A stretch of DNA of 64,000 nt from Deltaproteobacteria bacterium (GCA_034670305.1 JAXMNT010000039.1:13465-77464); one strand, 5' to 3'; counted from the first letter of the stretch, positions 1 through 64,000 are shown. Numbers and translations: made by a program. The notes: generated by a model not told the origin, from the sequence alone.

Positions 1-2
1 TC

Positions 3-1289
3 GCGGTCGCGCGGGTCGACGGAGAACATGCGGTGCGTCCTGCCGGCGAGCTCGGAGGCGGCATGTCGGCGCTCGTTTCCGGACCGCACGACACGGCGTA
101 CGTCTCGGGTCGGCTGGACGGCGTCACTTCGCTCACCGTGGGCGGGCGCGCCCGCGTCGTCGACGGGGAGGCCCGGCGGATCTTCGCCACCGCGAGCGAA
201 GACCTGAACATCGGTCGGGTCTCGGGTGGCTACGTGGTGATCGTGCTCGAGCGTGTGGTCGACTGGGTCCGGGTGCGGGTGCCCGGCGCGGTCGCACTCA
301 CCGGGTACATGAACCCGAGCGCGCTCCTCTCGACAAACGAGTCGTTGCCGACGGACGCGGTCTCGGTGCCGGGCAACCTGGTGGCGCCGTCCGAGATCGG
401 GTCACTGGTCGCGGTCCGCCCGGCGACGGAGATCCAGCTCGCGGGCGGAGCCGTCGCGCGGGTCGCGGGCGGCGGTGCCTTCGCCCACGTCCTCTCGGTC
501 GATCGGGTCAACCGCACCGTCGACGCGCTCGTCGCCGCCAACGACGGGTTGGTGATCCGTGGCTCGGTCGCGCTGCGCGACTTCGATGTGCCCGAAGCCG
601 AGCCCGAGACGCAGCGGGCCCGTCGAACGGTGCGGCCGCCGCCCGGTCCGCCACCTCGAGTGCGTAGCGCCCACGGCAACGGTGCACCGGGTCCGGTCGT
701 CCGCGCGCTCTATTCCGTGGTCCGCCTGTGGTGCGTGGATCCGGAGGGTCGCATCGCGACGGGCTCCGCGACCATTGTCACCACCGGAGGTCGGCTGCTC
801 ACCAACTTCCACGTGGTGGGTCGCGGCGGGATACTCACGCGACCGAACTGCGCCGTCGGACCACTGCGGGATCCGCGACAACCCGTGGAACCCGAATGGG
901 TGGCCCGCGTGGTCGCGCACGACGCCGCGGGTGACCTCGCGGTGCTGCAGGTTCGCGAAGCGCTCGAAGGGCATCGGCTCCCATCCACATTCAATCGACT
1001 GCGCGCGGGCAGCGACCCGGTGATCGGTGACCGCGTCTACGTGCTCGGCTTCCCAGGCGCGTCCTCCTCGACGACCCATCTCACGAGCGGCGCCGTGTCT
1101 GGTTTTCAGCGCATGGAGGGAGCCGACTGGGTCCGCACCGACGCGCAGATCAACCCGGGCAACAGCGGCGGCGCGATGATCGATGCCCGCGGTCGCCTGG
1201 TCGGGGTGCCGACCGCGCTCCTTCGCGTCGACGATCCGGTGGGCCTCGCCCGACCCATCAGCGCCGTACCTCGGTCGTGGCTGCGATGA
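3..1289 (+). CDS. Trypsin-like (S1C/HtrA-type) serine protease domain protein, 5' end probably outside the window
   Basis: Catalytic triad motifs LTNFHVV, DLAVL and INPGNSGG in the C-terminal half; frame is open back to base 3. Confidence 0.8.
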   Translation, partial: AVARVDGEHAVRPAGELGGGMSALVSGPHDTAYVSGRLDGVTSLTVGGRARVVDGEARRIFATASEDLNIGRVSGGYVVIVLERVVDWVRVRVPGAVALTGYMNPSALLSTNESLPTDAVSVPGNLVAPSEIGSLVAVRPATEIQLAGGAVARVAGGGAFAHVLSVDRVNRTVDALVAANDGLVIRGSVALRDFDVPEAEPETQRARRTVRPPPGPPPRVRSAHGNGAPGPVVRALYSVVRLWCVDPEGRIATGSATIVTTGGRLLTNFHVVGRGGILTRPNCAVGPLRDPRQPVEPEWVARVVAHDAAGDLAVLQVREALEGHRLPSTFNRLRAGSDPVIGDRVYVLGFPGASSSTTHLTSGAVSGFQRMEGADWVRTDAQINPGNSGGAMIDARGRLVGVPTALLRVDDPVGLARPISAVPRSWLR

Positions 1290-1340
1290 AGTGTGCGCGC
1301 GACGCGTCAGTTCGTGGAGGGGCCGCGCGTCTTGCCGGGC

Positions 1341-3068
1341 ATGGATGAAAGAGACCCGACGACCACGCGCTACTTCTTCGAACACGTCGGGGAGAGCGCC
1401 GGCCCGTTCACCCTCGCGCAGCTCCGGCCGCACGTGGCCACGGGCGACCTGCAACCGACCACCCGGATGTTGATCGAGGACACGTACGAGTGGGCCCCGG
1501 CCGAGACCCTCGTCCCCTCGTTGTTCACCAAGGTCCGCCCCCGTTCAGGGACGCGGTCCCGGCAGAGTCTCTACGTCGGCCTCGGCCTAGGCCTGCTGCT
1601 CGGCGCCGCCGGCCTGACGGCCTTCGCCCTGCTCCGCGACGGGGGTGGCGCGGCGGCGAACCTCGCGGACGCGGACCTGATGGCGTCGCTCCCTCCAGAC
1701 GTCGATTCCGTGCAGCTCGGCGACTTCGCGGCCGACCCGCTCCTCATCCGCGGCTCTCAACTGGCCGGCATGGGGGGCGGCTTCGACTTGGCCGGCGCGC
1801 TCCTCGATCCGGACGACGACATCGTCGACGCGCTCGTGCGGCCCGACCTGCGTTCTGAGCTGCAACGGTCGGTCGGCGTCGCGTCCGAGCTCGACGGCGT
1901 CGGCCTCGTGCGCATGGGCGACACCACGCTCCTCTTCTTCCACGGCGGGCTCTCGGCGGGCTCCGAAGGCCTCACCCTCACGAACAGCCGCGACCACACG
2001 TTCAGTGGCCTCGCGGGCCGGTGCTCGCACGAGGAGGGCGTCGCCGAGTGCAACGACGGAACCGCGCTCGTCCGAAAGGGCCAGTGGAGCCTGTACGCGC
2101 CGCGCCCGACGGTCGAGTCCATGGCGCGCGACTGGGTCCGCGCCGACCGCCCCGAGACCACCAACATGCAGATCGCGCGCGCGCTGCTAGCGCGGGTCGA
2201 AGGCCGCGCCGACGTGCACATCCTGGTGAAACCCGAGAGCGTGCGCCCGAGCCTCGCCGCGCCGTGCGTCGCGATCCTCGGCCTCGCGGGCCTCATGCGC
2301 TGCGTCCCCTCCGGACTCGACGCGACCTTCGCGCGGCTCAGCGGCCTCGCCCGCGGCATCCTCCGCGAGACCGACGGCACCGCCCATCCGGATCCGGATC
2401 GCTACGAGGTCCGCTTCGACCTGCTCGCGCGCGACGCCCGCGACGCCGAGTCGATCGCGGCCGAGCTCGATGCGTTTCGCCGCGACTGGCGCGCGCACTT
2501 CGACAACACCGGCATGGATCTCGTCGCCACCCTGCGCGCCGGCACGCTCGAAGACGCAGACTTCGTCGAGAGCCGCTACCGCACCTTCGAGCGCGCGCTC
2601 GCCGAGTCGACGATCGAAACCGACGACGTCGCGGTGGTGTGGACCCTCGCCACCGACCTGACGGAAGCCGAACGCGCCGACGTCGTGCGGCGCCTCGCGA
2701 CCCGAACCGAGCGCCAGCAGCACGCCACGAACGTCGTCTCCGCCGTGCTCGAGGGCACCACCCCGGCGCGCGGCGACCTGGTCGCCCTTGTTGGCGAAGA
2801 GCGGGCCGACGCCATGCTCTTCCCCCGCGCGACCGAAGAAGACTGCAACGCCATCCGCGCCCGCGTCGCCGAGCTCATCGCGGCTGGCGTGCCCACCCAC
2901 CAGTTCGGTCTTCGCTTCGAGCAAGAACAGCGCTTCGCCGTCGGCACCTGCGTCGGCCGCGCGCTCACGCCCGAAGCCCGCGCGTGTCTCGTCGGCGCGC
3001 CGGACTTCGCCGCGATGGCCGCCTGCGAGTTGCCCACCCTCACCGCCAAACCCGAGACCGCCCCATGA
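1341..3068 (+). CDS. GYF_2 (DUF4339)-like domain membrane protein
   Basis: N-terminal YFFEHVGESAGPFTLAQL...W fits GYF_2; one TM helix (LYVGLGLGLLLGAAGLTAFALL); ATG at 1341 preferred over GTG 1293. Confidence 0.6.
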   Translation: MDERDPTTTRYFFEHVGESAGPFTLAQLRPHVATGDLQPTTRMLIEDTYEWAPAETLVPSLFTKVRPRSGTRSRQSLYVGLGLGLLLGAAGLTAFALLRDGGGAAANLADADLMASLPPDVDSVQLGDFAADPLLIRGSQLAGMGGGFDLAGALLDPDDDIVDALVRPDLRSELQRSVGVASELDGVGLVRMGDTTLLFFHGGLSAGSEGLTLTNSRDHTFSGLAGRCSHEEGVAECNDGTALVRKGQWSLYAPRPTVESMARDWVRADRPETTNMQIARALLARVEGRADVHILVKPESVRPSLAAPCVAILGLAGLMRCVPSGLDATFARLSGLARGILRETDGTAHPDPDRYEVRFDLLARDARDAESIAAELDAFRRDWRAHFDNTGMDLVATLRAGTLEDADFVESRYRTFERALAESTIETDDVAVVWTLATDLTEAERADVVRRLATRTERQQHATNVVSAVLEGTTPARGDLVALVGEERADAMLFPRATEEDCNAIRARVAELIAAGVPTHQFGLRFEQEQRFAVGTCVGRALTPEARACLVGAPDFAAMAACELPTLTAKPETAP

Positions 3069-4495
3069 CCCGCATCGCTTCGCGCACCCCCACCGTCACC
3101 GCGCTTCTCGACAGCGGCCCTGCGCATCTCGAGAACGGCCCTGCGGCTCTCGAGGAGAACACTGCGACTCTCGAGGAGAACACTGCGACTCTCGAGGAGA
3201 ACACTGCGACTCTCGAGGAGAACACTGCGACTCTCGAGAACAATACCGCGTGCTCGAGACACACCACGCTCCGCCGAACCGGGACCGCACTTCTGCTCGC
3301 GCTCTCGGTCCTCGTTCCGGCCACAGCCGGCTGCGCCGTTCAGGACGCCTACCTCCGCCACGACGACGAGATCCTCTCGCGGGTCGGCGTGCCGCGCCCA
3401 GGCACCGAACGCGCCGCCCGCATCCGCCAGGAAGGCACCCACGTCAGCGTCGAAGCCATCCAGCTCTGCGACCGAGTCGAGCGGCTCGAGATCGAACGCA
3501 CCCACGTCTTCTCGCGACGAAGCCGCAAACCCATGGTCCCCATCCTCGCCGCGATCGGGGGCGCCGCTGCTGTCGCCTTAGGCGCGTTCGCCATTGTTCG
3601 TGCCCCCAACCTGCCCGAGTCCCGCCCTGACCTCGAGACCGGTTGGACACGCAGCCAAGCGCGCGGGCTCGGAGGCCTGCTCGTCGGAGGCGGAGGCGTC
3701 CTCGCGCTTGGGACCGTTGGCCACGCCTTCCGGCTCGCGCGTGGCGAACGAACCACCGAGACCGTCACCGAAGCCGGCGAGGTCTTGCAAAGCGGCGTCG
3801 CCTGCCCCTCACCCATCCCATGGCAGGGCGCCGAGATGCGCCTTGGCGCCATCAGCCTCGGCACCACGCCCAGCACCGGCCGCGCCGAGCTCGACCTCGA
3901 CCTCGCCGTCCTCCCCCGCGACATCGCCGGCGCCCCACCGAACGTCGACCTCCGCATCGACGGCCGCACCGTCGGCCAGGTCAACCTCGCCCCCATCCGC
4001 CACGTACATCAAGAGCGCGCCTGGCGCGACGCCGGACAAGTCCGCTGCGCCGCCCCCGAGCGCCCCGACGACTGCGACGCGCTCAACGCCTACCTCATCC
4101 GCTACCCCGACGGCCCGCACGCCACCGAAGCCCGCCGCATCCTCGAGAGCGCCGCCGGCGCCCTCGTCGAAGCCGCCGCCCGCCGCCGCGCCGAAGCCGA
4201 AGAAGCCGCCGCCCGCCTCCGCCAAGCCGCCGCCGAGAGCATGGCCGCCCTCGAACGCCAACGCGCCGAATCCGAACGCCGCCTCCGAGAAGAAGAACGC
4301 GAACGAGCCCGCGCCGAGCGCGAACGAGAAAGAGACAGAGCCCGTCACATCGCCGAACAAAGAGAAGCCGAACAACGCCACCGCCAAACAAGAGAAAGAA
4401 CCCAAGCCCGCCGCGCATGCCACGCCACCTGCCGCCAAACCTGCGGAGGCAACCAAGCCTGCCAAACCGCCTGCCAAACCACCCAATGCCAGTAG
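3065..4495 (+). CDS. Hypothetical lipoprotein/membrane protein with coiled coil and Cys-rich C-terminus
   Basis: ATGA overlap with upstream stop; lipobox-like VPATAGC; two TM segments; E/R-rich coil; ends CHATCRQTCGGNQACQTACQTTQCQ. Confidence 0.6.
   Translation: MTRIASRTPTVTALLDSGPAHLENGPAALEENTATLEENTATLEENTATLEENTATLENNTACSRHTTLRRTGTALLLALSVLVPATAGCAVQDAYLRHDDEILSRVGVPRPGTERAARIRQEGTHVSVEAIQLCDRVERLEIERTHVFSRRSRKPMVPILAAIGGAAAVALGAFAIVRAPNLPESRPDLETGWTRSQARGLGGLLVGGGGVLALGTVGHAFRLARGERTTETVTEAGEVLQSGVACPSPIPWQGAEMRLGAISLGTTPSTGRAELDLDLAVLPRDIAGAPPNVDLRIDGRTVGQVNLAPIRHVHQERAWRDAGQVRCAAPERPDDCDALNAYLIRYPDGPHATEARRILESAAGALVEAAARRRAEAEEAAARLRQAAAESMAALERQRAESERRLREEERERARAERERERDRARHIAEQREAEQRHRQTRERTQARRACHATCRQTCGGNQACQTACQTTQCQ
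3107..3253 (+). repeat. 21-bp in-frame tandem repeat (LEENTAT)
   Basis: Four perfect copies of ctcgaggagaacactgcgact at 3149-3232 plus three degenerate flanking copies. Confidence 0.95.
4425..4463 (+). repeat. Left copy of 39-bp degenerate direct repeat
   Basis: ccacctgccgccaaacctgcggaggcaaccaagcctgcc; 35/39 identical to 12379-12417. Confidence 0.85.
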
Positions 4496-4606
4496 CCGCG
4501 CTCTAGACAGCGGGAGGGTGTCTGTCGATTCGTGAAGGACATCACGACTCGCGGTCGTACTCTCCCTTCGCAGGCGTCTTACCCCGCAGTAGCCCAAGAG
4601 AAAGCC

Positions 4607-5893
4607 ATGACCTGGTTCTTCACCGACCTCGACCCACGCGCGAAGATCGCGGGGTCACGCGACCCGTTGGGTTTTCAGCAGCCGTGGACGGCGCTCGGGA
4701 GGGAGTTCGTCGCAACACTGACCACGGTCACCGTTTCGGTGCGCGGCTTCACGACCCTGATGCTTGGGCTCCACTTGGCAGACGAGCTGATTCGGGACGG
4801 CGAACCCGAAGAACATCGGGCTCGGTTCTTCCTCGAATTCGAACAAGTCGCTGGATACGCGCGTCACCTGAGCCACGGAGTGTCGTCGCTCGGCACCCAA
4901 CGGATCCGCAAGCGCCTCTCGCAGTCGAGTACCGTTCCGCTCGGCTTGGGGTCCGATGCCGCGATCCTCTCGGATCAACGCACCTACGGGCTCTGGGGCC
5001 TGTACTCCAGCTCAGCTCGGGCGAGTGGTCTCGTGGACCGGAACGAGCAGCGTCCAACCAAACGTGCGCGTGACCACCTTCGCGAGGTTGTTCTGCCGCG
5101 CGCACATGCGGTCCATCCCAAGTTGTGGTCGGACCTTCTTCGGCTCATTCGACCGGAGAAGGGCGACCTCTACACGAAGGGGCGCCACCGCGACGTCGTC
5201 TCCTCGCTCGGAGAGGCGTTGTCACCCGAACTCCTGGAGACCGAGCGTGAGTTCTACCTCCAGACGCTCGTGGAAAACGACCTGGGCGACGACCCGACAC
5301 ACGGGCGTCAGCGCTTGCTCTGGCACCTCATGGAGGACCTGAGCAAGGAGTTCCCTTGGGACAAGGGACCCACCCGTTCCGAAGTCGAGGAACTCGCCAA
5401 ACGAGCTGCGGAGACGGACGAGGGGCTCGCGGACTCGCTCCAGGCGGTCCTCGTGCTCGACCCCTTCTTCGCCCTGGTCTCCAGGCTCTTCTCCTTGGCG
5501 CTCCAAGCGAGCGGCACACGCGCCGAAGTCATTGCGACCATTCGGGGTCAGCGGGCCGCCTTCGGCGCGATCGATCCGGCCGCCCTCGAGAGCCGACGGT
5601 CGCGTTTGGGAGGAGACCAGGCGGACCGGCTCGTCGCTCTCGGGCACGCGCTTCGGGATGGGGACTTCGAACGCTCGCTCGATCTGATCCTGGAACAGAA
5701 CAGCAGCGTGATGCGTGCTCGCGGCGGATCCGCGTGGGCCGAGTCGCGCGGTGATCGCATCGAGGTGCGACTGCGGTCCGAACCGTTGATCGCGCCGGCA
5801 GAAGCAGATGTGAACGCGGACCTCTTCTACCCCTACTTCCTGTCGTCGCTGAAGACAGTGGGTGGTGCGGTTCGCACGGGCAAAGAGACATGA
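4607..5893 (+). CDS. Uncharacterised defence-associated protein (DUF6361-like, ZacA-like by context)
   Basis: N-terminal GSRDPLGF...LTTVT motif and YGLWGLYSSS; ATGA overlap with the PLD gene; ATG at 4607 follows a purine-rich stretch. Confidence 0.55.
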   Translation: MTWFFTDLDPRAKIAGSRDPLGFQQPWTALGREFVATLTTVTVSVRGFTTLMLGLHLADELIRDGEPEEHRARFFLEFEQVAGYARHLSHGVSSLGTQRIRKRLSQSSTVPLGLGSDAAILSDQRTYGLWGLYSSSARASGLVDRNEQRPTKRARDHLREVVLPRAHAVHPKLWSDLLRLIRPEKGDLYTKGRHRDVVSSLGEALSPELLETEREFYLQTLVENDLGDDPTHGRQRLLWHLMEDLSKEFPWDKGPTRSEVEELAKRAAETDEGLADSLQAVLVLDPFFALVSRLFSLALQASGTRAEVIATIRGQRAAFGAIDPAALESRRSRLGGDQADRLVALGHALRDGDFERSLDLILEQNSSVMRARGGSAWAESRGDRIEVRLRSEPLIAPAEADVNADLFYPYFLSSLKTVGGAVRTGKET

Positions 5894-7938
5894 GTGCGAT
5901 TCCCACACAGGTCCTCTCCGACGCCTTCACCGAGGCGGTTGGTGCGTCGCGGGGGCGGGTCGTCGAGGCCGCGTTGTTCACGACGTTCTCGCTCCAACCA
6001 GACTTCTTCGAACAGGAGGTGCTGCCAACACTCTTCGATGCGCCGTTCTCCACCGCGCCCAACGTCAAACTGGTGCAGCTCGAGGAAGCGCTCCGGAAAG
6101 GCGCTCGCATTGCGGTCTTCTACGACGGGAACGCGCTCGAGACGACAGGGGTGGCGCCTGCACTCGACGTCGACCGAATCGCGATGGCGCGGGCACGCGG
6201 CTGCTTTCACCCGAAGCTCTCGCTCGTGCTGGTCCGCGAGGGAGACACACGCAGCCTCGTCATGCTCGTCTCCAGCGCGAACCTCACGCGGAGTGGCTGG
6301 TGGGACAACGTGGAGGTGAGCCACGCGTGCGAGATCCACCAGGCGACCAGTTCACACCACCGAGACCCACTACGGCAGGTCCTCGATACCTTGCGAGGCG
6401 AGACCCGCGCGAAGGGCTCGCACGTGCCCGCGCTCGAGGCGATCGACGGGTTTCTGAAGGATCAGGTGACGGCCTCCAGCCAGTGGTCCCGGACGGCGCC
6501 GCTTCATCCGCGACTGTTCGTCGGCGACGAGACCCTCCCGACCTTCATCCGCGATGCGCTGGGCAGTTCGACCGAAGACCTTCATCTCGAGATCGTGAGT
6601 CCCTACTTCGACCAATCGGATGCAGGCGCACTCAAGGCGCTGGTTGAACGACTGAAGCCTGCGTCGACCACCCTGTACCTGCCTCGCGACGACGCCGGGC
6701 GAGCCGACTGCCGGCCGGAGTTGTACGACGCGGTACTCGCGCTCGGCTGTCGGTGGGGCAAGTGGGTCACCGACATTCGGCGTCGCTCCAGTCAGCAGAG
6801 CGAGCGAATGACGGAGCGCTTCGTTCACGCCAAGGTCTACCGCTTTTGGTCCAAGAGTCCTCGGCGTGAGGTCGTGGTGCTCGGCTCGGCCAACCTCACC
6901 CGAGCCGCGCACGCCAAGGGCATCGCGGGGAACGTCGAAGCGAGCGTGCTCCTCGAGACCGCGAACCCTTCGAAGTTGAGCTCGTGGTTTGAAGTCGACG
7001 AGAAGCGTCCGCTCGAGTTCGTCGAAGAGCCCGATGCCGAAGACGACGTGGCATCGGGGCTCCCCGTCGCACCGATCGACATTCGCTACTCCTGGGCGAC
7101 AGGACGAGCCGCACTGCACTGGAGTGGGGACCCACCAACCGGCCAAGTCGAACTTCGCATGCTCGGCTCGTCCCTTGGAGCTGAGTTCGACGTCGATGAG
7201 GGCTGGAACGATCTGCCTTCGGAGGTCGCTGCCAAACTCGAGCCGCCGCTCAAGCGCACGTCTTTCGTGAGTCCGTTCCTGATAGACAGCACGGGTGAAG
7301 CCAAGGAGCACCAAGCCGTCCTCGTCCGCGAAGAGGACATGGCGCACAAGCCTTCGCTTCTGTTCGAGTTGAGCCCTGAAGACATCCTTCGCTACTGGTC
7401 CTTGCTCTCGGAGGATCAACGCAACGCGTTCATCGAAAACGAAGGCCACTCGGAGCTCGTCAACGTCGGGCTGGCCGCGGCGCGGGCGCGGTTGGAGGGT
7501 TCGGGTGAGAACTTCTTCACGCGTTTCGCCGGGATCTTCCACGCCTTCGAACGCCTCGAAACGGGCATCCGGAGCGCGTTGTCGGCTGAGAACTGGAAGG
7601 ACGCGGAGTACCAGCTGTTCGGCAAGAAGTACTACTCCCTCCCCAACCTCCTCTCGAAGCTGCTCAAGGAGGAAGGGGGTTGGGACTGGGTCGAGCGCTA
7701 CCTCGCCTTGCTCACCGCCCGAGACATGACGGCGCGCCTTCGCCGCGACCATCCCGCGTTCTGGAGCGACCACGAACGAGACGCTGCCCAACTGGATCTG
7801 CAGCTCGAAAAGGGAGACGCACTTTCCAAGAAGCTCGGCCTGGGTGACGACCAAGACGGGCGAGCCTTCCTCACCTGGTTTGAAGCTCAGTTCAGGAGCG
7901 ACTTGCCAGCGGATGGCGCATCGGATGACGCATCGTGA
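5890..7938 (+). CDS. Phospholipase D superfamily nuclease with two HxK motifs (ZacB-like by context)
   Basis: FHPKL...SSANLT...NVE and VHAKVY...GSANLT...NVE; SPYFD; GTGA overlap with the helicase. Confidence 0.8.
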   Translation: MSAIPTQVLSDAFTEAVGASRGRVVEAALFTTFSLQPDFFEQEVLPTLFDAPFSTAPNVKLVQLEEALRKGARIAVFYDGNALETTGVAPALDVDRIAMARARGCFHPKLSLVLVREGDTRSLVMLVSSANLTRSGWWDNVEVSHACEIHQATSSHHRDPLRQVLDTLRGETRAKGSHVPALEAIDGFLKDQVTASSQWSRTAPLHPRLFVGDETLPTFIRDALGSSTEDLHLEIVSPYFDQSDAGALKALVERLKPASTTLYLPRDDAGRADCRPELYDAVLALGCRWGKWVTDIRRRSSQQSERMTERFVHAKVYRFWSKSPRREVVVLGSANLTRAAHAKGIAGNVEASVLLETANPSKLSSWFEVDEKRPLEFVEEPDAEDDVASGLPVAPIDIRYSWATGRAALHWSGDPPTGQVELRMLGSSLGAEFDVDEGWNDLPSEVAAKLEPPLKRTSFVSPFLIDSTGEAKEHQAVLVREEDMAHKPSLLFELSPEDILRYWSLLSEDQRNAFIENEGHSELVNVGLAAARARLEGSGENFFTRFAGIFHAFERLETGIRSALSAENWKDAEYQLFGKKYYSLPNLLSKLLKEEGGWDWVERYLALLTARDMTARLRRDHPAFWSDHERDAAQLDLQLEKGDALSKKLGLGDDQDGRAFLTWFEAQFRSDLPADGASDDAS

Positions 7939-10900
7939 GGACGATCGAGCGCCTGGATCTTGAGACCGTCCGCAAGTTGATCGACTTTGGTGGAGGCCGC
8001 GTGTCTCGCGCGGTCGCACGCGACCAGGAGATGGGTGCGACCGCCATCCACAACATCCTGGTCGACCGAGCTCATGCGTACTTGGCCGACGAGGTCGGGA
8101 TGGGGAAGACCTACGTCGCGCTCGGCGTGGTCGGTCTGCTGCGGTTCTTTCATCCAGGGATTCGCGTCCTCGTCATCACCCCCCGCCACAACATCCAGGC
8201 GAAGTGGGGGCGCGAGCTGCGCAACTTCGTCCGGAACAACTGGCGCAGCAGCGACCAACGCGTCCGAGGCTTCGATGGGCAGCCTGCCGTCCCGGTCATT
8301 CAACCGGGCTCGCTGCTCGAGTGGGCGCGCCAGTGTGTGGTCGATCCCGAGCGCGACGTCGTGCTCCGGATGAGTTCGTTCGGCTGGGCGCTCCAGAACG
8401 ACGGCGGCCCATCGGGCACGTGGCGTGAGCAACGTGAGCGAATCGAACGACTGGCGCCGGTGCTGAGGGGCCATTTCGTCGACCCTACCGACCGCGACAA
8501 ATCCAGGTTCAAGGCGCGGGCCGCGCTGGCGGTGAATGCACTGCTTCCTCACTACGACCTCGTCGTCATCGACGAGAGCCATCACTTCAAACACGGACGC
8601 GCATCGCAAAGCGCCCGCAACCGGATGCTCGCCATCACGCTTGGTGCGCACCCGCCGCGCGACGTCGGTGTAGACATCGAGCCGGGGCCGCTCTTCGAGC
8701 GTCGCTTTGACCGGCTTCTGTGCCTCTCGGCAACGCCGGTGGAGGAGGACTTTCGCCAGCTCTTCAACCAGTTGGATCTTCTGGGCTTGGCCGGCCCGTC
8801 GGCGGACCTCAGACCACTCGACGATCCCAAGGCATCCGACGCTGACAAGCGGACTCTCGCAAGGCGCTTCCTGGTCCGCCGCCTGACGACGCTTGCCGTC
8901 GACGGGGGATCCTGGACCCGCAACATGTACCGCCGTGAGTGGCGCGAAGGCGGCATGGCGCGCTTCGATGAGCCCATGAAGATTCCCGGGGTTCGTCAAC
9001 GCCTCATCGTCGCGCTGGTCCAGCGAAAGCTCGCCACGCTGCTGAATCGTGAGACCTCGGGCCGGCGGTTTCAGATCGGAATGCTCGCTTCGTTCGAGAG
9101 CTTCGAGGAGAGCGCGCGGCCAGTTTCCGCAGAGACCGCCGACTCGGCGTTTGACGACGCGGATCAAACCGAAGATGTCGAACAGCGTCGGGGTGTCGAC
9201 CGCGCGCTCGTCGCAGAGATCGCGGACTCGTACCGGAAGACGTTCGGCGCGTCGCTGCCACATCCGAAAATGGATGCTGTCGTGGCCAGTCTCTCGAACG
9301 CGTTCGCAGAATCCAACAAAGCGCTCGTGTTCGTACGTCGGGTGAAGTCCGTTCCTGAGTTGGTCTTCAAGCTGGGAGACGGGTACGACGCTTGGCTCCA
9401 GGGGTACCTCGAAGCGCTCCTTCCGCCTTCGCTCCACGGCGCAATGCGCAAGGTCTGGGCGGCGTACCACGCGGAGCGGCGCGAGAAGCTCCACGCCGGC
9501 GGTCTCAACGACGAAGCCTCCGACCAGGCCAACGATACGTTCTTCGCATGGTTCTTCCAGTCTCAGACCCATCGCGGCGACCTCTTGACCGGCACCAAGT
9601 TCCGCGAGAACCGGTTGATGGAATCGAGTTCGACGTACTCGACGCTTTTCGAAGACGACTACCTCGGAGCCATGTTCGGCTTCCCCGCGAACCTCCTCGA
9701 CACCCTCGCGTCTGAAGTCGGGCGCCCGAGCGAAACGGTCCGTGAGCAGCTTCTCGCCGAAGCGTCGCACCGCCTGGCACGGTGGTCGAAGCCGGGCCGC
9801 CTGCACAACCATCACGCGGTGCAGGAAGCCGGGCTGCGTTTGCTCGCGAAGTCGAAGAGTCCGCGGGCAGATGAAGCCCGCACGATGGCCAGCGACTTGT
9901 ATGGTCCGCCGCCCAGCCGGTTGCGGGTGCCGCGCGTCGTGGCGATCGACGTGGACGCGTACCTCGGCGCCACGACCTTCTTCACGGAGCTCCGCAAGCG
10001 GCCCGCGTTGCAACGCGCACTGTGGCCGGTCGAAGACGCGTGGGCCGGCCGAACAGCCTTCCGTTCCCGAGAGTTGCGGCGGGAGTTGCTCGCGGCGACC
10101 GTCCGCCTTGGCCACTCCATGGTCGATCTGTATGCGTTGGCCGTCGCGGACGCAGGCACGCTCGAGATGGGGGGCTCACGTCTGCAGGACGATCGAAGTG
10201 CACGGCTCATCACCGCATTCCTCGACCGACTGGAGTCACTCCGAGGTGTCGAGGGCCTGCACGCCTACTCCGAGATGAGCTCGGTCGGGCGTCACCACGA
10301 GCACATTCTTGCTGTGAACTTCTCCGATGCGCGTGAGGTGCCGCTGAGCGAACTGCGCACGTACTTCGGTACGGCGCTCGGCAACCAAGTGCCCATCGCC
10401 GGGATGCACGGGCGCGCCACGGAGCGCGCCGTTCGCCACTTCCGCATGCCGGGCTACCCGATGGTTCTCGTCAGCACCGATGTGCTCCAAGAGGGCGAAG
10501 ACCTCCACAGCTTCTGTTCCCGCATCGTCCACTACGGGGTGAGCTGGACACCATCATCGATGGAGCAGCGCACCGGCCGAATCGACCGAATCGGCTCTCA
10601 GGTACATCGACGCCTCGAGGGCGGGGAGGGAACCCCGAGTGACGACGCGCTCCTGCAGGTCCACTTTCCCCACCTTCGAGAAACGGTCGAGCGTGAACAA
10701 GTCCGGGTCGTTCTCGAACGCATGAACCGGTTCATGGAACTCATGCATACAGGTTTGGCTGCGGAGTCCCACGACCCAACTGTGGACGTGGCAGCAGAAG
10801 CTCTCCGTCGACCCCCTTTGGTGGGCTCCGTCCGCGCACAGCTCTCGACGGCGTTCCCCGTGACCGACGACATGCTCCAGGCGAGCTTGGACGATCGGTC

Positions 10901-11858
10901 CGTCGACACTGAGATCAATGCCGCTCAGTCTGTAGGTGAGGCGCTCCAAGCGCTCTTTGGAAAGGTGGTCGCGACGCTTCGGGGCATCGACTGGGATCCG
11001 ATGGACGAGGAGTTCCGAGCGACCGGCCGTGCCGCGTTCGACTTCGGGTCGCTGGGGCCTAACGGCAAGCGGCCGTTCTCAGTGTTCTTGTCCCCCAACC
11101 CCGGCGGTCGCGAGACACTCTTGGTGGCCACGTGCGAGGTGCGATCCGTGTCCGACGACCCCACCGAAGTGCGACGGATGGAAGACCTCCAGCGCAGGCT
11201 CCCCCACGCCCGACTCTGCCTCGCGCCCGCGCGATCGGCACGCGAGCACCGTCTCGTCGCCGAGTCCGCGATTCTCTTCGACCCAGCTGTGACGCAGGCG
11301 GTCGAAGTACGGGACCTGATCGACAGCGTGGTTCGAAGTGCGGAACTCGCAGACGCGGAGTGGGACGGCGCAGCCTTCGACACCACCGTGGGCGGACGAG
11401 ATCACAAAGGCACGAAATCGAAGGACGTCGACCTCACGGCATTGGTCGACAGCTTCCGTGCACAGCCCACCTGCTCCATCCAACTCTGCGACAGAACGAC
11501 GTTCCGCGTGCACTTCGCATCCGCCCAGCCGCTGGGCTCGGATGAGAGCGGTTGGGGTCGCTCGCAGGTCGTCCGCTACGAACTCGCGGAGGGGTTCCTT
11601 CTCCTCTCCAGCACAGCTTGCGCCCAAGCCACTCTTGAGGCGCGCTGGTCGAGCCACCGGCTTGGGCGTCGACTCCTCGAGTGGAACCGGAACTCCGGCA
11701 CGGCCGCCTTCCGTGTCAGCCACGAACAGAACATCGAAGCATGGTCGGCCCACCGGCTAGAGACCCTGCAGCCCGTCGAACTCCAGCACTACATCGTCTC
11801 CGTCGCCCGCGCCGCAGACCGAGCAGAGTTCGTCCTGACCGGTGAGGACCGGTTCTAG
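7935..11858 (+). CDS. SF2 (SNF2-like) helicase with long C-terminal extension (ZacC-like by context)
   Basis: LADEVGMGKT (I), DESHH (II), LSATP (III), STDVLQEGEDLH (V), MEQRTGRIDR (VI). Confidence 0.85.
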   Translation: MRTIERLDLETVRKLIDFGGGRVSRAVARDQEMGATAIHNILVDRAHAYLADEVGMGKTYVALGVVGLLRFFHPGIRVLVITPRHNIQAKWGRELRNFVRNNWRSSDQRVRGFDGQPAVPVIQPGSLLEWARQCVVDPERDVVLRMSSFGWALQNDGGPSGTWREQRERIERLAPVLRGHFVDPTDRDKSRFKARAALAVNALLPHYDLVVIDESHHFKHGRASQSARNRMLAITLGAHPPRDVGVDIEPGPLFERRFDRLLCLSATPVEEDFRQLFNQLDLLGLAGPSADLRPLDDPKASDADKRTLARRFLVRRLTTLAVDGGSWTRNMYRREWREGGMARFDEPMKIPGVRQRLIVALVQRKLATLLNRETSGRRFQIGMLASFESFEESARPVSAETADSAFDDADQTEDVEQRRGVDRALVAEIADSYRKTFGASLPHPKMDAVVASLSNAFAESNKALVFVRRVKSVPELVFKLGDGYDAWLQGYLEALLPPSLHGAMRKVWAAYHAERREKLHAGGLNDEASDQANDTFFAWFFQSQTHRGDLLTGTKFRENRLMESSSTYSTLFEDDYLGAMFGFPANLLDTLASEVGRPSETVREQLLAEASHRLARWSKPGRLHNHHAVQEAGLRLLAKSKSPRADEARTMASDLYGPPPSRLRVPRVVAIDVDAYLGATTFFTELRKRPALQRALWPVEDAWAGRTAFRSRELRRELLAATVRLGHSMVDLYALAVADAGTLEMGGSRLQDDRSARLITAFLDRLESLRGVEGLHAYSEMSSVGRHHEHILAVNFSDAREVPLSELRTYFGTALGNQVPIAGMHGRATERAVRHFRMPGYPMVLVSTDVLQEGEDLHSFCSRIVHYGVSWTPSSMEQRTGRIDRIGSQVHRRLEGGEGTPSDDALLQVHFPHLRETVEREQVRVVLERMNRFMELMHTGLAAESHDPTVDVAAEALRRPPLVGSVRAQLSTAFPVTDDMLQASLDDRSVDTEINAAQSVGEALQALFGKVVATLRGIDWDPMDEEFRATGRAAFDFGSLGPNGKRPFSVFLSPNPGGRETLLVATCEVRSVSDDPTEVRRMEDLQRRLPHARLCLAPARSAREHRLVAESAILFDPAVTQAVEVRDLIDSVVRSAELADAEWDGAAFDTTVGGRDHKGTKSKDVDLTALVDSFRAQPTCSIQLCDRTTFRVHFASAQPLGSDESGWGRSQVVRYELAEGFLLLSSTACAQATLEARWSSHRLGRRLLEWNRNSGTAAFRVSHEQNIEAWSAHRLETLQPVELQHYIVSVARAADRAEFVLTGEDRF

Positions 11859-11872
11859 ACATCTCGGTCGGC

Positions 11873-12328
11873 GTGGGGGAGAAGCCCGAGCAGGTCGCCA
11901 TCCTCTGGGATGGCCGGCGCGCCGTTTCGCTCGACCAAGGCTCCCGTACGTTGACCGAGCTGAGTCTCGAGCCGTTCGAGCGTGTCCAAGGCATTGCGCT
12001 CGACCACGCACCGGGCGAGGTCGTCGTCTCTCCGAACGGATTCGCCGCGGTCGTGCTCACTGGCCGATTTCGCGGTACTGGGAACGGTGTCGTCGTGGTT
12101 GCGGGAGATCCGCTCCGAGTCGTCGCGCAAGGACCAACGGGACGCGCCCCCTACTCGATCGCCATCAACGGCACCGGGAGCATGCTTGCGACGGCCGACA
12201 GCGGCGGCGGGACCGCGACGTTCTTCGAGGTCATCGCCCGTCCCCGTGAGCAAACCGAAGGACCGGACGAGACCGGTTTCGATGACTCGATCGATAAGCC
12301 GGAGGACGACGAAGAAGACGGGGAGTAG
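11873..12328 (+). pseudogene. Probable 5'-truncated beta-propeller (YncE/YVTN-like) remnant
   Basis: Only about three blade-like units (APGEVVVSPNG, GRAPYSIAINGTG..LATADSGGGT); weak GTG start 14 bp after the helicase stop; acidic tail. Confidence 0.45.
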
Positions 12329-12378
12329 TCCCGTCCCACATCGCGGAAGTGATCATTGGCTCTCTGCGAGGTGCCCAT

Positions 12379-12417
12379 CCACTTGCCGCCAAACCTGCGG
12401 AACCAACCAAGCCCGCC
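12379..12417 (+). repeat. Right copy of 39-bp degenerate direct repeat
   Basis: ccacttgccgccaaacctgcggaaccaaccaagcccgcc, intergenic; shares an 18-bp exact core with 4430-4447. Confidence 0.85.
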
Positions 12418-12585
12418 GACCGCGGCCGACCATGACCCGCCATTCCCCGATCTTACGGAACAGACCAAGATGCCGAGCGCAGCGCCTTGTCCCCTTGTTG
12501 TGTCGGAAAGCGATCGCATCAACGGAGCCGACTGTGGCCAAACGTCTACCCAGACAGAGCCGAGTTAAAACACCGAACAGGCCTG

Positions 12586-12627
12586 ACGTGATTCACGTTG
12601 AACCCGTCTTCGTTCCGCAGGTAGTCT
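12586..12627 (+). promoter_or_regulatory. Candidate sigma70 promoter for drmD with overlapping palindrome
   Basis: TTGAAC (12598-12603), 18-bp spacer, TAGTCT (12622-12627); inverted repeat ACGTGA-T-TCACGT at 12586-12598. Confidence 0.35.
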
Positions 12628-12636
12628 CTCCGGTCC

Positions 12637-15600
12637 GTGTCCGATCGACCTTCGACCCGTTCCCTGCTGCGCGTCCTCTCGAGGGCGCGGTTGCAGGACG
12701 TTGCCCGCTCCCGCGGCATCGGAGCGCCGAGCGCGAAGCCCAAGCGCAAGGAGATGATCGACCTGCTGCTCCAGGACTCGGCTCTGAACTTCCGCGCGGT
12801 GCTCTCGTTGCTCGGGCGGGACGAGCTGAAGGCAGCCTGCCGCGCCCACGTCGTGGACCACTCCGGCCGCAGCCGCGCCGACCTTCAGGCGCGGCTGATC
12901 GCGGCCCGTGGGGACGCGGTGGAGTCCGCGCCGCCGCCGCCTGCTTTCGTCCCCACCGGCCCAGTGCGCCACGAACCCCGCACGGGAGACATCGTGCTCT
13001 GCCGGCACCGGCAATGGCTCGTCGAGGATGTGGTTGCGATCGAAGGCCAGGCGACGCGGGTCGCGCTGGTCTGCCTCGACGACGACAACCAAGGGGCGAA
13101 CCTCGAGACGCTCTGGGAGCTGGAGCTCGGCGCGAAGATCCTTCCCCACGAGTCGGGCAAGCTCACCGAGCCGAAGCAGCTCGATCAGCCGCGGCACTTC
13201 GGGGCGTACCTCCACGCGCTCAAGTGGAACGCGGTCACCGCGACCGACGCGAAGCTCTTTCAGTCGCCGTTCCGTGCCGGCATCCGGCTGATGCAGCATC
13301 AGCTCACGCCGCTCACCAAGGCGCTCTCGCTGCCGCGCGCGAACCTGTTCATCGCGGACGACGTGGGTCTCGGCAAGACCATCGAAGCCGGGCTCGTGCT
13401 CCAGGAGCTTCTGCTCCGGCAGCGGGTCGAGTTCGTGCTCGTCATCTGTCCGGCTTCCGTGCAGCTCCAATGGAAAGAGGAGATGGGCCAGCGCTTCGGT
13501 CTTCCCTTCGAGATCATGAGCCGGCACTACGTCGCCCGCGTCCGCAAGGAGCGGGGCTTCGGCCAGAACCCTTGGAGCACCCACCGCCGCTTCATCGTCA
13601 GCCACCCGATCGTGCGTCGGCCGGAGTACCGCGAGCAGCTCCTCGCCCACCTTCGGGAACGCGGCGCCGAAGAAGGCACGTCCCGCGCGAAGAAGTCGCT
13701 CCTGATCCTCGACGAAGCGCACGTGGCGGCGCCCGCGAGCGCGAGCAAGTGGGCGACCGACTCGGAGATCACGCGCGTCGTCCGCGACATCGCCCCGCGG
13801 TTCGAGAACCGTCTCTTCCTCAGCGCCACTCCGCACAACGGCCACAGCAACAGCTTCAGCGCCCTGCTCGAGATCCTCGATCCGCAGCGGTTCACCCGCG
13901 GGGTGCCCATCCGCGATCCCGAGCGTCTGCGCCCGGTGATGGTGCGTCGGCTCAAAGAAGACCTCCGCGAACGCGAAGGCATCGACTTCCCCAAGCGGCT
14001 GCTCGTGCAGGTCGACCTGAAAGAGAACGCCGGCTCGTGGGACGTGACCCACGTCACCCACGACCGGAGCGAAAAGAAGATCCAGCGGGGCAAGACGCGG
14101 CAATGCGAGGGCGCGGCCACCGTCGGCGGTGTTGCGGTGGAGCTGGAGCTCAGCGAACTGCTCCGCGCGTACCGCAGCTTGATGCGTCCACTGCTGCTCG
14201 CCGATGGACAACGGAGCGCGCGACTCGTCTTCGTCAACCTGCAGAAGCGCTTGCTCAGCAGCGTTCCGGCCTTTGCGCGGACTCTCCGCGTGCACGCCAA
14301 ACGGCTGCGTACCCAGGGCACGCTTTCTGCCCAAACCAAGATCATCCTCCAGGACGAAGACGCGCTCGGCCTCGACGACGAGACGCTCGACGCGGCCGAG
14401 GACCAAGACGTCGTTCGTGCGACCGAAGCGCTCCGGCGCGGGCTCGAGTCCGCCACCGAGAGCGACGCCCGCACGCGCGCGTCACAGCTGCTCGATCGTA
14501 TGCTCGAGCTCGCGGAGGCCCGCGCCCACCAGCCGGACGGCAAGACGCTCGCGCTGCTCGACTGGATGCAGCAGCACCAGTGCGCGGGCGCGCGCCTGCA
14601 TGGACCGAAGAAGAAGTCGAAGGCCGAACGCGCCTGGACCGGCCGCCGGGTGCTGGTCTTCACCGAGTACGGCGACACCCGCCGCTACCTGAAGCAGATG
14701 CTGCAGGCCGCGTTCGACCAGACGGATCGCGCCGAGGTGCGCATCGCCGAGCTCTACGGCGGCATGCACGAAGACCGGCGCGCCGAGGTCCAGCGCGACT
14801 TCAACGCACCCCCGGACAAAGCCGCGGTCCGCGTGCTCATCGCCACCGACGCCGCCCGCGAAGGCATCAACCTCCAGGGGCACTGCGCGGACCTCTTCCA
14901 CTTCGACGTGCCGTGGAACCCGGGCCGCCTCGAACAACGCAACGGCCGCATCGACCGAACGCTCCAGCCGTCGCCCGAAGTGCGCTGCCACTACTTCCGC
15001 TACACCGACCGCGCCGAAGACGTGGTGCTTCAGCGCTTGGTGGAGAAGGTCGACGTCATTCGCCGCGAGCTCGGCTCGCTCGGCGCGGTTGTCATGGAAC
15101 GCATCGACCGCACCCTGGCCGAGGGCATCGACGAAGACACCGTGGGCGCTCTCGATGCGGCGAGCGAACCCGGCGATCAAAGCGTCGTGCAGGCGGAACT
15201 CGAAGCCCAGCGCAGCACGCAGGACGCGCTCGCCGCGGAGATCGAAGAAGCCGGCGAGATCCTCTCCCGCTCTGCGAAGGTGATGGAGTTCCGGCGCGAG
15301 CACCTGCGCGAAGCGCTGGACGTGGGTCTCGAACTCTCGGGCGTGCCCGCGCTGGTGCCTGTGAAGGACACGAAGGGCCGGTTCGAACTGCCACCGATGC
15401 CCTCCTCCTGGTCACGCACCGTCGACTCGTTGCGGGTGCCGAAGCAGCGCGACGAAGAGTGGTGGGAGTGGCGTCAGCGCCCGCCACGCCCGGTGGTCTT
15501 CCATCCGCCCGCAAAGATGAACGACGACGCGGTCCACCTGCATCTGAGCCACCCCTTCGTGAAGCGTATTCTCGGCCGGCTCCTGGCCCAGGGGTACAGC

Positions 15601-16275
15601 GCCCACGACCTCTCCCGGGTCACGGTCCTCCGGAACGAACGCGACCACCGCGTGCGCGCCATCGTGTTTGGCCGCTTGAGTCTCTTCGGCCACGGCGCCG
15701 CCCGCCTGCACGACCGGCTCCTCAGCGCCGCCGGCGAGTGGAAGGGAGAGGCCGACGAGATCGTTGCCTTCCAAGACGCCGCGGACCGCAACGCCATCGC
15801 CATGCTGGAGGATGTGCTCGCCGACAGCCCGAGCCTCGACCCGATCCCGGAGGTCGTGCAGCGCCGCGTGCTCGATGCCGCACCGGTGCTCTTCGAGCGG
15901 CTGTGGGCGCGGGTGCGTGAGGACGCCGATGCCGAAGCCCACCGTGCCCAGACCGCGCTCACCGCACGTGGTCTCCAAGAGGCAGCCGCCCTTCATGAGA
16001 TTCTCGCAACGCAAGAGAAGGACGTCGCGGAGCGCATGAAGGAACTCGAGCAGCTACCGCTCTCGTTCGCCGACACCAAGACTAGAAAGCGCGAGCAACT
16101 CCAGCTCAAGAAGGACATCGCGCACATGGACCGTCGCGTAGGCGAGATTCAGAAGGAGCAGGCGTCCGAGCCCGACCAGCTGAAGACCCTCTACGACGTC
16201 GTGCTCCGCCGCCTCGAACCTGTCGGCCTCGTGGTGCTCTGGCCCTCCTCCCGACTCTCGAAAGACTCGCGATGA
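12637..16275 (+). CDS. drmD: DISARM SNF2-like helicase DrmD
   Basis: GDIVLCRHRQWLVEDV; LFQSPFRAGI; IADDVGLGKTIEAGL; DEAH; LSATPHNG; ATDAAREGINLQ; LEQRNGRIDR; C-terminal RLEPVGLVVLWP; adjacent to MTase and drmABC. Confidence 0.9.
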   Translation: MSDRPSTRSLLRVLSRARLQDVARSRGIGAPSAKPKRKEMIDLLLQDSALNFRAVLSLLGRDELKAACRAHVVDHSGRSRADLQARLIAARGDAVESAPPPPAFVPTGPVRHEPRTGDIVLCRHRQWLVEDVVAIEGQATRVALVCLDDDNQGANLETLWELELGAKILPHESGKLTEPKQLDQPRHFGAYLHALKWNAVTATDAKLFQSPFRAGIRLMQHQLTPLTKALSLPRANLFIADDVGLGKTIEAGLVLQELLLRQRVEFVLVICPASVQLQWKEEMGQRFGLPFEIMSRHYVARVRKERGFGQNPWSTHRRFIVSHPIVRRPEYREQLLAHLRERGAEEGTSRAKKSLLILDEAHVAAPASASKWATDSEITRVVRDIAPRFENRLFLSATPHNGHSNSFSALLEILDPQRFTRGVPIRDPERLRPVMVRRLKEDLREREGIDFPKRLLVQVDLKENAGSWDVTHVTHDRSEKKIQRGKTRQCEGAATVGGVAVELELSELLRAYRSLMRPLLLADGQRSARLVFVNLQKRLLSSVPAFARTLRVHAKRLRTQGTLSAQTKIILQDEDALGLDDETLDAAEDQDVVRATEALRRGLESATESDARTRASQLLDRMLELAEARAHQPDGKTLALLDWMQQHQCAGARLHGPKKKSKAERAWTGRRVLVFTEYGDTRRYLKQMLQAAFDQTDRAEVRIAELYGGMHEDRRAEVQRDFNAPPDKAAVRVLIATDAAREGINLQGHCADLFHFDVPWNPGRLEQRNGRIDRTLQPSPEVRCHYFRYTDRAEDVVLQRLVEKVDVIRRELGSLGAVVMERIDRTLAEGIDEDTVGALDAASEPGDQSVVQAELEAQRSTQDALAAEIEEAGEILSRSAKVMEFRREHLREALDVGLELSGVPALVPVKDTKGRFELPPMPSSWSRTVDSLRVPKQRDEEWWEWRQRPPRPVVFHPPAKMNDDAVHLHLSHPFVKRILGRLLAQGYSAHDLSRVTVLRNERDHRVRAIVFGRLSLFGHGAARLHDRLLSAAGEWKGEADEIVAFQDAADRNAIAMLEDVLADSPSLDPIPEVVQRRVLDAAPVLFERLWARVREDADAEAHRAQTALTARGLQEAAALHEILATQEKDVAERMKELEQLPLSFADTKTRKREQLQLKKDIAHMDRRVGEIQKEQASEPDQLKTLYDVVLRRLEPVGLVVLWPSSRLSKDSR

Positions 16276-19200
16276 GCTCCGATGCGCAGCGCCGGCATGA
16301 GGCTTGGCTTGGGATGGCGCAGCCCGTGGAGGGGCTCGTCTTCTCTGCGCCCGTCCTCGCCGACCGGAACGTGCCCCGGCCCGAACTCTCGCCGACCGAA
16401 CTCCAGCGCCTCTTCCTCGAAGTCTGCCCACCCAGTGAGATCGAAGAGGGCGTCTCCACCAAACCCGCCATCCGCGACCTCCTCCGCTTCTTCCAGACCC
16501 TCCTCGCCTACGAACCCGCCGACTGGCACGGCCCCGAACTCACCGGCGGCAAAGCACTCGGCCAAGAAGCCAAACAACTCGGCGGCACCTTCCCGCCCGC
16601 GCTCCATCTCGACGTGCCCGAAGCCGACCAGGTCCTCCGGCCCACCCTCGCGCTCCCCAAACGCACCCCCACCCCCATCCCCGACGGCACCGACGCCACC
16701 GACGCCGCGCGCGCCGGCGCGGCGTACGAACTCCTCGTCTGGGACCTCGCCGACCCACAGTGCGCCGGAGACGCCGCCATCGGCCTCGACCTCGACAAAC
16801 CCGAAGACGTCACCGGCCACTGGCGCTACCCGCCCACCGCCAAGTTCGAACGCCTCCTCCGCCACCTCCGCGTCCCCGTCGGACTCCTCACCAACCGCCG
16901 CGAACTCCGCCTCGTCTACGCCCCCCACGGCGAGTCCACCGGACACCTCACCTTCCGGTTCGACGACCTCGCCGAGATCGGCGGCCGCCCCATCCTCGAC
17001 GCCCTCGTCGCGCTCCTTCACGCCGAACGCTTCTTCAGCCTGCCCGCCGACGAAGGCCTCACCGCGCTGCTCCGCGAAAGCCGCGAACGCCAAGCCAACG
17101 TCACCACCGAGCTCGCCGAACAGGTCATGGACGCCCTCCAGATCCTGCTCAGCGGCTTCCAGGCCGCCGCCGAACGCGACCCCGAAGGCTACGGCGCCGT
17201 CTTCGCCGACGCGCTCGAACGCACCGTCGTCAGCCACCACCAAGTCACCGACGCCGCCACCGAAGCCGACCACGTCTACCGCGGCCTGCTCACCGTCATG
17301 CTTCGCCTCGTCTTCCTGCTCTTCGCCGAAGACCGCGGCCTCCTCCCCACCGACCACCCCCTCTACCGCGACCACTTCAGCGTGCTCGCGCTCTTCGCCC
17401 GCCTCCAAGAAGACGCCGGCGCCCACCCAGACTCCATGGGGCTGCGCTTCGGCGCGTGGGGCCAGCTCCTCGCCGTCTTCCGCGCCGTCTTCACCGGCGT
17501 CGAACACGGCGACCTCCGCATGCCCGCGCGCCACGGCGACCTCTTCGACCCCCACCGCTTCCCCTTCCTCGAAGGTGTCGTCGTCGGTGCCTCCCCGCTC
17601 CGCCGCCCCGAACAACAAGCCGCCATCAACGTCCCCACCATGGACGACGGCACCGTCTTCCGGGTCCTCGAGAAACTCATCGTCTTCGAAGGCCAGCGCC
17701 TCAGCTACAAGGCCCTCGACGTCGAGCAGATCGGCAGCGTCTACGAAGCGCTCATGGGCTTCCACGTGCACCGGTGCGAAGCCCCCGCCGTCCGGGTCCG
17801 CGTCGCCAAAGGCAGCCCGCCCTGGCTCACCGTCGACGAAGTCCTCGAGCAGAAACCCGCCCAGCGTGAGAAGTGGCTCAAGAAAGAGATTGGCCTCACC
17901 GGCGCCAACGCTAAGAAGCTCGCCGCACGCTTCAAAGCCATCGACAAGCTCTCGGACGAACAAACGCTCACCGAGTTCGAAGCGCTCGGCCACGCGGCAC
18001 CGGTTTCGACCGACGACGCCGCCACTGGCTCGGCCACCGCCGACGCACGCCGCCACGCGTTGATGCTCGACGCACTCTCCGACATGGCCGCCGTCCGCAA
18101 GAAGTCGCAGCGCGGCAAGGCGCTCGCCGCTGCCGGCCGGCTCGTGCTCCAGCCGGGCGAAGAACGCCGGCGCACGAGCAGCCACTACACCCCGCGCTCG
18201 CTCAGCGCGCCCATCGTCGAACGCACCCTCGAACCGCTCCTGCGCGCTATGGGCGACGCCCCCACCGCGGACCAGCTCCTCGAGCTGAAGGTCTGCGACC
18301 CCGCCATGGGCAGCGGGGCGTTCCTCGTCGCCGCCTGCGATTACCTCGGCGACCAACTCGTTGCCGCGTGGACCCGCGAAGGCGCGCTCGAACAGGTCGC
18401 CAAAGACGCACCGAACGAAGACCCGGTCCTCTACGCCCGGCGCCTCGTCGCGCAGCGCTGCCTCTACGGCGTGGACAAGAACGACGCCGCCGTCGAGCTG
18501 GCCAAACTCTCGCTCTGGCTCTTCACCCTGGCCCGCGACCGCCCCTTCACCTTCCTCGACCACGCCCTGCGCCACGGCGACTCCCTCGTCGGGCTGAGCT
18601 TCGAACAGATCCGCAACTTCACCTGGGAGCCGGAGTCTGAACTGAAGGGCCTCGACAAGAAGGGCGCCCAGCTGGACCTGAGCCACAGGGAACTCGACGT
18701 GGCCCTCGGCGAAGCCATCCCGATCCGCCAGCGCATCCTGGAGCTCGCGAAAGACCCGAGCCCGGACGCGCAGTCAGAGAAGGAGCAGCTCGTCTTCCAA
18801 GCCGCCGACGCGCTCGACCGGGTGCGGCTCATCGGCGACGTGATCGTCGGCGCGTTCTTCGCGGAGAAAAAGAAGAAGGCCCGCGAGAAAGAGAAGGAGC
18901 GCCGCCGCACGCTCGTCCAGCGCTGGCTGGCCGGCGACGAAGAGGCGGGCGGGGAGCTGCGACAGCTCCAAGCCGAGATCCGCGCCCGGCTACCAGTGTT
19001 CCACTGGATGCTCGAGTACCCGGAAGTCTTCTGGAGCGAACGAGCCGACCCGCTGGCGATGTGGGCGACCGATGGCGAGGCGTACATGGATGCGTTCGTG
19101 GGGAACCCTCCGTTCATGGGCGGATCGGGCATCTCCACCGCAATGGGTGACGAGTTCCGAGATTGGTTGCTCGCGACCCACATCAACTCTCACGGCAATG

Positions 19201-20552
19201 CCGACCTCTGCGCCCACTTCTTCCGCACTGCGCATCTCCTCCTCGGAGCGCACGGCACGTTGGGCTTCATCGCAACCAACACGATTGCTCAAGGCGACAC
19301 CCGCTCGACCGGCTTGCAGTGGCTTTGTCGGCGAAGCGGCGTCATCTACGCGGCCACCCCTACGAGGACGTGGCCCGGGGACGCCGCGGTGATGGTGGCC
19401 GAGGTGCATCTCTCATTCGGGCGCACACGCCCTGGCCAGCGCACGTTGGCTGGTCAGTCCGTAGGAGAGATCAACTCCCGACTTCGAGGCGGTGCCGAGC
19501 GGGATGATGCGAGTCATCTCGATGCTTGCTCGGGCGTCAGCTTCCTCGGGTCGAAAGTCTACGGACAGGGGTTCGTTCTCACCCCCGAAGACCGCGATGC
19601 GCTCGTCGCCAAGAACCCACGGAACGCCGAACGCATCTTCCCCTACCTGGGCGGAAAAGAGGTCAACACCAGCCCCACTCAGTCACACGACCGATTCGTG
19701 ATCAGCTTCGGACAAATGTCACTTGAGCAGGCGGAGGCGTGGCCGGACCTCATCGAGATCGTTCGCACAAAGGTGAAGCCCGATCGAGATCGTCTGAAGG
19801 ACAATCCAGATGGTCGTCGTCGAAAGCAGTACTGGTGGCAGTTCGGGCGCTGGACCCCTGCGCTCTTCGAAGCAATCGCCTCAGGCAGCCGTTGCCTCGT
19901 CAACTCCCAGGTCAGCAAGCACCTGGTGTTCGCGTTCCAACCCACCGACCGCATCTTCGGCCACGCTCTCTACGCTTACCCCCTCCCCGCCTACGCCTCC
20001 TTTGCGACCCTCCAGTCGCGCATCCACGAGGGCTGGGCGCGCTTGCTCTCGTCCTCGCTTGAAGACCGACTCCGCTACGCGGCGAGCGACTGCTTCGAGA
20101 CCTTCCCGTTCCCGGAGCCGGACCCCCGCACCGTACTCCCCGCGCTCGAGACGATCGGCGAGCGGCTCTACGAAGCGCGGGCGAAGTACATGGTGGACAC
20201 CCAGCAGGGCCTGACCACCGCCTACAACCTGCTCAAGGACCCTGCCGAACTGGAGCCCCGCCTCCTCGAGCTCCGCGCCCTCCACGTCGCCCTCGATGAA
20301 GCGGTCCTGCAGGCCTACGCCACCAGCACCGCCCCCATCGAAGACGCAGAACTGGTCAACGGCCAAGACCCCCGCTGGACGGCCATAGAGGTCCCCCCCT
20401 TCTGCCCCGAAACCCCCGGCCCCGAACCCGAAGCCAACTGGAAGCGCCAACTAGCCCGCTTCCAAGACCAAACCATAGACCTCCTCTTCCAACTAAACGC
20501 CTCCCGAGCGAAGGCGGAGAAGACAACCGCAGGCAGGAACTCGGAGAAGTAA
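16272..20552 (+). CDS. drmMI: DISARM class 1 adenine DNA methyltransferase (Eco57I/type IIG-like) DrmMI
   Basis: LDVEQIGSVYEALM; SSHYTPRSL; VCDPAMGSGAFL (SAM binding); VGNPPF (motif IV); ATNTIAQGDTR; DCFETFPFP; ATGA overlap with drmD. Confidence 0.88.
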   Translation: MSSDAQRRHEAWLGMAQPVEGLVFSAPVLADRNVPRPELSPTELQRLFLEVCPPSEIEEGVSTKPAIRDLLRFFQTLLAYEPADWHGPELTGGKALGQEAKQLGGTFPPALHLDVPEADQVLRPTLALPKRTPTPIPDGTDATDAARAGAAYELLVWDLADPQCAGDAAIGLDLDKPEDVTGHWRYPPTAKFERLLRHLRVPVGLLTNRRELRLVYAPHGESTGHLTFRFDDLAEIGGRPILDALVALLHAERFFSLPADEGLTALLRESRERQANVTTELAEQVMDALQILLSGFQAAAERDPEGYGAVFADALERTVVSHHQVTDAATEADHVYRGLLTVMLRLVFLLFAEDRGLLPTDHPLYRDHFSVLALFARLQEDAGAHPDSMGLRFGAWGQLLAVFRAVFTGVEHGDLRMPARHGDLFDPHRFPFLEGVVVGASPLRRPEQQAAINVPTMDDGTVFRVLEKLIVFEGQRLSYKALDVEQIGSVYEALMGFHVHRCEAPAVRVRVAKGSPPWLTVDEVLEQKPAQREKWLKKEIGLTGANAKKLAARFKAIDKLSDEQTLTEFEALGHAAPVSTDDAATGSATADARRHALMLDALSDMAAVRKKSQRGKALAAAGRLVLQPGEERRRTSSHYTPRSLSAPIVERTLEPLLRAMGDAPTADQLLELKVCDPAMGSGAFLVAACDYLGDQLVAAWTREGALEQVAKDAPNEDPVLYARRLVAQRCLYGVDKNDAAVELAKLSLWLFTLARDRPFTFLDHALRHGDSLVGLSFEQIRNFTWEPESELKGLDKKGAQLDLSHRELDVALGEAIPIRQRILELAKDPSPDAQSEKEQLVFQAADALDRVRLIGDVIVGAFFAEKKKKAREKEKERRRTLVQRWLAGDEEAGGELRQLQAEIRARLPVFHWMLEYPEVFWSERADPLAMWATDGEAYMDAFVGNPPFMGGSGISTAMGDEFRDWLLATHINSHGNADLCAHFFRTAHLLLGAHGTLGFIATNTIAQGDTRSTGLQWLCRRSGVIYAATPTRTWPGDAAVMVAEVHLSFGRTRPGQRTLAGQSVGEINSRLRGGAERDDASHLDACSGVSFLGSKVYGQGFVLTPEDRDALVAKNPRNAERIFPYLGGKEVNTSPTQSHDRFVISFGQMSLEQAEAWPDLIEIVRTKVKPDRDRLKDNPDGRRRKQYWWQFGRWTPALFEAIASGSRCLVNSQVSKHLVFAFQPTDRIFGHALYAYPLPAYASFATLQSRIHEGWARLLSSSLEDRLRYAASDCFETFPFPEPDPRTVLPALETIGERLYEARAKYMVDTQQGLTTAYNLLKDPAELEPRLLELRALHVALDEAVLQAYATSTAPIEDAELVNGQDPRWTAIEVPPFCPETPGPEPEANWKRQLARFQDQTIDLLFQLNASRAKAEKTTAGRNSEK

Positions 20553-23500
20553 TGGCGCATGTACTCATCGACCTGGAGAACCGGCCCGCAGAAGAGGAGG
20601 AGCTGGACGACCTTCTGCAGCGGCTGGAAGGAATGCGAACCGCAGCGCTCGACGAGGCTAGCGCCCGTAGGAAAGGGGATCGCCTTCCGAACTCGATAGA
20701 CCGTTTTCGCACAGCCAAGGCGCTTCTCATCGATGGCCCCCGAGGAAGCGGCAAGACCACGCTGCTGCTCGATGCCCTGACTTGCTGTGGCACATTCTAC
20801 CCCAAGGGAAGTGACCAACCGAGGCATTCAGAACTCACCCCCGTCTGCCTCATTGACATGGAGCGGCTTGCAACCGACGTACCTCTTGCCATTCAGACCT
20901 TGGCGGCTCTCCGGAGGGCCGCCACACCACCCGATGCCGACCGTTGGACCGAAGACGACAGAGCACTCGACGAAGACTGGAAGCGCGTCTTGGAGGCTGT
21001 TGGTCGCGGATGGCGCAACAACCTCGCATCCAGGCGGTCGGAGATGGATCCGAGTGAGTACGTCTGGGTGCTCGAGAACGCCGCCGAAAGCGCGCTCGAG
21101 CATGCGCACAGTCACCGGTCCTTCGTGGACAGACTCGTACTCACTTGGCAGCGCGCCGCGCCCGGACGAGAGGACACCCAGCCGCTGTTCATCGTCGCTG
21201 TAGACGATGCGGACATGCAGCCCGACCGCTGCGCCGAGCTCCTTCACATGACAAGAGTTCTGTGGCACCCGAACGTTGCGTTCCTGTTGGCGGGGGACGA
21301 GAACCTCTTCATGGCGAGTCTCATTGGCCACTTCACCGCTGCCCTCGCAGTTCCGCCGATGACCTCACCCCCGCGTGCGATCCGCGGGCACATCGACCCA
21401 CGAGTCCTCGCCCGAGACCTTTTCGCAAAAGTCTTCCCGCCCAGTCATATCGTTGAACGCCAGCCGGTTCCTGAGCGCGAGCGAACTGAGAGACTGCTCA
21501 CCCTCCTGGAGGAGCAGGAGACATCGGTCGCTGAACGCCTGAAGTTCTTCATCAAGTCTCATTCGGCGACAGTACAGGCTGCGCTCCCACGCTATCACCG
21601 TCACCTCAATCAGCTGGCCGAAGCGCTAGGAAAAATTGGCCGCCGCAGGGAGGGGCTCGGGATAGAGGACTTCGTTGAGGAGCTGTTCCGGAACGCCCAC
21701 TCTCGGTACGCCATCCCGGAGGATGCGGAAACTGCGGCATCCGTGGGGCCCGGGTTGGCCGTCCACAGTAGCGGAGAGCGGGTACGCTTCATGCCACAAG
21801 TGTTCGAACCTGGCTTTCGGATACCCGCAGTACATAGCGGCTTTATTAGACTTCGAGATGGCGAACGGTGGCCAGAGCTCGTGGAACGCGACGAGGACGC
21901 GCAGATGGCCGCCGCCGCATTTCAATTGTCGATACTTGTCTTCATGCCCCTTGTCGGCGAGCACCAGCTCGACGGGGGCGGCGGCCTCGTGTCGTTGCGT
22001 GTTCCAGGTCACTTATGCCCGACATCTGACGACCTATGGCTCCCAATTACTTTTCGTGAAATCTGGACTAAAACTCTCATCCGCATTCAAATGGTTCTTC
22101 GCTCTGCTGCCGACCCACTTCCGCGCATGCAGGGCATATTGATGTGCATGCTGAACGATGATTCAGCAGAAATGATCGACGAGCTCACGACGAACACCAA
22201 GGAAATCGGAAGGCCGTTGAGCTTTCTGTGGCGAGAACTCATCGCCAGAGAAGGGGTCCAACCCCGGCAACATGATGCCGACGCACTACTAGTGGGACTA
22301 ATGGCAACACTGCCAGAGTCTGGCTTGGAAGCAGAAGCTGCCAACGCACTTTTTGATGACATTCGCGTCCTCTGCGGTACCCGGTTCGAACGGGTTCTTC
22401 GTGCCGGAGTCGCTCTCCGGCGGAGGCGACTCTCGAAGATTGATCTCGGATCGTACTCGGCGGTCGGGTGGCTTGAGCACATCGATGGACCCGACGATGG
22501 AGAAGTCGATGATGTATTGAACTCAGTCGCATGGTTTCGAATTCCGGTCGGTGGTGTGCGTGGCGAGGAGGTGCGACGTTTCCTTGAGGCAATGCCGGAA
22601 GACTATAAGGGCCTGGAGATTATGCCCGGCTGGGCGAATGGGAAGCAGCGACCCCTGCAGCTCTATTTCACTGAGTCGCGGGTGCTTGAAATTCTCGACG
22701 CTCGTCGGACTGGCGGTCAGGCTCGAACCCACTCCCTGGTGCTCGAACGGGAGATTCCCCGGCTAAGGCGGGGTCGCGGTGCCGCATACGTGCAGCTGCA
22801 CCAGCTGTGGGAGGCTGTGGGTGCCCCCTTCCTCGGAGGGCCAGGTTCATGGCTTGCCCGACTCCGGGGGGGGCGGCTTGAGACATCCAATGGGAACGAG
22901 TTCCCGGAACCCGTGGTGTCTAGCATTGGTCGCCCCCTGCTCCCGCACGCACAGATTGCACCCCTCGACATTGCGGGTCAGGTGTTTGGCCTCGACACTG
23001 TGCAAAGCGTGCTGCTTCGGATCATTCGAGACGTGCACGTTGACAGCACAGACCAGACAAAGTCTCCACCCCCGGCCCTCGGCGATCTGGGGGTACACGT
23101 CTCAGGCGGAGTGACTGTGACCTGGCCCGCGCCAGCCTACATGGCCCCCATCGACCGTGAGACCCTCGTATTGGTATGGAACCAACTGGTCTCCAGCTGG
23201 CTGGATGAGCGACCGAACGTGGACCCTGAGCAGATACTGGATCTCATGGCAGTGGATGCGCTCCAATCTATCCAGCGTATTGGGCAGTCACGCTCATCCC
23301 ATCGTCCGGACCACGACTTCCGGACACCTGAAGAGCAGGTGGAGGAGCTGCGGTTCGGGTACACTGGAATGCTGAACGCGGGCGGGGCAAGAGCGTCTCT
23401 TCACAAGCACTTTATTGTGGTTGGCGTGCCTCTACTATGCTGTCCCGAATATGGTCTTTCCACTGAAATATCGAACGCGATCTTCGGAAAGTGCGATCCA

Positions 23501-23650
23501 CCTGAACCTGGCGTGTTGGAAGCGATTCGGGCGGAGCGCATTCGACGGGTTCATGCCGAGGAAGCGGACCAGGTTCCTCGACTGTTGGCCGAGATCGACT
23601 CGGCCCACGGCGACCGGGAAATTGTCCGGGCGCTTGCTGAGCAGGCGTAG
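20552..23650 (+). CDS. Large P-loop NTPase, RADAR RdrA-like
   Basis: Walker A GPRGSGKTT and Walker B IVAVDDAD; 1032 aa; directly upstream of an adenosine-deaminase-fold gene; visibly more A/T-rich codon use than flanks. Confidence 0.7.
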   Translation: MAHVLIDLENRPAEEEELDDLLQRLEGMRTAALDEASARRKGDRLPNSIDRFRTAKALLIDGPRGSGKTTLLLDALTCCGTFYPKGSDQPRHSELTPVCLIDMERLATDVPLAIQTLAALRRAATPPDADRWTEDDRALDEDWKRVLEAVGRGWRNNLASRRSEMDPSEYVWVLENAAESALEHAHSHRSFVDRLVLTWQRAAPGREDTQPLFIVAVDDADMQPDRCAELLHMTRVLWHPNVAFLLAGDENLFMASLIGHFTAALAVPPMTSPPRAIRGHIDPRVLARDLFAKVFPPSHIVERQPVPERERTERLLTLLEEQETSVAERLKFFIKSHSATVQAALPRYHRHLNQLAEALGKIGRRREGLGIEDFVEELFRNAHSRYAIPEDAETAASVGPGLAVHSSGERVRFMPQVFEPGFRIPAVHSGFIRLRDGERWPELVERDEDAQMAAAAFQLSILVFMPLVGEHQLDGGGGLVSLRVPGHLCPTSDDLWLPITFREIWTKTLIRIQMVLRSAADPLPRMQGILMCMLNDDSAEMIDELTTNTKEIGRPLSFLWRELIAREGVQPRQHDADALLVGLMATLPESGLEAEAANALFDDIRVLCGTRFERVLRAGVALRRRRLSKIDLGSYSAVGWLEHIDGPDDGEVDDVLNSVAWFRIPVGGVRGEEVRRFLEAMPEDYKGLEIMPGWANGKQRPLQLYFTESRVLEILDARRTGGQARTHSLVLEREIPRLRRGRGAAYVQLHQLWEAVGAPFLGGPGSWLARLRGGRLETSNGNEFPEPVVSSIGRPLLPHAQIAPLDIAGQVFGLDTVQSVLLRIIRDVHVDSTDQTKSPPPALGDLGVHVSGGVTVTWPAPAYMAPIDRETLVLVWNQLVSSWLDERPNVDPEQILDLMAVDALQSIQRIGQSRSSHRPDHDFRTPEEQVEELRFGYTGMLNAGGARASLHKHFIVVGVPLLCCPEYGLSTEISNAIFGKCDPPEPGVLEAIRAERIRRVHAEEADQVPRLLAEIDSAHGDREIVRALAEQA

Positions 23651-25833
23651 TGGAACGGAGGCCTCACGAAGCACTACATGCGTACGCGGTGGCCGCCCCC
23701 CTGTGTGAACCATTGGCCTTCCGTCTATGCCTACGACAGTTGGGGGACTGGCAGCGGGGTGTTGCCAGGGACGCAATCCCGGTCGCAAAGGCAACGAGGC
23801 GGCGTCTGCGCGAACATGGGCGGGGTCGTTCACTGCGAGAGCTTGAGTCGATTCGCGACGGTGCCTGGTTCGCAGCCAAGAAGGGAAGAGCGACACCTCG
23901 CACGGTGCTCAAGCGCTATGCGGACTCATTGCTCTCAGCGAACGGGGAACTGCAGACCGGGGGCGCTCCGTGGTGGCGCACGATACGAAACTACCGTTGG
24001 GCGACACTCGCGTTGCCATGGGAAGTGCTGTTGCTTGCGGTCGCACAGACGACGCCGACCGAGTTACGCCGCCCTGACCTCCTGTCTGCGATCGGCCCGC
24101 TCTCGCGCCGGTGGAGCGAGAACCACCTCCATCAGGGCGGAGCTGCGGAGTACAGCGAACTGTGGACCGGCCTCATGCTGGATGCGTATCAGGGCACGTT
24201 GAGTCTCGCGAGCATGCCGGAGGACAAGGCTATTCCGATGGGCTCACCCACCGGGGTCGAGCGACTCCTCTATCAAGCTGCCGCCGTTCGCATGCGTTTG
24301 GTTGGCTTCAATCACAAGCCGGCAAGCGTGGGTGAGAGACGGGCCTGGAACGCTCTCGACGCGACCTGGCTTGGAGCGACCAGACAGCCACTCGGAGACT
24401 ATCGACTGCTGTCTCGTGGAGTCAGGGTGCACAGACGTGGTGGCTGCCCGACTGACCCCGCCTCCGTAGCCCTCGGCCAGCCAAGTCCATCCGCCGAGTG
24501 CGAGGTGCTCCACAAGGCACTGCACTCCTCATGCGTGTACTCGTTGCAGTACCTGCGGGTGTACTGCTGGCTCTACCGATACGTTGTGCAGCAGCCGGGT
24601 GTCCAAGGCCTGGGTTGGTTCGATCGTCACTACCGCAGGCTGGACACACTCACCAAGGGCATCGAAGACCATCGCCAACGACGAGCACTTCGCCTCACCG
24701 AGTCACATCTGCGGGCGCAACATGTGGAAACGCGTTCGACCCCACGTCGTGCCTTGAGGAAGATCCTTGAGACACACCGACTCGCCCACGAGGTAGGTAC
24801 ACGCGTGAGGTTCGCCGTGCATTTTCTCCGCGCCGACTCACGCAAGACTCCATGGCATCGCGATTGGCTGGAGGAGAACCGAGGGTCCGCGACGACCGTC
24901 GCCCGCCTGATACGTCGACCCGGACCCTCGTTCTCTGCAGTCGATTGTGCCAACGATGAACTCAGCGTACCGACCGGTATCGAGAATGCGGTCCTCCACT
25001 GCGCACTAGCTAGCGCATCCAGGTCAAGGCATCCGCCCGCACTGTCACTCCATGCCGGCGAGGACTATCGCTCACCCTTGGAGGGTCTGAGACGCGTCGA
25101 TCGTGTCTTGATGCTGGCATCACACTACGGACTCAGGGCCCGCATTGGGCACGGCCTTGCACTTCTCGAGTCACGTGAACGCAGCCGTGAAGGAAGGCTC
25201 CTGCAGCCCCGCTTCGAGCGGCTGTGTGACTTGCGGTGGGAAGAACACCTGGCGTGGGACATGCGGATCCGACGGGGGGACGGCCGCAAGCGTGCGGTCG
25301 AACATGAGATGCGTCTGCTTCTGGACGAGATGGAACTCGGTTCGACGCCGCTCCCTCAAGCCCGTGTTCTACTTGATCGGTTCACGAGCCCGGACGAGAC
25401 CTTCGCCCTGCATGGGCGGAAGCCATACCGCTACGAGGATCCGCTGAGTCAGTTCTTGGGCAACCGTCGAAAGACTCTCCTTGGTCAACAACCCGTCGAG
25501 GTTGTCTGGAACTCAAGCGAGAGAGAGGTCTCGCAAGCCGCACGGGACGCGGTCCGTCGAAAGGCGATCGACATGGGTGCCTTCATCGAGTGCTGTCCGT
25601 CCAGCAATCTCCTGGTCGGAGACTACAATGCGCTCGAAGACCACCCGATGTATCTGGAAGAGAACGAGCAGCTGAAGCTCACTATCAACTCGGATGACCC
25701 GCTGACATTCGCAACCTGCCTCGCGGACGAAATCGCCTATGCACTCGCGGGTGCCATTGCGAGCGGAATGACGCTGCCCGAGGCGCTCACGTGGATCGAC
25801 CGCCTCCGGCGAAATGGAAACGCAGTTCCGTAG
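23650..25833 (+). CDS. Adenosine/AMP deaminase-fold protein, RADAR RdrB-like
   Basis: Metal and catalytic motifs ENHLHQGG, HAGED, RIGHG, ECCPSSN, INSDDP in the expected order; 727 aa with long N-terminal extension; 1-nt overlap with the NTPase stop. Confidence 0.78.
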   Translation: MERRPHEALHAYAVAAPLCEPLAFRLCLRQLGDWQRGVARDAIPVAKATRRRLREHGRGRSLRELESIRDGAWFAAKKGRATPRTVLKRYADSLLSANGELQTGGAPWWRTIRNYRWATLALPWEVLLLAVAQTTPTELRRPDLLSAIGPLSRRWSENHLHQGGAAEYSELWTGLMLDAYQGTLSLASMPEDKAIPMGSPTGVERLLYQAAAVRMRLVGFNHKPASVGERRAWNALDATWLGATRQPLGDYRLLSRGVRVHRRGGCPTDPASVALGQPSPSAECEVLHKALHSSCVYSLQYLRVYCWLYRYVVQQPGVQGLGWFDRHYRRLDTLTKGIEDHRQRRALRLTESHLRAQHVETRSTPRRALRKILETHRLAHEVGTRVRFAVHFLRADSRKTPWHRDWLEENRGSATTVARLIRRPGPSFSAVDCANDELSVPTGIENAVLHCALASASRSRHPPALSLHAGEDYRSPLEGLRRVDRVLMLASHYGLRARIGHGLALLESRERSREGRLLQPRFERLCDLRWEEHLAWDMRIRRGDGRKRAVEHEMRLLLDEMELGSTPLPQARVLLDRFTSPDETFALHGRKPYRYEDPLSQFLGNRRKTLLGQQPVEVVWNSSEREVSQAARDAVRRKAIDMGAFIECCPSSNLLVGDYNALEDHPMYLEENEQLKLTINSDDPLTFATCLADEIAYALAGAIASGMTLPEALTWIDRLRRNGNAVP

Positions 25834-25860
25834 CGGCACCGCTGTCGACGTACACGTGCA

Positions 25861-26122
25861 CTCTCCTGCAGGCCATCGCGTGACCCGTCAACGCCCGTTC
25901 AATTTCGGGAGAGGAACGCAGGAGTTCGAACGAGTGTGGGGGAGTTCCGTCGCAGGACAACGAACTGCAGACGGCCGTCCACTGTCGTCCCCTACCAAGA
26001 CACCGCTCAGAAGCACGAAGCGCTCGCAGCATCCCTGACTTCTCTCCCCCAATCCCCCAACTCTTGCGTTCCTCCCCTCAAAAGAACCAAGAGCCAACGC
26101 GAACCACCACCAAGCAGGAGAG
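25861..26122 (+). other. Nested inverted-repeat element (structured ncRNA or REPIN/MITE relic)
   Basis: Stems 25861-25869/26114-26122 (9 bp), 25911-25926/26059-26074 (16 bp, one G-U), 25937-25944/26044-26051 (8 bp), inner hairpin 25947-25974. Confidence 0.6.
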
Positions 26123-26186
26123 CCCCGCCCGCGAGAACAACAACACCCGTTCTCTCAAAACGTCAGGTGGGCAACGAGCGGGTCTG

Positions 26187-27818
26187 TCAGGGACAGCTGG
26201 TTCGTTCTGCCATCGAGACCTCCCGGCCGCCGAACGACAGCGTGTCCGCCGCAATGATCGGCCGGACCGTGAACTCCGCTTCGGTGCTCGTCCGTTCAAT
26301 CGACCCCGTACGCACTGGCAGCTCGTCGGTGCCAGCGCTGCAGCTGTCCAGGCCTGGGTGGGACAGGGCAGAGAAGCGCAGCGCGCGGTCGCCCTCCAGG
26401 ACCGTGCTCAGCACGTAGGTGCGGTCCGCGGTCGGGACGAAGGTGTTCGAGTCCACGTCGCCTGGCGCGAAGAGTCTCGTCGACGTCAGGGCGTCGGCGC
26501 TCGAGAAACGAATCGCCACCGGCCGAGAAGGCATCCGCACAATCTCGCGCTCCGCCAGTACCACCAGCTCGTCGCCGATCTCCATCGCGCGCACCGCCCG
26601 CAGATCGACGCCCGTGTCGGTCGGCTCGATCGCCACGCCCACCCGCACCGCGCCATCGGGCGCGAGTCTCAAGTAGCCCGACCGTGTCACCGGCCCATTC
26701 AACACCGCGACCACATCTTCCCCGGCCTCCAGCAGCCAGGTCACTTGCGCGTCCACGGGGGCGTAGATGCGTCCCCATTCGAAGCCGCCCTCGATTGAGA
26801 ACCGAGCGACCATCGGCGAGTGGTCCGATATCGGACCGGAGTGGCCGCCCACCAACACCCCGCCGCTCGAATCGAGCATCACCGTGTAAGCGGCTTCCTG
26901 CGCGTCGGTGCCGAACTCCCGGAGCCACTGGATGACCCCGTCTCCTGACATGCGTGCGACGGACGCGTTCAGGACCCGCGTGTCCGGGTCCATCCTCGAC
27001 CCGGCCAGCAGCATGCCGCCCGCACCGTCTGAAGCACAGGCGATGAAGCCCGCGCCCTCCGTCGTGAACTGCTTCGTCCACAGCAGGGCTCCATCCGAGT
27101 CGAGCCGAGCCGCCAGCGGACTCCCGGCCACCGACCCGACCACGAGGATGTCGTCGTCCGAACGCACCGCGCACCGAAGCAGCGCCCCGCGGGGCTCCGG
27201 GTTTCCGACCGTCGTCGCCCATCGCTCAGACCCCGCGAAGTCGAACCCCGCCACGAACGCTTCGCTTCCGTCCAGGCTGCGACTGCGCCCAAGCGCGACG
27301 AACCCATCGTCGACCGACACACCCGCGAGGACCTGCTCGGACGCAATCCCGTACTCGGTGATCCACGGCTCCACCTGACAGTCGCCGCCCATGCAGGTGC
27401 TGCCCGCAGCGCAGTCCACCAACGTCTCAGTGGCCCCGTCGGCGTCACACTCGGCGACGGTTTCCGGGTCGACACAAGTGCGTGCGTCCGGGACGCAGAC
27501 GTCTTCCATGCAGCTGTTCGAAGCGCAGTGCTCCGCCGGCGCACAGTCGGCGTGGGCCACGCATTCCACGCACTCACCCGTTGAGGAACACGTCTCACCC
27601 AAGCAGTGGTCGTCGGAGAGACACTCGACGCAGACTCGAGCGTCGGAATCGCAGTACGAGTCACCGCTGCAGCCGCCGCACACATCGGCGGCGTCCATGC
27701 CCCCATCCAGACCAACCCCCACATCGACGCCCGAGTCCGAGGGCCCCGCGTCCATGTGGTCGTCGTCCCCGCAGGCCACGAGGCAGAGCAAGAACAAAGG
27801 CAAAAGACTTCGTGACAT
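26187..27818 (-). CDS. Lipoprotein with Cys-rich repeats and C-terminal beta-propeller
   Basis: Lipobox CLVACGDDD; CVECLSDDHC repeats; repeated (L/F)DxxG.xxW blade motifs. Confidence 0.75.
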   Translation of the reverse strand: MSRSLLPLFLLCLVACGDDDHMDAGPSDSGVDVGVGLDGGMDAADVCGGCSGDSYCDSDARVCVECLSDDHCLGETCSSTGECVECVAHADCAPAEHCASNSCMEDVCVPDARTCVDPETVAECDADGATETLVDCAAGSTCMGGDCQVEPWITEYGIASEQVLAGVSVDDGFVALGRSRSLDGSEAFVAGFDFAGSERWATTVGNPEPRGALLRCAVRSDDDILVVGSVAGSPLAARLDSDGALLWTKQFTTEGAGFIACASDGAGGMLLAGSRMDPDTRVLNASVARMSGDGVIQWLREFGTDAQEAAYTVMLDSSGGVLVGGHSGPISDHSPMVARFSIEGGFEWGRIYAPVDAQVTWLLEAGEDVVAVLNGPVTRSGYLRLAPDGAVRVGVAIEPTDTGVDLRAVRAMEIGDELVVLAEREIVRMPSRPVAIRFSSADALTSTRLFAPGDVDSNTFVPTADRTYVLSTVLEGDRALRFSALSHPGLDSCSAGTDELPVRTGSIERTSTEAEFTVRPIIAADTLSFGGREVSMAERTSCP

Positions 27819-27952
27819 GAGACCAGCCTATGCCGAGCCAATCTCCGGATGCAATCGGCGTTCTGTTCTCGAGAAACGCTCGGCCACAAAATTCGTCATC
27901 ACGGGGTTGTTGTCGGATGCGGTAGCCTCCCTCGCACCGTGGGGATGCCGTC

Positions 27953-30079
27953 ATGAGCTGGAAGCTTTCGTTCAAGCCTGCCGCGTTTCATGCGCTTTCG
28001 GCCAACGTGCCGAAGAACGACCTGCCCCGCGTCCTGCGCGGCCTCGATGCCCTGTGCGAGGACCCCACGCCGAATGGATCGCAGAAGCGCAAGCTCAAGC
28101 ACGCGAAGGGGCTCTTCCGGTGCAAGGTGCATGGGTTCCGGGTCATGTACGTGTTCGACGACACCCACGTCTCCGTGCTCGACATCCGCCCGCGCGAGGA
28201 CGACCACGCCACGTACTCCGGGCTGCCCGCCCCCGAACACCAAGGCGCCGGCCCCGATGCGGACCTGCCGGAAGCACCCGACGCGAAAGCGAAGCCCGCG
28301 TCGGTGCCGCCGCCGTTCCTCGAGGTGCCCGCCAGCGAGAGCACCGCGCTGCCGCGCCCGATCACCGAAGAGCTGCTCGCCGCGCTGCGGGTGCCAGAGG
28401 CGTTCTGGGCGGCGCTCACCGCGTGCGACTCCGAAGAGGCGCTGCTGGATTGCGACGCCGTGCCCGAACAGCACCGGCTCGCCGTGGTCGACGGGCTCGT
28501 CGGGCGGCCCGTCGAGGAGCTCCTCGCCCAGCCGGACCTCTTGGTGCCTGCCGCCGACGATCTCTTGCGCTACCGCGAAGGAGAGCTGCTCGGCTTCTTG
28601 CTGCGGCTCGACCCGGAGCAGGAGAAGTTCGTGCATTGGGCGGCCGATGCCAAAGGGCCGACGCTGCTCAAGGGCGGGCCCGGCACCGGCAAGTCGACCG
28701 TGGCGCTGCACCGGGTGAAGGTGTTCGTGCAGAAGCTGCGTGCGGCTGGCGTGCCGAAGCCGCGCATCCTCTTCACCACCTACACCCGCGCGCTCACCCG
28801 GGTGAGCGAGCAGCTGCTCGAGCAGCTGCTCGGCGAAGACGCAAAGCTGGTCGAGGTCAGCACCGCGGACAGCGTCGCCGCGGGCATCGTGCGGCGCGCG
28901 GACGGCAACCAGACGGTGGCCACCTTCAAGGAGCAATGCGGGCTCTTCGAACAAGCGATGCGCGACGCGAAGTTCGAGGGCAACGCGCTCCAGGTCGCGG
29001 CCCAGCGCAAGACGCTGGAGCGCACCGGCACCGATTACTTGATGGAAGAGGTGCTCGGGGTGATCGAAGCGCGGGCGCTTGCCGACTTCGACGCCTACCT
29101 GGAGACCTCGCGTGCAGGCCGCCGGCTGCCGCTCGCCAAGACGCAGCGCAAGGCGGTGTGGGCGGTGCGGGAAGCGTTCGTGCGGCTCGTGGATGCGAGC
29201 GGCAAGACCACGTGGGAGCGGCTGCGGGCCCGGGCCGCGGAGCTCACGCAGGCGGCTGAGGGCGACTCGAAAGCCGTCACGCCGTACGACGCGGTGGTCG
29301 TCGACGAAGCCCAAGACTTGCAGCCGAGCGCGCTGCGCATGCTGGTCGGCCTGGCGAAGGATCCCTCGCGGCTCTTTCTGACCGCGGATGCGAACCAGTC
29401 GATCTACGGCGCCGGGTTCCGGTGGGCCGACGTGCACGAGGACCTGCGCTTCGTCGGCCGGACCGGGGTGCTGCGGGCCAACCACCGCTCGACGCGCGAG
29501 AACGCGGAGGCCGGCGAGAGTTACCTCGATGGCGGCAGCGCGGCGCTCGACCGGGAGGATGGCCAGGGCGGCAAGGCGGGCACGTACCTGCACCGCGGGC
29601 CGGTGCCCGTGGTCCGCAGCGTCGTGCAACGAGACGAGGTGGCGCTCGTCGCGCGGTTCGTGCGGGGCGCCACCCGCGCGCTTCGGCTCGGGACCGGGTC
29701 GGCCGCGGTGCTGTGTCCCACCCGCAAGCAGGTGCAGCGCATCACCGAGGGGCTCGAGGGTGCCGGCATCGCCGCGCTCGCGGTGGACGCCGACGATCTC
29801 GATCTGAGCAGCGCCGGCGTGAAGGTGATGACGCTGAAGTCGGCGAAGGGGCTGGAGTTCCCGGTGGTGGTGATCGCTGGGCTCGGGGACGAGAACTTCC
29901 CCGCGCTGTGGACCCGAGTAGACGCCGACCAACGCCAGGAGCTGGTCGAGCGGGAGCGCCGCACCATGTACGTGGCGATGACCCGCGCCATGCGCGCGCT
30001 GATGGTGGTGCTGCCCAAGGAGCGTCGCGGCGTCTCGCTCTTCGAGGGCTTCGACCGGAAGCTGTGGAACAAGTCATGA
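27953..30079 (+). CDS. SF1 UvrD-like helicase with N-terminal RelE/ParE-like domain
   Basis: N-terminal KKLKHAKGLFRCKVHGFRVMY...VLDIRPR-type RelE pattern; GGPGTGKST; VVVDEAQD; DANQSIY; LRANHRS; SAKGLEFP; YVAMTRA. Confidence 0.85.
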   Translation: MSWKLSFKPAAFHALSANVPKNDLPRVLRGLDALCEDPTPNGSQKRKLKHAKGLFRCKVHGFRVMYVFDDTHVSVLDIRPREDDHATYSGLPAPEHQGAGPDADLPEAPDAKAKPASVPPPFLEVPASESTALPRPITEELLAALRVPEAFWAALTACDSEEALLDCDAVPEQHRLAVVDGLVGRPVEELLAQPDLLVPAADDLLRYREGELLGFLLRLDPEQEKFVHWAADAKGPTLLKGGPGTGKSTVALHRVKVFVQKLRAAGVPKPRILFTTYTRALTRVSEQLLEQLLGEDAKLVEVSTADSVAAGIVRRADGNQTVATFKEQCGLFEQAMRDAKFEGNALQVAAQRKTLERTGTDYLMEEVLGVIEARALADFDAYLETSRAGRRLPLAKTQRKAVWAVREAFVRLVDASGKTTWERLRARAAELTQAAEGDSKAVTPYDAVVVDEAQDLQPSALRMLVGLAKDPSRLFLTADANQSIYGAGFRWADVHEDLRFVGRTGVLRANHRSTRENAEAGESYLDGGSAALDREDGQGGKAGTYLHRGPVPVVRSVVQRDEVALVARFVRGATRALRLGTGSAAVLCPTRKQVQRITEGLEGAGIAALAVDADDLDLSSAGVKVMTLKSAKGLEFPVVVIAGLGDENFPALWTRVDADQRQELVERERRTMYVAMTRAMRALMVVLPKERRGVSLFEGFDRKLWNKS

Positions 30080-33000
30080 CCGAGACCATGCAACTCCCCG
30101 CGCAGTGCGACGACGTCGCGCTCGCCTCGAAGCTCAACCGCGGCATCAAGGAGGGCAGCGCCACCGCCGACTGGGCTGCCGTACACGACGTGAGCGATGC
30201 GTTCCTGCGGGCGCTGGTGGCCGGGCTGGATCTGGACGCCGCAGCCGACGCGATCGGCGCGGACACGATGTCGGACGCCATCGCATCGCGGGTGGTGAAG
30301 GCCTTCGAGGGAACGTTCACCGAACGCAAAGCGCCGTCGGGCGGCGTGGACTTGTCCGAAGCCCTCGCCGCGCGTGCCGCTATCGTGCGCGGACTGGAAG
30401 CGGACCTCATCGGCCCGTTCACGGACACGGGCGAAGAGCTGCTGCCGCTCGCGCCCTCCCGCTGGTACCTGACCGGCTTCCTGGCGCCGGAACTCGCCCG
30501 GGAGACCGACGACCCGACGGCCGAGGAGGACGAGACCCACCTGGACGAGTCGTTCGAAGAACCGAGTGGGCCCGCGCAGCAGCCCAAACAGAAGCGCCGG
30601 TTCCCCGCGTCGATCGGGATGAGTGTGATCCTGCCGGCGGACGGCCAGACGATCGAAGCCAGGGTGCGGTTCGGGGAGTACGAACCCGAGGTGGTCTTCG
30701 AAGGCACGACGCCGAGCGGCAAGCCGAGGAAGAAGACGCTCTGGCGACGAAAGGCGGTCGAGTCCGACTGGACCACCGTCACACTCTCGAAGGCAGACCT
30801 CGCGACCGGGGGTGTGCCGGTGGAGGGCGCGCCGGGTCTGTGGCTGGTGGGACAGATCGAGCCCGCCGAAGCACCTGGACTTCCCGACGGAGCCCGCGCG
30901 CTCGCGCTCTTCGTCGTGAACCGCCGGACGCCCGGTGGTCGGGGCGAACAGGACAAGAGCTTCGTCTTCCAAGTGGAGATGGAGGTGCGCTTCGAACCCG
31001 GCTTCGTGCCGCGCCCGGACCGGCACGGCGAGACGAGCAGCGAGACCGACGACCTGATCGCGGATCTTCAGTTCCGCGGGCGGGCCGAGTTCGCCGTCGG
31101 CCACGGCGTCTCGGTGGACGCACCGACCGACAGCCACGCGCGGGTGACGACGGTGCGCACGACCTGGATGCCGCGGCACGAGGTCGCGCGGGTGCGGGCC
31201 CGCAAACCACCCGAGGGCAGCACCGTCTCGATGGACGAGCTGGCGCAGCTTCAGAGCGAGGATGTCCGGGACCGGCTCGGGCCCATCGCCGACGACTACG
31301 CCGCGTGGATCGCCGCGCAGTCGAAACGCACCGACGGCATCGACAGCAAGGCTCGGCGCGGAACGCGGGACGAGCTCATGTTCCGAGCCGAGCGCGCCCG
31401 GCAACGCATCGTGCGCGGCGTCGAGCGCCTCGCGACCGACCCGGAGTTGCTCGAGGTATTCCGGCTCGCCAACCGCGCGATGGCGGAGTCTGCGCGCAAG
31501 CGCTCGCCCGAACGCTACGAACGCGGAGCCGTGCCTTCGTGGCGGCTCTTCCAGCTCGCGTTCATGCTCTTGAACCTCGACGGGCTCGCGGACCCGGCGC
31601 ACCCGGACCGGAAGGAAGTCGAACTGATCTTCTTCCCCACCGGTGGTGGCAAGACCGAGGCGTACCTTGGCGTCATCGCGATGACGCTCTTGCTCCGGCG
31701 CATGCGCGGCCAATCGCGGCCCGACCGCGGGCTCGGGGTGGCGGTGATCCTCCGCTACACGCTGCGCCTGCTCACGCTCGACCAGCTCGGCCGCGCGGCG
31801 ACGCTGATCTGCGCGCTGGAACTGCTCCGCCGAGAGCAGCCCGAGTTGCTCGGACGAGAGCGCTTCACCGTCGGGTTGTGGGTCGGGCTCAGTGCCACCG
31901 CCAACACCCTCGGCGCGCTCAAGAAGCAGGTCGCCGACTACGGGAAGAGCACCGCGAAGAACCCGGAGAGCCCGTTCCCGCTGCCTGAGTGCCCGTGGTG
32001 TCGAACCGCGATCGGGAAGCGCAGCTTCAGCCTGCGGCCCGACGCGAAGAAGACCGAGGCGATCTACGCCGGCTGTCTGGGGAGGGATTGTCCATTCAAC
32101 TTTCGACGCTCACCGCTCGGCATGCCGGTGCTCTTTGTGGATGAGCAGATTTACGCCGAGTTGCCTTCGTTCGTCGTCGGGACCGTCGACAAGTTCGCGA
32201 TGCTTCCGTGGCGCGGTGAGACCGCGAAACTCTTCGGGCGGGTGAGCGCCCGGGTCGACACGGCCTGGCCGGTCGACGGCGGCGGAGAAGAGATCGCGAG
32301 CCGGTTCGTCGGCGCGGCGGACGGCAGCACCAAAGGCGCGACGCTTCTGACGGGTGGGCTGCCTCCGCCCGAACTCATCGTCCAGGACGAGCTGCACCTC
32401 ATCAGTGGACCGCTCGGCACGATGGTGGGCCTCTACGAGACCGCGATCGACTTCCTCTGCCAGCAGGAACGCGACGGGGTGCTCGTGCGTCCGAAGATCC
32501 TGGCGTCGACGGCCACAGTGCGCCGGGCGCGCGAGCAGATCCATGCGCTCTTCGCGCGCGACGGGGTGAACGTCTTTCCGCCGCCGGGCATCGACGACGG
32601 CGAGAGCTACTTCGCGGAACTCGATGTCGACGCCGACGGAAACGTGTTGCCGGGGCGCCTCTACCTGGGCGTCGCCGCGGCGTCTCGTTCGATGAAGGGC
32701 GTGCTCGCGCGGACCTACACCGCGGCGCTTGCCGGCGGACAGAAGCAGTACGAGATGCGCGGTGCGGCGGCGGACCCGTACATGACCTTGGCCGGCTACT
32801 TCAACGCGCTCCGGGTCCTCGGCGGCATGCGGCGCCTGGTGGAAGACGACGTGCGCGGCCGGTGTGCGAAGATCGAAGAGAAGGTCCCCCGCGACTTCCA
32901 AGGCAGCCACCCGCACATGTCGACGCGCGCGATCCAGGCGGAGCCGGTGGAACTCACGTCACGCGAGACGACGGGCAAGATCAAAGAGGCGAAGGACCGG

Positions 33001-33747
33001 CTCGACCAACCGCACAGTGACCCGAAGCACGTTGACGTCGTGCTCGCGTCCAACATGATCTCCGTCGGCGTCGACATCGACCGCCTCGGACTGATGGTCG
33101 TCGCCGGGCAGCCAAAGTCGACCGCCGAGTACATCCAGGCGTCGAGCCGGGTCGGCCGCCAGTTCCCTGGGCTCGTGCTCACGTGTTTCAACGTCAGCAA
33201 ACCGCGGGACCGCTCCCACTACGAACGTTTCACGGCCTACCACGCGAGCTTCTACCGCTTCGTCGAAGCGACCAGCCTCACGCCCTTCTCGGCGCGGGCG
33301 ATCGAACGTGGACTGGTCGGCACGCTCTTCGCGATGACCCGCCTCGGCGACGACGCACTCACGCCCGCGATCGGCGCGCGGTACATCGAAGCACACCGCG
33401 AGGCGGCCGAGCGGGCCGTCGAAGCGATCACGGAGCGAGCCCGCGCCCACCAGCGGCTCGGCACCGAGGAAGAAGAGCGGCTCGTGCAGGCGCTCCGAAA
33501 GCGGGCGCGGCAGTTGATCGACATCTGGATCAAGCTCGTGCACGGCGAAGCAGAGCGCTGCTACTCGCGCTTCGAGAAGGGACGCGGTCTCGGACGACCG
33601 CTCCTCACGATGCCGCTCGAGAAGGTGGAACACGGCGAGGTACACCTCGAGCGCGAACTCGTCGCACCGACCTCGATGCGCGACGTCGAACCCGAAGTGC
33701 ACCTGTGGCTTGAACGCGCGAACCGAATCGAAGGAGCGGACGCATGA
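30076..33747 (+). CDS. drmA: DISARM helicase DrmA
   Basis: LEADLIGP; PSRWYLTGFLAP; FFPTGGGKTEAY; IVQDELHLISGPLGTMVGLYE; ASTAT; NMISVGVDIDRLGLM; EYIQASSRVGR; ATG 30076 overlaps the upstream TGA. Confidence 0.92.
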   Translation: MTETMQLPAQCDDVALASKLNRGIKEGSATADWAAVHDVSDAFLRALVAGLDLDAAADAIGADTMSDAIASRVVKAFEGTFTERKAPSGGVDLSEALAARAAIVRGLEADLIGPFTDTGEELLPLAPSRWYLTGFLAPELARETDDPTAEEDETHLDESFEEPSGPAQQPKQKRRFPASIGMSVILPADGQTIEARVRFGEYEPEVVFEGTTPSGKPRKKTLWRRKAVESDWTTVTLSKADLATGGVPVEGAPGLWLVGQIEPAEAPGLPDGARALALFVVNRRTPGGRGEQDKSFVFQVEMEVRFEPGFVPRPDRHGETSSETDDLIADLQFRGRAEFAVGHGVSVDAPTDSHARVTTVRTTWMPRHEVARVRARKPPEGSTVSMDELAQLQSEDVRDRLGPIADDYAAWIAAQSKRTDGIDSKARRGTRDELMFRAERARQRIVRGVERLATDPELLEVFRLANRAMAESARKRSPERYERGAVPSWRLFQLAFMLLNLDGLADPAHPDRKEVELIFFPTGGGKTEAYLGVIAMTLLLRRMRGQSRPDRGLGVAVILRYTLRLLTLDQLGRAATLICALELLRREQPELLGRERFTVGLWVGLSATANTLGALKKQVADYGKSTAKNPESPFPLPECPWCRTAIGKRSFSLRPDAKKTEAIYAGCLGRDCPFNFRRSPLGMPVLFVDEQIYAELPSFVVGTVDKFAMLPWRGETAKLFGRVSARVDTAWPVDGGGEEIASRFVGAADGSTKGATLLTGGLPPPELIVQDELHLISGPLGTMVGLYETAIDFLCQQERDGVLVRPKILASTATVRRAREQIHALFARDGVNVFPPPGIDDGESYFAELDVDADGNVLPGRLYLGVAAASRSMKGVLARTYTAALAGGQKQYEMRGAAADPYMTLAGYFNALRVLGGMRRLVEDDVRGRCAKIEEKVPRDFQGSHPHMSTRAIQAEPVELTSRETTGKIKEAKDRLDQPHSDPKHVDVVLASNMISVGVDIDRLGLMVVAGQPKSTAEYIQASSRVGRQFPGLVLTCFNVSKPRDRSHYERFTAYHASFYRFVEATSLTPFSARAIERGLVGTLFAMTRLGDDALTPAIGARYIEAHREAAERAVEAITERARAHQRLGTEEEERLVQALRKRARQLIDIWIKLVHGEAERCYSRFEKGRGLGRPLLTMPLEKVEHGEVHLERELVAPTSMRDVEPEVHLWLERANRIEGADA

Positions 33748-35630
33748 GCACGCGCAAGAGACGTGGCGGCAAGGTCCAGCAACAACCCCCGCACGGCCGC
33801 ATCCGGCGCAGTCAGATGGTGACCACGTTCGGCCCAGGCGCGATGGTCGACCTCGTCGACCAGGCAGTGCTCATCGGGGGTCTCGACTACTGGGCCTACC
33901 CCACCGACGAGCCCGAGCCGGTGCTGCACGAGCCAAGGTTGGTCGACGCGCTCAGTGCCCGGATGCGATTGGCCGGCATCACCCTGAGCGAGTCGAAGCC
34001 ATTCAAGCAGCCCCCGGCGGGCGGCGACGAGAGCGGCAAACACAACGGTGTACGGGTGCTCGAGTTTCCGCAGCGCTTCGTCTGCCAGAATCCGCGGTGC
34101 CGGCGGCTCCTGTGGAAGAGCGAACTGCGTCCGGTCGACGGGCGCTATTGGCACGACTGCGGCACCGGGAAGTCGCTGCGGATGGAGTGCGTGCCGGTTC
34201 GGTTCCTGGGCGCGTGCCGCAAGGGACATTGCCAAGAGTGGGAGTGGGACTCGTTTGCCCACATGCACGGGGCCGAATGCCGGGCGAGCCAGCTCGTACT
34301 CGAGGAGGGCGCGACCGGCGACTTCAGCGAGATCACCGTGCGGTGCCTGACCTGCAAAGGGCCGCCTCAACAGTTGGTGGTCGCGCTGCCGAGCGCCAAC
34401 AAGGACCAAGGGCTCTTCAAGTGCAAGGGGCACCGTCCCTGGCTTGGCGGAGATGCAGACGAGAAGTGCGAGGAGTGGCTGCGGCTGCTCGTCCGCACCG
34501 CGAGCAACTCGTACTTCTCGCAGGTGGTCAGCGCGTTGACCGTGCCGGAACCGGGCAAGGATCTGGACGACGTCCTCGGCGTGCATTGGGCCACGTTGCA
34601 GGCTGCGACGGACGTGAGCCTTCCCGCGTTCCGCACGATTCCGGACATCGGCCGCGCGCTCGAAGGATGGGACGACGACACCGTGCTGCGCGCGGTGCAG
34701 GCGAAAATCGCCGGCGCTGCCACAGCGCGGGAGCCGCTGCGCACCGCGGAGTTCAAACAGTTCGTGGCGCAGCCGGTCGAAGAGCCTGGCGAACGTCCCG
34801 GGCCCGAGGAGTTCTTCGCGCGCCAGCTCGCGGTGGGGGACCCGCTGCCACATGTCGCGCGCATCGTGCTCGCCTCGAAGCTCCGAGAAGTCCGCGCACA
34901 GATCGGGTTCACCCGACTGGAGCCGTCGACGCCGGACCTCCAGGGCGAATACGACCTCGCCGTCGAGTCCGCACCGCTCGGCCTGAACACCGACTGGCTC
35001 CCCGCGACCGAAGTACTCGGCGAAGGGGTGTTCCTTCAGATCTCGGAAGCCAGCCTTGAAGCGTGGGAAGCGCGGCCCGCGGTGAAGAAGCGCGAGAACG
35101 AACTGGACGCCGGCTACGCCGCCTGGCGCAAGACGCTGCAGCCAGAGTCTCAGGAGCGGACGCCCGGGTTCCCGGGCGCCCGCTACTACATGCTGCACTC
35201 GCTCTCGCACCTGCTCATCAGCGCGATCAGCCTGGAGTGCGGCTACAGCGCGAGCGCGATCAAAGAACGCATCTACTGCAGCCCGCCCGGCACGGATCCC
35301 GCCGGTCGCATGGCGGCGATTCTCTTGTCGACCGGCAGCTCGGGCAGCGAGGGCACGCTCGGTGGACTCGTCGAACAAGGACGCCGGCTGCTGCCGCATC
35401 TGCAGTTCGCGTGGGACCTCGGCCGGCTGTGTGCGAACGACCCGGTCTGCGCCGGTCACTCACCCGAGAAGGACCACGCCGAACGGTTCCTCGAAGGGGC
35501 CGCGTGCCACGGATGCCTCTTCGTCGCGGAGACGAGCTGCGAGCGGTTCAACCGGTTCCTCGACCGGAGCCTCGTCGTGCCAACGGTCGGGCGAGATCCG
35601 AAGCTGGCGTTCTTCTCGGAGCGCCCCTGA
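33744..35630 (+). CDS. drmB: DISARM DUF1998 protein DrmB
   Basis: IRRSQMVTTFGPGAMVDL; LHSLSHLLI; SEGTLGGL; CANDPVC; AACHGC..ETSCERFNRFLDR Zn-binding C-terminus. Confidence 0.92.
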   Translation: MSTRKRRGGKVQQQPPHGRIRRSQMVTTFGPGAMVDLVDQAVLIGGLDYWAYPTDEPEPVLHEPRLVDALSARMRLAGITLSESKPFKQPPAGGDESGKHNGVRVLEFPQRFVCQNPRCRRLLWKSELRPVDGRYWHDCGTGKSLRMECVPVRFLGACRKGHCQEWEWDSFAHMHGAECRASQLVLEEGATGDFSEITVRCLTCKGPPQQLVVALPSANKDQGLFKCKGHRPWLGGDADEKCEEWLRLLVRTASNSYFSQVVSALTVPEPGKDLDDVLGVHWATLQAATDVSLPAFRTIPDIGRALEGWDDDTVLRAVQAKIAGAATAREPLRTAEFKQFVAQPVEEPGERPGPEEFFARQLAVGDPLPHVARIVLASKLREVRAQIGFTRLEPSTPDLQGEYDLAVESAPLGLNTDWLPATEVLGEGVFLQISEASLEAWEARPAVKKRENELDAGYAAWRKTLQPESQERTPGFPGARYYMLHSLSHLLISAISLECGYSASAIKERIYCSPPGTDPAGRMAAILLSTGSSGSEGTLGGLVEQGRRLLPHLQFAWDLGRLCANDPVCAGHSPEKDHAERFLEGAACHGCLFVAETSCERFNRFLDRSLVVPTVGRDPKLAFFSERP

Positions 35631-35631
35631 A

Positions 35632-36396
35632 TTGGATCTGCGCGACGTATCGCTCGGCACACTGAGGGCACTGCGCGCTGCGCTTGCGGGCCGCGCACTG
35701 GCGACACCGGTGACCGAGGCCGGCCTCAGTGGGGCGGGACTCGGCCGCAGCGCTCAGGCATTGGCGGCGCGACTGAGCGGATTCGACAGCGCTGCGCTAG
35801 AAACACTGCTCGACTGCGTGATCGCAGAGCGTGAACATCCGGGCGCGGCACTGGAGCTCGTGTGGACGGGCCCGGGAGGGCCGGCCGACCCCGTCCGCGA
35901 CACCGGCGTCGTCATGCGTCAGCTCTTCGGCTTGGCGAGGGCTTCGGTGCTCGTCGCAGGCTTCCGCATCGACGACGGCGAGCAGCTCTTTCAGCCACTC
36001 CATCGCGTGATGACCGAACACGGCGTCGACGTCACCTTCATCGTCGACATCCACGCGAGCGCGCGGACTGAGGGCATGGCGGAAGCGGTGGCGCGGGCCG
36101 AGATCGATCGCGTGTTCGAGAAGCAGTGGCCGTTCGAAGGCGAACGACCGGCCATCTACTTCGACCCCCGCACCGCGGTGCGCGGCAGCGTGGACCGACC
36201 TTGGGCCAGCATGCATGCCAAGTGCATCGTCGTGGACCGCCGTCACACCCTCATCACCAGCGCCAACTTCACCGACCGCGGCCAAACCCGGAACATCGAA
36301 CTCGGCGTACGCATCGACGACCCCGACTTCGCCACCGAAGTCGACACCCGCTGGCGCACCCTCATCCGCCAAGGCCACCTCCTCCGCGCGAACTGA
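35632..36396 (+). CDS. drmC: DISARM phospholipase D-like nuclease DrmC
   Basis: ELVWTGP...RDTGVV; MHAKCIVVD...ITSANFT...RNIELG; in-frame TTG one base after the drmB stop. Confidence 0.88.
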   Translation: MDLRDVSLGTLRALRAALAGRALATPVTEAGLSGAGLGRSAQALAARLSGFDSAALETLLDCVIAEREHPGAALELVWTGPGGPADPVRDTGVVMRQLFGLARASVLVAGFRIDDGEQLFQPLHRVMTEHGVDVTFIVDIHASARTEGMAEAVARAEIDRVFEKQWPFEGERPAIYFDPRTAVRGSVDRPWASMHAKCIVVDRRHTLITSANFTDRGQTRNIELGVRIDDPDFATEVDTRWRTLIRQGHLLRAN

Positions 36397-36425
36397 GTTC
36401 CCTTGAGGCGAGCCGCACGGCCGGC

Positions 36426-37370
36426 TCAGCCTTCGGCGATGCCGGCCGTGAACCGCGCACGGCCGTTGGAGGTCGAGTGGGCCGCGGCAGCGGCCATGAT
36501 CTCACGTGCCCGTTTGGACTTGAACCCAATCAACTTCACGATGTAGGTCCCCTCCTGCGTCTGCGCGAAGGTGAGCAGCCTGTCCTTGCTCAGGCCACGG
36601 CGGAGTTTCAGGTGCTTACCCCTCCCGAAGTTGATGTTGAGGGTGTTGTCGCCGTGGTTCAGCTTCACCGTGGCGGAAGCGAACTCGCCTTCGAACTCCA
36701 CCATGATCGCGGCTTTCTGGCCCGCGTCGTGAAGGTTGAAGAAGAACCCGAATCGCCCCGGACACTGGATGCTGCTGCCACTGCCGCCGCGTGGTGATGC
36801 CCTGACGGCAAAGATGGCACCGGGTCGTGGCAAGCCGGGCCCGCCGGTCGGTCGGGGTGGTTGTGGTCGGTCCGCGTACATGCGCTCGTAGCGATCGATC
36901 CAGGCTCCATCGGGTTCAAACGCAAGGGGTCCGCCCCACGCCACGTCGAAGAACTCGATGAGATCTGCAAGGGGACCCTCGTCCCTGGCGCCCTCCACCA
37001 GAAGGTTCAGCTCCGTGTTGCTGCCGAAACCGCCGGACGTGAAGTTGGACGAGCCGACAATAGCGCGGGCCACGCCGGCCCTGACGCCGAGCATGAGCTT
37101 AGGGTGGAACACCCCCTCAGTGTCTTCGACCACACGCAGTCGATCCGGGACCTCCGCAAGCTGCCGCAATGCCCATGGTTCAGTCTGAGCAAAGTGGATT
37201 CCGATCAGGGCTCTGGAGACTCGGCTCATGGGAAGGCCCTGCCAGTGCAGTGCGGCACCCCCGGATGCGGTCGCCCACGCGTAAGCGATTCGCAGATCCG
37301 TGGCCCAGTGTCCCAATCCTGCCGCAGCGTCGCGGAGCATACCTGGACGCCACAGCACCTCGATCCTCAT
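36426..37370 (-). CDS. PLD-family (HKD) nuclease with putative C-terminal DNA-binding domain
   Basis: IAYAWAT; FHPKLMLG...IVGSSNFTSGG...NTELN; Pro/Gly linker; basic beta-rich C-terminus. ATG 37370 chosen because the longer ORF runs into the tRNA. Confidence 0.75.
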   Translation of the reverse strand: MRIEVLWRPGMLRDAAAGLGHWATDLRIAYAWATASGGAALHWQGLPMSRVSRALIGIHFAQTEPWALRQLAEVPDRLRVVEDTEGVFHPKLMLGVRAGVARAIVGSSNFTSGGFGSNTELNLLVEGARDEGPLADLIEFFDVAWGGPLAFEPDGAWIDRYERMYADRPQPPRPTGGPGLPRPGAIFAVRASPRGGSGSSIQCPGRFGFFFNLHDAGQKAAIMVEFEGEFASATVKLNHGDNTLNINFGRGKHLKLRRGLSKDRLLTFAQTQEGTYIVKLIGFKSKRAREIMAAAAAHSTSNGRARFTAGIAEG

Positions 37371-37514
37371 GGGGTCCCTGGCTCGCCATGGATCGCCAGG
37401 CTTGGACTCGCGAACCTGGGTCCAAGCTGTCGTAGTTCGCGGATGTCTCGCACCGGCTGAATCCCACCTCGATACATGGTCGGGAGTCAACTGCGAGTCA
37501 GTGGGACGGAACTG

Positions 37515-37539
37515 AAAAACCCCGCTTTGCGCGGGGTTT
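37515..37539 (-). terminator. Intrinsic terminator downstream of tRNA-Phe
   Basis: Minus strand AAACCCCGC-GCAAA-GCGGGGTTTTT: GC stem followed by U-tract. Confidence 0.8.
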
Positions 37540-37544
37540 GGGGG

Positions 37545-37617
37545 TGCCCAGACCAGGAATCGAACCAGGGACACGGGGATTTTCAATCCCCTGCTCTACC
37601 AACTGAGCTATCTGGGC
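37545..37617 (-). tRNA. tRNA-Phe (GAA), CCA not encoded
   Basis: GCCCAGA/TCTGGGC acceptor stem, D arm GCTC-AGTTGGTA-GAGC, anticodon arm GGGGA-TTGAAAA-TCCCC, T loop TTCGATT; followed by CCC rather than CCA. Confidence 0.97.
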
Positions 37618-37802
37618 ATCTCCGTTTGGAGAGGCGGGAGCCTAGCGATACGAGGCGGGCTGTCAACTCACTTTGCGATGGGTGGCGGTGGGTCGATCGG
37701 ATGCGCGCGGTGCAGGTACGCTCGCGGGATGGGGCGGTGTTCGAGATGGTTGGGCCGGGTGGGTTGTGGTCTGCGCGGCGGGTTGTCGCGTTGAGGTCGC
37801 GG

Positions 37803-39251
37803 ATGGGTGTTTGGGCTTGGTGCGGGTGTGCGGTCGCGGTGGCGCTCGGTGGGTGTGGGTCGGAGGCGCGGGTTCAACCGGCGACCGAAACGGCACCTCC
37901 TCCGCAGGAGCCGGCGCGGCCAGTTGCAGCATCCTCGCCGGAGCTTCCGGCGGTGCCGAGTCCGGCGGCGATCGCGACGGGGGTGCCGCCGAGCCATCTC
38001 AATCCTTGGGCGGCGGCGCCGGATCTCGATGCGCCGGTGGTGGTGGGGATCGAGGGGGGGCCGCTGGTGTTCTTCTCGAACGCTGCGCCGGCTGAGATCC
38101 GGTTGCTGGATGCGGTGGGCGGGGCGCCGCGGCGGTATCCGAACACGCTGGGCGAGGTGCGGGTGGCGGCGGCGACGGACGACGGCGGCGTGGTGGTCGT
38201 GTCGGTGGACGACGAGGTTCGGCTGCTTCGGCTGTCGCCGGATGCGGCGCCTTCGGTGGTTTGGTCGGTGGCGTTTTTGGAACGGGTCTCGTTCGTCCGC
38301 ACGGTGGGCCACTCGGTTTGGGTGATGGCGCAGGGCCGGGTGACGAGCCTGGATGTAGCTACGGGCGAGCGCCGCTGGCAGGCGGCGGGCATCGATGCGC
38401 GGGGCGGGTTCGGTGTGGTGTACCTGACGCGCGAGGAAGCGCTGGCGGAGGGGGCGGACGAGCCGGCCGACGCGATGGGCGTCGAGACGGTCGCGGTGGA
38501 GGAGGCGACGGGGGTGGAACGCTTTCGGGTGCCGGGCGCGGCACGGCTGGCGTTTCCGGGCGGGGTGGTGGTGTCGTCGCGCCGCTCGGGCCAGGTGGTG
38601 GGGGACGATGGTCGGGTGATGCGGGGGCTCTCGGAGCATCCGGGCAACGGCTTCGTCGACGGCGACGAGGTGCTGCTCTCGCTCTCTGCGGAGGGGGAGG
38701 TCGGCACGTTGAAGTCGTTCGATGCGGCGACGTTCGAGCCGCGGTGGTCGACCGAGATCTTCGGGTACCCGAACTTGGTCTACGCGGCCGAGGATGCGGT
38801 GTACGTGTACGTGCTCGAGCGGGGGGCGCTGCTGGTGTTCGATCGGTCGGGGACTTCGCTCGGGCTCGACGAGCTGCTCGCGCCGAACGAGATGGTGGCG
38901 GCGTGGTCGCCGGCCGATCGCGCGCCGGTGTTCGTGGCGAAGGACAGCGCGTTCGCGCGACAGGCGTCGCCGGCGGTCCGGTTCCAGGTGCAGGTGTCCG
39001 GGGTGGCGCGCGACGCGGCGGGGCGGCCGCTGGCGGGCAGGTACTTGTGGTTGGGCAGCCAGGGGACCCAGACCGACCGGCGGGGGCGGTACACGATCTC
39101 GGGGCAGGTGCGGGACCGGCTGCAGCTGATTCCGATGGCGACGCCGCGGCTCGCTGCGGACTGGTTTCAAGTCGAGGTGTCGGAGCCGGTCGAGCTCGAG
39201 CACGATTTCGTGTTCGGCGAGCCCATCATCGGCGGCATGACCGGGATTTGA
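37803..39251 (+). CDS. PQQ-like beta-propeller lipoprotein
   Basis: Lipobox ALGGC; Pro-rich linker; LDVATGERRW and FDAATFEPRW blade motifs; C-terminal carboxypeptidase-regulatory-like segment (SGVARDAAGRPLAG). Confidence 0.65.
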   Translation: MGVWAWCGCAVAVALGGCGSEARVQPATETAPPPQEPARPVAASSPELPAVPSPAAIATGVPPSHLNPWAAAPDLDAPVVVGIEGGPLVFFSNAAPAEIRLLDAVGGAPRRYPNTLGEVRVAAATDDGGVVVVSVDDEVRLLRLSPDAAPSVVWSVAFLERVSFVRTVGHSVWVMAQGRVTSLDVATGERRWQAAGIDARGGFGVVYLTREEALAEGADEPADAMGVETVAVEEATGVERFRVPGAARLAFPGGVVVSSRRSGQVVGDDGRVMRGLSEHPGNGFVDGDEVLLSLSAEGEVGTLKSFDAATFEPRWSTEIFGYPNLVYAAEDAVYVYVLERGALLVFDRSGTSLGLDELLAPNEMVAAWSPADRAPVFVAKDSAFARQASPAVRFQVQVSGVARDAAGRPLAGRYLWLGSQGTQTDRRGRYTISGQVRDRLQLIPMATPRLAADWFQVEVSEPVELEHDFVFGEPIIGGMTGI

Positions 39252-39318
39252 GCTCGGGCTGAGATCGCCGGCCGAGGGCTGGGTTACGGAATGAATCGCC
39301 ATTCAGTAGACTCCGCCC

Positions 39319-41253
39319 ATGCGGTACTTCGTGACGGGTGGGACAGGGTTGATTGGGCGGCATCTGGTGCCGCGGCTGGCAGCGCGCGGACCGGTGACGG
39401 TGCTGGTGCGGGACCCGGCGCGGCACGAGGCGTTGCTCGAGTCGTGGGCGGGGCTCGACGTGACGGTGGTCGTTGGCGATGTCACGGCGCCTTCGCTCGG
39501 GCTCGCGGATCTGAGCGTGCTCGAGGTGGACCATGTGGTGCACGCGGCGGCGCTCTACGATCTGGATGCGTCCGCCGAAGCGCTCGAGGAAGTGAATGTC
39601 GGCGGGACGCGCGCGTTGCTCGCGCTGCTCGAGGCGCAGAAGTTCGGCGGCACGTTTCATCACCTGAGCTCCATCGCGGTGGCCGGTACGTTCAAAGGCA
39701 CGTTCACCGAAACGATGCTCGACGCGAAGCAGACGTTGCCGCATCCGTACCACCGGTCGAAGTTCGATTCGGAGAAGCTCGTGCGCGCGACGACGGCGTT
39801 CGAGGTGCGCATCTACCGGCCGGGCGCGGTGGTGGGTCACTCGGTGACGGGCGAGACGATCCGCGCGGACGGTCCGTACTTCTTGTTCAAGACGATGCAG
39901 CGGCTCGGCCGCAACCTGCCGCGCTGGATGCCGCTGCTCGGACCGAAGGGGGCGCCGCTTCAGATGGTGCCGGTCGACTTCGTGGCGGACTGCATCGATC
40001 ACGTCGCGCATGTGCCGGATCTCGGCGGCCAGACGTTTCATGTGGTGGACCCGAAGCCGCTCTCGTTTCGGCGCACGTTCAACCTGCTCGCCGAGGTCAC
40101 GGGCGGGCCGAAGCTCGGGCGCAACTGGCTGCGTCCGCTCTGGGCGATGTCGCCGGCGAAACAGATGTTCGGGCAGCTCGGCGCGGTGCGCGCGTTTCGC
40201 GATTGGATGTACGAAGACGCGGGGGTGCCGCCGGTGGTGGCGGACTTGCTCAACGCGGAGGTCCGCTACGACACGACGAACGTGGCGGCGGCGCTCGAAG
40301 GCAGCGGCATCGAGTGTCCGCCGCAGGCGGCGTACATCGAGCACCTGTACGACTACTGGCGCAAACATCTGGATCCGCACCGGGACGAAGAAGGGCGGCG
40401 CACGCGCGCGCTCGCCGGCAAGGTCGTGCTGATCACGGGCGCGTCGAGCGGCATCGGGGAAGCGCTCGCGCACACGCTCGCGGGGTACGGCGCGAAGGTG
40501 ATGTTGGTGGCGCGGCGGGAAGAAGAGCTCGCGCGGGTGGTGGCGGCGATCGAAGGGAAGGGCGGCGAGGCCGGGTTCGCGGCGGCGGACCTGACGGACT
40601 TCGACGCGTGCGACGCCGCGGTGGCGGAGACGCTCCGGAAGTTCGGCCGGGTGGATGTGCTCGTGAACAACGCGGGGCATTCGATCCGGCGGCCGCTCGC
40701 GGAGTCGCTCGAGCGCTTTCACGATCTCGAGCGGGTGATGTCGATCAACTACTTCGGTCCGGCGCGGTTGATGCGCGCGGTGCTGCCTTCGATGCGGGCG
40801 CAGCGGTCGGGCTGCGTGGTCAACGTGCTCTCGGCGGGCGCCAACATTCCGTCGCCGTGGTTCGGTGCGTACACGGCGAGCAAGGCGGCGCTCGGGCAGC
40901 TCGGCAACACGCTCGCGGCGGAGCATGCGCACGAGGGCATCCATGTCGCGAACGTGTTCCTGCCGTGGGTGCGCACGCCGATGATGGACGCGACCGGCGC
41001 TTACGAGGAGACCGACGCGATGACGCCCGAGGCGGCCTGCGACTGGATCCTGGAGGGCATCGTCGACAAGAAGCGGCTGGTCTTCGACGCGGAGATCCAG
41101 CGGCGGTTCGTGCTGGGGGTGGTGGCGCCGGCGTTCATGGTGCGGATCACGAACGTGCTCAGCCGGATCTACGCCGACGACCCGAAGCAGCACCCGGAGC
41201 TCGATTTCGACCGGGCCATCCTGAAGAAGTTCGTCAAAGGCCGGATCATGTGA
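39319..41253 (+). CDS. Two-domain SDR, fatty acyl-CoA reductase-like
   Basis: N-domain TGGTGLIG, HAAALYD, PYHRSK; C-domain ITGASSGIG, NNAGHSIRR, AYTASK, VRTPM. Confidence 0.85.
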   Translation: MRYFVTGGTGLIGRHLVPRLAARGPVTVLVRDPARHEALLESWAGLDVTVVVGDVTAPSLGLADLSVLEVDHVVHAAALYDLDASAEALEEVNVGGTRALLALLEAQKFGGTFHHLSSIAVAGTFKGTFTETMLDAKQTLPHPYHRSKFDSEKLVRATTAFEVRIYRPGAVVGHSVTGETIRADGPYFLFKTMQRLGRNLPRWMPLLGPKGAPLQMVPVDFVADCIDHVAHVPDLGGQTFHVVDPKPLSFRRTFNLLAEVTGGPKLGRNWLRPLWAMSPAKQMFGQLGAVRAFRDWMYEDAGVPPVVADLLNAEVRYDTTNVAAALEGSGIECPPQAAYIEHLYDYWRKHLDPHRDEEGRRTRALAGKVVLITGASSGIGEALAHTLAGYGAKVMLVARREEELARVVAAIEGKGGEAGFAAADLTDFDACDAAVAETLRKFGRVDVLVNNAGHSIRRPLAESLERFHDLERVMSINYFGPARLMRAVLPSMRAQRSGCVVNVLSAGANIPSPWFGAYTASKAALGQLGNTLAAEHAHEGIHVANVFLPWVRTPMMDATGAYEETDAMTPEAACDWILEGIVDKKRLVFDAEIQRRFVLGVVAPAFMVRITNVLSRIYADDPKQHPELDFDRAILKKFVKGRIM

Positions 41254-41383
41254 GCAGTGCCCCGCAAGGCTGCGGGCCTGTGGGGAATCGCAGGGGGGTG
41301 CGTGGGTGGATCTCGGTGCGCGTGGTAGCGTCCGCGATTCGCGTGGGGCGCTGCGAGCGTCGCAGCCTGCGCTGGGAGTGAAG

Positions 41384-42292
41384 ATGGAATCGGTCGTAGA
41401 CGAACTGAGCGTGGGCGAGACGGACGAGGGTGCCCGCACGAAAAGCGCGCGGCGTCCCTGGTGGCAGTCTCAACCCTCCACCGCGTTCGCGCGCGACCCG
41501 TACTTCTACTTCAAGTACGACTTCGTCTGGCTGTGCCTGTTCTCCGCGGTCGTGGTGGCCGCGCACATGACCGGCTGGACCGGGCTCGGGCTCACCTGGA
41601 CTTCGCTCTGGGCCATCCCGGCGCTCCTCGTCGGCTGCTACGTCCAGGTGCTCGCGGGCGTGTGCGTGCACAACTGCACCCACGGCAACTTTCCGCGCCC
41701 CATCAACCGACTGGTCGGTGAGACGCTCGGGGTGATCATCGGCACGCGCTACGCCTCGTGGGAGATCCTCCACAAGCGCCACCACGCGTTCACGGACGAC
41801 GTCGAGAAGGACCCGCATCCGCTCGAGCGCAGCTTCTGGAGCTTCTTCATCCGGAAGATGATCATGGGCCTCGAGACGAGCATTCGGAACCAGTCCTTCG
41901 AGCGCTTCGGCGAGACGCCGCGCATGGTGAAGCTCGACAAGATGCGCACGGTGTTCTCGTTCTTGGTCGGCATGGTGATGCTGGCGTTCTGGCAAGCAGC
42001 GCTCGGCACGGTGGGCTTCTTCTACGCGTTCTTGCCCTCGCTCGTGGTCGGCGCGATCCACGTGAGCCACTTCAACTGGGCGACGCACCGCGGCTGGGCC
42101 GACGACGGCGACTTCCACCCGGTGAACCTGAACCACGGCCTCTACAAGCTCGGGAACTTCCTGTGCTTCGGCCTCTACTTCCACGCGAACCACCACGCGT
42201 TCCCGACCTACTTCGATCCCGGCAAACTCCCGCCCGAGAAGGTCGCCCGCGTGGAACAGCGCCTCGCGGCGATGGCGCCGAAGACCGCCTAG
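41384..42292 (+). CDS. Membrane fatty acid desaturase family protein
   Basis: His boxes HNCTH, HKRHH, HANHH; several TM segments. Confidence 0.85.
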   Translation: MESVVDELSVGETDEGARTKSARRPWWQSQPSTAFARDPYFYFKYDFVWLCLFSAVVVAAHMTGWTGLGLTWTSLWAIPALLVGCYVQVLAGVCVHNCTHGNFPRPINRLVGETLGVIIGTRYASWEILHKRHHAFTDDVEKDPHPLERSFWSFFIRKMIMGLETSIRNQSFERFGETPRMVKLDKMRTVFSFLVGMVMLAFWQAALGTVGFFYAFLPSLVVGAIHVSHFNWATHRGWADDGDFHPVNLNHGLYKLGNFLCFGLYFHANHHAFPTYFDPGKLPPEKVARVEQRLAAMAPKTA

Positions 42293-42440
42293 CAGCTCGA
42301 AGAAGTCACCGAATCTCGGCGCGGACCATCGAGGGGTCGTCGATCTGCCAGCGCAAGAGCAACCAACGGACCGGGCGGGGGCGCACCGCGGCAGGGTAGC
42401 GTGGGACCACATCTTGCAGAACCGTGGGTCGAATGGGTGA

Positions 42441-43731
42441 CATGCGACGTGTGGACGTGCGGAAGTTGACGGTGGTCTATCCCGCCGTCGTGGTTCTGGT
42501 TCTCTTGGCTGGCTGCTATCGGAGTCACGGCATCGAGGGCGGGCCCGTCGATGCGTCTGCGGACGCGCCGGTCCGCATCGATGCGCCCGGCACCGACGTG
42601 GGGCCAGACGCGCCGCGGCTCGACGCGGGCCCGGACGCGATGGTGTTCGTGCCGCCGCGCACCCCGCGCACCGAGCGCTGCGACCTCGCGCGGCCGCCGA
42701 CCTACGCGGGCGAGGCGCCCGTGGTCTGTGAGCGGCGCGGGGGCGACGCGGACCGCGACGGGTTTCCGGACGAGGTCGATTGCAACGACTGCAGCCCCCA
42801 GGTGAACCCGGGCGCGTACGACTTTCCGGACAACGGCGTCGACGAAGACTGCGACGGGCGCATCGACGAGCGCGCGTGTCTGGAGACGTTGACGCCCACC
42901 GGCCCGACCGGCGCGGAGACGCTCTTGGAAGGCATGGGGCTGTGTCCGGCGCTCGGATCGGGGCCGGGGGTGATGGCGTCTTCGTTGACCTTGGCCAACG
43001 GCAGCGGCGAACCCGACCCCATCCAAGCGGCGGTGCTCGGCGAGCTCGGCTCGATCACACCGCAGCGTGGCAGCCGGATGGCGTCGCTCTCGAACGGGGT
43101 GGCGACGGAGACGAGCCGGCTCGGCGACCGGTGTTTCGAGGGGACGATGACGACGCGCAGCGAGATTCCGAGCGGGGTGTCGATCGACGCGCCGCGCTGC
43201 CCGGGCATCACGCCGGACAGCATCGCGGTGGACTCGGTCAGCCTCGAGGTGACGCTCCGGGTGCCGACGAACGCGGCGGGGTTCCGCATCGGTTCGAACT
43301 TCTTCACGCGCGAGTACCCGGCGTTCATCTGCAGCCCGTTCAACGACGTGTTCGTCATGCTCCGGCAGCAAGAGGACGGCCGCTGGGAGAACCTCGCGTT
43401 CGACGACGAGGGCAACCCCATCAGCGTCAACAACGGGCTCTTCGAGATGTGCAGCCCAGGCACGTACGGCGGGCGCCGGTTCGATTGTCCGCGCGGGGTG
43501 CGCTCGTTGCTCGGCACCGGGTTCGAACTCAACTGCGACTCGTTCGTCGGCGCGGCGCGCGATCAGCCGGGCGGCGCGACGGACTGGTTGTGCACGGACG
43601 TTGCGACCGAGGCAGGGCAGGAGCTCACGCTGCGGTTCATCGTCTGGGACTCAGGGGACCACGTGCTCTCGTCGCTGGTGCTGCTCGACGGGTTCGCGTG
43701 GCTGCCGGCGGAGTTCGAGTCGACGCCCTGA
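42441..43731 (+). CDS. Lipoprotein with metal-binding (MopE-like) repeat and choice-of-anchor L-like domain
   Basis: Lipobox LLAGC; DCNDCSPQVNPGAYDFPDNGVDEDCDG; EYPAFICSPFNDVF; WDSGD..LSSLVLLD. Start uncertain (42424-42456). Confidence 0.7.
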
Positions 43732-43807
43732 CCGTGCCGCCCTGACCGTGCCGCCCTGACCGTGCCGCCCTGACCGTGCCGCCCTGACCGTGCCGCCCTG
43801 ACCGTGC
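43724..43807 (+). repeat. 14-bp tandem repeat, six perfect copies
   Basis: (cgccctgaccgtgc)x6; first copy contains the upstream gene's TGA. Confidence 0.95.
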
Positions 43808-44037
43808 CAACCGTGCTCCGGAGGCGCGACTTGGGGCCAGTCGAGCGAAGCGAGGTAGGCCCGTGGTGACCATGAGAAACGGGCACCCACTGGTGTGGAT
43901 GCCCGCGCAGGACGCAAGTCCGGTTGGTGGTGTACTCGTGTCCCGCGCGCAGGGTCCGAAGACCCTACGTTCCAGAACCCTCTTGCCGGTGGCCAGAGAC
44001 CTGACCAGCCGACGCGAGACTCAGGCCGACTCGAGAC

Positions 44038-44349
44038 TCAGCGGGTGCGGACCTGGACGGTCGCGCTGCCGCCGCGACGACGCGTGGTGCGGGTCGTGGT
44101 GGTGGTGCGGCGCCGGTTGTTGCGACGGTTCGAGGTCCGGACCGTCGTGCGACGTGCCGGGCGTACCGTCGTGGTGCGAACGACCGCGCGCCGAGGGCGG
44201 GTCTGAACCCGGACGGTGCGTCGACGTGCCGGTTGGACGCGGACGTTGGTCGTGCGGACGGTGGCGCGGCCGGGCCGTGCCTGAACGTAGCAACCGCTGC
44301 CGAGAACGAGGGACGCGCAGAGCGTGACGAGGATGGAAAGGTTCTTCAT
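44038..44349 (-). CDS. Small Arg/Thr/Val-rich lipoprotein
   Basis: MKNLSILVTLCASLVLGSGC signal and lipobox; repeated xPxRxTVRT units. Confidence 0.6.
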   Translation of the reverse strand: MKNLSILVTLCASLVLGSGCYVQARPGRATVRTTNVRVQPARRRTVRVQTRPRRAVVRTTTVRPARRTTVRTSNRRNNRRRTTTTTRTTRRRGGSATVQVRTR

Positions 44350-44589
44350 AGGTCGCAACGATAACAAGCCCGGGCGTTCGCATCAAATCCATGAATTCCC
44401 CTGTGGCGTAGGGAGAAAGTGGATTTGAATAAACTCGGGGGGATCCACGTCGCCGGCCGCTCGGGCCAGAAAGATGCAGAGTCAATGGAGGCCCGTTCGG
44501 CGCGAACTGTGTCTTGCGTCTGCCTCGATATTCGACGCGGCGAAGCCGAGCGAAGCGAGCAAGCCGTGTCACCGGGACGGGTTTGGTCG

Positions 44590-44702
44590 TCGCGATGCTC
44601 GTCGCGCTCTGACCGCTGATCCGCGGGCAAGGGCAAAGGCAAGGGCAGGGGCAAGGGGCAGGCTGCGAGAACGCCCTGCGGGCGTTCTTCAGCAGCCTGC
44701 TA
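44590..44702. repeat. Dispersed REP/MITE-like element, copy 1
   Basis: Reverse complement of 63877-64000 apart from one mismatch and an 11-bp indel; contains (GGGCAA)n and hairpin 44658-44700. Confidence 0.9.
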
Positions 44703-45935
44703 CAGGCTGGCGCCGACCTGGAAGTCCCGGACGACCGCCATGTGCTGCATGCTCGGCGCGCCGCTGTCGGACTCGAGCGCGGGCGCGAGGTCTTCGATCG
44801 GGGTGAAGACGCGGGTGTCGACGACCAGCCCGCGCATGAACGACGCGGCGCCGATCTCCACCGGCACTTGGCGGGCTTGCAGCGCGGAGCTGACGAAGAG
44901 CGCGTCGAGCACGCGGCTGCGCGGTGCGTTGGTATTGCGGTTGCCGAGTTGGTCGGTTGGCAAGGTCGCGATGACGACGCGCGCACTGAGCCGGTCGAAC
45001 ACTGGGCCGCCGCCGACGTTGAAGTCCCCTCCGATCACGAGCAGATCGCCGGCGGGCACGTCGGCCTCCAGGTAGTCGATGAGATCGGCGGCTTCGCGTT
45101 CGCGTTCGGCGCCACTCGAGGTGAGCAGGTGCAGGCTGACCGCCCAGAGATCGCGGTCGCCGGGCACGTCGATGCGCGCCCACGCGAAGTCGCGGCTGTC
45201 GGTCTCGAGATCGCGCCAGGAGCCGGCGTCCAAGATCGGATAGCGGCTGACGATGCCGTTCGGAATGGTGTCGCCGCCGCCGCGGTGGGCGCGGCAGGTC
45301 TCGCCACACGCTTGGTCGGCGAAGGTCTGGAGGGCGGACGGGGAGTTGTCCCCGTACTGAAACTCTTGGATGAGCAGGATGTCTCCGTGGAGGCCTTCGA
45401 GGATGCGCAGGCCGTGGCCTGGATCGTAGGTCTGGGTGCCGCCGCTGGTGAGGTTGGCGGCGACGATGCGCACGGTGGTCTCGAGGCACTCGGGCAGCTC
45501 GATGCAGACCGGGCTCTCGCAGTCGGTGAAGCCGTCGCCGTCGTTGTCGATGCCGTCGCTGCAGCGCGGGCCGTCCGTTTCGTCGCCGCAGAAGTCGACC
45601 CGCGGGTTGTCGCTGCAATCGGAGTCGAGGCAGTCGGTCAGGCCGTCGTCGTCGTTGTCGCGTCCGTCTTGGCAGCGGGCGGGCGCGCGTTCGGTGCCGA
45701 GGCAGAAGGGGGAGTCGTCGCAGCTCGGGTCGTCGCAGCGGCCGCCGCAGAGATCCGGTGCGTCCGGCCGGTCGGGGGCGTCGATGGACTCGGCATCGAT
45801 CAGGGCGTCCCTGAGCACGCTGCCGTCGACGACGTTCGCGTCGAGTCCGCCGTCGGTCTCTGGTGCGGAGTCGTCTCCACACCCGGCCGTCAACGCGATG
45901 AAGAGAAGAAGAGAGAGACCTACGCGGGACCGCAT
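44700..45935 (-). CDS. Endonuclease/exonuclease/phosphatase (EEP) family lipoprotein with Cys-rich repeats
   Basis: Lipobox LTAGCGDD; CSDGIDNDGDGFTDC repeats; ANL, DILLIQE, GGDFN, LD motifs; terminal MQHM instead of SDH. Confidence 0.75.
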   Translation of the reverse strand: MRSRVGLSLLLFIALTAGCGDDSAPETDGGLDANVVDGSVLRDALIDAESIDAPDRPDAPDLCGGRCDDPSCDDSPFCLGTERAPARCQDGRDNDDDGLTDCLDSDCSDNPRVDFCGDETDGPRCSDGIDNDGDGFTDCESPVCIELPECLETTVRIVAANLTSGGTQTYDPGHGLRILEGLHGDILLIQEFQYGDNSPSALQTFADQACGETCRAHRGGGDTIPNGIVSRYPILDAGSWRDLETDSRDFAWARIDVPGDRDLWAVSLHLLTSSGAEREREAADLIDYLEADVPAGDLLVIGGDFNVGGGPVFDRLSARVVIATLPTDQLGNRNTNAPRSRVLDALFVSSALQARQVPVEIGAASFMRGLVVDTRVFTPIEDLAPALESDSGAPSMQHMAVVRDFQVGASL

Positions 45936-46075
45936 CGAGGCCACAGTAGCAGCATCGTCCTCCAGGCAAGCGGTCCGCCCGACCCACACTGCAGGCAGCG
46001 GGAAGCTGGCGCTCTGTCGCACGGTGTGCGGTTCTCGGAGACGATGCCGTGGTCGAGTTTGTCTATGCTCTCGGC

Positions 46076-47215
46076 ATGATGGTTCCCGGGCGGTGGTGGG
46101 TTGCGGTCGTCTTGTTGGCGTTCGCGTGTGGTGACGACGACGGTTCGGTGGATGCGGGCGGTGCGGACGCGCCTGCGGTGGACGGGTCGACCGAGGATGC
46201 GCCAGCCGCGGACGCCACCGAGCGCGTCGACGGCAGTGTCGAGGACAGCGGCGGCGGCGGGACGGATGCCGGGCGAGATGCCACCGGCGGACCGGCTCAT
46301 GAAGCGATCCTCGGTGAGCTGATCGGTTTCGGTCAGTTCACGACCGGCGGCGCCGGCGGTCCCGTCGTGGAGGTCACCACACTCGCGAACGACGGCCCGG
46401 GATCGTTGCGCGCGGCGGCGACTGCGGAGGGCCCGGCTTGGATCCGATTCTTGGTGAGCGGGACGATCGCGCTCGAGTCGGAGATCTTGGTCACGGACGA
46501 CAAGACGATCGATGGGCGCGGCGCGGACGTCACGATCACCGGTGGCGGGCTCTTCGTTCAGAACGGCGTGAGCAATGTGATCCTCACCTACCTGAAGATG
46601 CGCGACTCACCGAACGACCTGATCCGCTTCTTCAACGGCGGCGCGCGCATGTGGGTGCATCACTGCACGTTGAGCAACGGCGGCGATGGCGCGTTCGACG
46701 CAACCGAAGGCGTCACGGAGATCACCGTCTCCCACACCCACATCTTCGACCACGACAAGGCCATGCTCATCGGCGCCGGGAGCGACGACGGAGACGGCGC
46801 GTCGATGCGGTGGACGGGGCACCACAACTGGTACGAGGACGCGGTGCAGCGGCTGCCGGCCATTCGGTTCGGCCGGGCGCACTCGTTCAACAACCTCATC
46901 ATGTGGCGCAGCGGCACCGCGATGTCGGTGCGGCTCGGCGAGTCCCAGATGTTGGTGGAGAACAACATCTTCATGCCGCAGACCAACGTGGGTCACAAAC
47001 TCATCTCGATGACGGACGGCCGCGGTGCGGCGCGCATCGTCGGCAACCTCGAGCGGCCCTTGGATGGGGACGAGATCGAGTACACCGAGTTCATGCCCGA
47101 GACGGTGTTCGACCCGCGCGACACCTATGGGTACACGGCGGAGACCGCGGACGACGCGTTGATCGCGTCGGTGCGGGCGACGGCCGGTTGGCAGGACGTG
47201 CCGTTCCCGGAGTAG
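46076..47215 (+). CDS. Pectate lyase-like (PL1) lipoprotein
   Basis: GFGQFTTGGAGG; VTTLANDGPGSLR; KTIDGRG; WVHHC; HHNWY...QRLPAIRFG; lipobox AFACGDDD. Confidence 0.85.
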   Translation: MMVPGRWWVAVVLLAFACGDDDGSVDAGGADAPAVDGSTEDAPAADATERVDGSVEDSGGGGTDAGRDATGGPAHEAILGELIGFGQFTTGGAGGPVVEVTTLANDGPGSLRAAATAEGPAWIRFLVSGTIALESEILVTDDKTIDGRGADVTITGGGLFVQNGVSNVILTYLKMRDSPNDLIRFFNGGARMWVHHCTLSNGGDGAFDATEGVTEITVSHTHIFDHDKAMLIGAGSDDGDGASMRWTGHHNWYEDAVQRLPAIRFGRAHSFNNLIMWRSGTAMSVRLGESQMLVENNIFMPQTNVGHKLISMTDGRGAARIVGNLERPLDGDEIEYTEFMPETVFDPRDTYGYTAETADDALIASVRATAGWQDVPFPE

Positions 47216-47217
47216 CA

Positions 47218-47508
47218 GACGCCGACGCCGACGCGGCGGCCCGTGCCCGTGCCCGTGCCCGTGCCCGTGCCCGTAGGTTCGCCGAAGCCGAAGCCGAAGC
47301 CGATGCCGAAGCCGAAGCCGAAGCCGAAGCCGAAGCCGACGCCGAAGCCGACGCCGATGCCGAAGCCGATGCCGATGCCGAAGCCGATGCCGATGCCGAG
47401 GTCGAAGCCGACGCCAAGGCCGACCGAAGCCGACGGCGAAGCCGAAGCCGGAGCCGAAGCCGACGCCGAGGCCGACCGAAGCCGACGGCGAAGCCGAAGC
47501 CGAGCCGA
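47218..47508. repeat. Hexamer array: (GCCCGT)n then (GCCGAN)n
   Basis: Direct reading of the intergenic sequence. Confidence 0.9.
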
Positions 47509-47540
47509 TTGCCGGTGGGGGGCGCAAGTTGCGGTAGGCT

Positions 47541-48164
47541 GTGGCGGTGGCGCGACCCACCAACGCCGATTCTGCCCAGACGTACGACCAGATCGTGCGG
47601 GCGGTGCTCGAGGTTCTGGAGGAGACCGGGATCCACAAACTCTCGGTGCGGGCGGTCGCGGCGCGTGCCGGCGTGAGCACGGGCACGGTGCAGTACTACT
47701 TCGTCAGCAAGGACGAGCTGCTCGAGGCGTGTCTCGACGAGTACTACGAGCGGCTCTCGGAAGAAGGGCGGCAGCTCCTGGCGCTGGTGCCGACGGACGG
47801 GCGAGACATCATCGAGATGGGGGCGCGGCGACTCTTTCGATTCGCGGTGCGGGAACGGCGGTTGGTCGAACTTCGTTTGGCGATGAACAGCAGCCAGGGG
47901 CAGCTCCATCCCCGCCGGCAGCCGGAGTTCATGGGCACCCTGATTCGAAGCGTCGCGAAGGCGCTCGCGCCCCACGTCGAAGTGAGCGAAGGCGACACGC
48001 GCCTGGCGGTGCAGGCGATGGCGTTCATGGTCGTGCGCTTCGCGCTGCTGACGGACTCCGAGATGATGGAGCTCTGCGACGCGGAGGGGGAAGAGGGCCG
48101 CAAGGTGGTGGAAGACTTCGTCGTGCGGTCCGCCCGGCGTTTGATCCGCCCGTCGGACGGGTGA
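47541..48164 (+). CDS. TetR/AcrR family transcriptional regulator
   Basis: [31 protein letters not shown]. Confidence 0.9.
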
Positions 48165-48197
48165 GGGCGGACTGAAGGGGGACGGCACGCCACCGAA

Positions 48198-48432
<235 letters not shown>

Positions 48433-48442
48433 TTCCGCTGGG

Positions 48443-49729
48443 TCAGCGGTTGGCGTGGGCGCCTAGGTCTTCGTAGGGGGAGCCGGGGGTGGGGACGAGG
48501 AAGTCGGGGGAGTCGGGGTCTGTGCTCACGAAGGTGATGGTGCCTTCGCGTTGCCAGGAGTTGTTCTCGTCGCTGCCGGTGCCGCCCCGCGGCCGGTCGT
48601 CGCCGGCGAGGTTGAACTGCATCACGGTGTCGTCGCCGCCGTAGAAGCCGCTGCCGTCGTTGTTCCAGCTCGTGTTGTAGAAGAACTCGACCGCGACGCC
48701 GCTGTTCTGGTCGAAGCCGGCGCCGCGGTTGTCGTAGGAGATCGAGTGTTCGACGGTGGTGCCGCGGCTCGGCGGCGCGCCGCCGGACTTGAAGCCTTGG
48801 CCGTTGCCGGACGCGATGCCGTTGCCGTGGGTGATGGAGTAGCCGACGTAGCTGTCGAGGGTGCGCCAAGTGTCGATGCCGTCGTCGGAGTTCGCGTAGA
48901 CGAGGCAGTTCTCGATCCGGTTCTCGATGCCGCTCGACATCGAGATGCCATCGGAGTTGCCACCGTCGGCGTACTCGGCGCCGTCGATGCCGGCGCCCGA
49001 GTTGTCGTGCACGAGGCAGTCCGTGATGAGGTTCCGGTTCGACGACGGCACGTCGTAGCTCTCGTGCACGTGGATGCCGGACAGCAGGTTGTGGTGCACG
49101 TGCAGCCCTTCGAGCACGTGGTCGCTGCTGCGGACCGAGAGCGCGGAGCGCGGCATGTTGCGGACTTCGAAGAGGCGGCAGTGGGTCGCGTCGCCGAGCA
49201 CGCGGATGTAGACGTCGGCGTGCGCTTCGTGCCGGCTGCCGTCGAGCACCGCGGTCTCGCCCGGGTAGCTCTCGAAGACGACCGGCGCCGGGTCCGTGCC
49301 GCGGCCGCGGAAGTAGAGGTTGCGATCGATGTCGTAGACGCCGCCGCGCATGAAGACGACGTCGCCCGCTTCGGCTTGGTCGGTCGCTTCCCACAGATCG
49401 CAGGGGGCGGCTTCGGTGCAGTCGGTGCCGGTTCCGTCCGGAGCCGCGAAGATCGTGCCGGCGCTCAGAGGCGTGGGGGTCACGGGCCGGGGGCCGATGG
49501 GGCGCACCGCGGGCCCGGCGTCTTCGCCCGCGTCGCTGCCTGCGTCGATGGCGGGGGCATCCGATCCGGGGGCGTCTGAGCCAGGCGCGTCCTGAGCAGG
49601 TGCGTCCAGGGCGGGTGCGTCCAATCCAGCCGCGTCGGGCGACGACGCGTCGAACGTTGCGTCGTCGTCCCCGCACGCATGGAGCGAACCCAAGAGTGCG
49701 CACAGAGCCAAAGTTCTCGTCGCCTTCAT
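48443..49729 (-). CDS. Right-handed beta-helix lipoprotein, PL9 pectate lyase-like
   Basis: [36 protein letters not shown]; lipobox LHACGDDD. Confidence 0.75.
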
Positions 49730-49928
49730 GGGGGGACGTTATCAGGATGGCGGCGGGGCCTCCGCTCTCGGAATCGCACGGCGTCCGGTCCCTCACCTCA
49801 GCGGCATGCGCCGCTTGCCCATCAGGGGCGTGCATCCGGTTGTGGGTGCAGACCCAGCGCCTGCCAATGCCCAATGTCCGGTGATCTGGGGACATTCGTC
49901 AGGAGCGAAAAAGGCGTAGAATGGCGGA

Positions 49929-52900
49929 ATGCTTCGTTCGATTCTCCTGGCGCTCCTTGCACTCCCCCTGACGTCGGTCGCGCTCGCCCAAGTCTGTGGC
50001 GACGGCGACTACCAACCTTTCGCGATGACGATGCCGGAGCAGTGCGACGACGGCGATCTCGACGACGGCGATGGCTGCGACTCGATGTGCCAGATCGAAG
50101 ACGGCTGGTCGTGCAACAACCCGCCGGCGTTCCGGATCATCAACACCGAGTCGTACCCCGGGACCTCGGACGATCCCAACTGGGTCATCACGGGACGCAG
50201 CGCGACCGAGACGACGAACTCGGATCCATCGATCGGTCTGTTCGAAGCGGACGCCACGGCCATCACCTACGAGTTCGACGTGCGGGTGAACACCAACTCG
50301 GACGACGACTTCATCGGGTTCGTCTTCGGCTTCTTTCCGGGCGACACGACCAACCCGGCGGCCGACTACCTGCTGCTCGACTGGAAACAGGGGACTCAGA
50401 GCGGCGCGTCCGCAGGCATGAACTTGTGGCGGGTGCAGGGCATCCCCGACATGACCGGCGCCACCACCAACACCGATCTGTGGGACCACAACGGCGCGGT
50501 CTCTGCGGTGGCGAGCGCCGCGACGCGCGGCAGCACCGGCTGGGTCGACCAGGCCACCTACCGGTTCGCGATCTCGTACCAGCCCACGCGGCTCATCGTG
50601 ACGGTGACGAGGATCGTGGCGGGCATCCCGGTGCCCGGGTCGATGCAGGAAGAGTTCAACGTCACGCCGCCGGCCGGTGAGACCTTCCCGCTCGGTGAGA
50701 TCGGGTTCTACGCGTTCTCGCAGGAGAACGTGACCTTCACGATCATCGCGCCGCCGCCTTCGGACTGCGACCGCGATGCGGACGGCGACAGCGTCTTCGA
50801 TGTGGACGACGCGGATGCGGACGGCGACGGCGTGCCCGACCTGCTCGAGATGCCGGACTTCACCACCGACCCGGACCGCGACACGGACGACGACGGCGTG
50901 CCGGACTGGAACGACCCGGACCACAACCCGGCCGGGTGCCCGCCCACCCCGACGGTCCCGGCGCAGTGCCTGATCCTCCCGCCGGGTCAAGACGTCGATG
51001 GCGACGGAGTGCCGAACCACCTCGACCTCGACTCCGATGGCGACGGCATCCCGGACATCGTCGAGACCGGCAACGCGTCGCTCGCGGGGCCGGATGGACG
51101 GCTCGCGGACAACACCGACAGCGACCTCGATGGTCTGGCGGACTCGGTGGACGAAGCGCCCGCCGACAACAGCGTCGCCACCGTGGCGTTCACGCCGACC
51201 GACACCGACATGATGGCCGGGCCGGACTACCTGGACACGGACAGCGACGACGACGGGATCCCGGACTCGATCGAAGCGTTCGACACCGACGGCGACGGAG
51301 TGATCGCGGGCGGCGAAGCGACGCCGGTCGGCAACGACCACGACTTCGATGGCATCGACGACGCCTACGACAGCGACTGCGCGGGCATGCCGGCCGGTTG
51401 TATGGCGAATGGACAGTTCGTCGACCCGGCGCTGAACGCAGCGACCGACGCGGACGGCAACGGCACCCCGGACTGGCAGCAGCTGTGTCTGGATGCTTAC
51501 GTCACGGCGCCCGAAGCGTGCGACGACGGCAACACCGACGACAGCGACGCGTGTACCTCGATGTGTCTGCGCACCGACGGCGAGCCCTGCACGCTCGGCC
51601 CCCAGTGCGACAGCACCACGTGCAACCCGCTCAGCATGACCTGCGAGGGATGTGCGGACACGAGCACGGGCGGCATCGACGAAGGGTGTGCCGCTGGCGC
51701 GCCTGCGTGTGTGACCCCCGCCGCCGGGCGCGCGTTCTGCGGCGCGTGCGACGACGACCAAACGGGCGGAGCGATGGACGACGGATGTGTGGGCGCGGCG
51801 CCGCTCTGCGATCCCAGCTCCAACACCTGCGCGAGCTGCCTCGACGACAGCGCGACCATGGACTCCGGCTGCAGCGCCGGCGCACCGGTCTGCGACACCT
51901 CGGTCGGGCTCGGCGTCTGCGTCGCGTGCGAAGACACGAACGCCGGCACCGGTCCGGGCGACACGGACTTCGGCTGCGGCGCCGGCTCGCCGTACTGCGA
52001 CGACAGCGGTGCGGCGCCGGTCTGTGTCGAGTGTCTCGGCGCGGCCCAGTGCGAGGACGGGAACGACTGCACCCAGGATCTCTGTACGGCCGGCGCATGT
52101 GGCAACCCGGACGAGACGGCCGGCACGAGTTGCGGCACCGGCGACGCCTGCGACGGCGCCGGCACCTGTGTGGACTGCGTCGATGGCGGCGCGGGCACCG
52201 ACCCGGGCTGCAGCGGCGGCGCGCCGCTCTGCGACGTCAGTGGCGGTGGGCCGGGCGGCATGTGCGTGGAGTGCCTCGGCAACGACGACTGCGGCGTGGA
52301 TGAGTTCTGCACCCCGACGGGCGTCTGCGCGCCCGGCTGCGACGACGACACGGACTGCGACGGCGGCGAGGTCTGCCACGAAGACTCGATGACTTGTGTG
52401 GCCTGCGTGGACTCGATGACCGGCATGGGCGTCGACGATGGCTGCGCGGCCGGGACGCCGGTGTGCGTCGGGACCGGGGCAGGCACCGCGGGCACCGAGT
52501 GCGTCGAATGCACCGAAGACAGCCATTGCGATGGCGCGGTGTGCGATCTGGCGACCAACGAGTGCATGGTGTGTCTCGACACCGCGCCCGACGCCGGTAC
52601 GGACTCGGGTTGCATGGACGCGACGCCGGTCTGCGACACGAGCGGCGCCGATTCGGTCTGCGTCGAGTGTCTGCTCGATGCGCACTGCCCGGGGCTGCAG
52701 GTCTGTGACGCGCTCTCGACGTGCGGCTTCCCGGACACCGATGGCGACGGCGTCACCGACGACGTGGATCTCGACGACGACGGCGACGGAGTCATCGACT
52801 CCGAGGAGACCAGCGGCGTCGACCTCTCGATCGACGAAGACGGCGACGGCGTGCCCGGCTACGCAGACCCGGACGTGGTCGCGTGTGCCGACGTGGACGC

Positions 52901-55547
52901 GGATGGCATCTGTGATTCGTTGCCGACCGAAGTGGACCAGGACGGAGACGGACTGCCGAACCACTTGGACCTGGATGCCGATGGCGACGGACTCCCGGAC
53001 GCACGCGAAGCACACGACCTCGATCGCGACGGGGTGGCCGATGTGATCGCGTCTGGCATGGACGTCGACATGGACGGACTCGACGACGCATTCGATGCCG
53101 ACCAGGGCGGCACGACCGCGCCACTGCCCGACGCGGACGGCGACATGCAGTTCGACTTCCTCGACGTCGACAGCGACGACGACGGACTCTCGGACCGCCA
53201 GGAGACCTTCGACCTCGATGGCGACGGCGTGGAAGACGCGACGCCGACCGGCATGGACGCGGATGGAGACGGAATCGACGATGCGTTCGACGCCGACGCG
53301 GGCGGGGTCGTGGCGACCGCGCTCGACACCGACAGCGACGGCCTGGCCGACGCGCTGGACGTCGACTCGGACGGCGACGGATTGCGCGACGACCGCGAGT
53401 GTCCCGACCCGACGCGATGTTCCGACGTCGACATGGACGGGGTGGCGGACCACCGCGACCTCGACTCGGACGGCGACGGCATCCTCGACGCGATCGAAGG
53501 CATCGACCTGAACGCAGATGGCGTGGCCGATGTCACGCCCTCCGGCACCGACGCGGACCAGGATGGCCTGGACGATGCGTACGATCCGCTCGACCCGCTT
53601 CCCGACACCGACGGCGACGGCACCCCGGACTTCCGGGACACCGACGACGACGACGACGGCATCGCGAGTTTGTTCGAGTGCCCGGATCCGAGCGCCTGTC
53701 CGGACACGGACGCGGACGGCACCCCGGACTACTTGGACCCGGACAACGGTCCGGTGGACACCGACGGGGACGGCATCCCGGATCTCGTGGAATGCGATGG
53801 CGACACGGCGACCTGCCGCGACACGGACGGAGACGGAATGCCGGACCACATGGATCCGGACGACGACGACGACGGGGTTCCGACCGCGGTCGAGTGTCCG
53901 GGCGGACCGGCGGTCTGCGACGCGGACGGCGACGGCGTGCCGAACCACTGGGACCTCGACTCGGACGGCGACGGCATCCTCGACGCGGCCGAATGCGAGA
54001 GCGGCACCGAGTGCGTCGACACCGACCGGGACGGTTCGCCGGATTGGCTCGACCTCGACAGCGACGGGGACGGGATCGTCGACGCCATCGAAGGCCACGA
54101 CGCGGACATGGATGGCGTGAGCGATGTGATCCCGCTCGGGGTCGACAGCAACTCGGACGGCCTCGACGACGCGTACGATCCCGACTTGCTCGGCACCGCC
54201 GCAGCGCTTCAGGACACGGACTCCGACGGCACGCCCGACTGGCGGGACGCCGACGACGACGGCGACGGAATCGCGACCTCCCTCGAGTGTCCCGATCCTT
54301 CGTCGCCGTGCCCGGAGACCACCGCTGGCTTGCCGAACTACCTCGACCCGACGGTGGCACCGACCGACACGGACGGCGACGGACTGCCGGATGTGTTCGA
54401 GTGTCCGCCGCCCGGCACGCCGACCGACCGAGACTCGTGTCCGGACAGCGACGGAGACGGCAACCCCGACTTCGACGACCCCGACGACGACGGCGACGGC
54501 ATCCCGACGCGCGAAGAGAACTACGACGGCGACGGAGATCCGACGGACGAAGACAGCGACCGGGATGGCATTCCGGACTACCTGGATCCGGACGACGACG
54601 GCGACGGAATCCCGACCATGACGGAATGCCCGGACTTTGCGTCGGGCTGCCCGGACACCGACGGCGACGGGGTGCCCGACTACCTCGATGTGTGCGGCGA
54701 CGGAACGCGCACGAGCTTCGGCGGCGTGACCTCGTGGGAGGAATGCGACGACGGCAACGCGATCGACGGCGACGGCTGCGACATGAGCTGCCGGCTCGAG
54801 ACGCCGCGCGACGGCGACCTCGACATGGACGGCCTGCTGGACTCCTTCGAGTGCCCGCCGCCCGGACGACCTTCGGATCCGGCGAGCTGTCCGGACAGCG
54901 ACGGGGACGGCAACCCAGACTTCGACGACCCCGACGACGACGAAGACGGCGTGCCGACCCAGGACGAGCTCGGACCGGGCATGACGCCGCGGGACACCGA
55001 CATGGACGGAACCTCGGACCACCTGGACACCGACGACGACAACGACGGGGTGCTCACCGAGGTCGAAGTCGCCGGGTCGGCCGATGGCATCTACCCGGAC
55101 ACCGACATGGACGGAGTGCCGGACCATCTCGACACGGACGACGATGGCGATGGACTGCTCACGAGCGATGAGCTCGGCGACGGTGCGGAGCCGCGCGACT
55201 TCGACGGGGACGGCGAGCCGGACTGGCGAGACGCCGACGACGACAACGACGGCATCCCGACCGCGACCGAACGCCGGGACGGGCAGGCGCTCGAAGTGCC
55301 GAACGACGACGTGGACGGGGACGGGAGCCCGAACTGGCTCGACGTGGACGCCGACGGCGACGGAATCTTGGACATGGACGAGCGGACCGACGCGGATGGC
55401 AACGGCGTGCCGGACTACCTCGAGCCCAACGTGCCGAGCACGATCGGTGGCTACTCGGGCGGTTCGTGCTCGACCGGTGGCAACGCGGGTGCGCTTCCGT
55501 GGTTGCTCGGCCTCGGGGTGTTCCTGCTCCGGCGCCGCCGACGCTGA
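49929..55547 (+). CDS. Large Ca-binding surface protein: Cys-rich (DUF4215-like) repeats, TSP C-terminal-like domain, many TSP3-like repeats, MYXO-CTERM-type tail
   Basis: Signal peptide; EQCDDG..DGDGC; DDDFIGFVFG; dozens of DxDGDGxPDxxDxD; ends GGSCSTGG-hydrophobic-RRRRR. Confidence 0.88.
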   Translation: MLRSILLALLALPLTSVALAQVCGDGDYQPFAMTMPEQCDDGDLDDGDGCDSMCQIEDGWSCNNPPAFRIINTESYPGTSDDPNWVITGRSATETTNSDPSIGLFEADATAITYEFDVRVNTNSDDDFIGFVFGFFPGDTTNPAADYLLLDWKQGTQSGASAGMNLWRVQGIPDMTGATTNTDLWDHNGAVSAVASAATRGSTGWVDQATYRFAISYQPTRLIVTVTRIVAGIPVPGSMQEEFNVTPPAGETFPLGEIGFYAFSQENVTFTIIAPPPSDCDRDADGDSVFDVDDADADGDGVPDLLEMPDFTTDPDRDTDDDGVPDWNDPDHNPAGCPPTPTVPAQCLILPPGQDVDGDGVPNHLDLDSDGDGIPDIVETGNASLAGPDGRLADNTDSDLDGLADSVDEAPADNSVATVAFTPTDTDMMAGPDYLDTDSDDDGIPDSIEAFDTDGDGVIAGGEATPVGNDHDFDGIDDAYDSDCAGMPAGCMANGQFVDPALNAATDADGNGTPDWQQLCLDAYVTAPEACDDGNTDDSDACTSMCLRTDGEPCTLGPQCDSTTCNPLSMTCEGCADTSTGGIDEGCAAGAPACVTPAAGRAFCGACDDDQTGGAMDDGCVGAAPLCDPSSNTCASCLDDSATMDSGCSAGAPVCDTSVGLGVCVACEDTNAGTGPGDTDFGCGAGSPYCDDSGAAPVCVECLGAAQCEDGNDCTQDLCTAGACGNPDETAGTSCGTGDACDGAGTCVDCVDGGAGTDPGCSGGAPLCDVSGGGPGGMCVECLGNDDCGVDEFCTPTGVCAPGCDDDTDCDGGEVCHEDSMTCVACVDSMTGMGVDDGCAAGTPVCVGTGAGTAGTECVECTEDSHCDGAVCDLATNECMVCLDTAPDAGTDSGCMDATPVCDTSGADSVCVECLLDAHCPGLQVCDALSTCGFPDTDGDGVTDDVDLDDDGDGVIDSEETSGVDLSIDEDGDGVPGYADPDVVACADVDADGICDSLPTEVDQDGDGLPNHLDLDADGDGLPDAREAHDLDRDGVADVIASGMDVDMDGLDDAFDADQGGTTAPLPDADGDMQFDFLDVDSDDDGLSDRQETFDLDGDGVEDATPTGMDADGDGIDDAFDADAGGVVATALDTDSDGLADALDVDSDGDGLRDDRECPDPTRCSDVDMDGVADHRDLDSDGDGILDAIEGIDLNADGVADVTPSGTDADQDGLDDAYDPLDPLPDTDGDGTPDFRDTDDDDDGIASLFECPDPSACPDTDADGTPDYLDPDNGPVDTDGDGIPDLVECDGDTATCRDTDGDGMPDHMDPDDDDDGVPTAVECPGGPAVCDADGDGVPNHWDLDSDGDGILDAAECESGTECVDTDRDGSPDWLDLDSDGDGIVDAIEGHDADMDGVSDVIPLGVDSNSDGLDDAYDPDLLGTAAALQDTDSDGTPDWRDADDDGDGIATSLECPDPSSPCPETTAGLPNYLDPTVAPTDTDGDGLPDVFECPPPGTPTDRDSCPDSDGDGNPDFDDPDDDGDGIPTREENYDGDGDPTDEDSDRDGIPDYLDPDDDGDGIPTMTECPDFASGCPDTDGDGVPDYLDVCGDGTRTSFGGVTSWEECDDGNAIDGDGCDMSCRLETPRDGDLDMDGLLDSFECPPPGRPSDPASCPDSDGDGNPDFDDPDDDEDGVPTQDELGPGMTPRDTDMDGTSDHLDTDDDNDGVLTEVEVAGSADGIYPDTDMDGVPDHLDTDDDGDGLLTSDELGDGAEPRDFDGDGEPDWRDADDDNDGIPTATERRDGQALEVPNDDVDGDGSPNWLDVDADGDGILDMDERTDADGNGVPDYLEPNVPSTIGGYSGGSCSTGGNAGALPWLLGLGVFLLRRRRR

Positions 55548-55657
55548 ACAACGCACCGATAGATGAATGAGCGAGATGGCCCGGCGACGGGGCTTCTCTC
55601 TTTGGGCCGCAACCCGCGACACCGCGCACCGAGAAGCCCCCATTCAGGAGGTGCGCG

Positions 55658-56278
55658 ATGTCGGCATGGGCGATGGTAGAGAAGCAGACGCAGGCGTTCG
55701 AGACCCAATCGGAAGCAGCCGAACCGCTCGAACCGCTCGACTTCCTCGACAACGCTGACTGCGAAGCGCCCGCGACGGACCGCGAAGCCCGCGCCGAACT
55801 CGAAGCACTGGCGCGCGACGCCCATCCACTCGCGCACCGGCTCTCGGCGGAGAGCTTCTGGGTGCACCGGCTCTACCACCGGCGGGTGTGCGAGTTCGTG
55901 ATCGAAGAACACGAGCGACGCGGCGACTTCGAGCGGTGGGACGAGACCTTCACCGCGGTGAGTGAGCTCGTCACGTTCCTGTACGGTGTGCCCCATTGCC
56001 GACGCGATCGACCCGAGCCGAGCGACGCGGAAGCGGCCGCGCGCGTGCTCCGTGAGTGGCGCCGGTTCGATGTCCTCGAACACCTGATGCAAGCGGGTCG
56101 GGCCAGCTTCTTGCCGAACGACACCTACCTGCCCGCGTTCCTGTCGGTTTGGCGCGACTTCGTCGTGTTCCTTCAGACGAAGGGGCTCATCCCTGCTCTC
56201 GAAGCCGATCGCATCTTGGCCCAGTACGAACGGATCGAATCGATCGGCCTCGACACCTGGGCCAACCTCGCCGCCTAG
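55658..56278 (+). CDS. Hypothetical protein
   Basis: Strong RBS (caggaggt) before ATG; host-like codon use; no motif recognised. Confidence 0.65.
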   Translation: MSAWAMVEKQTQAFETQSEAAEPLEPLDFLDNADCEAPATDREARAELEALARDAHPLAHRLSAESFWVHRLYHRRVCEFVIEEHERRGDFERWDETFTAVSELVTFLYGVPHCRRDRPEPSDAEAAARVLREWRRFDVLEHLMQAGRASFLPNDTYLPAFLSVWRDFVVFLQTKGLIPALEADRILAQYERIESIGLDTWANLAA

Positions 56279-56373
56279 ACCGGGCCGCCTTTGGCGAGTG
56301 CGGTTTGGCGCCAGGGGCAAGGGGAAGGGGCCGCTACATCAAGACTGGGCCGCCTTTGGCGAGTGCGGTTTGG
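56277..56373. repeat. 32-bp direct repeat duplicating the GST gene 3' end
   Basis: 56277-56308 and 56342-56373 are 31/32 identical. Confidence 0.9.
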
Positions 56374-57002
56374 TAGGCCGGGCGGGCTTGGAGTCGGGCG
56401 AGGTAGGCGGTGAGGTTTGGCGCCTTCGACGCGTCGAACCCGCCGCGCTTCGAGAGCAGCGCTTCGATCGGGAAACTCATCTGGACGTCGGCACCGCTCA
56501 GCTCGTCGCCGGCCAAGAAGGGCCGGTCCTTCAGCTCGGATTCGAGAAACTCGACGTGGGCACGCAGCTCTGGCGTGGTGAACGCCGCGTCGATGTTCTT
56601 CGAGATGGCCTTGGCGATCGGCCGAACCAAGAAGGGCACGTCTTTGGTACGGAGCTGTCCCGTGATCAGACTGACCAAGAGCGGCGACATCAGCGACCCC
56701 TCCGCGTAGTGCAGGAAGTACCGGTAGCGCCGGTGGGCTTCGGTGCCGGGTTCGGGGCGCAGCCGCGGGTGATCGTCGAGCACCTCTTCGATGATGGCGC
56801 CGGACTCCGCGAGGGTGTGCCCCTTGTACTCCACCATCGGGAACCGGCCGCGGGGATGGATCGCACACGCACTCTTGGGCGAGCGCATCGTTTTCGGATC
56901 CCGGGCGTAGGTCTTCAGTTCGTACGCGAGCTCGAGCTCTTCGAAGAGCCAGAGCACGCGGTGGGAACGAGAGGTCTCGAGGTGGTGTACGACGATGGTC
57001 AT
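56334..57002 (-). CDS. Glutathione S-transferase family protein
   Basis: MTIVVHHLETSRSHRVLWLFEEL; HPRGRFP; LAESGAI; HYAEGSLM; SGADVQMSF. Confidence 0.92.
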   Translation of the reverse strand: MTIVVHHLETSRSHRVLWLFEELELAYELKTYARDPKTMRSPKSACAIHPRGRFPMVEYKGHTLAESGAIIEEVLDDHPRLRPEPGTEAHRRYRYFLHYAEGSLMSPLLVSLITGQLRTKDVPFLVRPIAKAISKNIDAAFTTPELRAHVEFLESELKDRPFLAGDELSGADVQMSFPIEALLSKRGGFDASKAPNLTAYLARLQARPAYQTALAKGGPVLM

Positions 57003-57099
57003 GCGCCGGACGTAGCAGCTTCGGGTGCGGGAGGCATTTCTCCTCGTGCGCAGGTGCGTCACACCCGCGAGGCCGAAGCGCGTGCGAGGTTCGCGGACC

Positions 57100-58365
57100 T
57101 CAGTCGACCGTGAGCGTGGTCCACATCGGGTAGTGGTCGCTCGTGTCCACGTCGCGCAGCACGGCGCCGCCGGTGGCGCTCAGGCCCCGCGCGAAGATGT
57201 AGTCGAGCCGCCGGCCCGAGTCGTGGGTCGAGTCGTCGTCGCCGAGCACCGCGAGGGTGTCCGTGAACCCATTGTCCTTGAGCACGACGAGCTCGGGCGC
57301 CCGCCGGAACCACGCGTTGAAGTCGCCCGCGACGACCTGGGGCCGGTCGCACGCCAGCGCTTGCGACGCATCGAGCAGTTCTTTCGATTGCACCGCGCGC
57401 AGCTCGCCGAAGATGTCGTTGCTCTCGAGGTGGACCGCCCAGACCCGGACTTGGGTGTCGCCGGCGGGGAGGTCCGCATGCAGTGCGACGCGCTGGCCGA
57501 GCCGCGGCTCCCCGTCGTCGGCGAACCAATCGTTCTGACGCGAGTGGCAGGTCAACGACGCGCCGGTGAGTGGGCGACGCGAGACGATCGCTTGGCCGGT
57601 GTCGCCACCGACGGTGCGATCGATGCTCAGCTCGACGAACTCGATGCCGTAGACGTACTGGCCTTCGATCCGGCGGGCGAGTTCGCGGGCCGCGCGGCGC
57701 ATGCCGTTGCGCGACGAGCATCGGTCGACTTCGCTCAAGAGGTAGACGTCCGCGTCGCGCAGATCCGGATGGGTGGTCAGGGTCTCGATCTGCGCATCGA
57801 GGTTGCGCGAGTACTCCATGTTCCAAGCGACGACTCGGAGCGTGCTCGGCCAGGTGTCCGGAAGATCGGCCGGCAGGAACGAGCCCGACTCCGAGACGGG
57901 GATCTCGAGCGGCAACGTGCGCGTGTCCTCGGGCGGCAAGCTCATGCCGGTGTCGGGGTCGACGCGGGTGGTGTCGCTCACGGTGGGACACACGAACCGC
58001 AGGTCCAGGTTCGGCCAGATGCCGGCCGGTTCGCCGGCCTCGTCCACGCACGCTTCTTCGGGCGGCTCGGCTTCGAGCGGCGTTGCGGTTGCAGCCACCT
58101 CGCCGCTGCAGGTCCAGTCGTACTCGTAGGCGGCGGCGTCGACGAAGACGGAGGGATCGCCGGGGTCGAGCCCGTCTTGGTTCGCGTCCACCGGCGGTGC
58201 ATCGACCCCGGCATCCGTGGGGGTGCTCGCATCGGCGCCTGCGTCCGTCGGGGCGTTGTCGTCGTCGCCGCACCCGAAGAGGAGGGCGAGCCCGAACGCG
58301 AACGCGATCGGGCACCGTGTCCGCTGCGTGTGCTCTGCGACCGCACGTCGAGGTGCGTGGGTCAC
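57100..58365 (-). CDS. EEP family lipoprotein
   Basis: LRVVAWNME; LLSEVD; VHLES; AGDFN; RLDYIF; SDHYP; lipobox LFGCGDDD. Confidence 0.85.
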   Translation of the reverse strand: MTHAPRRAVAEHTQRTRCPIAFAFGLALLFGCGDDDNAPTDAGADASTPTDAGVDAPPVDANQDGLDPGDPSVFVDAAAYEYDWTCSGEVAATATPLEAEPPEEACVDEAGEPAGIWPNLDLRFVCPTVSDTTRVDPDTGMSLPPEDTRTLPLEIPVSESGSFLPADLPDTWPSTLRVVAWNMEYSRNLDAQIETLTTHPDLRDADVYLLSEVDRCSSRNGMRRAARELARRIEGQYVYGIEFVELSIDRTVGGDTGQAIVSRRPLTGASLTCHSRQNDWFADDGEPRLGQRVALHADLPAGDTQVRVWAVHLESNDIFGELRAVQSKELLDASQALACDRPQVVAGDFNAWFRRAPELVVLKDNGFTDTLAVLGDDDSTHDSGRRLDYIFARGLSATGGAVLRDVDTSDHYPMWTTLTVD

Positions 58366-59972
58366 GGGGCGACCTCGTCCAGGAACTCGGCGATCAGCCC
58401 GGCGACTTCCTCCGCACGCTCCTGAGGGAACATGTGGCCGGCGTCTTCCAAGGTCTCGAGGGTGGATTCACGAAGCCCCTGGTCCAAGAACTCCAGGTAC
58501 TTGGGCGGCGTCAGCATGTCGGCTCCGCCGCCGATGACCAGCGTGGGAACGCGGAGCTCGCCAAGGGTGGCGAGTCGATCGAACTGGTTCACCGCGACCC
58601 AATCGGCGAGCGTCGTCGCGGCGGGGGTGCGTGCGCTCGCGGCTTCGTTGCGCGCGACCAGTTCCGTATCGGTGGTGGCTTGCCAGATCAATTTGGCCAT
58701 GGACGCGGGTTCTCCCGATTTGGCCGCTTGTCTGAAGAGCTCCAGGATCTCCTCCCGGACCCGCAGGCGGGCACCAGTCGCCATCAATACGAGACCGAGC
58801 ACCTCGACGTTCGCGGCCGCGGCCGCGGCGAGGGCTTCCATCGCCACCGCGCCGCCCATCGAGTGGCCGACGAGCACGATCGAGTCGAGCCCTTCGGCGC
58901 GCACCGCGTCGATGATGAACCGGCCCATGGCCTCGACGTCTCCGAGCGGTGGACCGGGGGTGCCGAGTCGACCGGGGAGAGACGGACCGAACGTTTGGTT
59001 GAGGAGCGCCTGGCACAGATCCGCGAACGAGTCCTCGTTGTGGCCGGCGCCGTGGCAGAACACGAGGGGAGGCTTGTCGCCGCGGGTCCTCGAGGCCGAG
59101 AACTTCATCGTTTGGCGTGCGCGCCTTTGGACCGCGGCGTTCTCCTCGGCGAGGATCGTGACCGGCTCCCTCCGGGCTTCGGTGAGGTACTGAAACCGGA
59201 AGCCGCGGGCACGTTCGTAGGTGCCGGTGCGTGCCAGGACGATCTCGTCGAACGTGTCGACGCGTACGTCGTGAAAGCCGTACTCGTAGAGGAGCGGCAG
59301 CACGTCGTCGCTGCCCCAGAGCAGCGGCTCTGAGAGGCCATCGAGCAGCGACAGCATCTCTGCGTCGGACGCGTTGCGGCTCTTGCCTTCGACGAAACGT
59401 TTGCCCATGGAGTCGAAGAGCAGGGTGGTCTCTGGATGGCACGAAGCGATGCGCTCGAGGGTGGCGCGCACGGCCGCTTCGGGCAGGTAGTAACTGACCC
59501 CTTCCCAGACGAACACAGCCGGTCGCTTCGGGTTGAAACCGGCGTCGCACAGCTTCTCGAGGAAGTCCTCCTCCGCGAAGTCGCACGAGACGTAGCGCGC
59601 CACGTCCTTGGGGTAGCTCGCCGGCAGACGGCGCTGCTTCTCTTCGGCGGAACCCGGCATGTCGACTTCGAAGAACGTGACGCCGGGGCTCTGGAGCCGC
59701 TGCGCGCGGGTGTCGAACCCGGCGCCGAGGATCACGATTTGTTTGGCGTCGTCGGACAACCGTTCCACTGCGTCGTCGATGTGGGCCGCGCGGCACGCGA
59801 CCCACAGCTCCATGTGGGGATTGATCGCGAGCATCTGGGTCGCGAGCGCTTGGCCTTCCTCGCCCGCGAGCTCGTCGGCCCACTCGTCGACGCAAATCGG
59901 GTGCTCCGCATCGAAGCTCCGAGCGCGGAACGCGGCGACGAGTGCGGCGGTGCGGCTGCGTCGTTGGGTCAT
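58362..59972 (-). CDS. LCM-family SAM-dependent methyltransferase fused to alpha/beta hydrolase
   Basis: QIVILGAGFDTRA, FFEVD, VWEGVSYYL; then CHGAG, GHSMGG, D and AGHMF triad motifs. Confidence 0.85.
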   Translation of the reverse strand: MTQRRSRTAALVAAFRARSFDAEHPICVDEWADELAGEEGQALATQMLAINPHMELWVACRAAHIDDAVERLSDDAKQIVILGAGFDTRAQRLQSPGVTFFEVDMPGSAEEKQRRLPASYPKDVARYVSCDFAEEDFLEKLCDAGFNPKRPAVFVWEGVSYYLPEAAVRATLERIASCHPETTLLFDSMGKRFVEGKSRNASDAEMLSLLDGLSEPLLWGSDDVLPLLYEYGFHDVRVDTFDEIVLARTGTYERARGFRFQYLTEARREPVTILAEENAAVQRRARQTMKFSASRTRGDKPPLVFCHGAGHNEDSFADLCQALLNQTFGPSLPGRLGTPGPPLGDVEAMGRFIIDAVRAEGLDSIVLVGHSMGGAVAMEALAAAAAANVEVLGLVLMATGARLRVREEILELFRQAAKSGEPASMAKLIWQATTDTELVARNEAASARTPAATTLADWVAVNQFDRLATLGELRVPTLVIGGGADMLTPPKYLEFLDQGLRESTLETLEDAGHMFPQERAEEVAGLIAEFLDEVAP

Positions 59973-59999
59973 CCGTTTCGGAGTACCACGAACGGGTCG

Positions 60000-60333
60000 G
60001 CCGGGCTTTGCCCGGCCCCTTGCCCCTGCCCTTGCCCTTGCCCTTGCCCTCAAGGCACGAAGCCGAAAACCGAAACCGACCCCGACCCCGATTGGCGTCG
60101 CCAGCCCCTTGCCCCTGCCCTTGCCCTCAAGGCACGAACCCGAAACCGACCCCGAAGCCGAAGGCGAAACCGTCCCCGAAACCGAAGCCGAAGCCGACCC
60201 CGAAGCCGAAGCCGAACCCGAAGGCGAAGCCGAAGGCGAAGCCGAAGGCGAAGCCGAAGCCGACCCCGAAGGCGGCCGGGCAAGGGCAGGGGCAAGGGCA
60301 AGGGCAAGGGCTAGCCGGGCTTTGCCCGGCTAG
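60000..60333. repeat. Composite intergenic element with hairpin ends and hexamer core
   Basis: gccgggctttgcccggc at 60000-60016 and 60314-60330; (GCCCTT)n left, (GGGCAA)n right, (NCCGAN)n core. Confidence 0.9.
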
Positions 60334-61202
60334 AACGCGACTCCGATGGCCTCACACAGCAGCGCCATGTGCGGTTTGGCGGTTTTGGCGCGGGCCATCA
60401 CTTGATCGACGAGATCGGAGCCGGCGGCTTCCTTGTTCGTCAGGTCGCAGACGAGGATGTGGTCTTTGCGGCGCAGCAGTTCGATGTGCGGGTGGTCGGG
60501 GTCGTAGCCCTTGGGTGCGCGCTTGAGTGAGTCGCCGCTCTGACGCCAACCCTTTGACTGCACGGCGTCCACCACCTTGTTCCACTTCTTGCCCTTGCCT
60601 GCGATGTGGCTGCGGATCCCCTTGAGTGCGTCCGCGTCGGGGTGCCACATGCCCATGCCGAGGAAACATCCGTCGAGGCCAAGGTGCAGGTAGAGGCCGG
60701 GCGCGTGCACGTCCTTGCCGACGTCGTGTCGGAACTGGATGCCGACGTTGGTCTTGTACGGCGTCTTGTCCTTTCGGAACCGGACGTCGCGGTGCACCCG
60801 CATCAACGAGCCGCCCACTTTGGAGTCGTCCGCCACGAGCTGTTTGCTGATGGCGCGCAGCGGCTTCTCCATCGCGCGGATGAAGGCGCGGGCCGGCTCT
60901 CGGATCTCGTCCTCGTACCGGTCCTTGTTCGCCATGAACCAGTCGCGGTTGTTGTTTGCGTCGAGGGCCTTCAGGAACTTCAGTGCGTTGGGACCGAACC
61001 CGGTGAACGGCCGCTCGGTCGCGGACTTCTTGGTCGCGGATTTCTTGGTCGCGGACTTCTTGGTCGCGGACTTCTTGGTCGCGGACTTCTTGGTCGCGGA
61101 CTTCTTGGTCGCGGACTTCTTGGTCGCGGACTTCTTGGTCGCGGACCTCCTGGTCGCGGACTTCTTGGTCGCGGACTTCTTCGCAGGCTTCTTGCTGGCC
61201 AT
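60330..61202 (-). CDS. DUF2461 (TIGR02453) family protein with basic N-terminal repeats
   Basis: [51 protein letters not shown]. Confidence 0.9.
61017..61181 (-). repeat. 15-bp in-frame tandem repeat (KKSAT) x11
   Basis: Eleven units of ggtcgcggacttctt, two of them variant. Confidence 0.95.
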
Positions 61203-61292
61203 TTGGATCCCCCAGGTGGATTGGCGGGGGAGCATAGCGCACGGGTGAGACACGGGACCGGTCGACGCCTTCGGCGCGGTACCCTGCGGCCG

Positions 61293-62408
61293 ATGTACCG
61301 AGCGCCCGCACGTCCTGCCGAGAGCAGCCGAGTCCTGGTCTGCCCACCGCACAAGTTCCGCCGGTACCTTCTCGGACCCGGTCTTTGGTTCATGGCGATG
61401 TGGTTTCTGCTCTTTCCGGTGAACTGGATCGTCACCGCAGCGCTCACCTTCGAAGACGTCTGGCTCGCGCCGATCGGCCTCGCACTCATCGCGCTGATCG
61501 TCTTCGTCATCGTGCGCTGCATGCACATGGAGACGTTGCTCATCGGAAGCAGCGCGTTGCGCCGAGTCGGGATCCTCAAGACCCGCTCGATCGCCTGGGC
61601 GGAGGTGACGGGCACCGAGAAGGTCACGCGCGTGGGCACCCGCGGACGGCGCATCGAGTTGCTGAACGTGATCGGTGAGAAGGGTGCGCTCTTGATCGCG
61701 CCTCACCAAGTGGCCGACCCGCACCGCGTGCTCTACTGGGCGCTCGACCAAGCCAAGAACGGCAAAGCGAGTGCGATCGGAGAGCGGGTGCTCCAGGAAG
61801 GCGCCGAACTGCAGCGCTGGCGGTGGTACATCCCGCACGCCGCCGTCGCGCTGGTGCTCTCGTGCGCGATGACCGCGTTGTTCGTCTCCGACATCCGCAA
61901 GAAGCAGACGCGGCACGAGCTCGAGCGGATCACCCAGATGTCCGATCCCGCCGAGAAGATCCCAGCGGCGCTCGCGCTCGCGGTCGATGCCGATCAAGAG
62001 CGCTCCGCACGGTGCCGCGCCTACCACATCATGATGTACAGCCACCTCGCGCTCGGGCAACTCCCCGAAGCAGCGACCGCGTGTGAGCCGCGGGTCGCCC
62101 TCGCCTGTGGCACCGCCAGGGCGCAGTGCGAGGAGGTGCGTCGCCTTGGGGAAGCGCACGCTGCGATGGCGGCGTCGAACCCGACGGAGGCGTTGCAGTT
62201 GCTGGAAGCGGTGCCGCGCCTGCGCCCCGCGATCCGATTCGATCTCGAGGTGCGCGCGCTCCAAGCGGTGGGCCGCGACGCGGATGCGATCCTGGTCGCC
62301 GAGCAATGCATTCAAAGGTTCGGCGCCTCGCAACAGCCACAGCTGATGGCCTATGCAGCCACCTGTCGCGCCGCCCTCCCGGCTGGCTCCCCGACCGATC
62401 AACCCTGA
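61293..62408 (+). CDS. Membrane protein with PH-like and TPR-like regions
   Basis: Three TM segments; RSIAWAEV motif; helical Ala-rich C-terminus. Confidence 0.6.
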
Positions 62409-62420
62409 CGGTTGAGAGGC

Positions 62421-62960
62421 TCAGCCGCGGATCAACGCATCCGCCGCGTCGCGTTCCATCTCGAGCACCCGCTTCGCGACGCCGTACCCGAAACCCGCCC
62501 GACCGATCGCAGCGAGCTCCTTCTGCTCGAGTTCGCGCGAGTGTTCTTTGGTGCGGTACGGGCCGAAGCGTCGCCGCTTGGCCAGCCGAAGCGCCGCGAT
62601 GAGCTCGCTCTCGTCCGCTTCTTCGTCAAGCCGCTCGTCGACCACGTCGGAGTCGATGCCCTTCTCCTGGAGCTTCGCGCGGATCTTGCGGGAGGACGCG
62701 CCACGCGCCCGCATCGACTTCATCTTGCCCTTCGCGTACCGCGCGTCGTCCAAGTACTCGAGGCGTTCGAGTTTGCTCAGCACGGCGACGATCGCCGCTT
62801 CGTCGAGTGCCCGCTCTTCTTCGTCGCGCACCCGTTCTTCTTTTCGCGCGATGCGGTCAAGGCGCCGCTCCATGAACCGCCGCACCTGTTGGGTGCTGCC
62901 GGAGCGCTGGAGCAGGTAGCGCAGGGCGGCCCGTTCCAGCCCCTCGCGTGGGTGGGCCAT
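62421..62960 (-). CDS. recX: RecX family regulator
   Basis: AALRYLLQR; YLDDARYA; RGASSRKIRAKLQEKGI; RRRFGPY; RAGFGY. Confidence 0.85.
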   Translation of the reverse strand: MAHPREGLERAALRYLLQRSGSTQQVRRFMERRLDRIARKEERVRDEEERALDEAAIVAVLSKLERLEYLDDARYAKGKMKSMRARGASSRKIRAKLQEKGIDSDVVDERLDEEADESELIAALRLAKRRRFGPYRTKEHSRELEQKELAAIGRAGFGYGVAKRVLEMERDAADALIRG

Positions 62961-62963
62961 CGC

Positions 62964-63824
62964 CTACGCGTGAACGCGGGCGGTGGACTGCGCGAGCACG
63001 GTGTTCTCCGCGTCGGCGAAGTGCCGTCGGAGGCCTTCGTTCACTTCGTCTTTGCACTGAAAGATGACGCCGTGTCCGGCTTCCGGAAGGTCGAGCAGCT
63101 TGGCGTGGGCGATGCGGCGTCGAAGCCGGTCGGACCGATGCGGAGGCACCAGCACGTCTTTGCCGCACCGCACGATGAGCGTCGGCAGCGTGAGCTGTCC
63201 GAGCCGGCCGCCCGCGTCGTGACGCAGCACGGCGCTGAGCTGGCCGTTCGCGGTGGCGCGTTTGGCGGGGCGACCGACCTGGGCGTGCATGCGCTCGCTC
63301 AGCTCGGCTTGGTCGACCGAGTCCAGGAACGACTTCGGGTAGAGCAGGTGCCTCAGCGCCGCGACGCGTTTCTCACCGCTGTTGAGGTTGGCGGTCAGAA
63401 AGTGACGCAGCCCGCGCAGACTCGGCAGTTTGTCCTTGAGCCGTCCGCCTTCCATCGTGGCGATGAGCGTCAGGCTGCGGAAGCGCGACTCGGCCATGAG
63501 CGCGGTCTCTTGGGCGACCATGCCGCCGAGCGAGACGCCGACCAGATGCGCGTCGCGCCATCCGAGCGCGTCCATCACGCTCAGCGTGTCGCGCGCCATG
63601 TCGGCCATCGTCCACGTCTTGGCGGAACCGAGTTCGCTCTCGCCGATGCCCCGGTTGTCGAACCAGGCGACCTGGTGGGTGTCGCGGAGCCCTTCGATCT
63701 GGAACTTCCACACGTCGCCGCGCATGCCGAGGCCCATGATGAAAATCACCTTCGGGCCCTGCGAGCCCGCGGTCCAGTATCGAAGGCGAGGCGAGGAGGG
63801 CGTCAGGCCGGTGTGATCGTGCAT
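62964..63824 (-). CDS. Alpha/beta fold hydrolase
   Basis: FIMGLG; FDNRGIGES; GVSLGG; DVLVPP; AGHG. Confidence 0.9.
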   Translation of the reverse strand: MHDHTGLTPSSPRLRYWTAGSQGPKVIFIMGLGMRGDVWKFQIEGLRDTHQVAWFDNRGIGESELGSAKTWTMADMARDTLSVMDALGWRDAHLVGVSLGGMVAQETALMAESRFRSLTLIATMEGGRLKDKLPSLRGLRHFLTANLNSGEKRVAALRHLLYPKSFLDSVDQAELSERMHAQVGRPAKRATANGQLSAVLRHDAGGRLGQLTLPTLIVRCGKDVLVPPHRSDRLRRRIAHAKLLDLPEAGHGVIFQCKDEVNEGLRRHFADAENTVLAQSTARVHA

Positions 63825-63876
63825 CCCTCTTAGAGTTCGATCTCGAGCCGGCCTGCGCAAGTGCTTCGGTGGATTC

Positions 63877-64000
63877 TAGCAGGTTGCTGAAGAACGCCCG
63901 CAGGGCGTTCTCGCAGCCTGCCCCTTGCCCCTGCCCTTGCCTTTGCCCTTGCCCGCGGATCAGCGGTCAGATCGCTTGATCAGCGCGACGAGCATCGCGA
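63877..64000. repeat. Dispersed REP/MITE-like element, copy 2 (inverted, runs to the window edge)
   Basis: Reverse complement matches 44590-44702. Confidence 0.9.

Follow-up and report, generated by a model that had tools for sequence, protein, structure and literature searches.

The locus lies in a 64,000-nucleotide stretch of DNA from a Deltaproteobacteria bacterium, referred to below, at its full length, as the window. It contains the following features, numbered from the first nucleotide of the window.

12637 to 16275, + strand: drmD, SNF2-type helicase of class 1 DISARM, 1212 aa
16272 to 20552, + strand: drmMI, N6-adenine methyltransferase of class 1 DISARM, 1426 aa
20552 to 23650, + strand: rdrA-like AAA+ NTPase gene, 1032 aa
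23650 to 25833, + strand: rdrB-like gene for an adenosine-deaminase-fold protein, 727 aa
25834 to 26186, no strand: non-coding spacer after the RADAR-like pair, 353 nt
26187 to 27818, - strand: probable lipoprotein gene with Cys-rich repeats, 543 aa
27953 to 30079, + strand: UvrD/GajB-like SF1 helicase gene, 708 aa, with a weak ParE-like N-terminal region
30076 to 33747, + strand: drmA, 1223 aa counted from the ATG at 30076
33744 to 35630, + strand: drmB, 628 aa
35632 to 36396, + strand: drmC, PLD-family nuclease, 254 aa counted from the TTG at 35632

The first four genes form a gapless run, with all three junctions as the original prediction had described them. An ATGA at 16272-16275 is common to the drmD stop and the drmMI start, the drmMI TAA (20550-20552) and the NTPase ATG (20552-20554) share one base within TAATG, and so do the NTPase TAG (23648-23650) and the deaminase GTG (23650-23652) within TAGTG. 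These overlaps leave no room for a separate intergenic promoter, again in line with the prediction. The NTPase start at 20552 is the earliest possible in its frame and is backed by homologues that align from residues 2-4, while the deaminase start is backed by its nearest homologue, P0002, which aligns from residue 3. Homologues of drmMI align from residue 1 to 1426, indicating that the gene was not truncated by the insertion. Further downstream, ATGA overlaps link the UvrD-like helicase stop to the drmA start and the drmA stop to the drmB start, and the drmC TTG (35632) is two bases past the drmB stop. The drmA start at 30076 is 4.2 kb past the deaminase stop (25833), which agrees with the predicted distance of about 4 kb to drmABC. 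Two genes in this 4.2-kb gap, the opposite-strand lipoprotein-like gene and the UvrD-like helicase gene, had gone unmentioned in the prediction.

Class 1 DISARM is defined by drmD and drmMI preceding the core genes drmA, drmB (DUF1998), and drmC (PLD) (10.1101/2021.12.28.474362). All five were matched in PADLOC, which upholds the predicted DISARM identity. DrmD (4.8e-301; Pfam SNF2-rel_dom and Helicase_C) has relatives that align from residue 5 to 1206, and DrmMI (E = 0, 1209 bits; Pfam MmeI_Mtase, Eco57I, and MmeI_TRD) aligns end to end with L052. In alignments with its relatives, DrmA (3e-273) is covered from roughly residue 75-100 to 1222. DrmB was matched at 7.3e-69 (Pfam MZB/DUF1998) and DrmC at 5.9e-56 (Pfam PLDc_2), in an alignment that begins at residue 91 of a long ORF. 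These profile matches identify the locus as class 1 DISARM. Like the class 1 system of Serratia sp. SCBI (10.1101/2021.12.28.474362), it has all five genes intact and in canonical order. Unlike that system, its drmD-drmMI and drmABC modules are 9.5 kb apart, split by four genes of which one is on the opposite strand, and a UvrD-like helicase gene is translationally coupled to drmA.

The helicase matched Pfam UvrD-helicase (1.3e-22), UvrD_C (7.4e-19), and ParE_toxin (6.7e-4) as well as PADLOC GajB (2.2e-26). The product of the opposite-strand gene has the N-terminus MSRSLLPLFLLCLVACG and gave weak matches to Myxo_Cys_RPT and delta-60 repeats; no PADLOC or Pfam family was matched. This gene interrupts the DISARM operon and is not a recognised defence gene. 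Together, the opposite-strand gene at 26187-27818 and the helicase-drmA overlap indicate that DISARM is here organised as two transcription units rather than one. The spacer at 25834-26186, in which we found no ORF with a coding signature and no convincing intrinsic terminator, marks the end of the first unit; it carries an imperfect 24-nt inverted repeat (25903-25926 / 26059-26082).

We then compared the two inserted proteins with RADAR, whose E. coli representative is known to convert ATP/dATP into ITP/dITP, to form a giant RdrA-RdrB assembly, and to protect against phage (PMC9994260). The NTPase contains a Walker A motif GPRGSGKT (K68), a Walker B motif VDDAD (D218/D219), and a sensor-1-like AGD (D249). 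RdrA was the best PDB match of its family profile, built from 40 sequences (7.8e-6), with the Walker A, Walker B, and sensor-1 regions aligned; the counterpart residues described for E. coli RdrA are K82, D221/D222, and D253 (PMC9994260). PADLOC RdrA was matched by 29 of the 40 family members (best 2.6e-11) and marginally by the window NTPase alone (4.5e-3). With the AlphaFold model of the NTPase (pLDDT 74), Foldseek gave 20 matches at E <= 0.001, and all 14 listed were chains of RdrA (best 1.8e-8); BrxC ranked next among proteins, at 1.7e-3. The global TM of the match to RdrA was low, at 0.25-0.32.

For the deaminase, the family profile (26 sequences) matched RdrB at 6e-47 over ~400 residues and ordinary adenosine deaminases at 2e-8, and the window protein alone matched PADLOC RdrB marginally (1.4e-8 over ~70 residues). 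Its AlphaFold model (pLDDT 84, pTM 0.87) resembled RdrB over the full length (1.7e-16, TM 0.66-0.68), compared with a TM of 0.30 for ordinary adenosine deaminases. The catalytic columns H159, H161, H468, E471, H501, and D682 were invariant in 26/26 sequences.

Both proteins fell far below the curated NCBIfam models, the NTPase scoring 23.8 bits where RdrA (NF041743) requires 600 and the deaminase 57.6 bits where RdrB (NF041744) requires 800, which places the pair as a remote relative of RADAR and not an equivalog member. As in the RADAR systems of E. coli, C. rodentium, and S. suis (PDB 8FNT, 8FNV, 8FNW, 8HR7), an ATPase gene is followed by a tightly coupled deaminase gene, the NTPase has RdrA as its top match in both profile and fold, with the three motifs aligned, and the deaminase has a full-length RdrB fold with the same catalytic His/Glu/Asp set. 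The window pair differs from these systems in its scores far below the curated thresholds, in identities of 11-16% in structural alignments, in an NTPase that is longer than RdrA (1032 aa) and has relatives of 1100-1260 aa with an internally repeated C-terminal region, and in belonging to a clade found nearly exclusively in Myxococcota (34 of the 35 genome loci). Members of this clade are annotated as "hypothetical protein" in four of five records, the fifth giving gene coordinates only.

Such divergence leaves some room for an RdrB-fold deaminase that does not poison the nucleotide pool but, controlled by a STAND-like NTPase, has RNA, adenosine, or a signalling nucleotide as its substrate. 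Identity between the deaminase and E. coli RdrB is only 14-16% in structural alignment, the NTPase exceeds RdrA in length and has relatives with a repeated C-terminal region, weak nSTAND and AAA_16 Pfam matches were obtained for it, and further deaminase defences, such as Cad1, are known. We nevertheless regard another substrate as improbable. The RdrB fold was recovered at full length, beyond the ADA core, the catalytic residues are invariant, RdrA was the sole strong fold match of the NTPase (among the 14 of 20 matches listed), and the gene order and tight coupling agree with those of rdrA-rdrB. On the strength of its family profiles and AlphaFold models, we assign the pair to RADAR as a genuine though highly divergent form, a remote homologue with predicted activity, so that the RADAR-like nature given in the original prediction stands.

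To see whether the pair is tied to DISARM, we turned to its other occurrences. A deaminase homologue lies directly 3' of the NTPase gene in 30 of 35 genome loci, with four of the five exceptions cut by contig ends, and in 27 of 42 metagenome loci, where short contigs are frequent. The spacing between the two genes is at most 33 nt in 29/29 measurable loci. Searches for DISARM or UvrD-like genes (DrmD, DrmMI, DrmA, DrmB, and DrmC) within 10 kb on either side, at E < 1e-5, found none at the 35 genome loci and none at the 42 metagenome loci. With a crude gene caller, the upstream neighbour was divergent in 16 of 34 loci, and the 18 same-strand neighbours were 18-508 nt away and never overlapping. 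The window locus is thus the only one of the 35 genome loci of the pair in which a stop/start overlap with the upstream gene occurs, and something did shape the drmMI-NTPase junction.

Base composition also sets the pair apart. The GC3 values of the NTPase (0.65) and deaminase (0.69) genes are the two lowest among the 27 genes called in the window (median 0.83), whereas the DISARM genes range over 0.82-0.91, the lipoprotein-like gene has 0.83, and the UvrD-like helicase gene 0.91. This difference indicates that the pair is compositionally foreign and arrived recently. The pair is a conserved two-gene module, and we consider it likely to be an independent, RADAR-like cargo.

From the gene spacing, the pair is probably co-transcribed with drmD-drmMI. 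Because the junctions are gapless, co-transcription together with translational coupling is the simplest reading, and in this respect the co-expression proposed in the prediction is retained. Alternatively, a promoter located towards the 3' end within drmMI could drive the embedded pair alone, and tight packing would then account for the overlaps. At its other loci the pair is always preceded by a spacer of its own, and with 16 of 34 neighbours divergent it would normally bring or use its own promoter; in addition, drmMI GC3 falls from 0.90 to 0.76 in the last 230 nt, and internal promoters are frequent in defence operons. Against this, the alignment of DrmMI with its relatives runs through to the final residue, which means that the pair brought in no foreign DNA upstream of it, and the ATG/TAA overlap is a classic coupling signature. 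A sigma-70 consensus scan of 11800-30200 gave 0 sites against 1.1 expected, which weighs little, as myxobacterial promoters differ and the consensus is uninformative for this phylum. Expression of the pair on its own is unlikely on balance, and we retain co-transcription with drmD-drmMI.

The interval that the pair occupies was next examined in other Myxococcota class 1 loci. The distance between drmMI and drmA is at least 1.4 kb in 19 of 22 loci (16/19 in the phylum sample and 3/3 close relatives) and about 0-0.4 kb in the remaining three. None of these 22 readable slots contains the pair. Hardly any families recur from locus to locus among their 47 cargo ORFs, and the four cargo genes of the window have no similar counterpart among them. 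A family scan of the 44 ORFs of at least 100 aa found PtuA-like ATPases (6/44; Septu-like), PD-T7-3 (7.2e-104), GmrSD, AbiJ, PIN, PD-(D/E)XK, and two transposase families. In 7 of 21 loci, the next gene overlaps the drmMI stop, and in six others it begins no more than 33 nt away. These results show that class 1 DISARM of Myxococcota has a variable slot between drmMI and drmA, and that coupling of the next gene to drmMI is generic.

The original prediction had gone further, proposing a layered DISARM+RADAR unit in which the pair may guard the DISARM methyltransferase. In such an arrangement, the NTPase would monitor DrmMI or DrmD and fire the deaminase once DISARM is inhibited by a phage, in the manner of PrrC with EcoprrI. 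PrrC is a precedent for an embedded guard, and it is kept latent by its host enzyme. The likeness to PrrC in the EcoprrI type I RM system is that an abortive-infection effector is encoded within an RM-type locus, adjoining the methyltransferase gene. The exact position of the pair, with its stop/start overlap after drmMI, is unique among the 35 genome loci. Genome-level co-occurrence is also raised, full-length DrmMI being found in 9 of 19 sampled genomes with an RdrB-like gene and in 31 of 382 others, although the carriers are large-genome relatives and not independent; this could be a hint of a functional link.

Several observations speak against a guard. PrrC is described as embedded almost exclusively in type I RM (10.1101/2024.01.29.577857), whereas the pair is without DISARM at all 77 of the other loci examined and is missing from all 22 other readable slots. 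Its GC3 points to a recent arrival without co-evolution with drmMI, unrelated cargo overlaps the drmMI stop too, and lineage and genome size are confounders of the co-occurrence. The recurrence survey that the prediction had named beforehand as a test found no recurrence: in the 401-genome phylum sample, the pair adjoins DISARM only in the genome of the window (in G340, where both are at contig ends, adjacency is unreadable). A guard function is accordingly very improbable, and a dedicated unit finds no support in the 0/35 and 0/42 loci near DISARM, the foreign GC3, and the unrelated slot cargo elsewhere. The near-exclusive embedding and co-inheritance with DISARM that would mark a PrrC-type guard were not found (0/35, 0/42, and 0/22).

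We instead favor independent cargo in a variable slot. DISARM loci have been described as having "frequently contained embedded genes", 96.7% of them in the same orientation, and co-regulation was proposed (10.1101/2024.01.29.577857). The pair fits this pattern in lying on the + strand between drmMI and drmA and in having non-embedded homologues in 77 loci. [quoted passage not shown] The window module differs from them in being a divergent RADAR-like clade uncalled by the tested HMM libraries and in its stop/start junction. The word "RADAR" has 0 occurrences in the main text of the preprint. The prediction that the arrangement is undescribed holds only in a narrow sense, as same-orientation embedding in DISARM is already in print there.

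Taken together, it is quite probable that the drmMI-drmA slot of a class 1 DISARM captured a horizontally acquired, autonomous two-gene module of RADAR type. As in the homologous system of E. coli (PMC9994260), the RdrA-like AAA+ NTPase would sense infection and activate the RdrB-like deaminase, which would convert ATP/dATP into ITP/dITP and abort the infection. The stop/start overlaps suggest that the pair, having no promoter region of its own here, would be reached by read-through from the drmD-drmMI promoter and be translationally coupled to drmMI, and would thus be expressed with DISARM. drmABC, led by the UvrD-like helicase gene, would form a separate downstream transcription unit beyond the opposite-strand gene. 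The pair would act independently of DISARM, as a second and mechanistically different layer. We read the locus as one more case of the known habit of defence systems of carrying other defence genes inside them.

Four long plus-strand ORFs occupy positions 12637-25833 with zero spacer between neighbours, in a window whose G+C content is 67%. The drmD stop and the drmMI start share an ATGA at 16272-16275, the last A of the drmMI TAA (20550-20552) is the first base of the NTPase ATG at 20552, and the G of the NTPase TAG (23648-23650) is the first base of the deaminase GTG at 23650. The gapless drmD-drmMI-NTPase-deaminase run of the original prediction was borne out, as all three overlaps were read in the sequence and the starts are backed by homology. 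The NTPase frame has no start codon earlier than the one at 20552, and relatives of the NTPase align from residues 2-4; the alignment to the nearest deaminase relative, protein P0002 (38% identity), begins at residue 3, and one public gene call places the deaminase start 85 residues further in. Alignments of DrmMI to its relatives span residues 1 to 1426, indicating that the insertion left drmMI whole. The genes of the locus, which follow the class 1 DISARM gene set as defined in 10.1101/2021.12.28.474362, are as follows.

Genes of the DISARM locus, with family matches
Upstream of drmMI, +, drmD (PADLOC DrmD, 4.8e-301)
Stop at 20550-20552, +, drmMI (PADLOC DrmMI, E = 0)
20552-23650, +, RdrA-like NTPase (1032 aa)
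23650-25833, +, RdrB-like deaminase (727 aa)
26187-27818, -, probable lipoprotein gene (lipobox LVAC, weak matches to myxobacterial Cys-rich repeats; no defence family matched)
27953-30079, +, UvrD/GajB-like helicase (translationally coupled to drmA, its TGA and the drmA ATG sharing an ATGA)
ATG at 30076, +, drmA (PADLOC DrmA, 3e-273)
After drmA, +, drmB (PADLOC DrmB, 7.3e-69)
After drmB, +, drmC (PADLOC DrmC, 5.9e-56)

The lipoprotein and helicase genes were absent from the original prediction. Because the former lies on the opposite strand and the latter also stands between the deaminase and drmA, DISARM is here arranged as two units, drmD-drmMI-NTPase-deaminase and helicase-drmA-drmB-drmC, with drmA, drmB and drmC linked by overlaps or a two-base gap. 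Consensus scanning for promoters and terminators, uninformative here, returned 0 promoter-like sites and 11 terminator-like sites against 11.0 expected. The helicase has a weak ParE-toxin-like N-terminal region (PF05016, 6.7e-4), and a UvrD-like gene 30% identical to it is found after drmB in a second DISARM locus (L073:7511-8854); the window's helicase may be an accessory of DISARM or a further single-gene defence embedded there. A second PLD-like ORF (36426-37586, -) is convergent with drmC and has weak DrmC and ZacB matches (1.8e-6), with PLDc_2 below threshold. Directly 5' of drmD, an overlapping plus-strand gene run at 4532-12328 is a candidate further defence system, and the window is a defence island.

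Genes of the upstream candidate system
4532-5893, +, PDC-M27A-like (3.1e-10)
5890-7938, +, ZacB/PDC-M27B-like PLD protein (1.3e-23)
7935-11858, +, PDC-M27C/ZacC-like SNF2 helicase (6.8e-75)
11873-12328, +, 151-aa ORF (no family match)

We then considered the identity of the NTPase and deaminase. In RADAR, as described in PMC9994260, a heptamer of RdrA docks onto a dodecamer of RdrB, and infection leads to conversion of ATP/dATP to ITP/dITP. Single-protein scores to these families were low: the NTPase matched NCBIfam RdrA at 1.4e-5 (23.8 bits, cut-off 600) and the deaminase NCBIfam RdrB at 8.6e-16 (57.6 bits, cut-off 800), while the PADLOC models gave 4.5e-3 for RdrA and 1.4e-8 for RdrB. A search of 1.84 billion representative proteins with the NTPase gave 647 relatives (E <= 0.001). 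When 40 of these were built into a profile, the PDB sequence that it matched best was E. coli RdrA (7.8e-6), in an alignment that takes in Walker A, Walker B and sensor 1, and 29 of the 40 family members matched PADLOC RdrA (best 2.6e-11). The NTPase carries the motifs GPRGSGKT, VDDAD and AGD. Its AlphaFold model (pLDDT 74.1) gave 20 Foldseek matches at E <= 0.001; the 14 of these 20 that were listed were all RdrA chains (best 1.8e-8), with BrxC next at 1.7e-3, and the low global TM values (0.25-0.32) are what a model with several domains would be expected to give. The deaminase profile, made from 26 relatives, matched RdrB at 6e-47 over about 400 residues, compared with 2e-8 for ordinary adenosine deaminases. 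The deaminase model (pLDDT 83.8, pTM 0.87) matched RdrB over its full length (1.7e-16, TM 0.66-0.68), compared with a TM of 0.30 for ordinary deaminases, and the zinc/catalytic residues H159, H161, H468, E471, H501 and D682 are invariant across the 26 sequences. The proposed RADAR likeness was thereby upheld, RdrA and RdrB being the best profile and fold matches at a remote level under the curated cut-offs. Since the family-level profile and fold evidence is far stronger than the single-protein scores, it indicates that the pair is a remote but genuine RADAR relative, below equivalog level, with a function predicted from remote homology.

Genomes (one per species) were surveyed by profile scan; a single-protein NTPase scan of genome contigs had matched no relative. 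The profile scan identified 35 NTPase loci, 34 in Myxococcota and one in Thermoanaerobaculia, and a metagenome scan added 42 more, at least one of which duplicates a genome locus. Neighbourhoods were compared by tblastn with the window's ten proteins. At 30 of the 35 genome loci the next gene after the NTPase is a deaminase homologue; of the other five, four are cut short by a contig end and one is L037. Among the 42 metagenome loci, many of them on short contigs, 27 have the deaminase homologue after the NTPase. The two genes are at most 33 nt apart in all 29 measurable loci. Slot ORFs, neighbours and gaps were called with a crude GC-frame heuristic. With this caller, the gene 5' of the NTPase was divergent in 16 of 34 loci, and the same-strand upstream neighbours at the other 18 lay 18-508 nt away and overlapped in none, these gaps being minimum values because the caller takes the most upstream start.

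A protein homologue search with the deaminase yielded, besides the window's own protein, only P0002 (38% identity), which probably shares a 6465-bp contig with the NTPase relative P0006. Within 60 relatives' genomes, G033 alone held a true deaminase relative. This 914-aa RdrB-like protein (L010, G033:C558, 10177-12921, -; PADLOC RdrB 1.2e-17) adjoins a DUF7379-CHAT protein, and the G033 neighbours are CHAT and VWA proteins, with no DISARM gene; an ORF of at least 619 aa precedes it with a 4-nt overlap, has no detectable NTPase-family similarity and may represent another kind of partner for RdrB-like effectors. The NTPases of loci L011-L045 fall into two length classes, about 770-790 aa (L016, L029, L033, L036, L039) and about 1080-1260 aa; in the consensus of the long ones the C-terminal block is internally repeated, with AAPExGL...LxxxRxxR...IDxxxxxHxW present twice. 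At L028:8710-14343 the deaminase homologue appears split, its parts at 8722-9951 and 13654-14271 being separated by 3.7 kb, and may have been interrupted by an insertion. Of the five named public records for the clade, four are labelled hypothetical protein, and the fifth has gene coordinates alone.

The original prediction held that the pair is co-expressed with the DISARM methyltransferase and may guard it, as PrrC does for type I restriction-modification, and named recurrence in other genomes as a test. The pair did not recur in this setting among the loci examined. No DISARM or UvrD-like gene was found within ±10 kb of it in the 77 other loci (35 genome and 42 metagenome). Among 401 sampled genomes of the phylum, an RdrB-like gene (E <= 1e-20) was found in 19 and full-length DrmMI in 40 (43 matches, E = 0), and the two were adjacent in the window's genome only. 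They lie 87 kb apart in G274, both stand at contig ends in G340, where adjacency is not readable, and are on different contigs in the other genomes with both; fragmented assemblies such as G340 may hide adjacency. The pair was absent from the readable DISARM slots of the co-carrying genomes G118, G127, G171, G221, G233, G274, G289 and G310.

The length of the interval between the drmMI stop and the start of drmA was determined wherever both genes were readable (loci L054-L073, L116-L124, L047, L049 and L053). At 19 phylum-sample loci this slot was about 0, 0, 0, 0.4, 1.4, 1.7, 1.8, 1.9, 2.2, 2.8, 3.3, 3.4, 3.7, 3.8, 3.9, 5.2, 6.0, 6.8 and 12.6 kb long; it was 2.9, 3.8 and 5.2 kb in three close relatives of the window's DISARM and 9.5 kb in the window. 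At two further loci drmA was not found within 17-20 kb, and several others are truncated by contig edges. Gene calling in 16 slots gave 47 ORFs; these had almost nothing in common between loci, L060 and L062 being the sole pair to share genes (two), and none resembled the window's four slot genes. A family scan of the 44 slot ORFs of at least 100 aa assigned six to PtuA/AAA_21-type (Septu-like) ATPases (best 2.3e-89) and one to PD-T7-3 (7.2e-104); further ORFs had GmrSD, AbiJ, PIN, PD-(D/E)XK, IrrE/M78 or ArdC-like domains, and two were transposases. Two decaying DISARM loci were also seen: L053:10001-21000, where drmMI is broken into several frame-shifted parts, its N-terminal fragments duplicated, and the slot contains a YhgA-like transposase as well as a protein with an Xre/MbcA/ParS-type antitoxin domain, and L127 (G195), with short remnants of drmD, drmMI, drmA and drmB only.

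At 7 of 21 loci the first gene after drmMI, taken from its earliest start, overlaps the stop of drmMI; at the others its distance, again a minimum value, is 6-33 nt in six, 43-73 nt in five and at least 155 nt in three. Because this gene tends to join tightly whatever its kind, the TAATG junction of the window is one case of a common architecture and marks no special RADAR-DrmMI link. A very improbable alternative treats the stop/start overlap as no packing accident: the drmMI 3' end would be a docking site for interchangeable abortive-infection modules under DISARM transcription and translation, and in this locus the RdrA-like NTPase would additionally have come to sense the failure of DISARM, guarding DrmMI/DrmD. 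Full-length DrmMI occurs in 9 of the 19 RdrB-like carriers vs 31 of the 382 remaining genomes, which counts against independence and could hint at a functional link, although this co-occurrence is not an independent test because the carriers are related large-genome lineages; the guard component fails on recurrence. If true, it would be the first RADAR-type system triggered via another immune system and not directly by phage.

Composition bears on how the pair arrived. GC3 is 0.65 in the NTPase and 0.69 in the deaminase, the two lowest values among the 27 genes called in the window (median 0.83), vs 0.82-0.87 in the five DISARM genes, 0.83 in the lipoprotein gene and 0.91 in the helicase. By GC3, the pair is a recent arrival and was not acquired together with its slot neighbours. 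A single insertion bringing in the four slot genes as one block was rejected, since the lipoprotein and helicase values are host-like. A search around the pair for flanking direct repeats or insertion scars gave none, just short chance-level two-copy matches.

We consider it likely that the pair is an autonomous, horizontally acquired RADAR-type module captured in the cargo slot of class 1 DISARM, probably riding the drmD-drmMI transcript as an independent second layer. Such a module would have entered the variable slot, would probably be carried on the transcript of drmD and drmMI, and would act as a second defence layer independent of DISARM. A preprint on embedded defence genes (10.1101/2024.01.29.577857) reports that DISARM often has genes embedded in it, that embedded genes run in the same direction as their host system in 96.7% of cases, that embedding may permit co-regulation, and that PrrC is embedded almost exclusively in type I RM; the word RADAR has zero occurrences in its main text. 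Our literature search found no description of RADAR inside DISARM, the co-mentions being general reviews and annotation papers.

On present evidence, the arrangement reveals no new mechanism. It offers a clear case of a RADAR-type module, predicted to poison nucleotides, within a DNA-restricting DISARM operon, a ready-made two-layer immunity cassette. The Myxococcota drmMI-drmA slot, being cargo-rich and variable, could be mined for new defence genes, an approach already proposed in print. More broadly, the finding points to a sizeable, mostly myxobacterial and unannotated RADAR-like clade overlooked by curated models; annotation would improve if defence-finder libraries included it.
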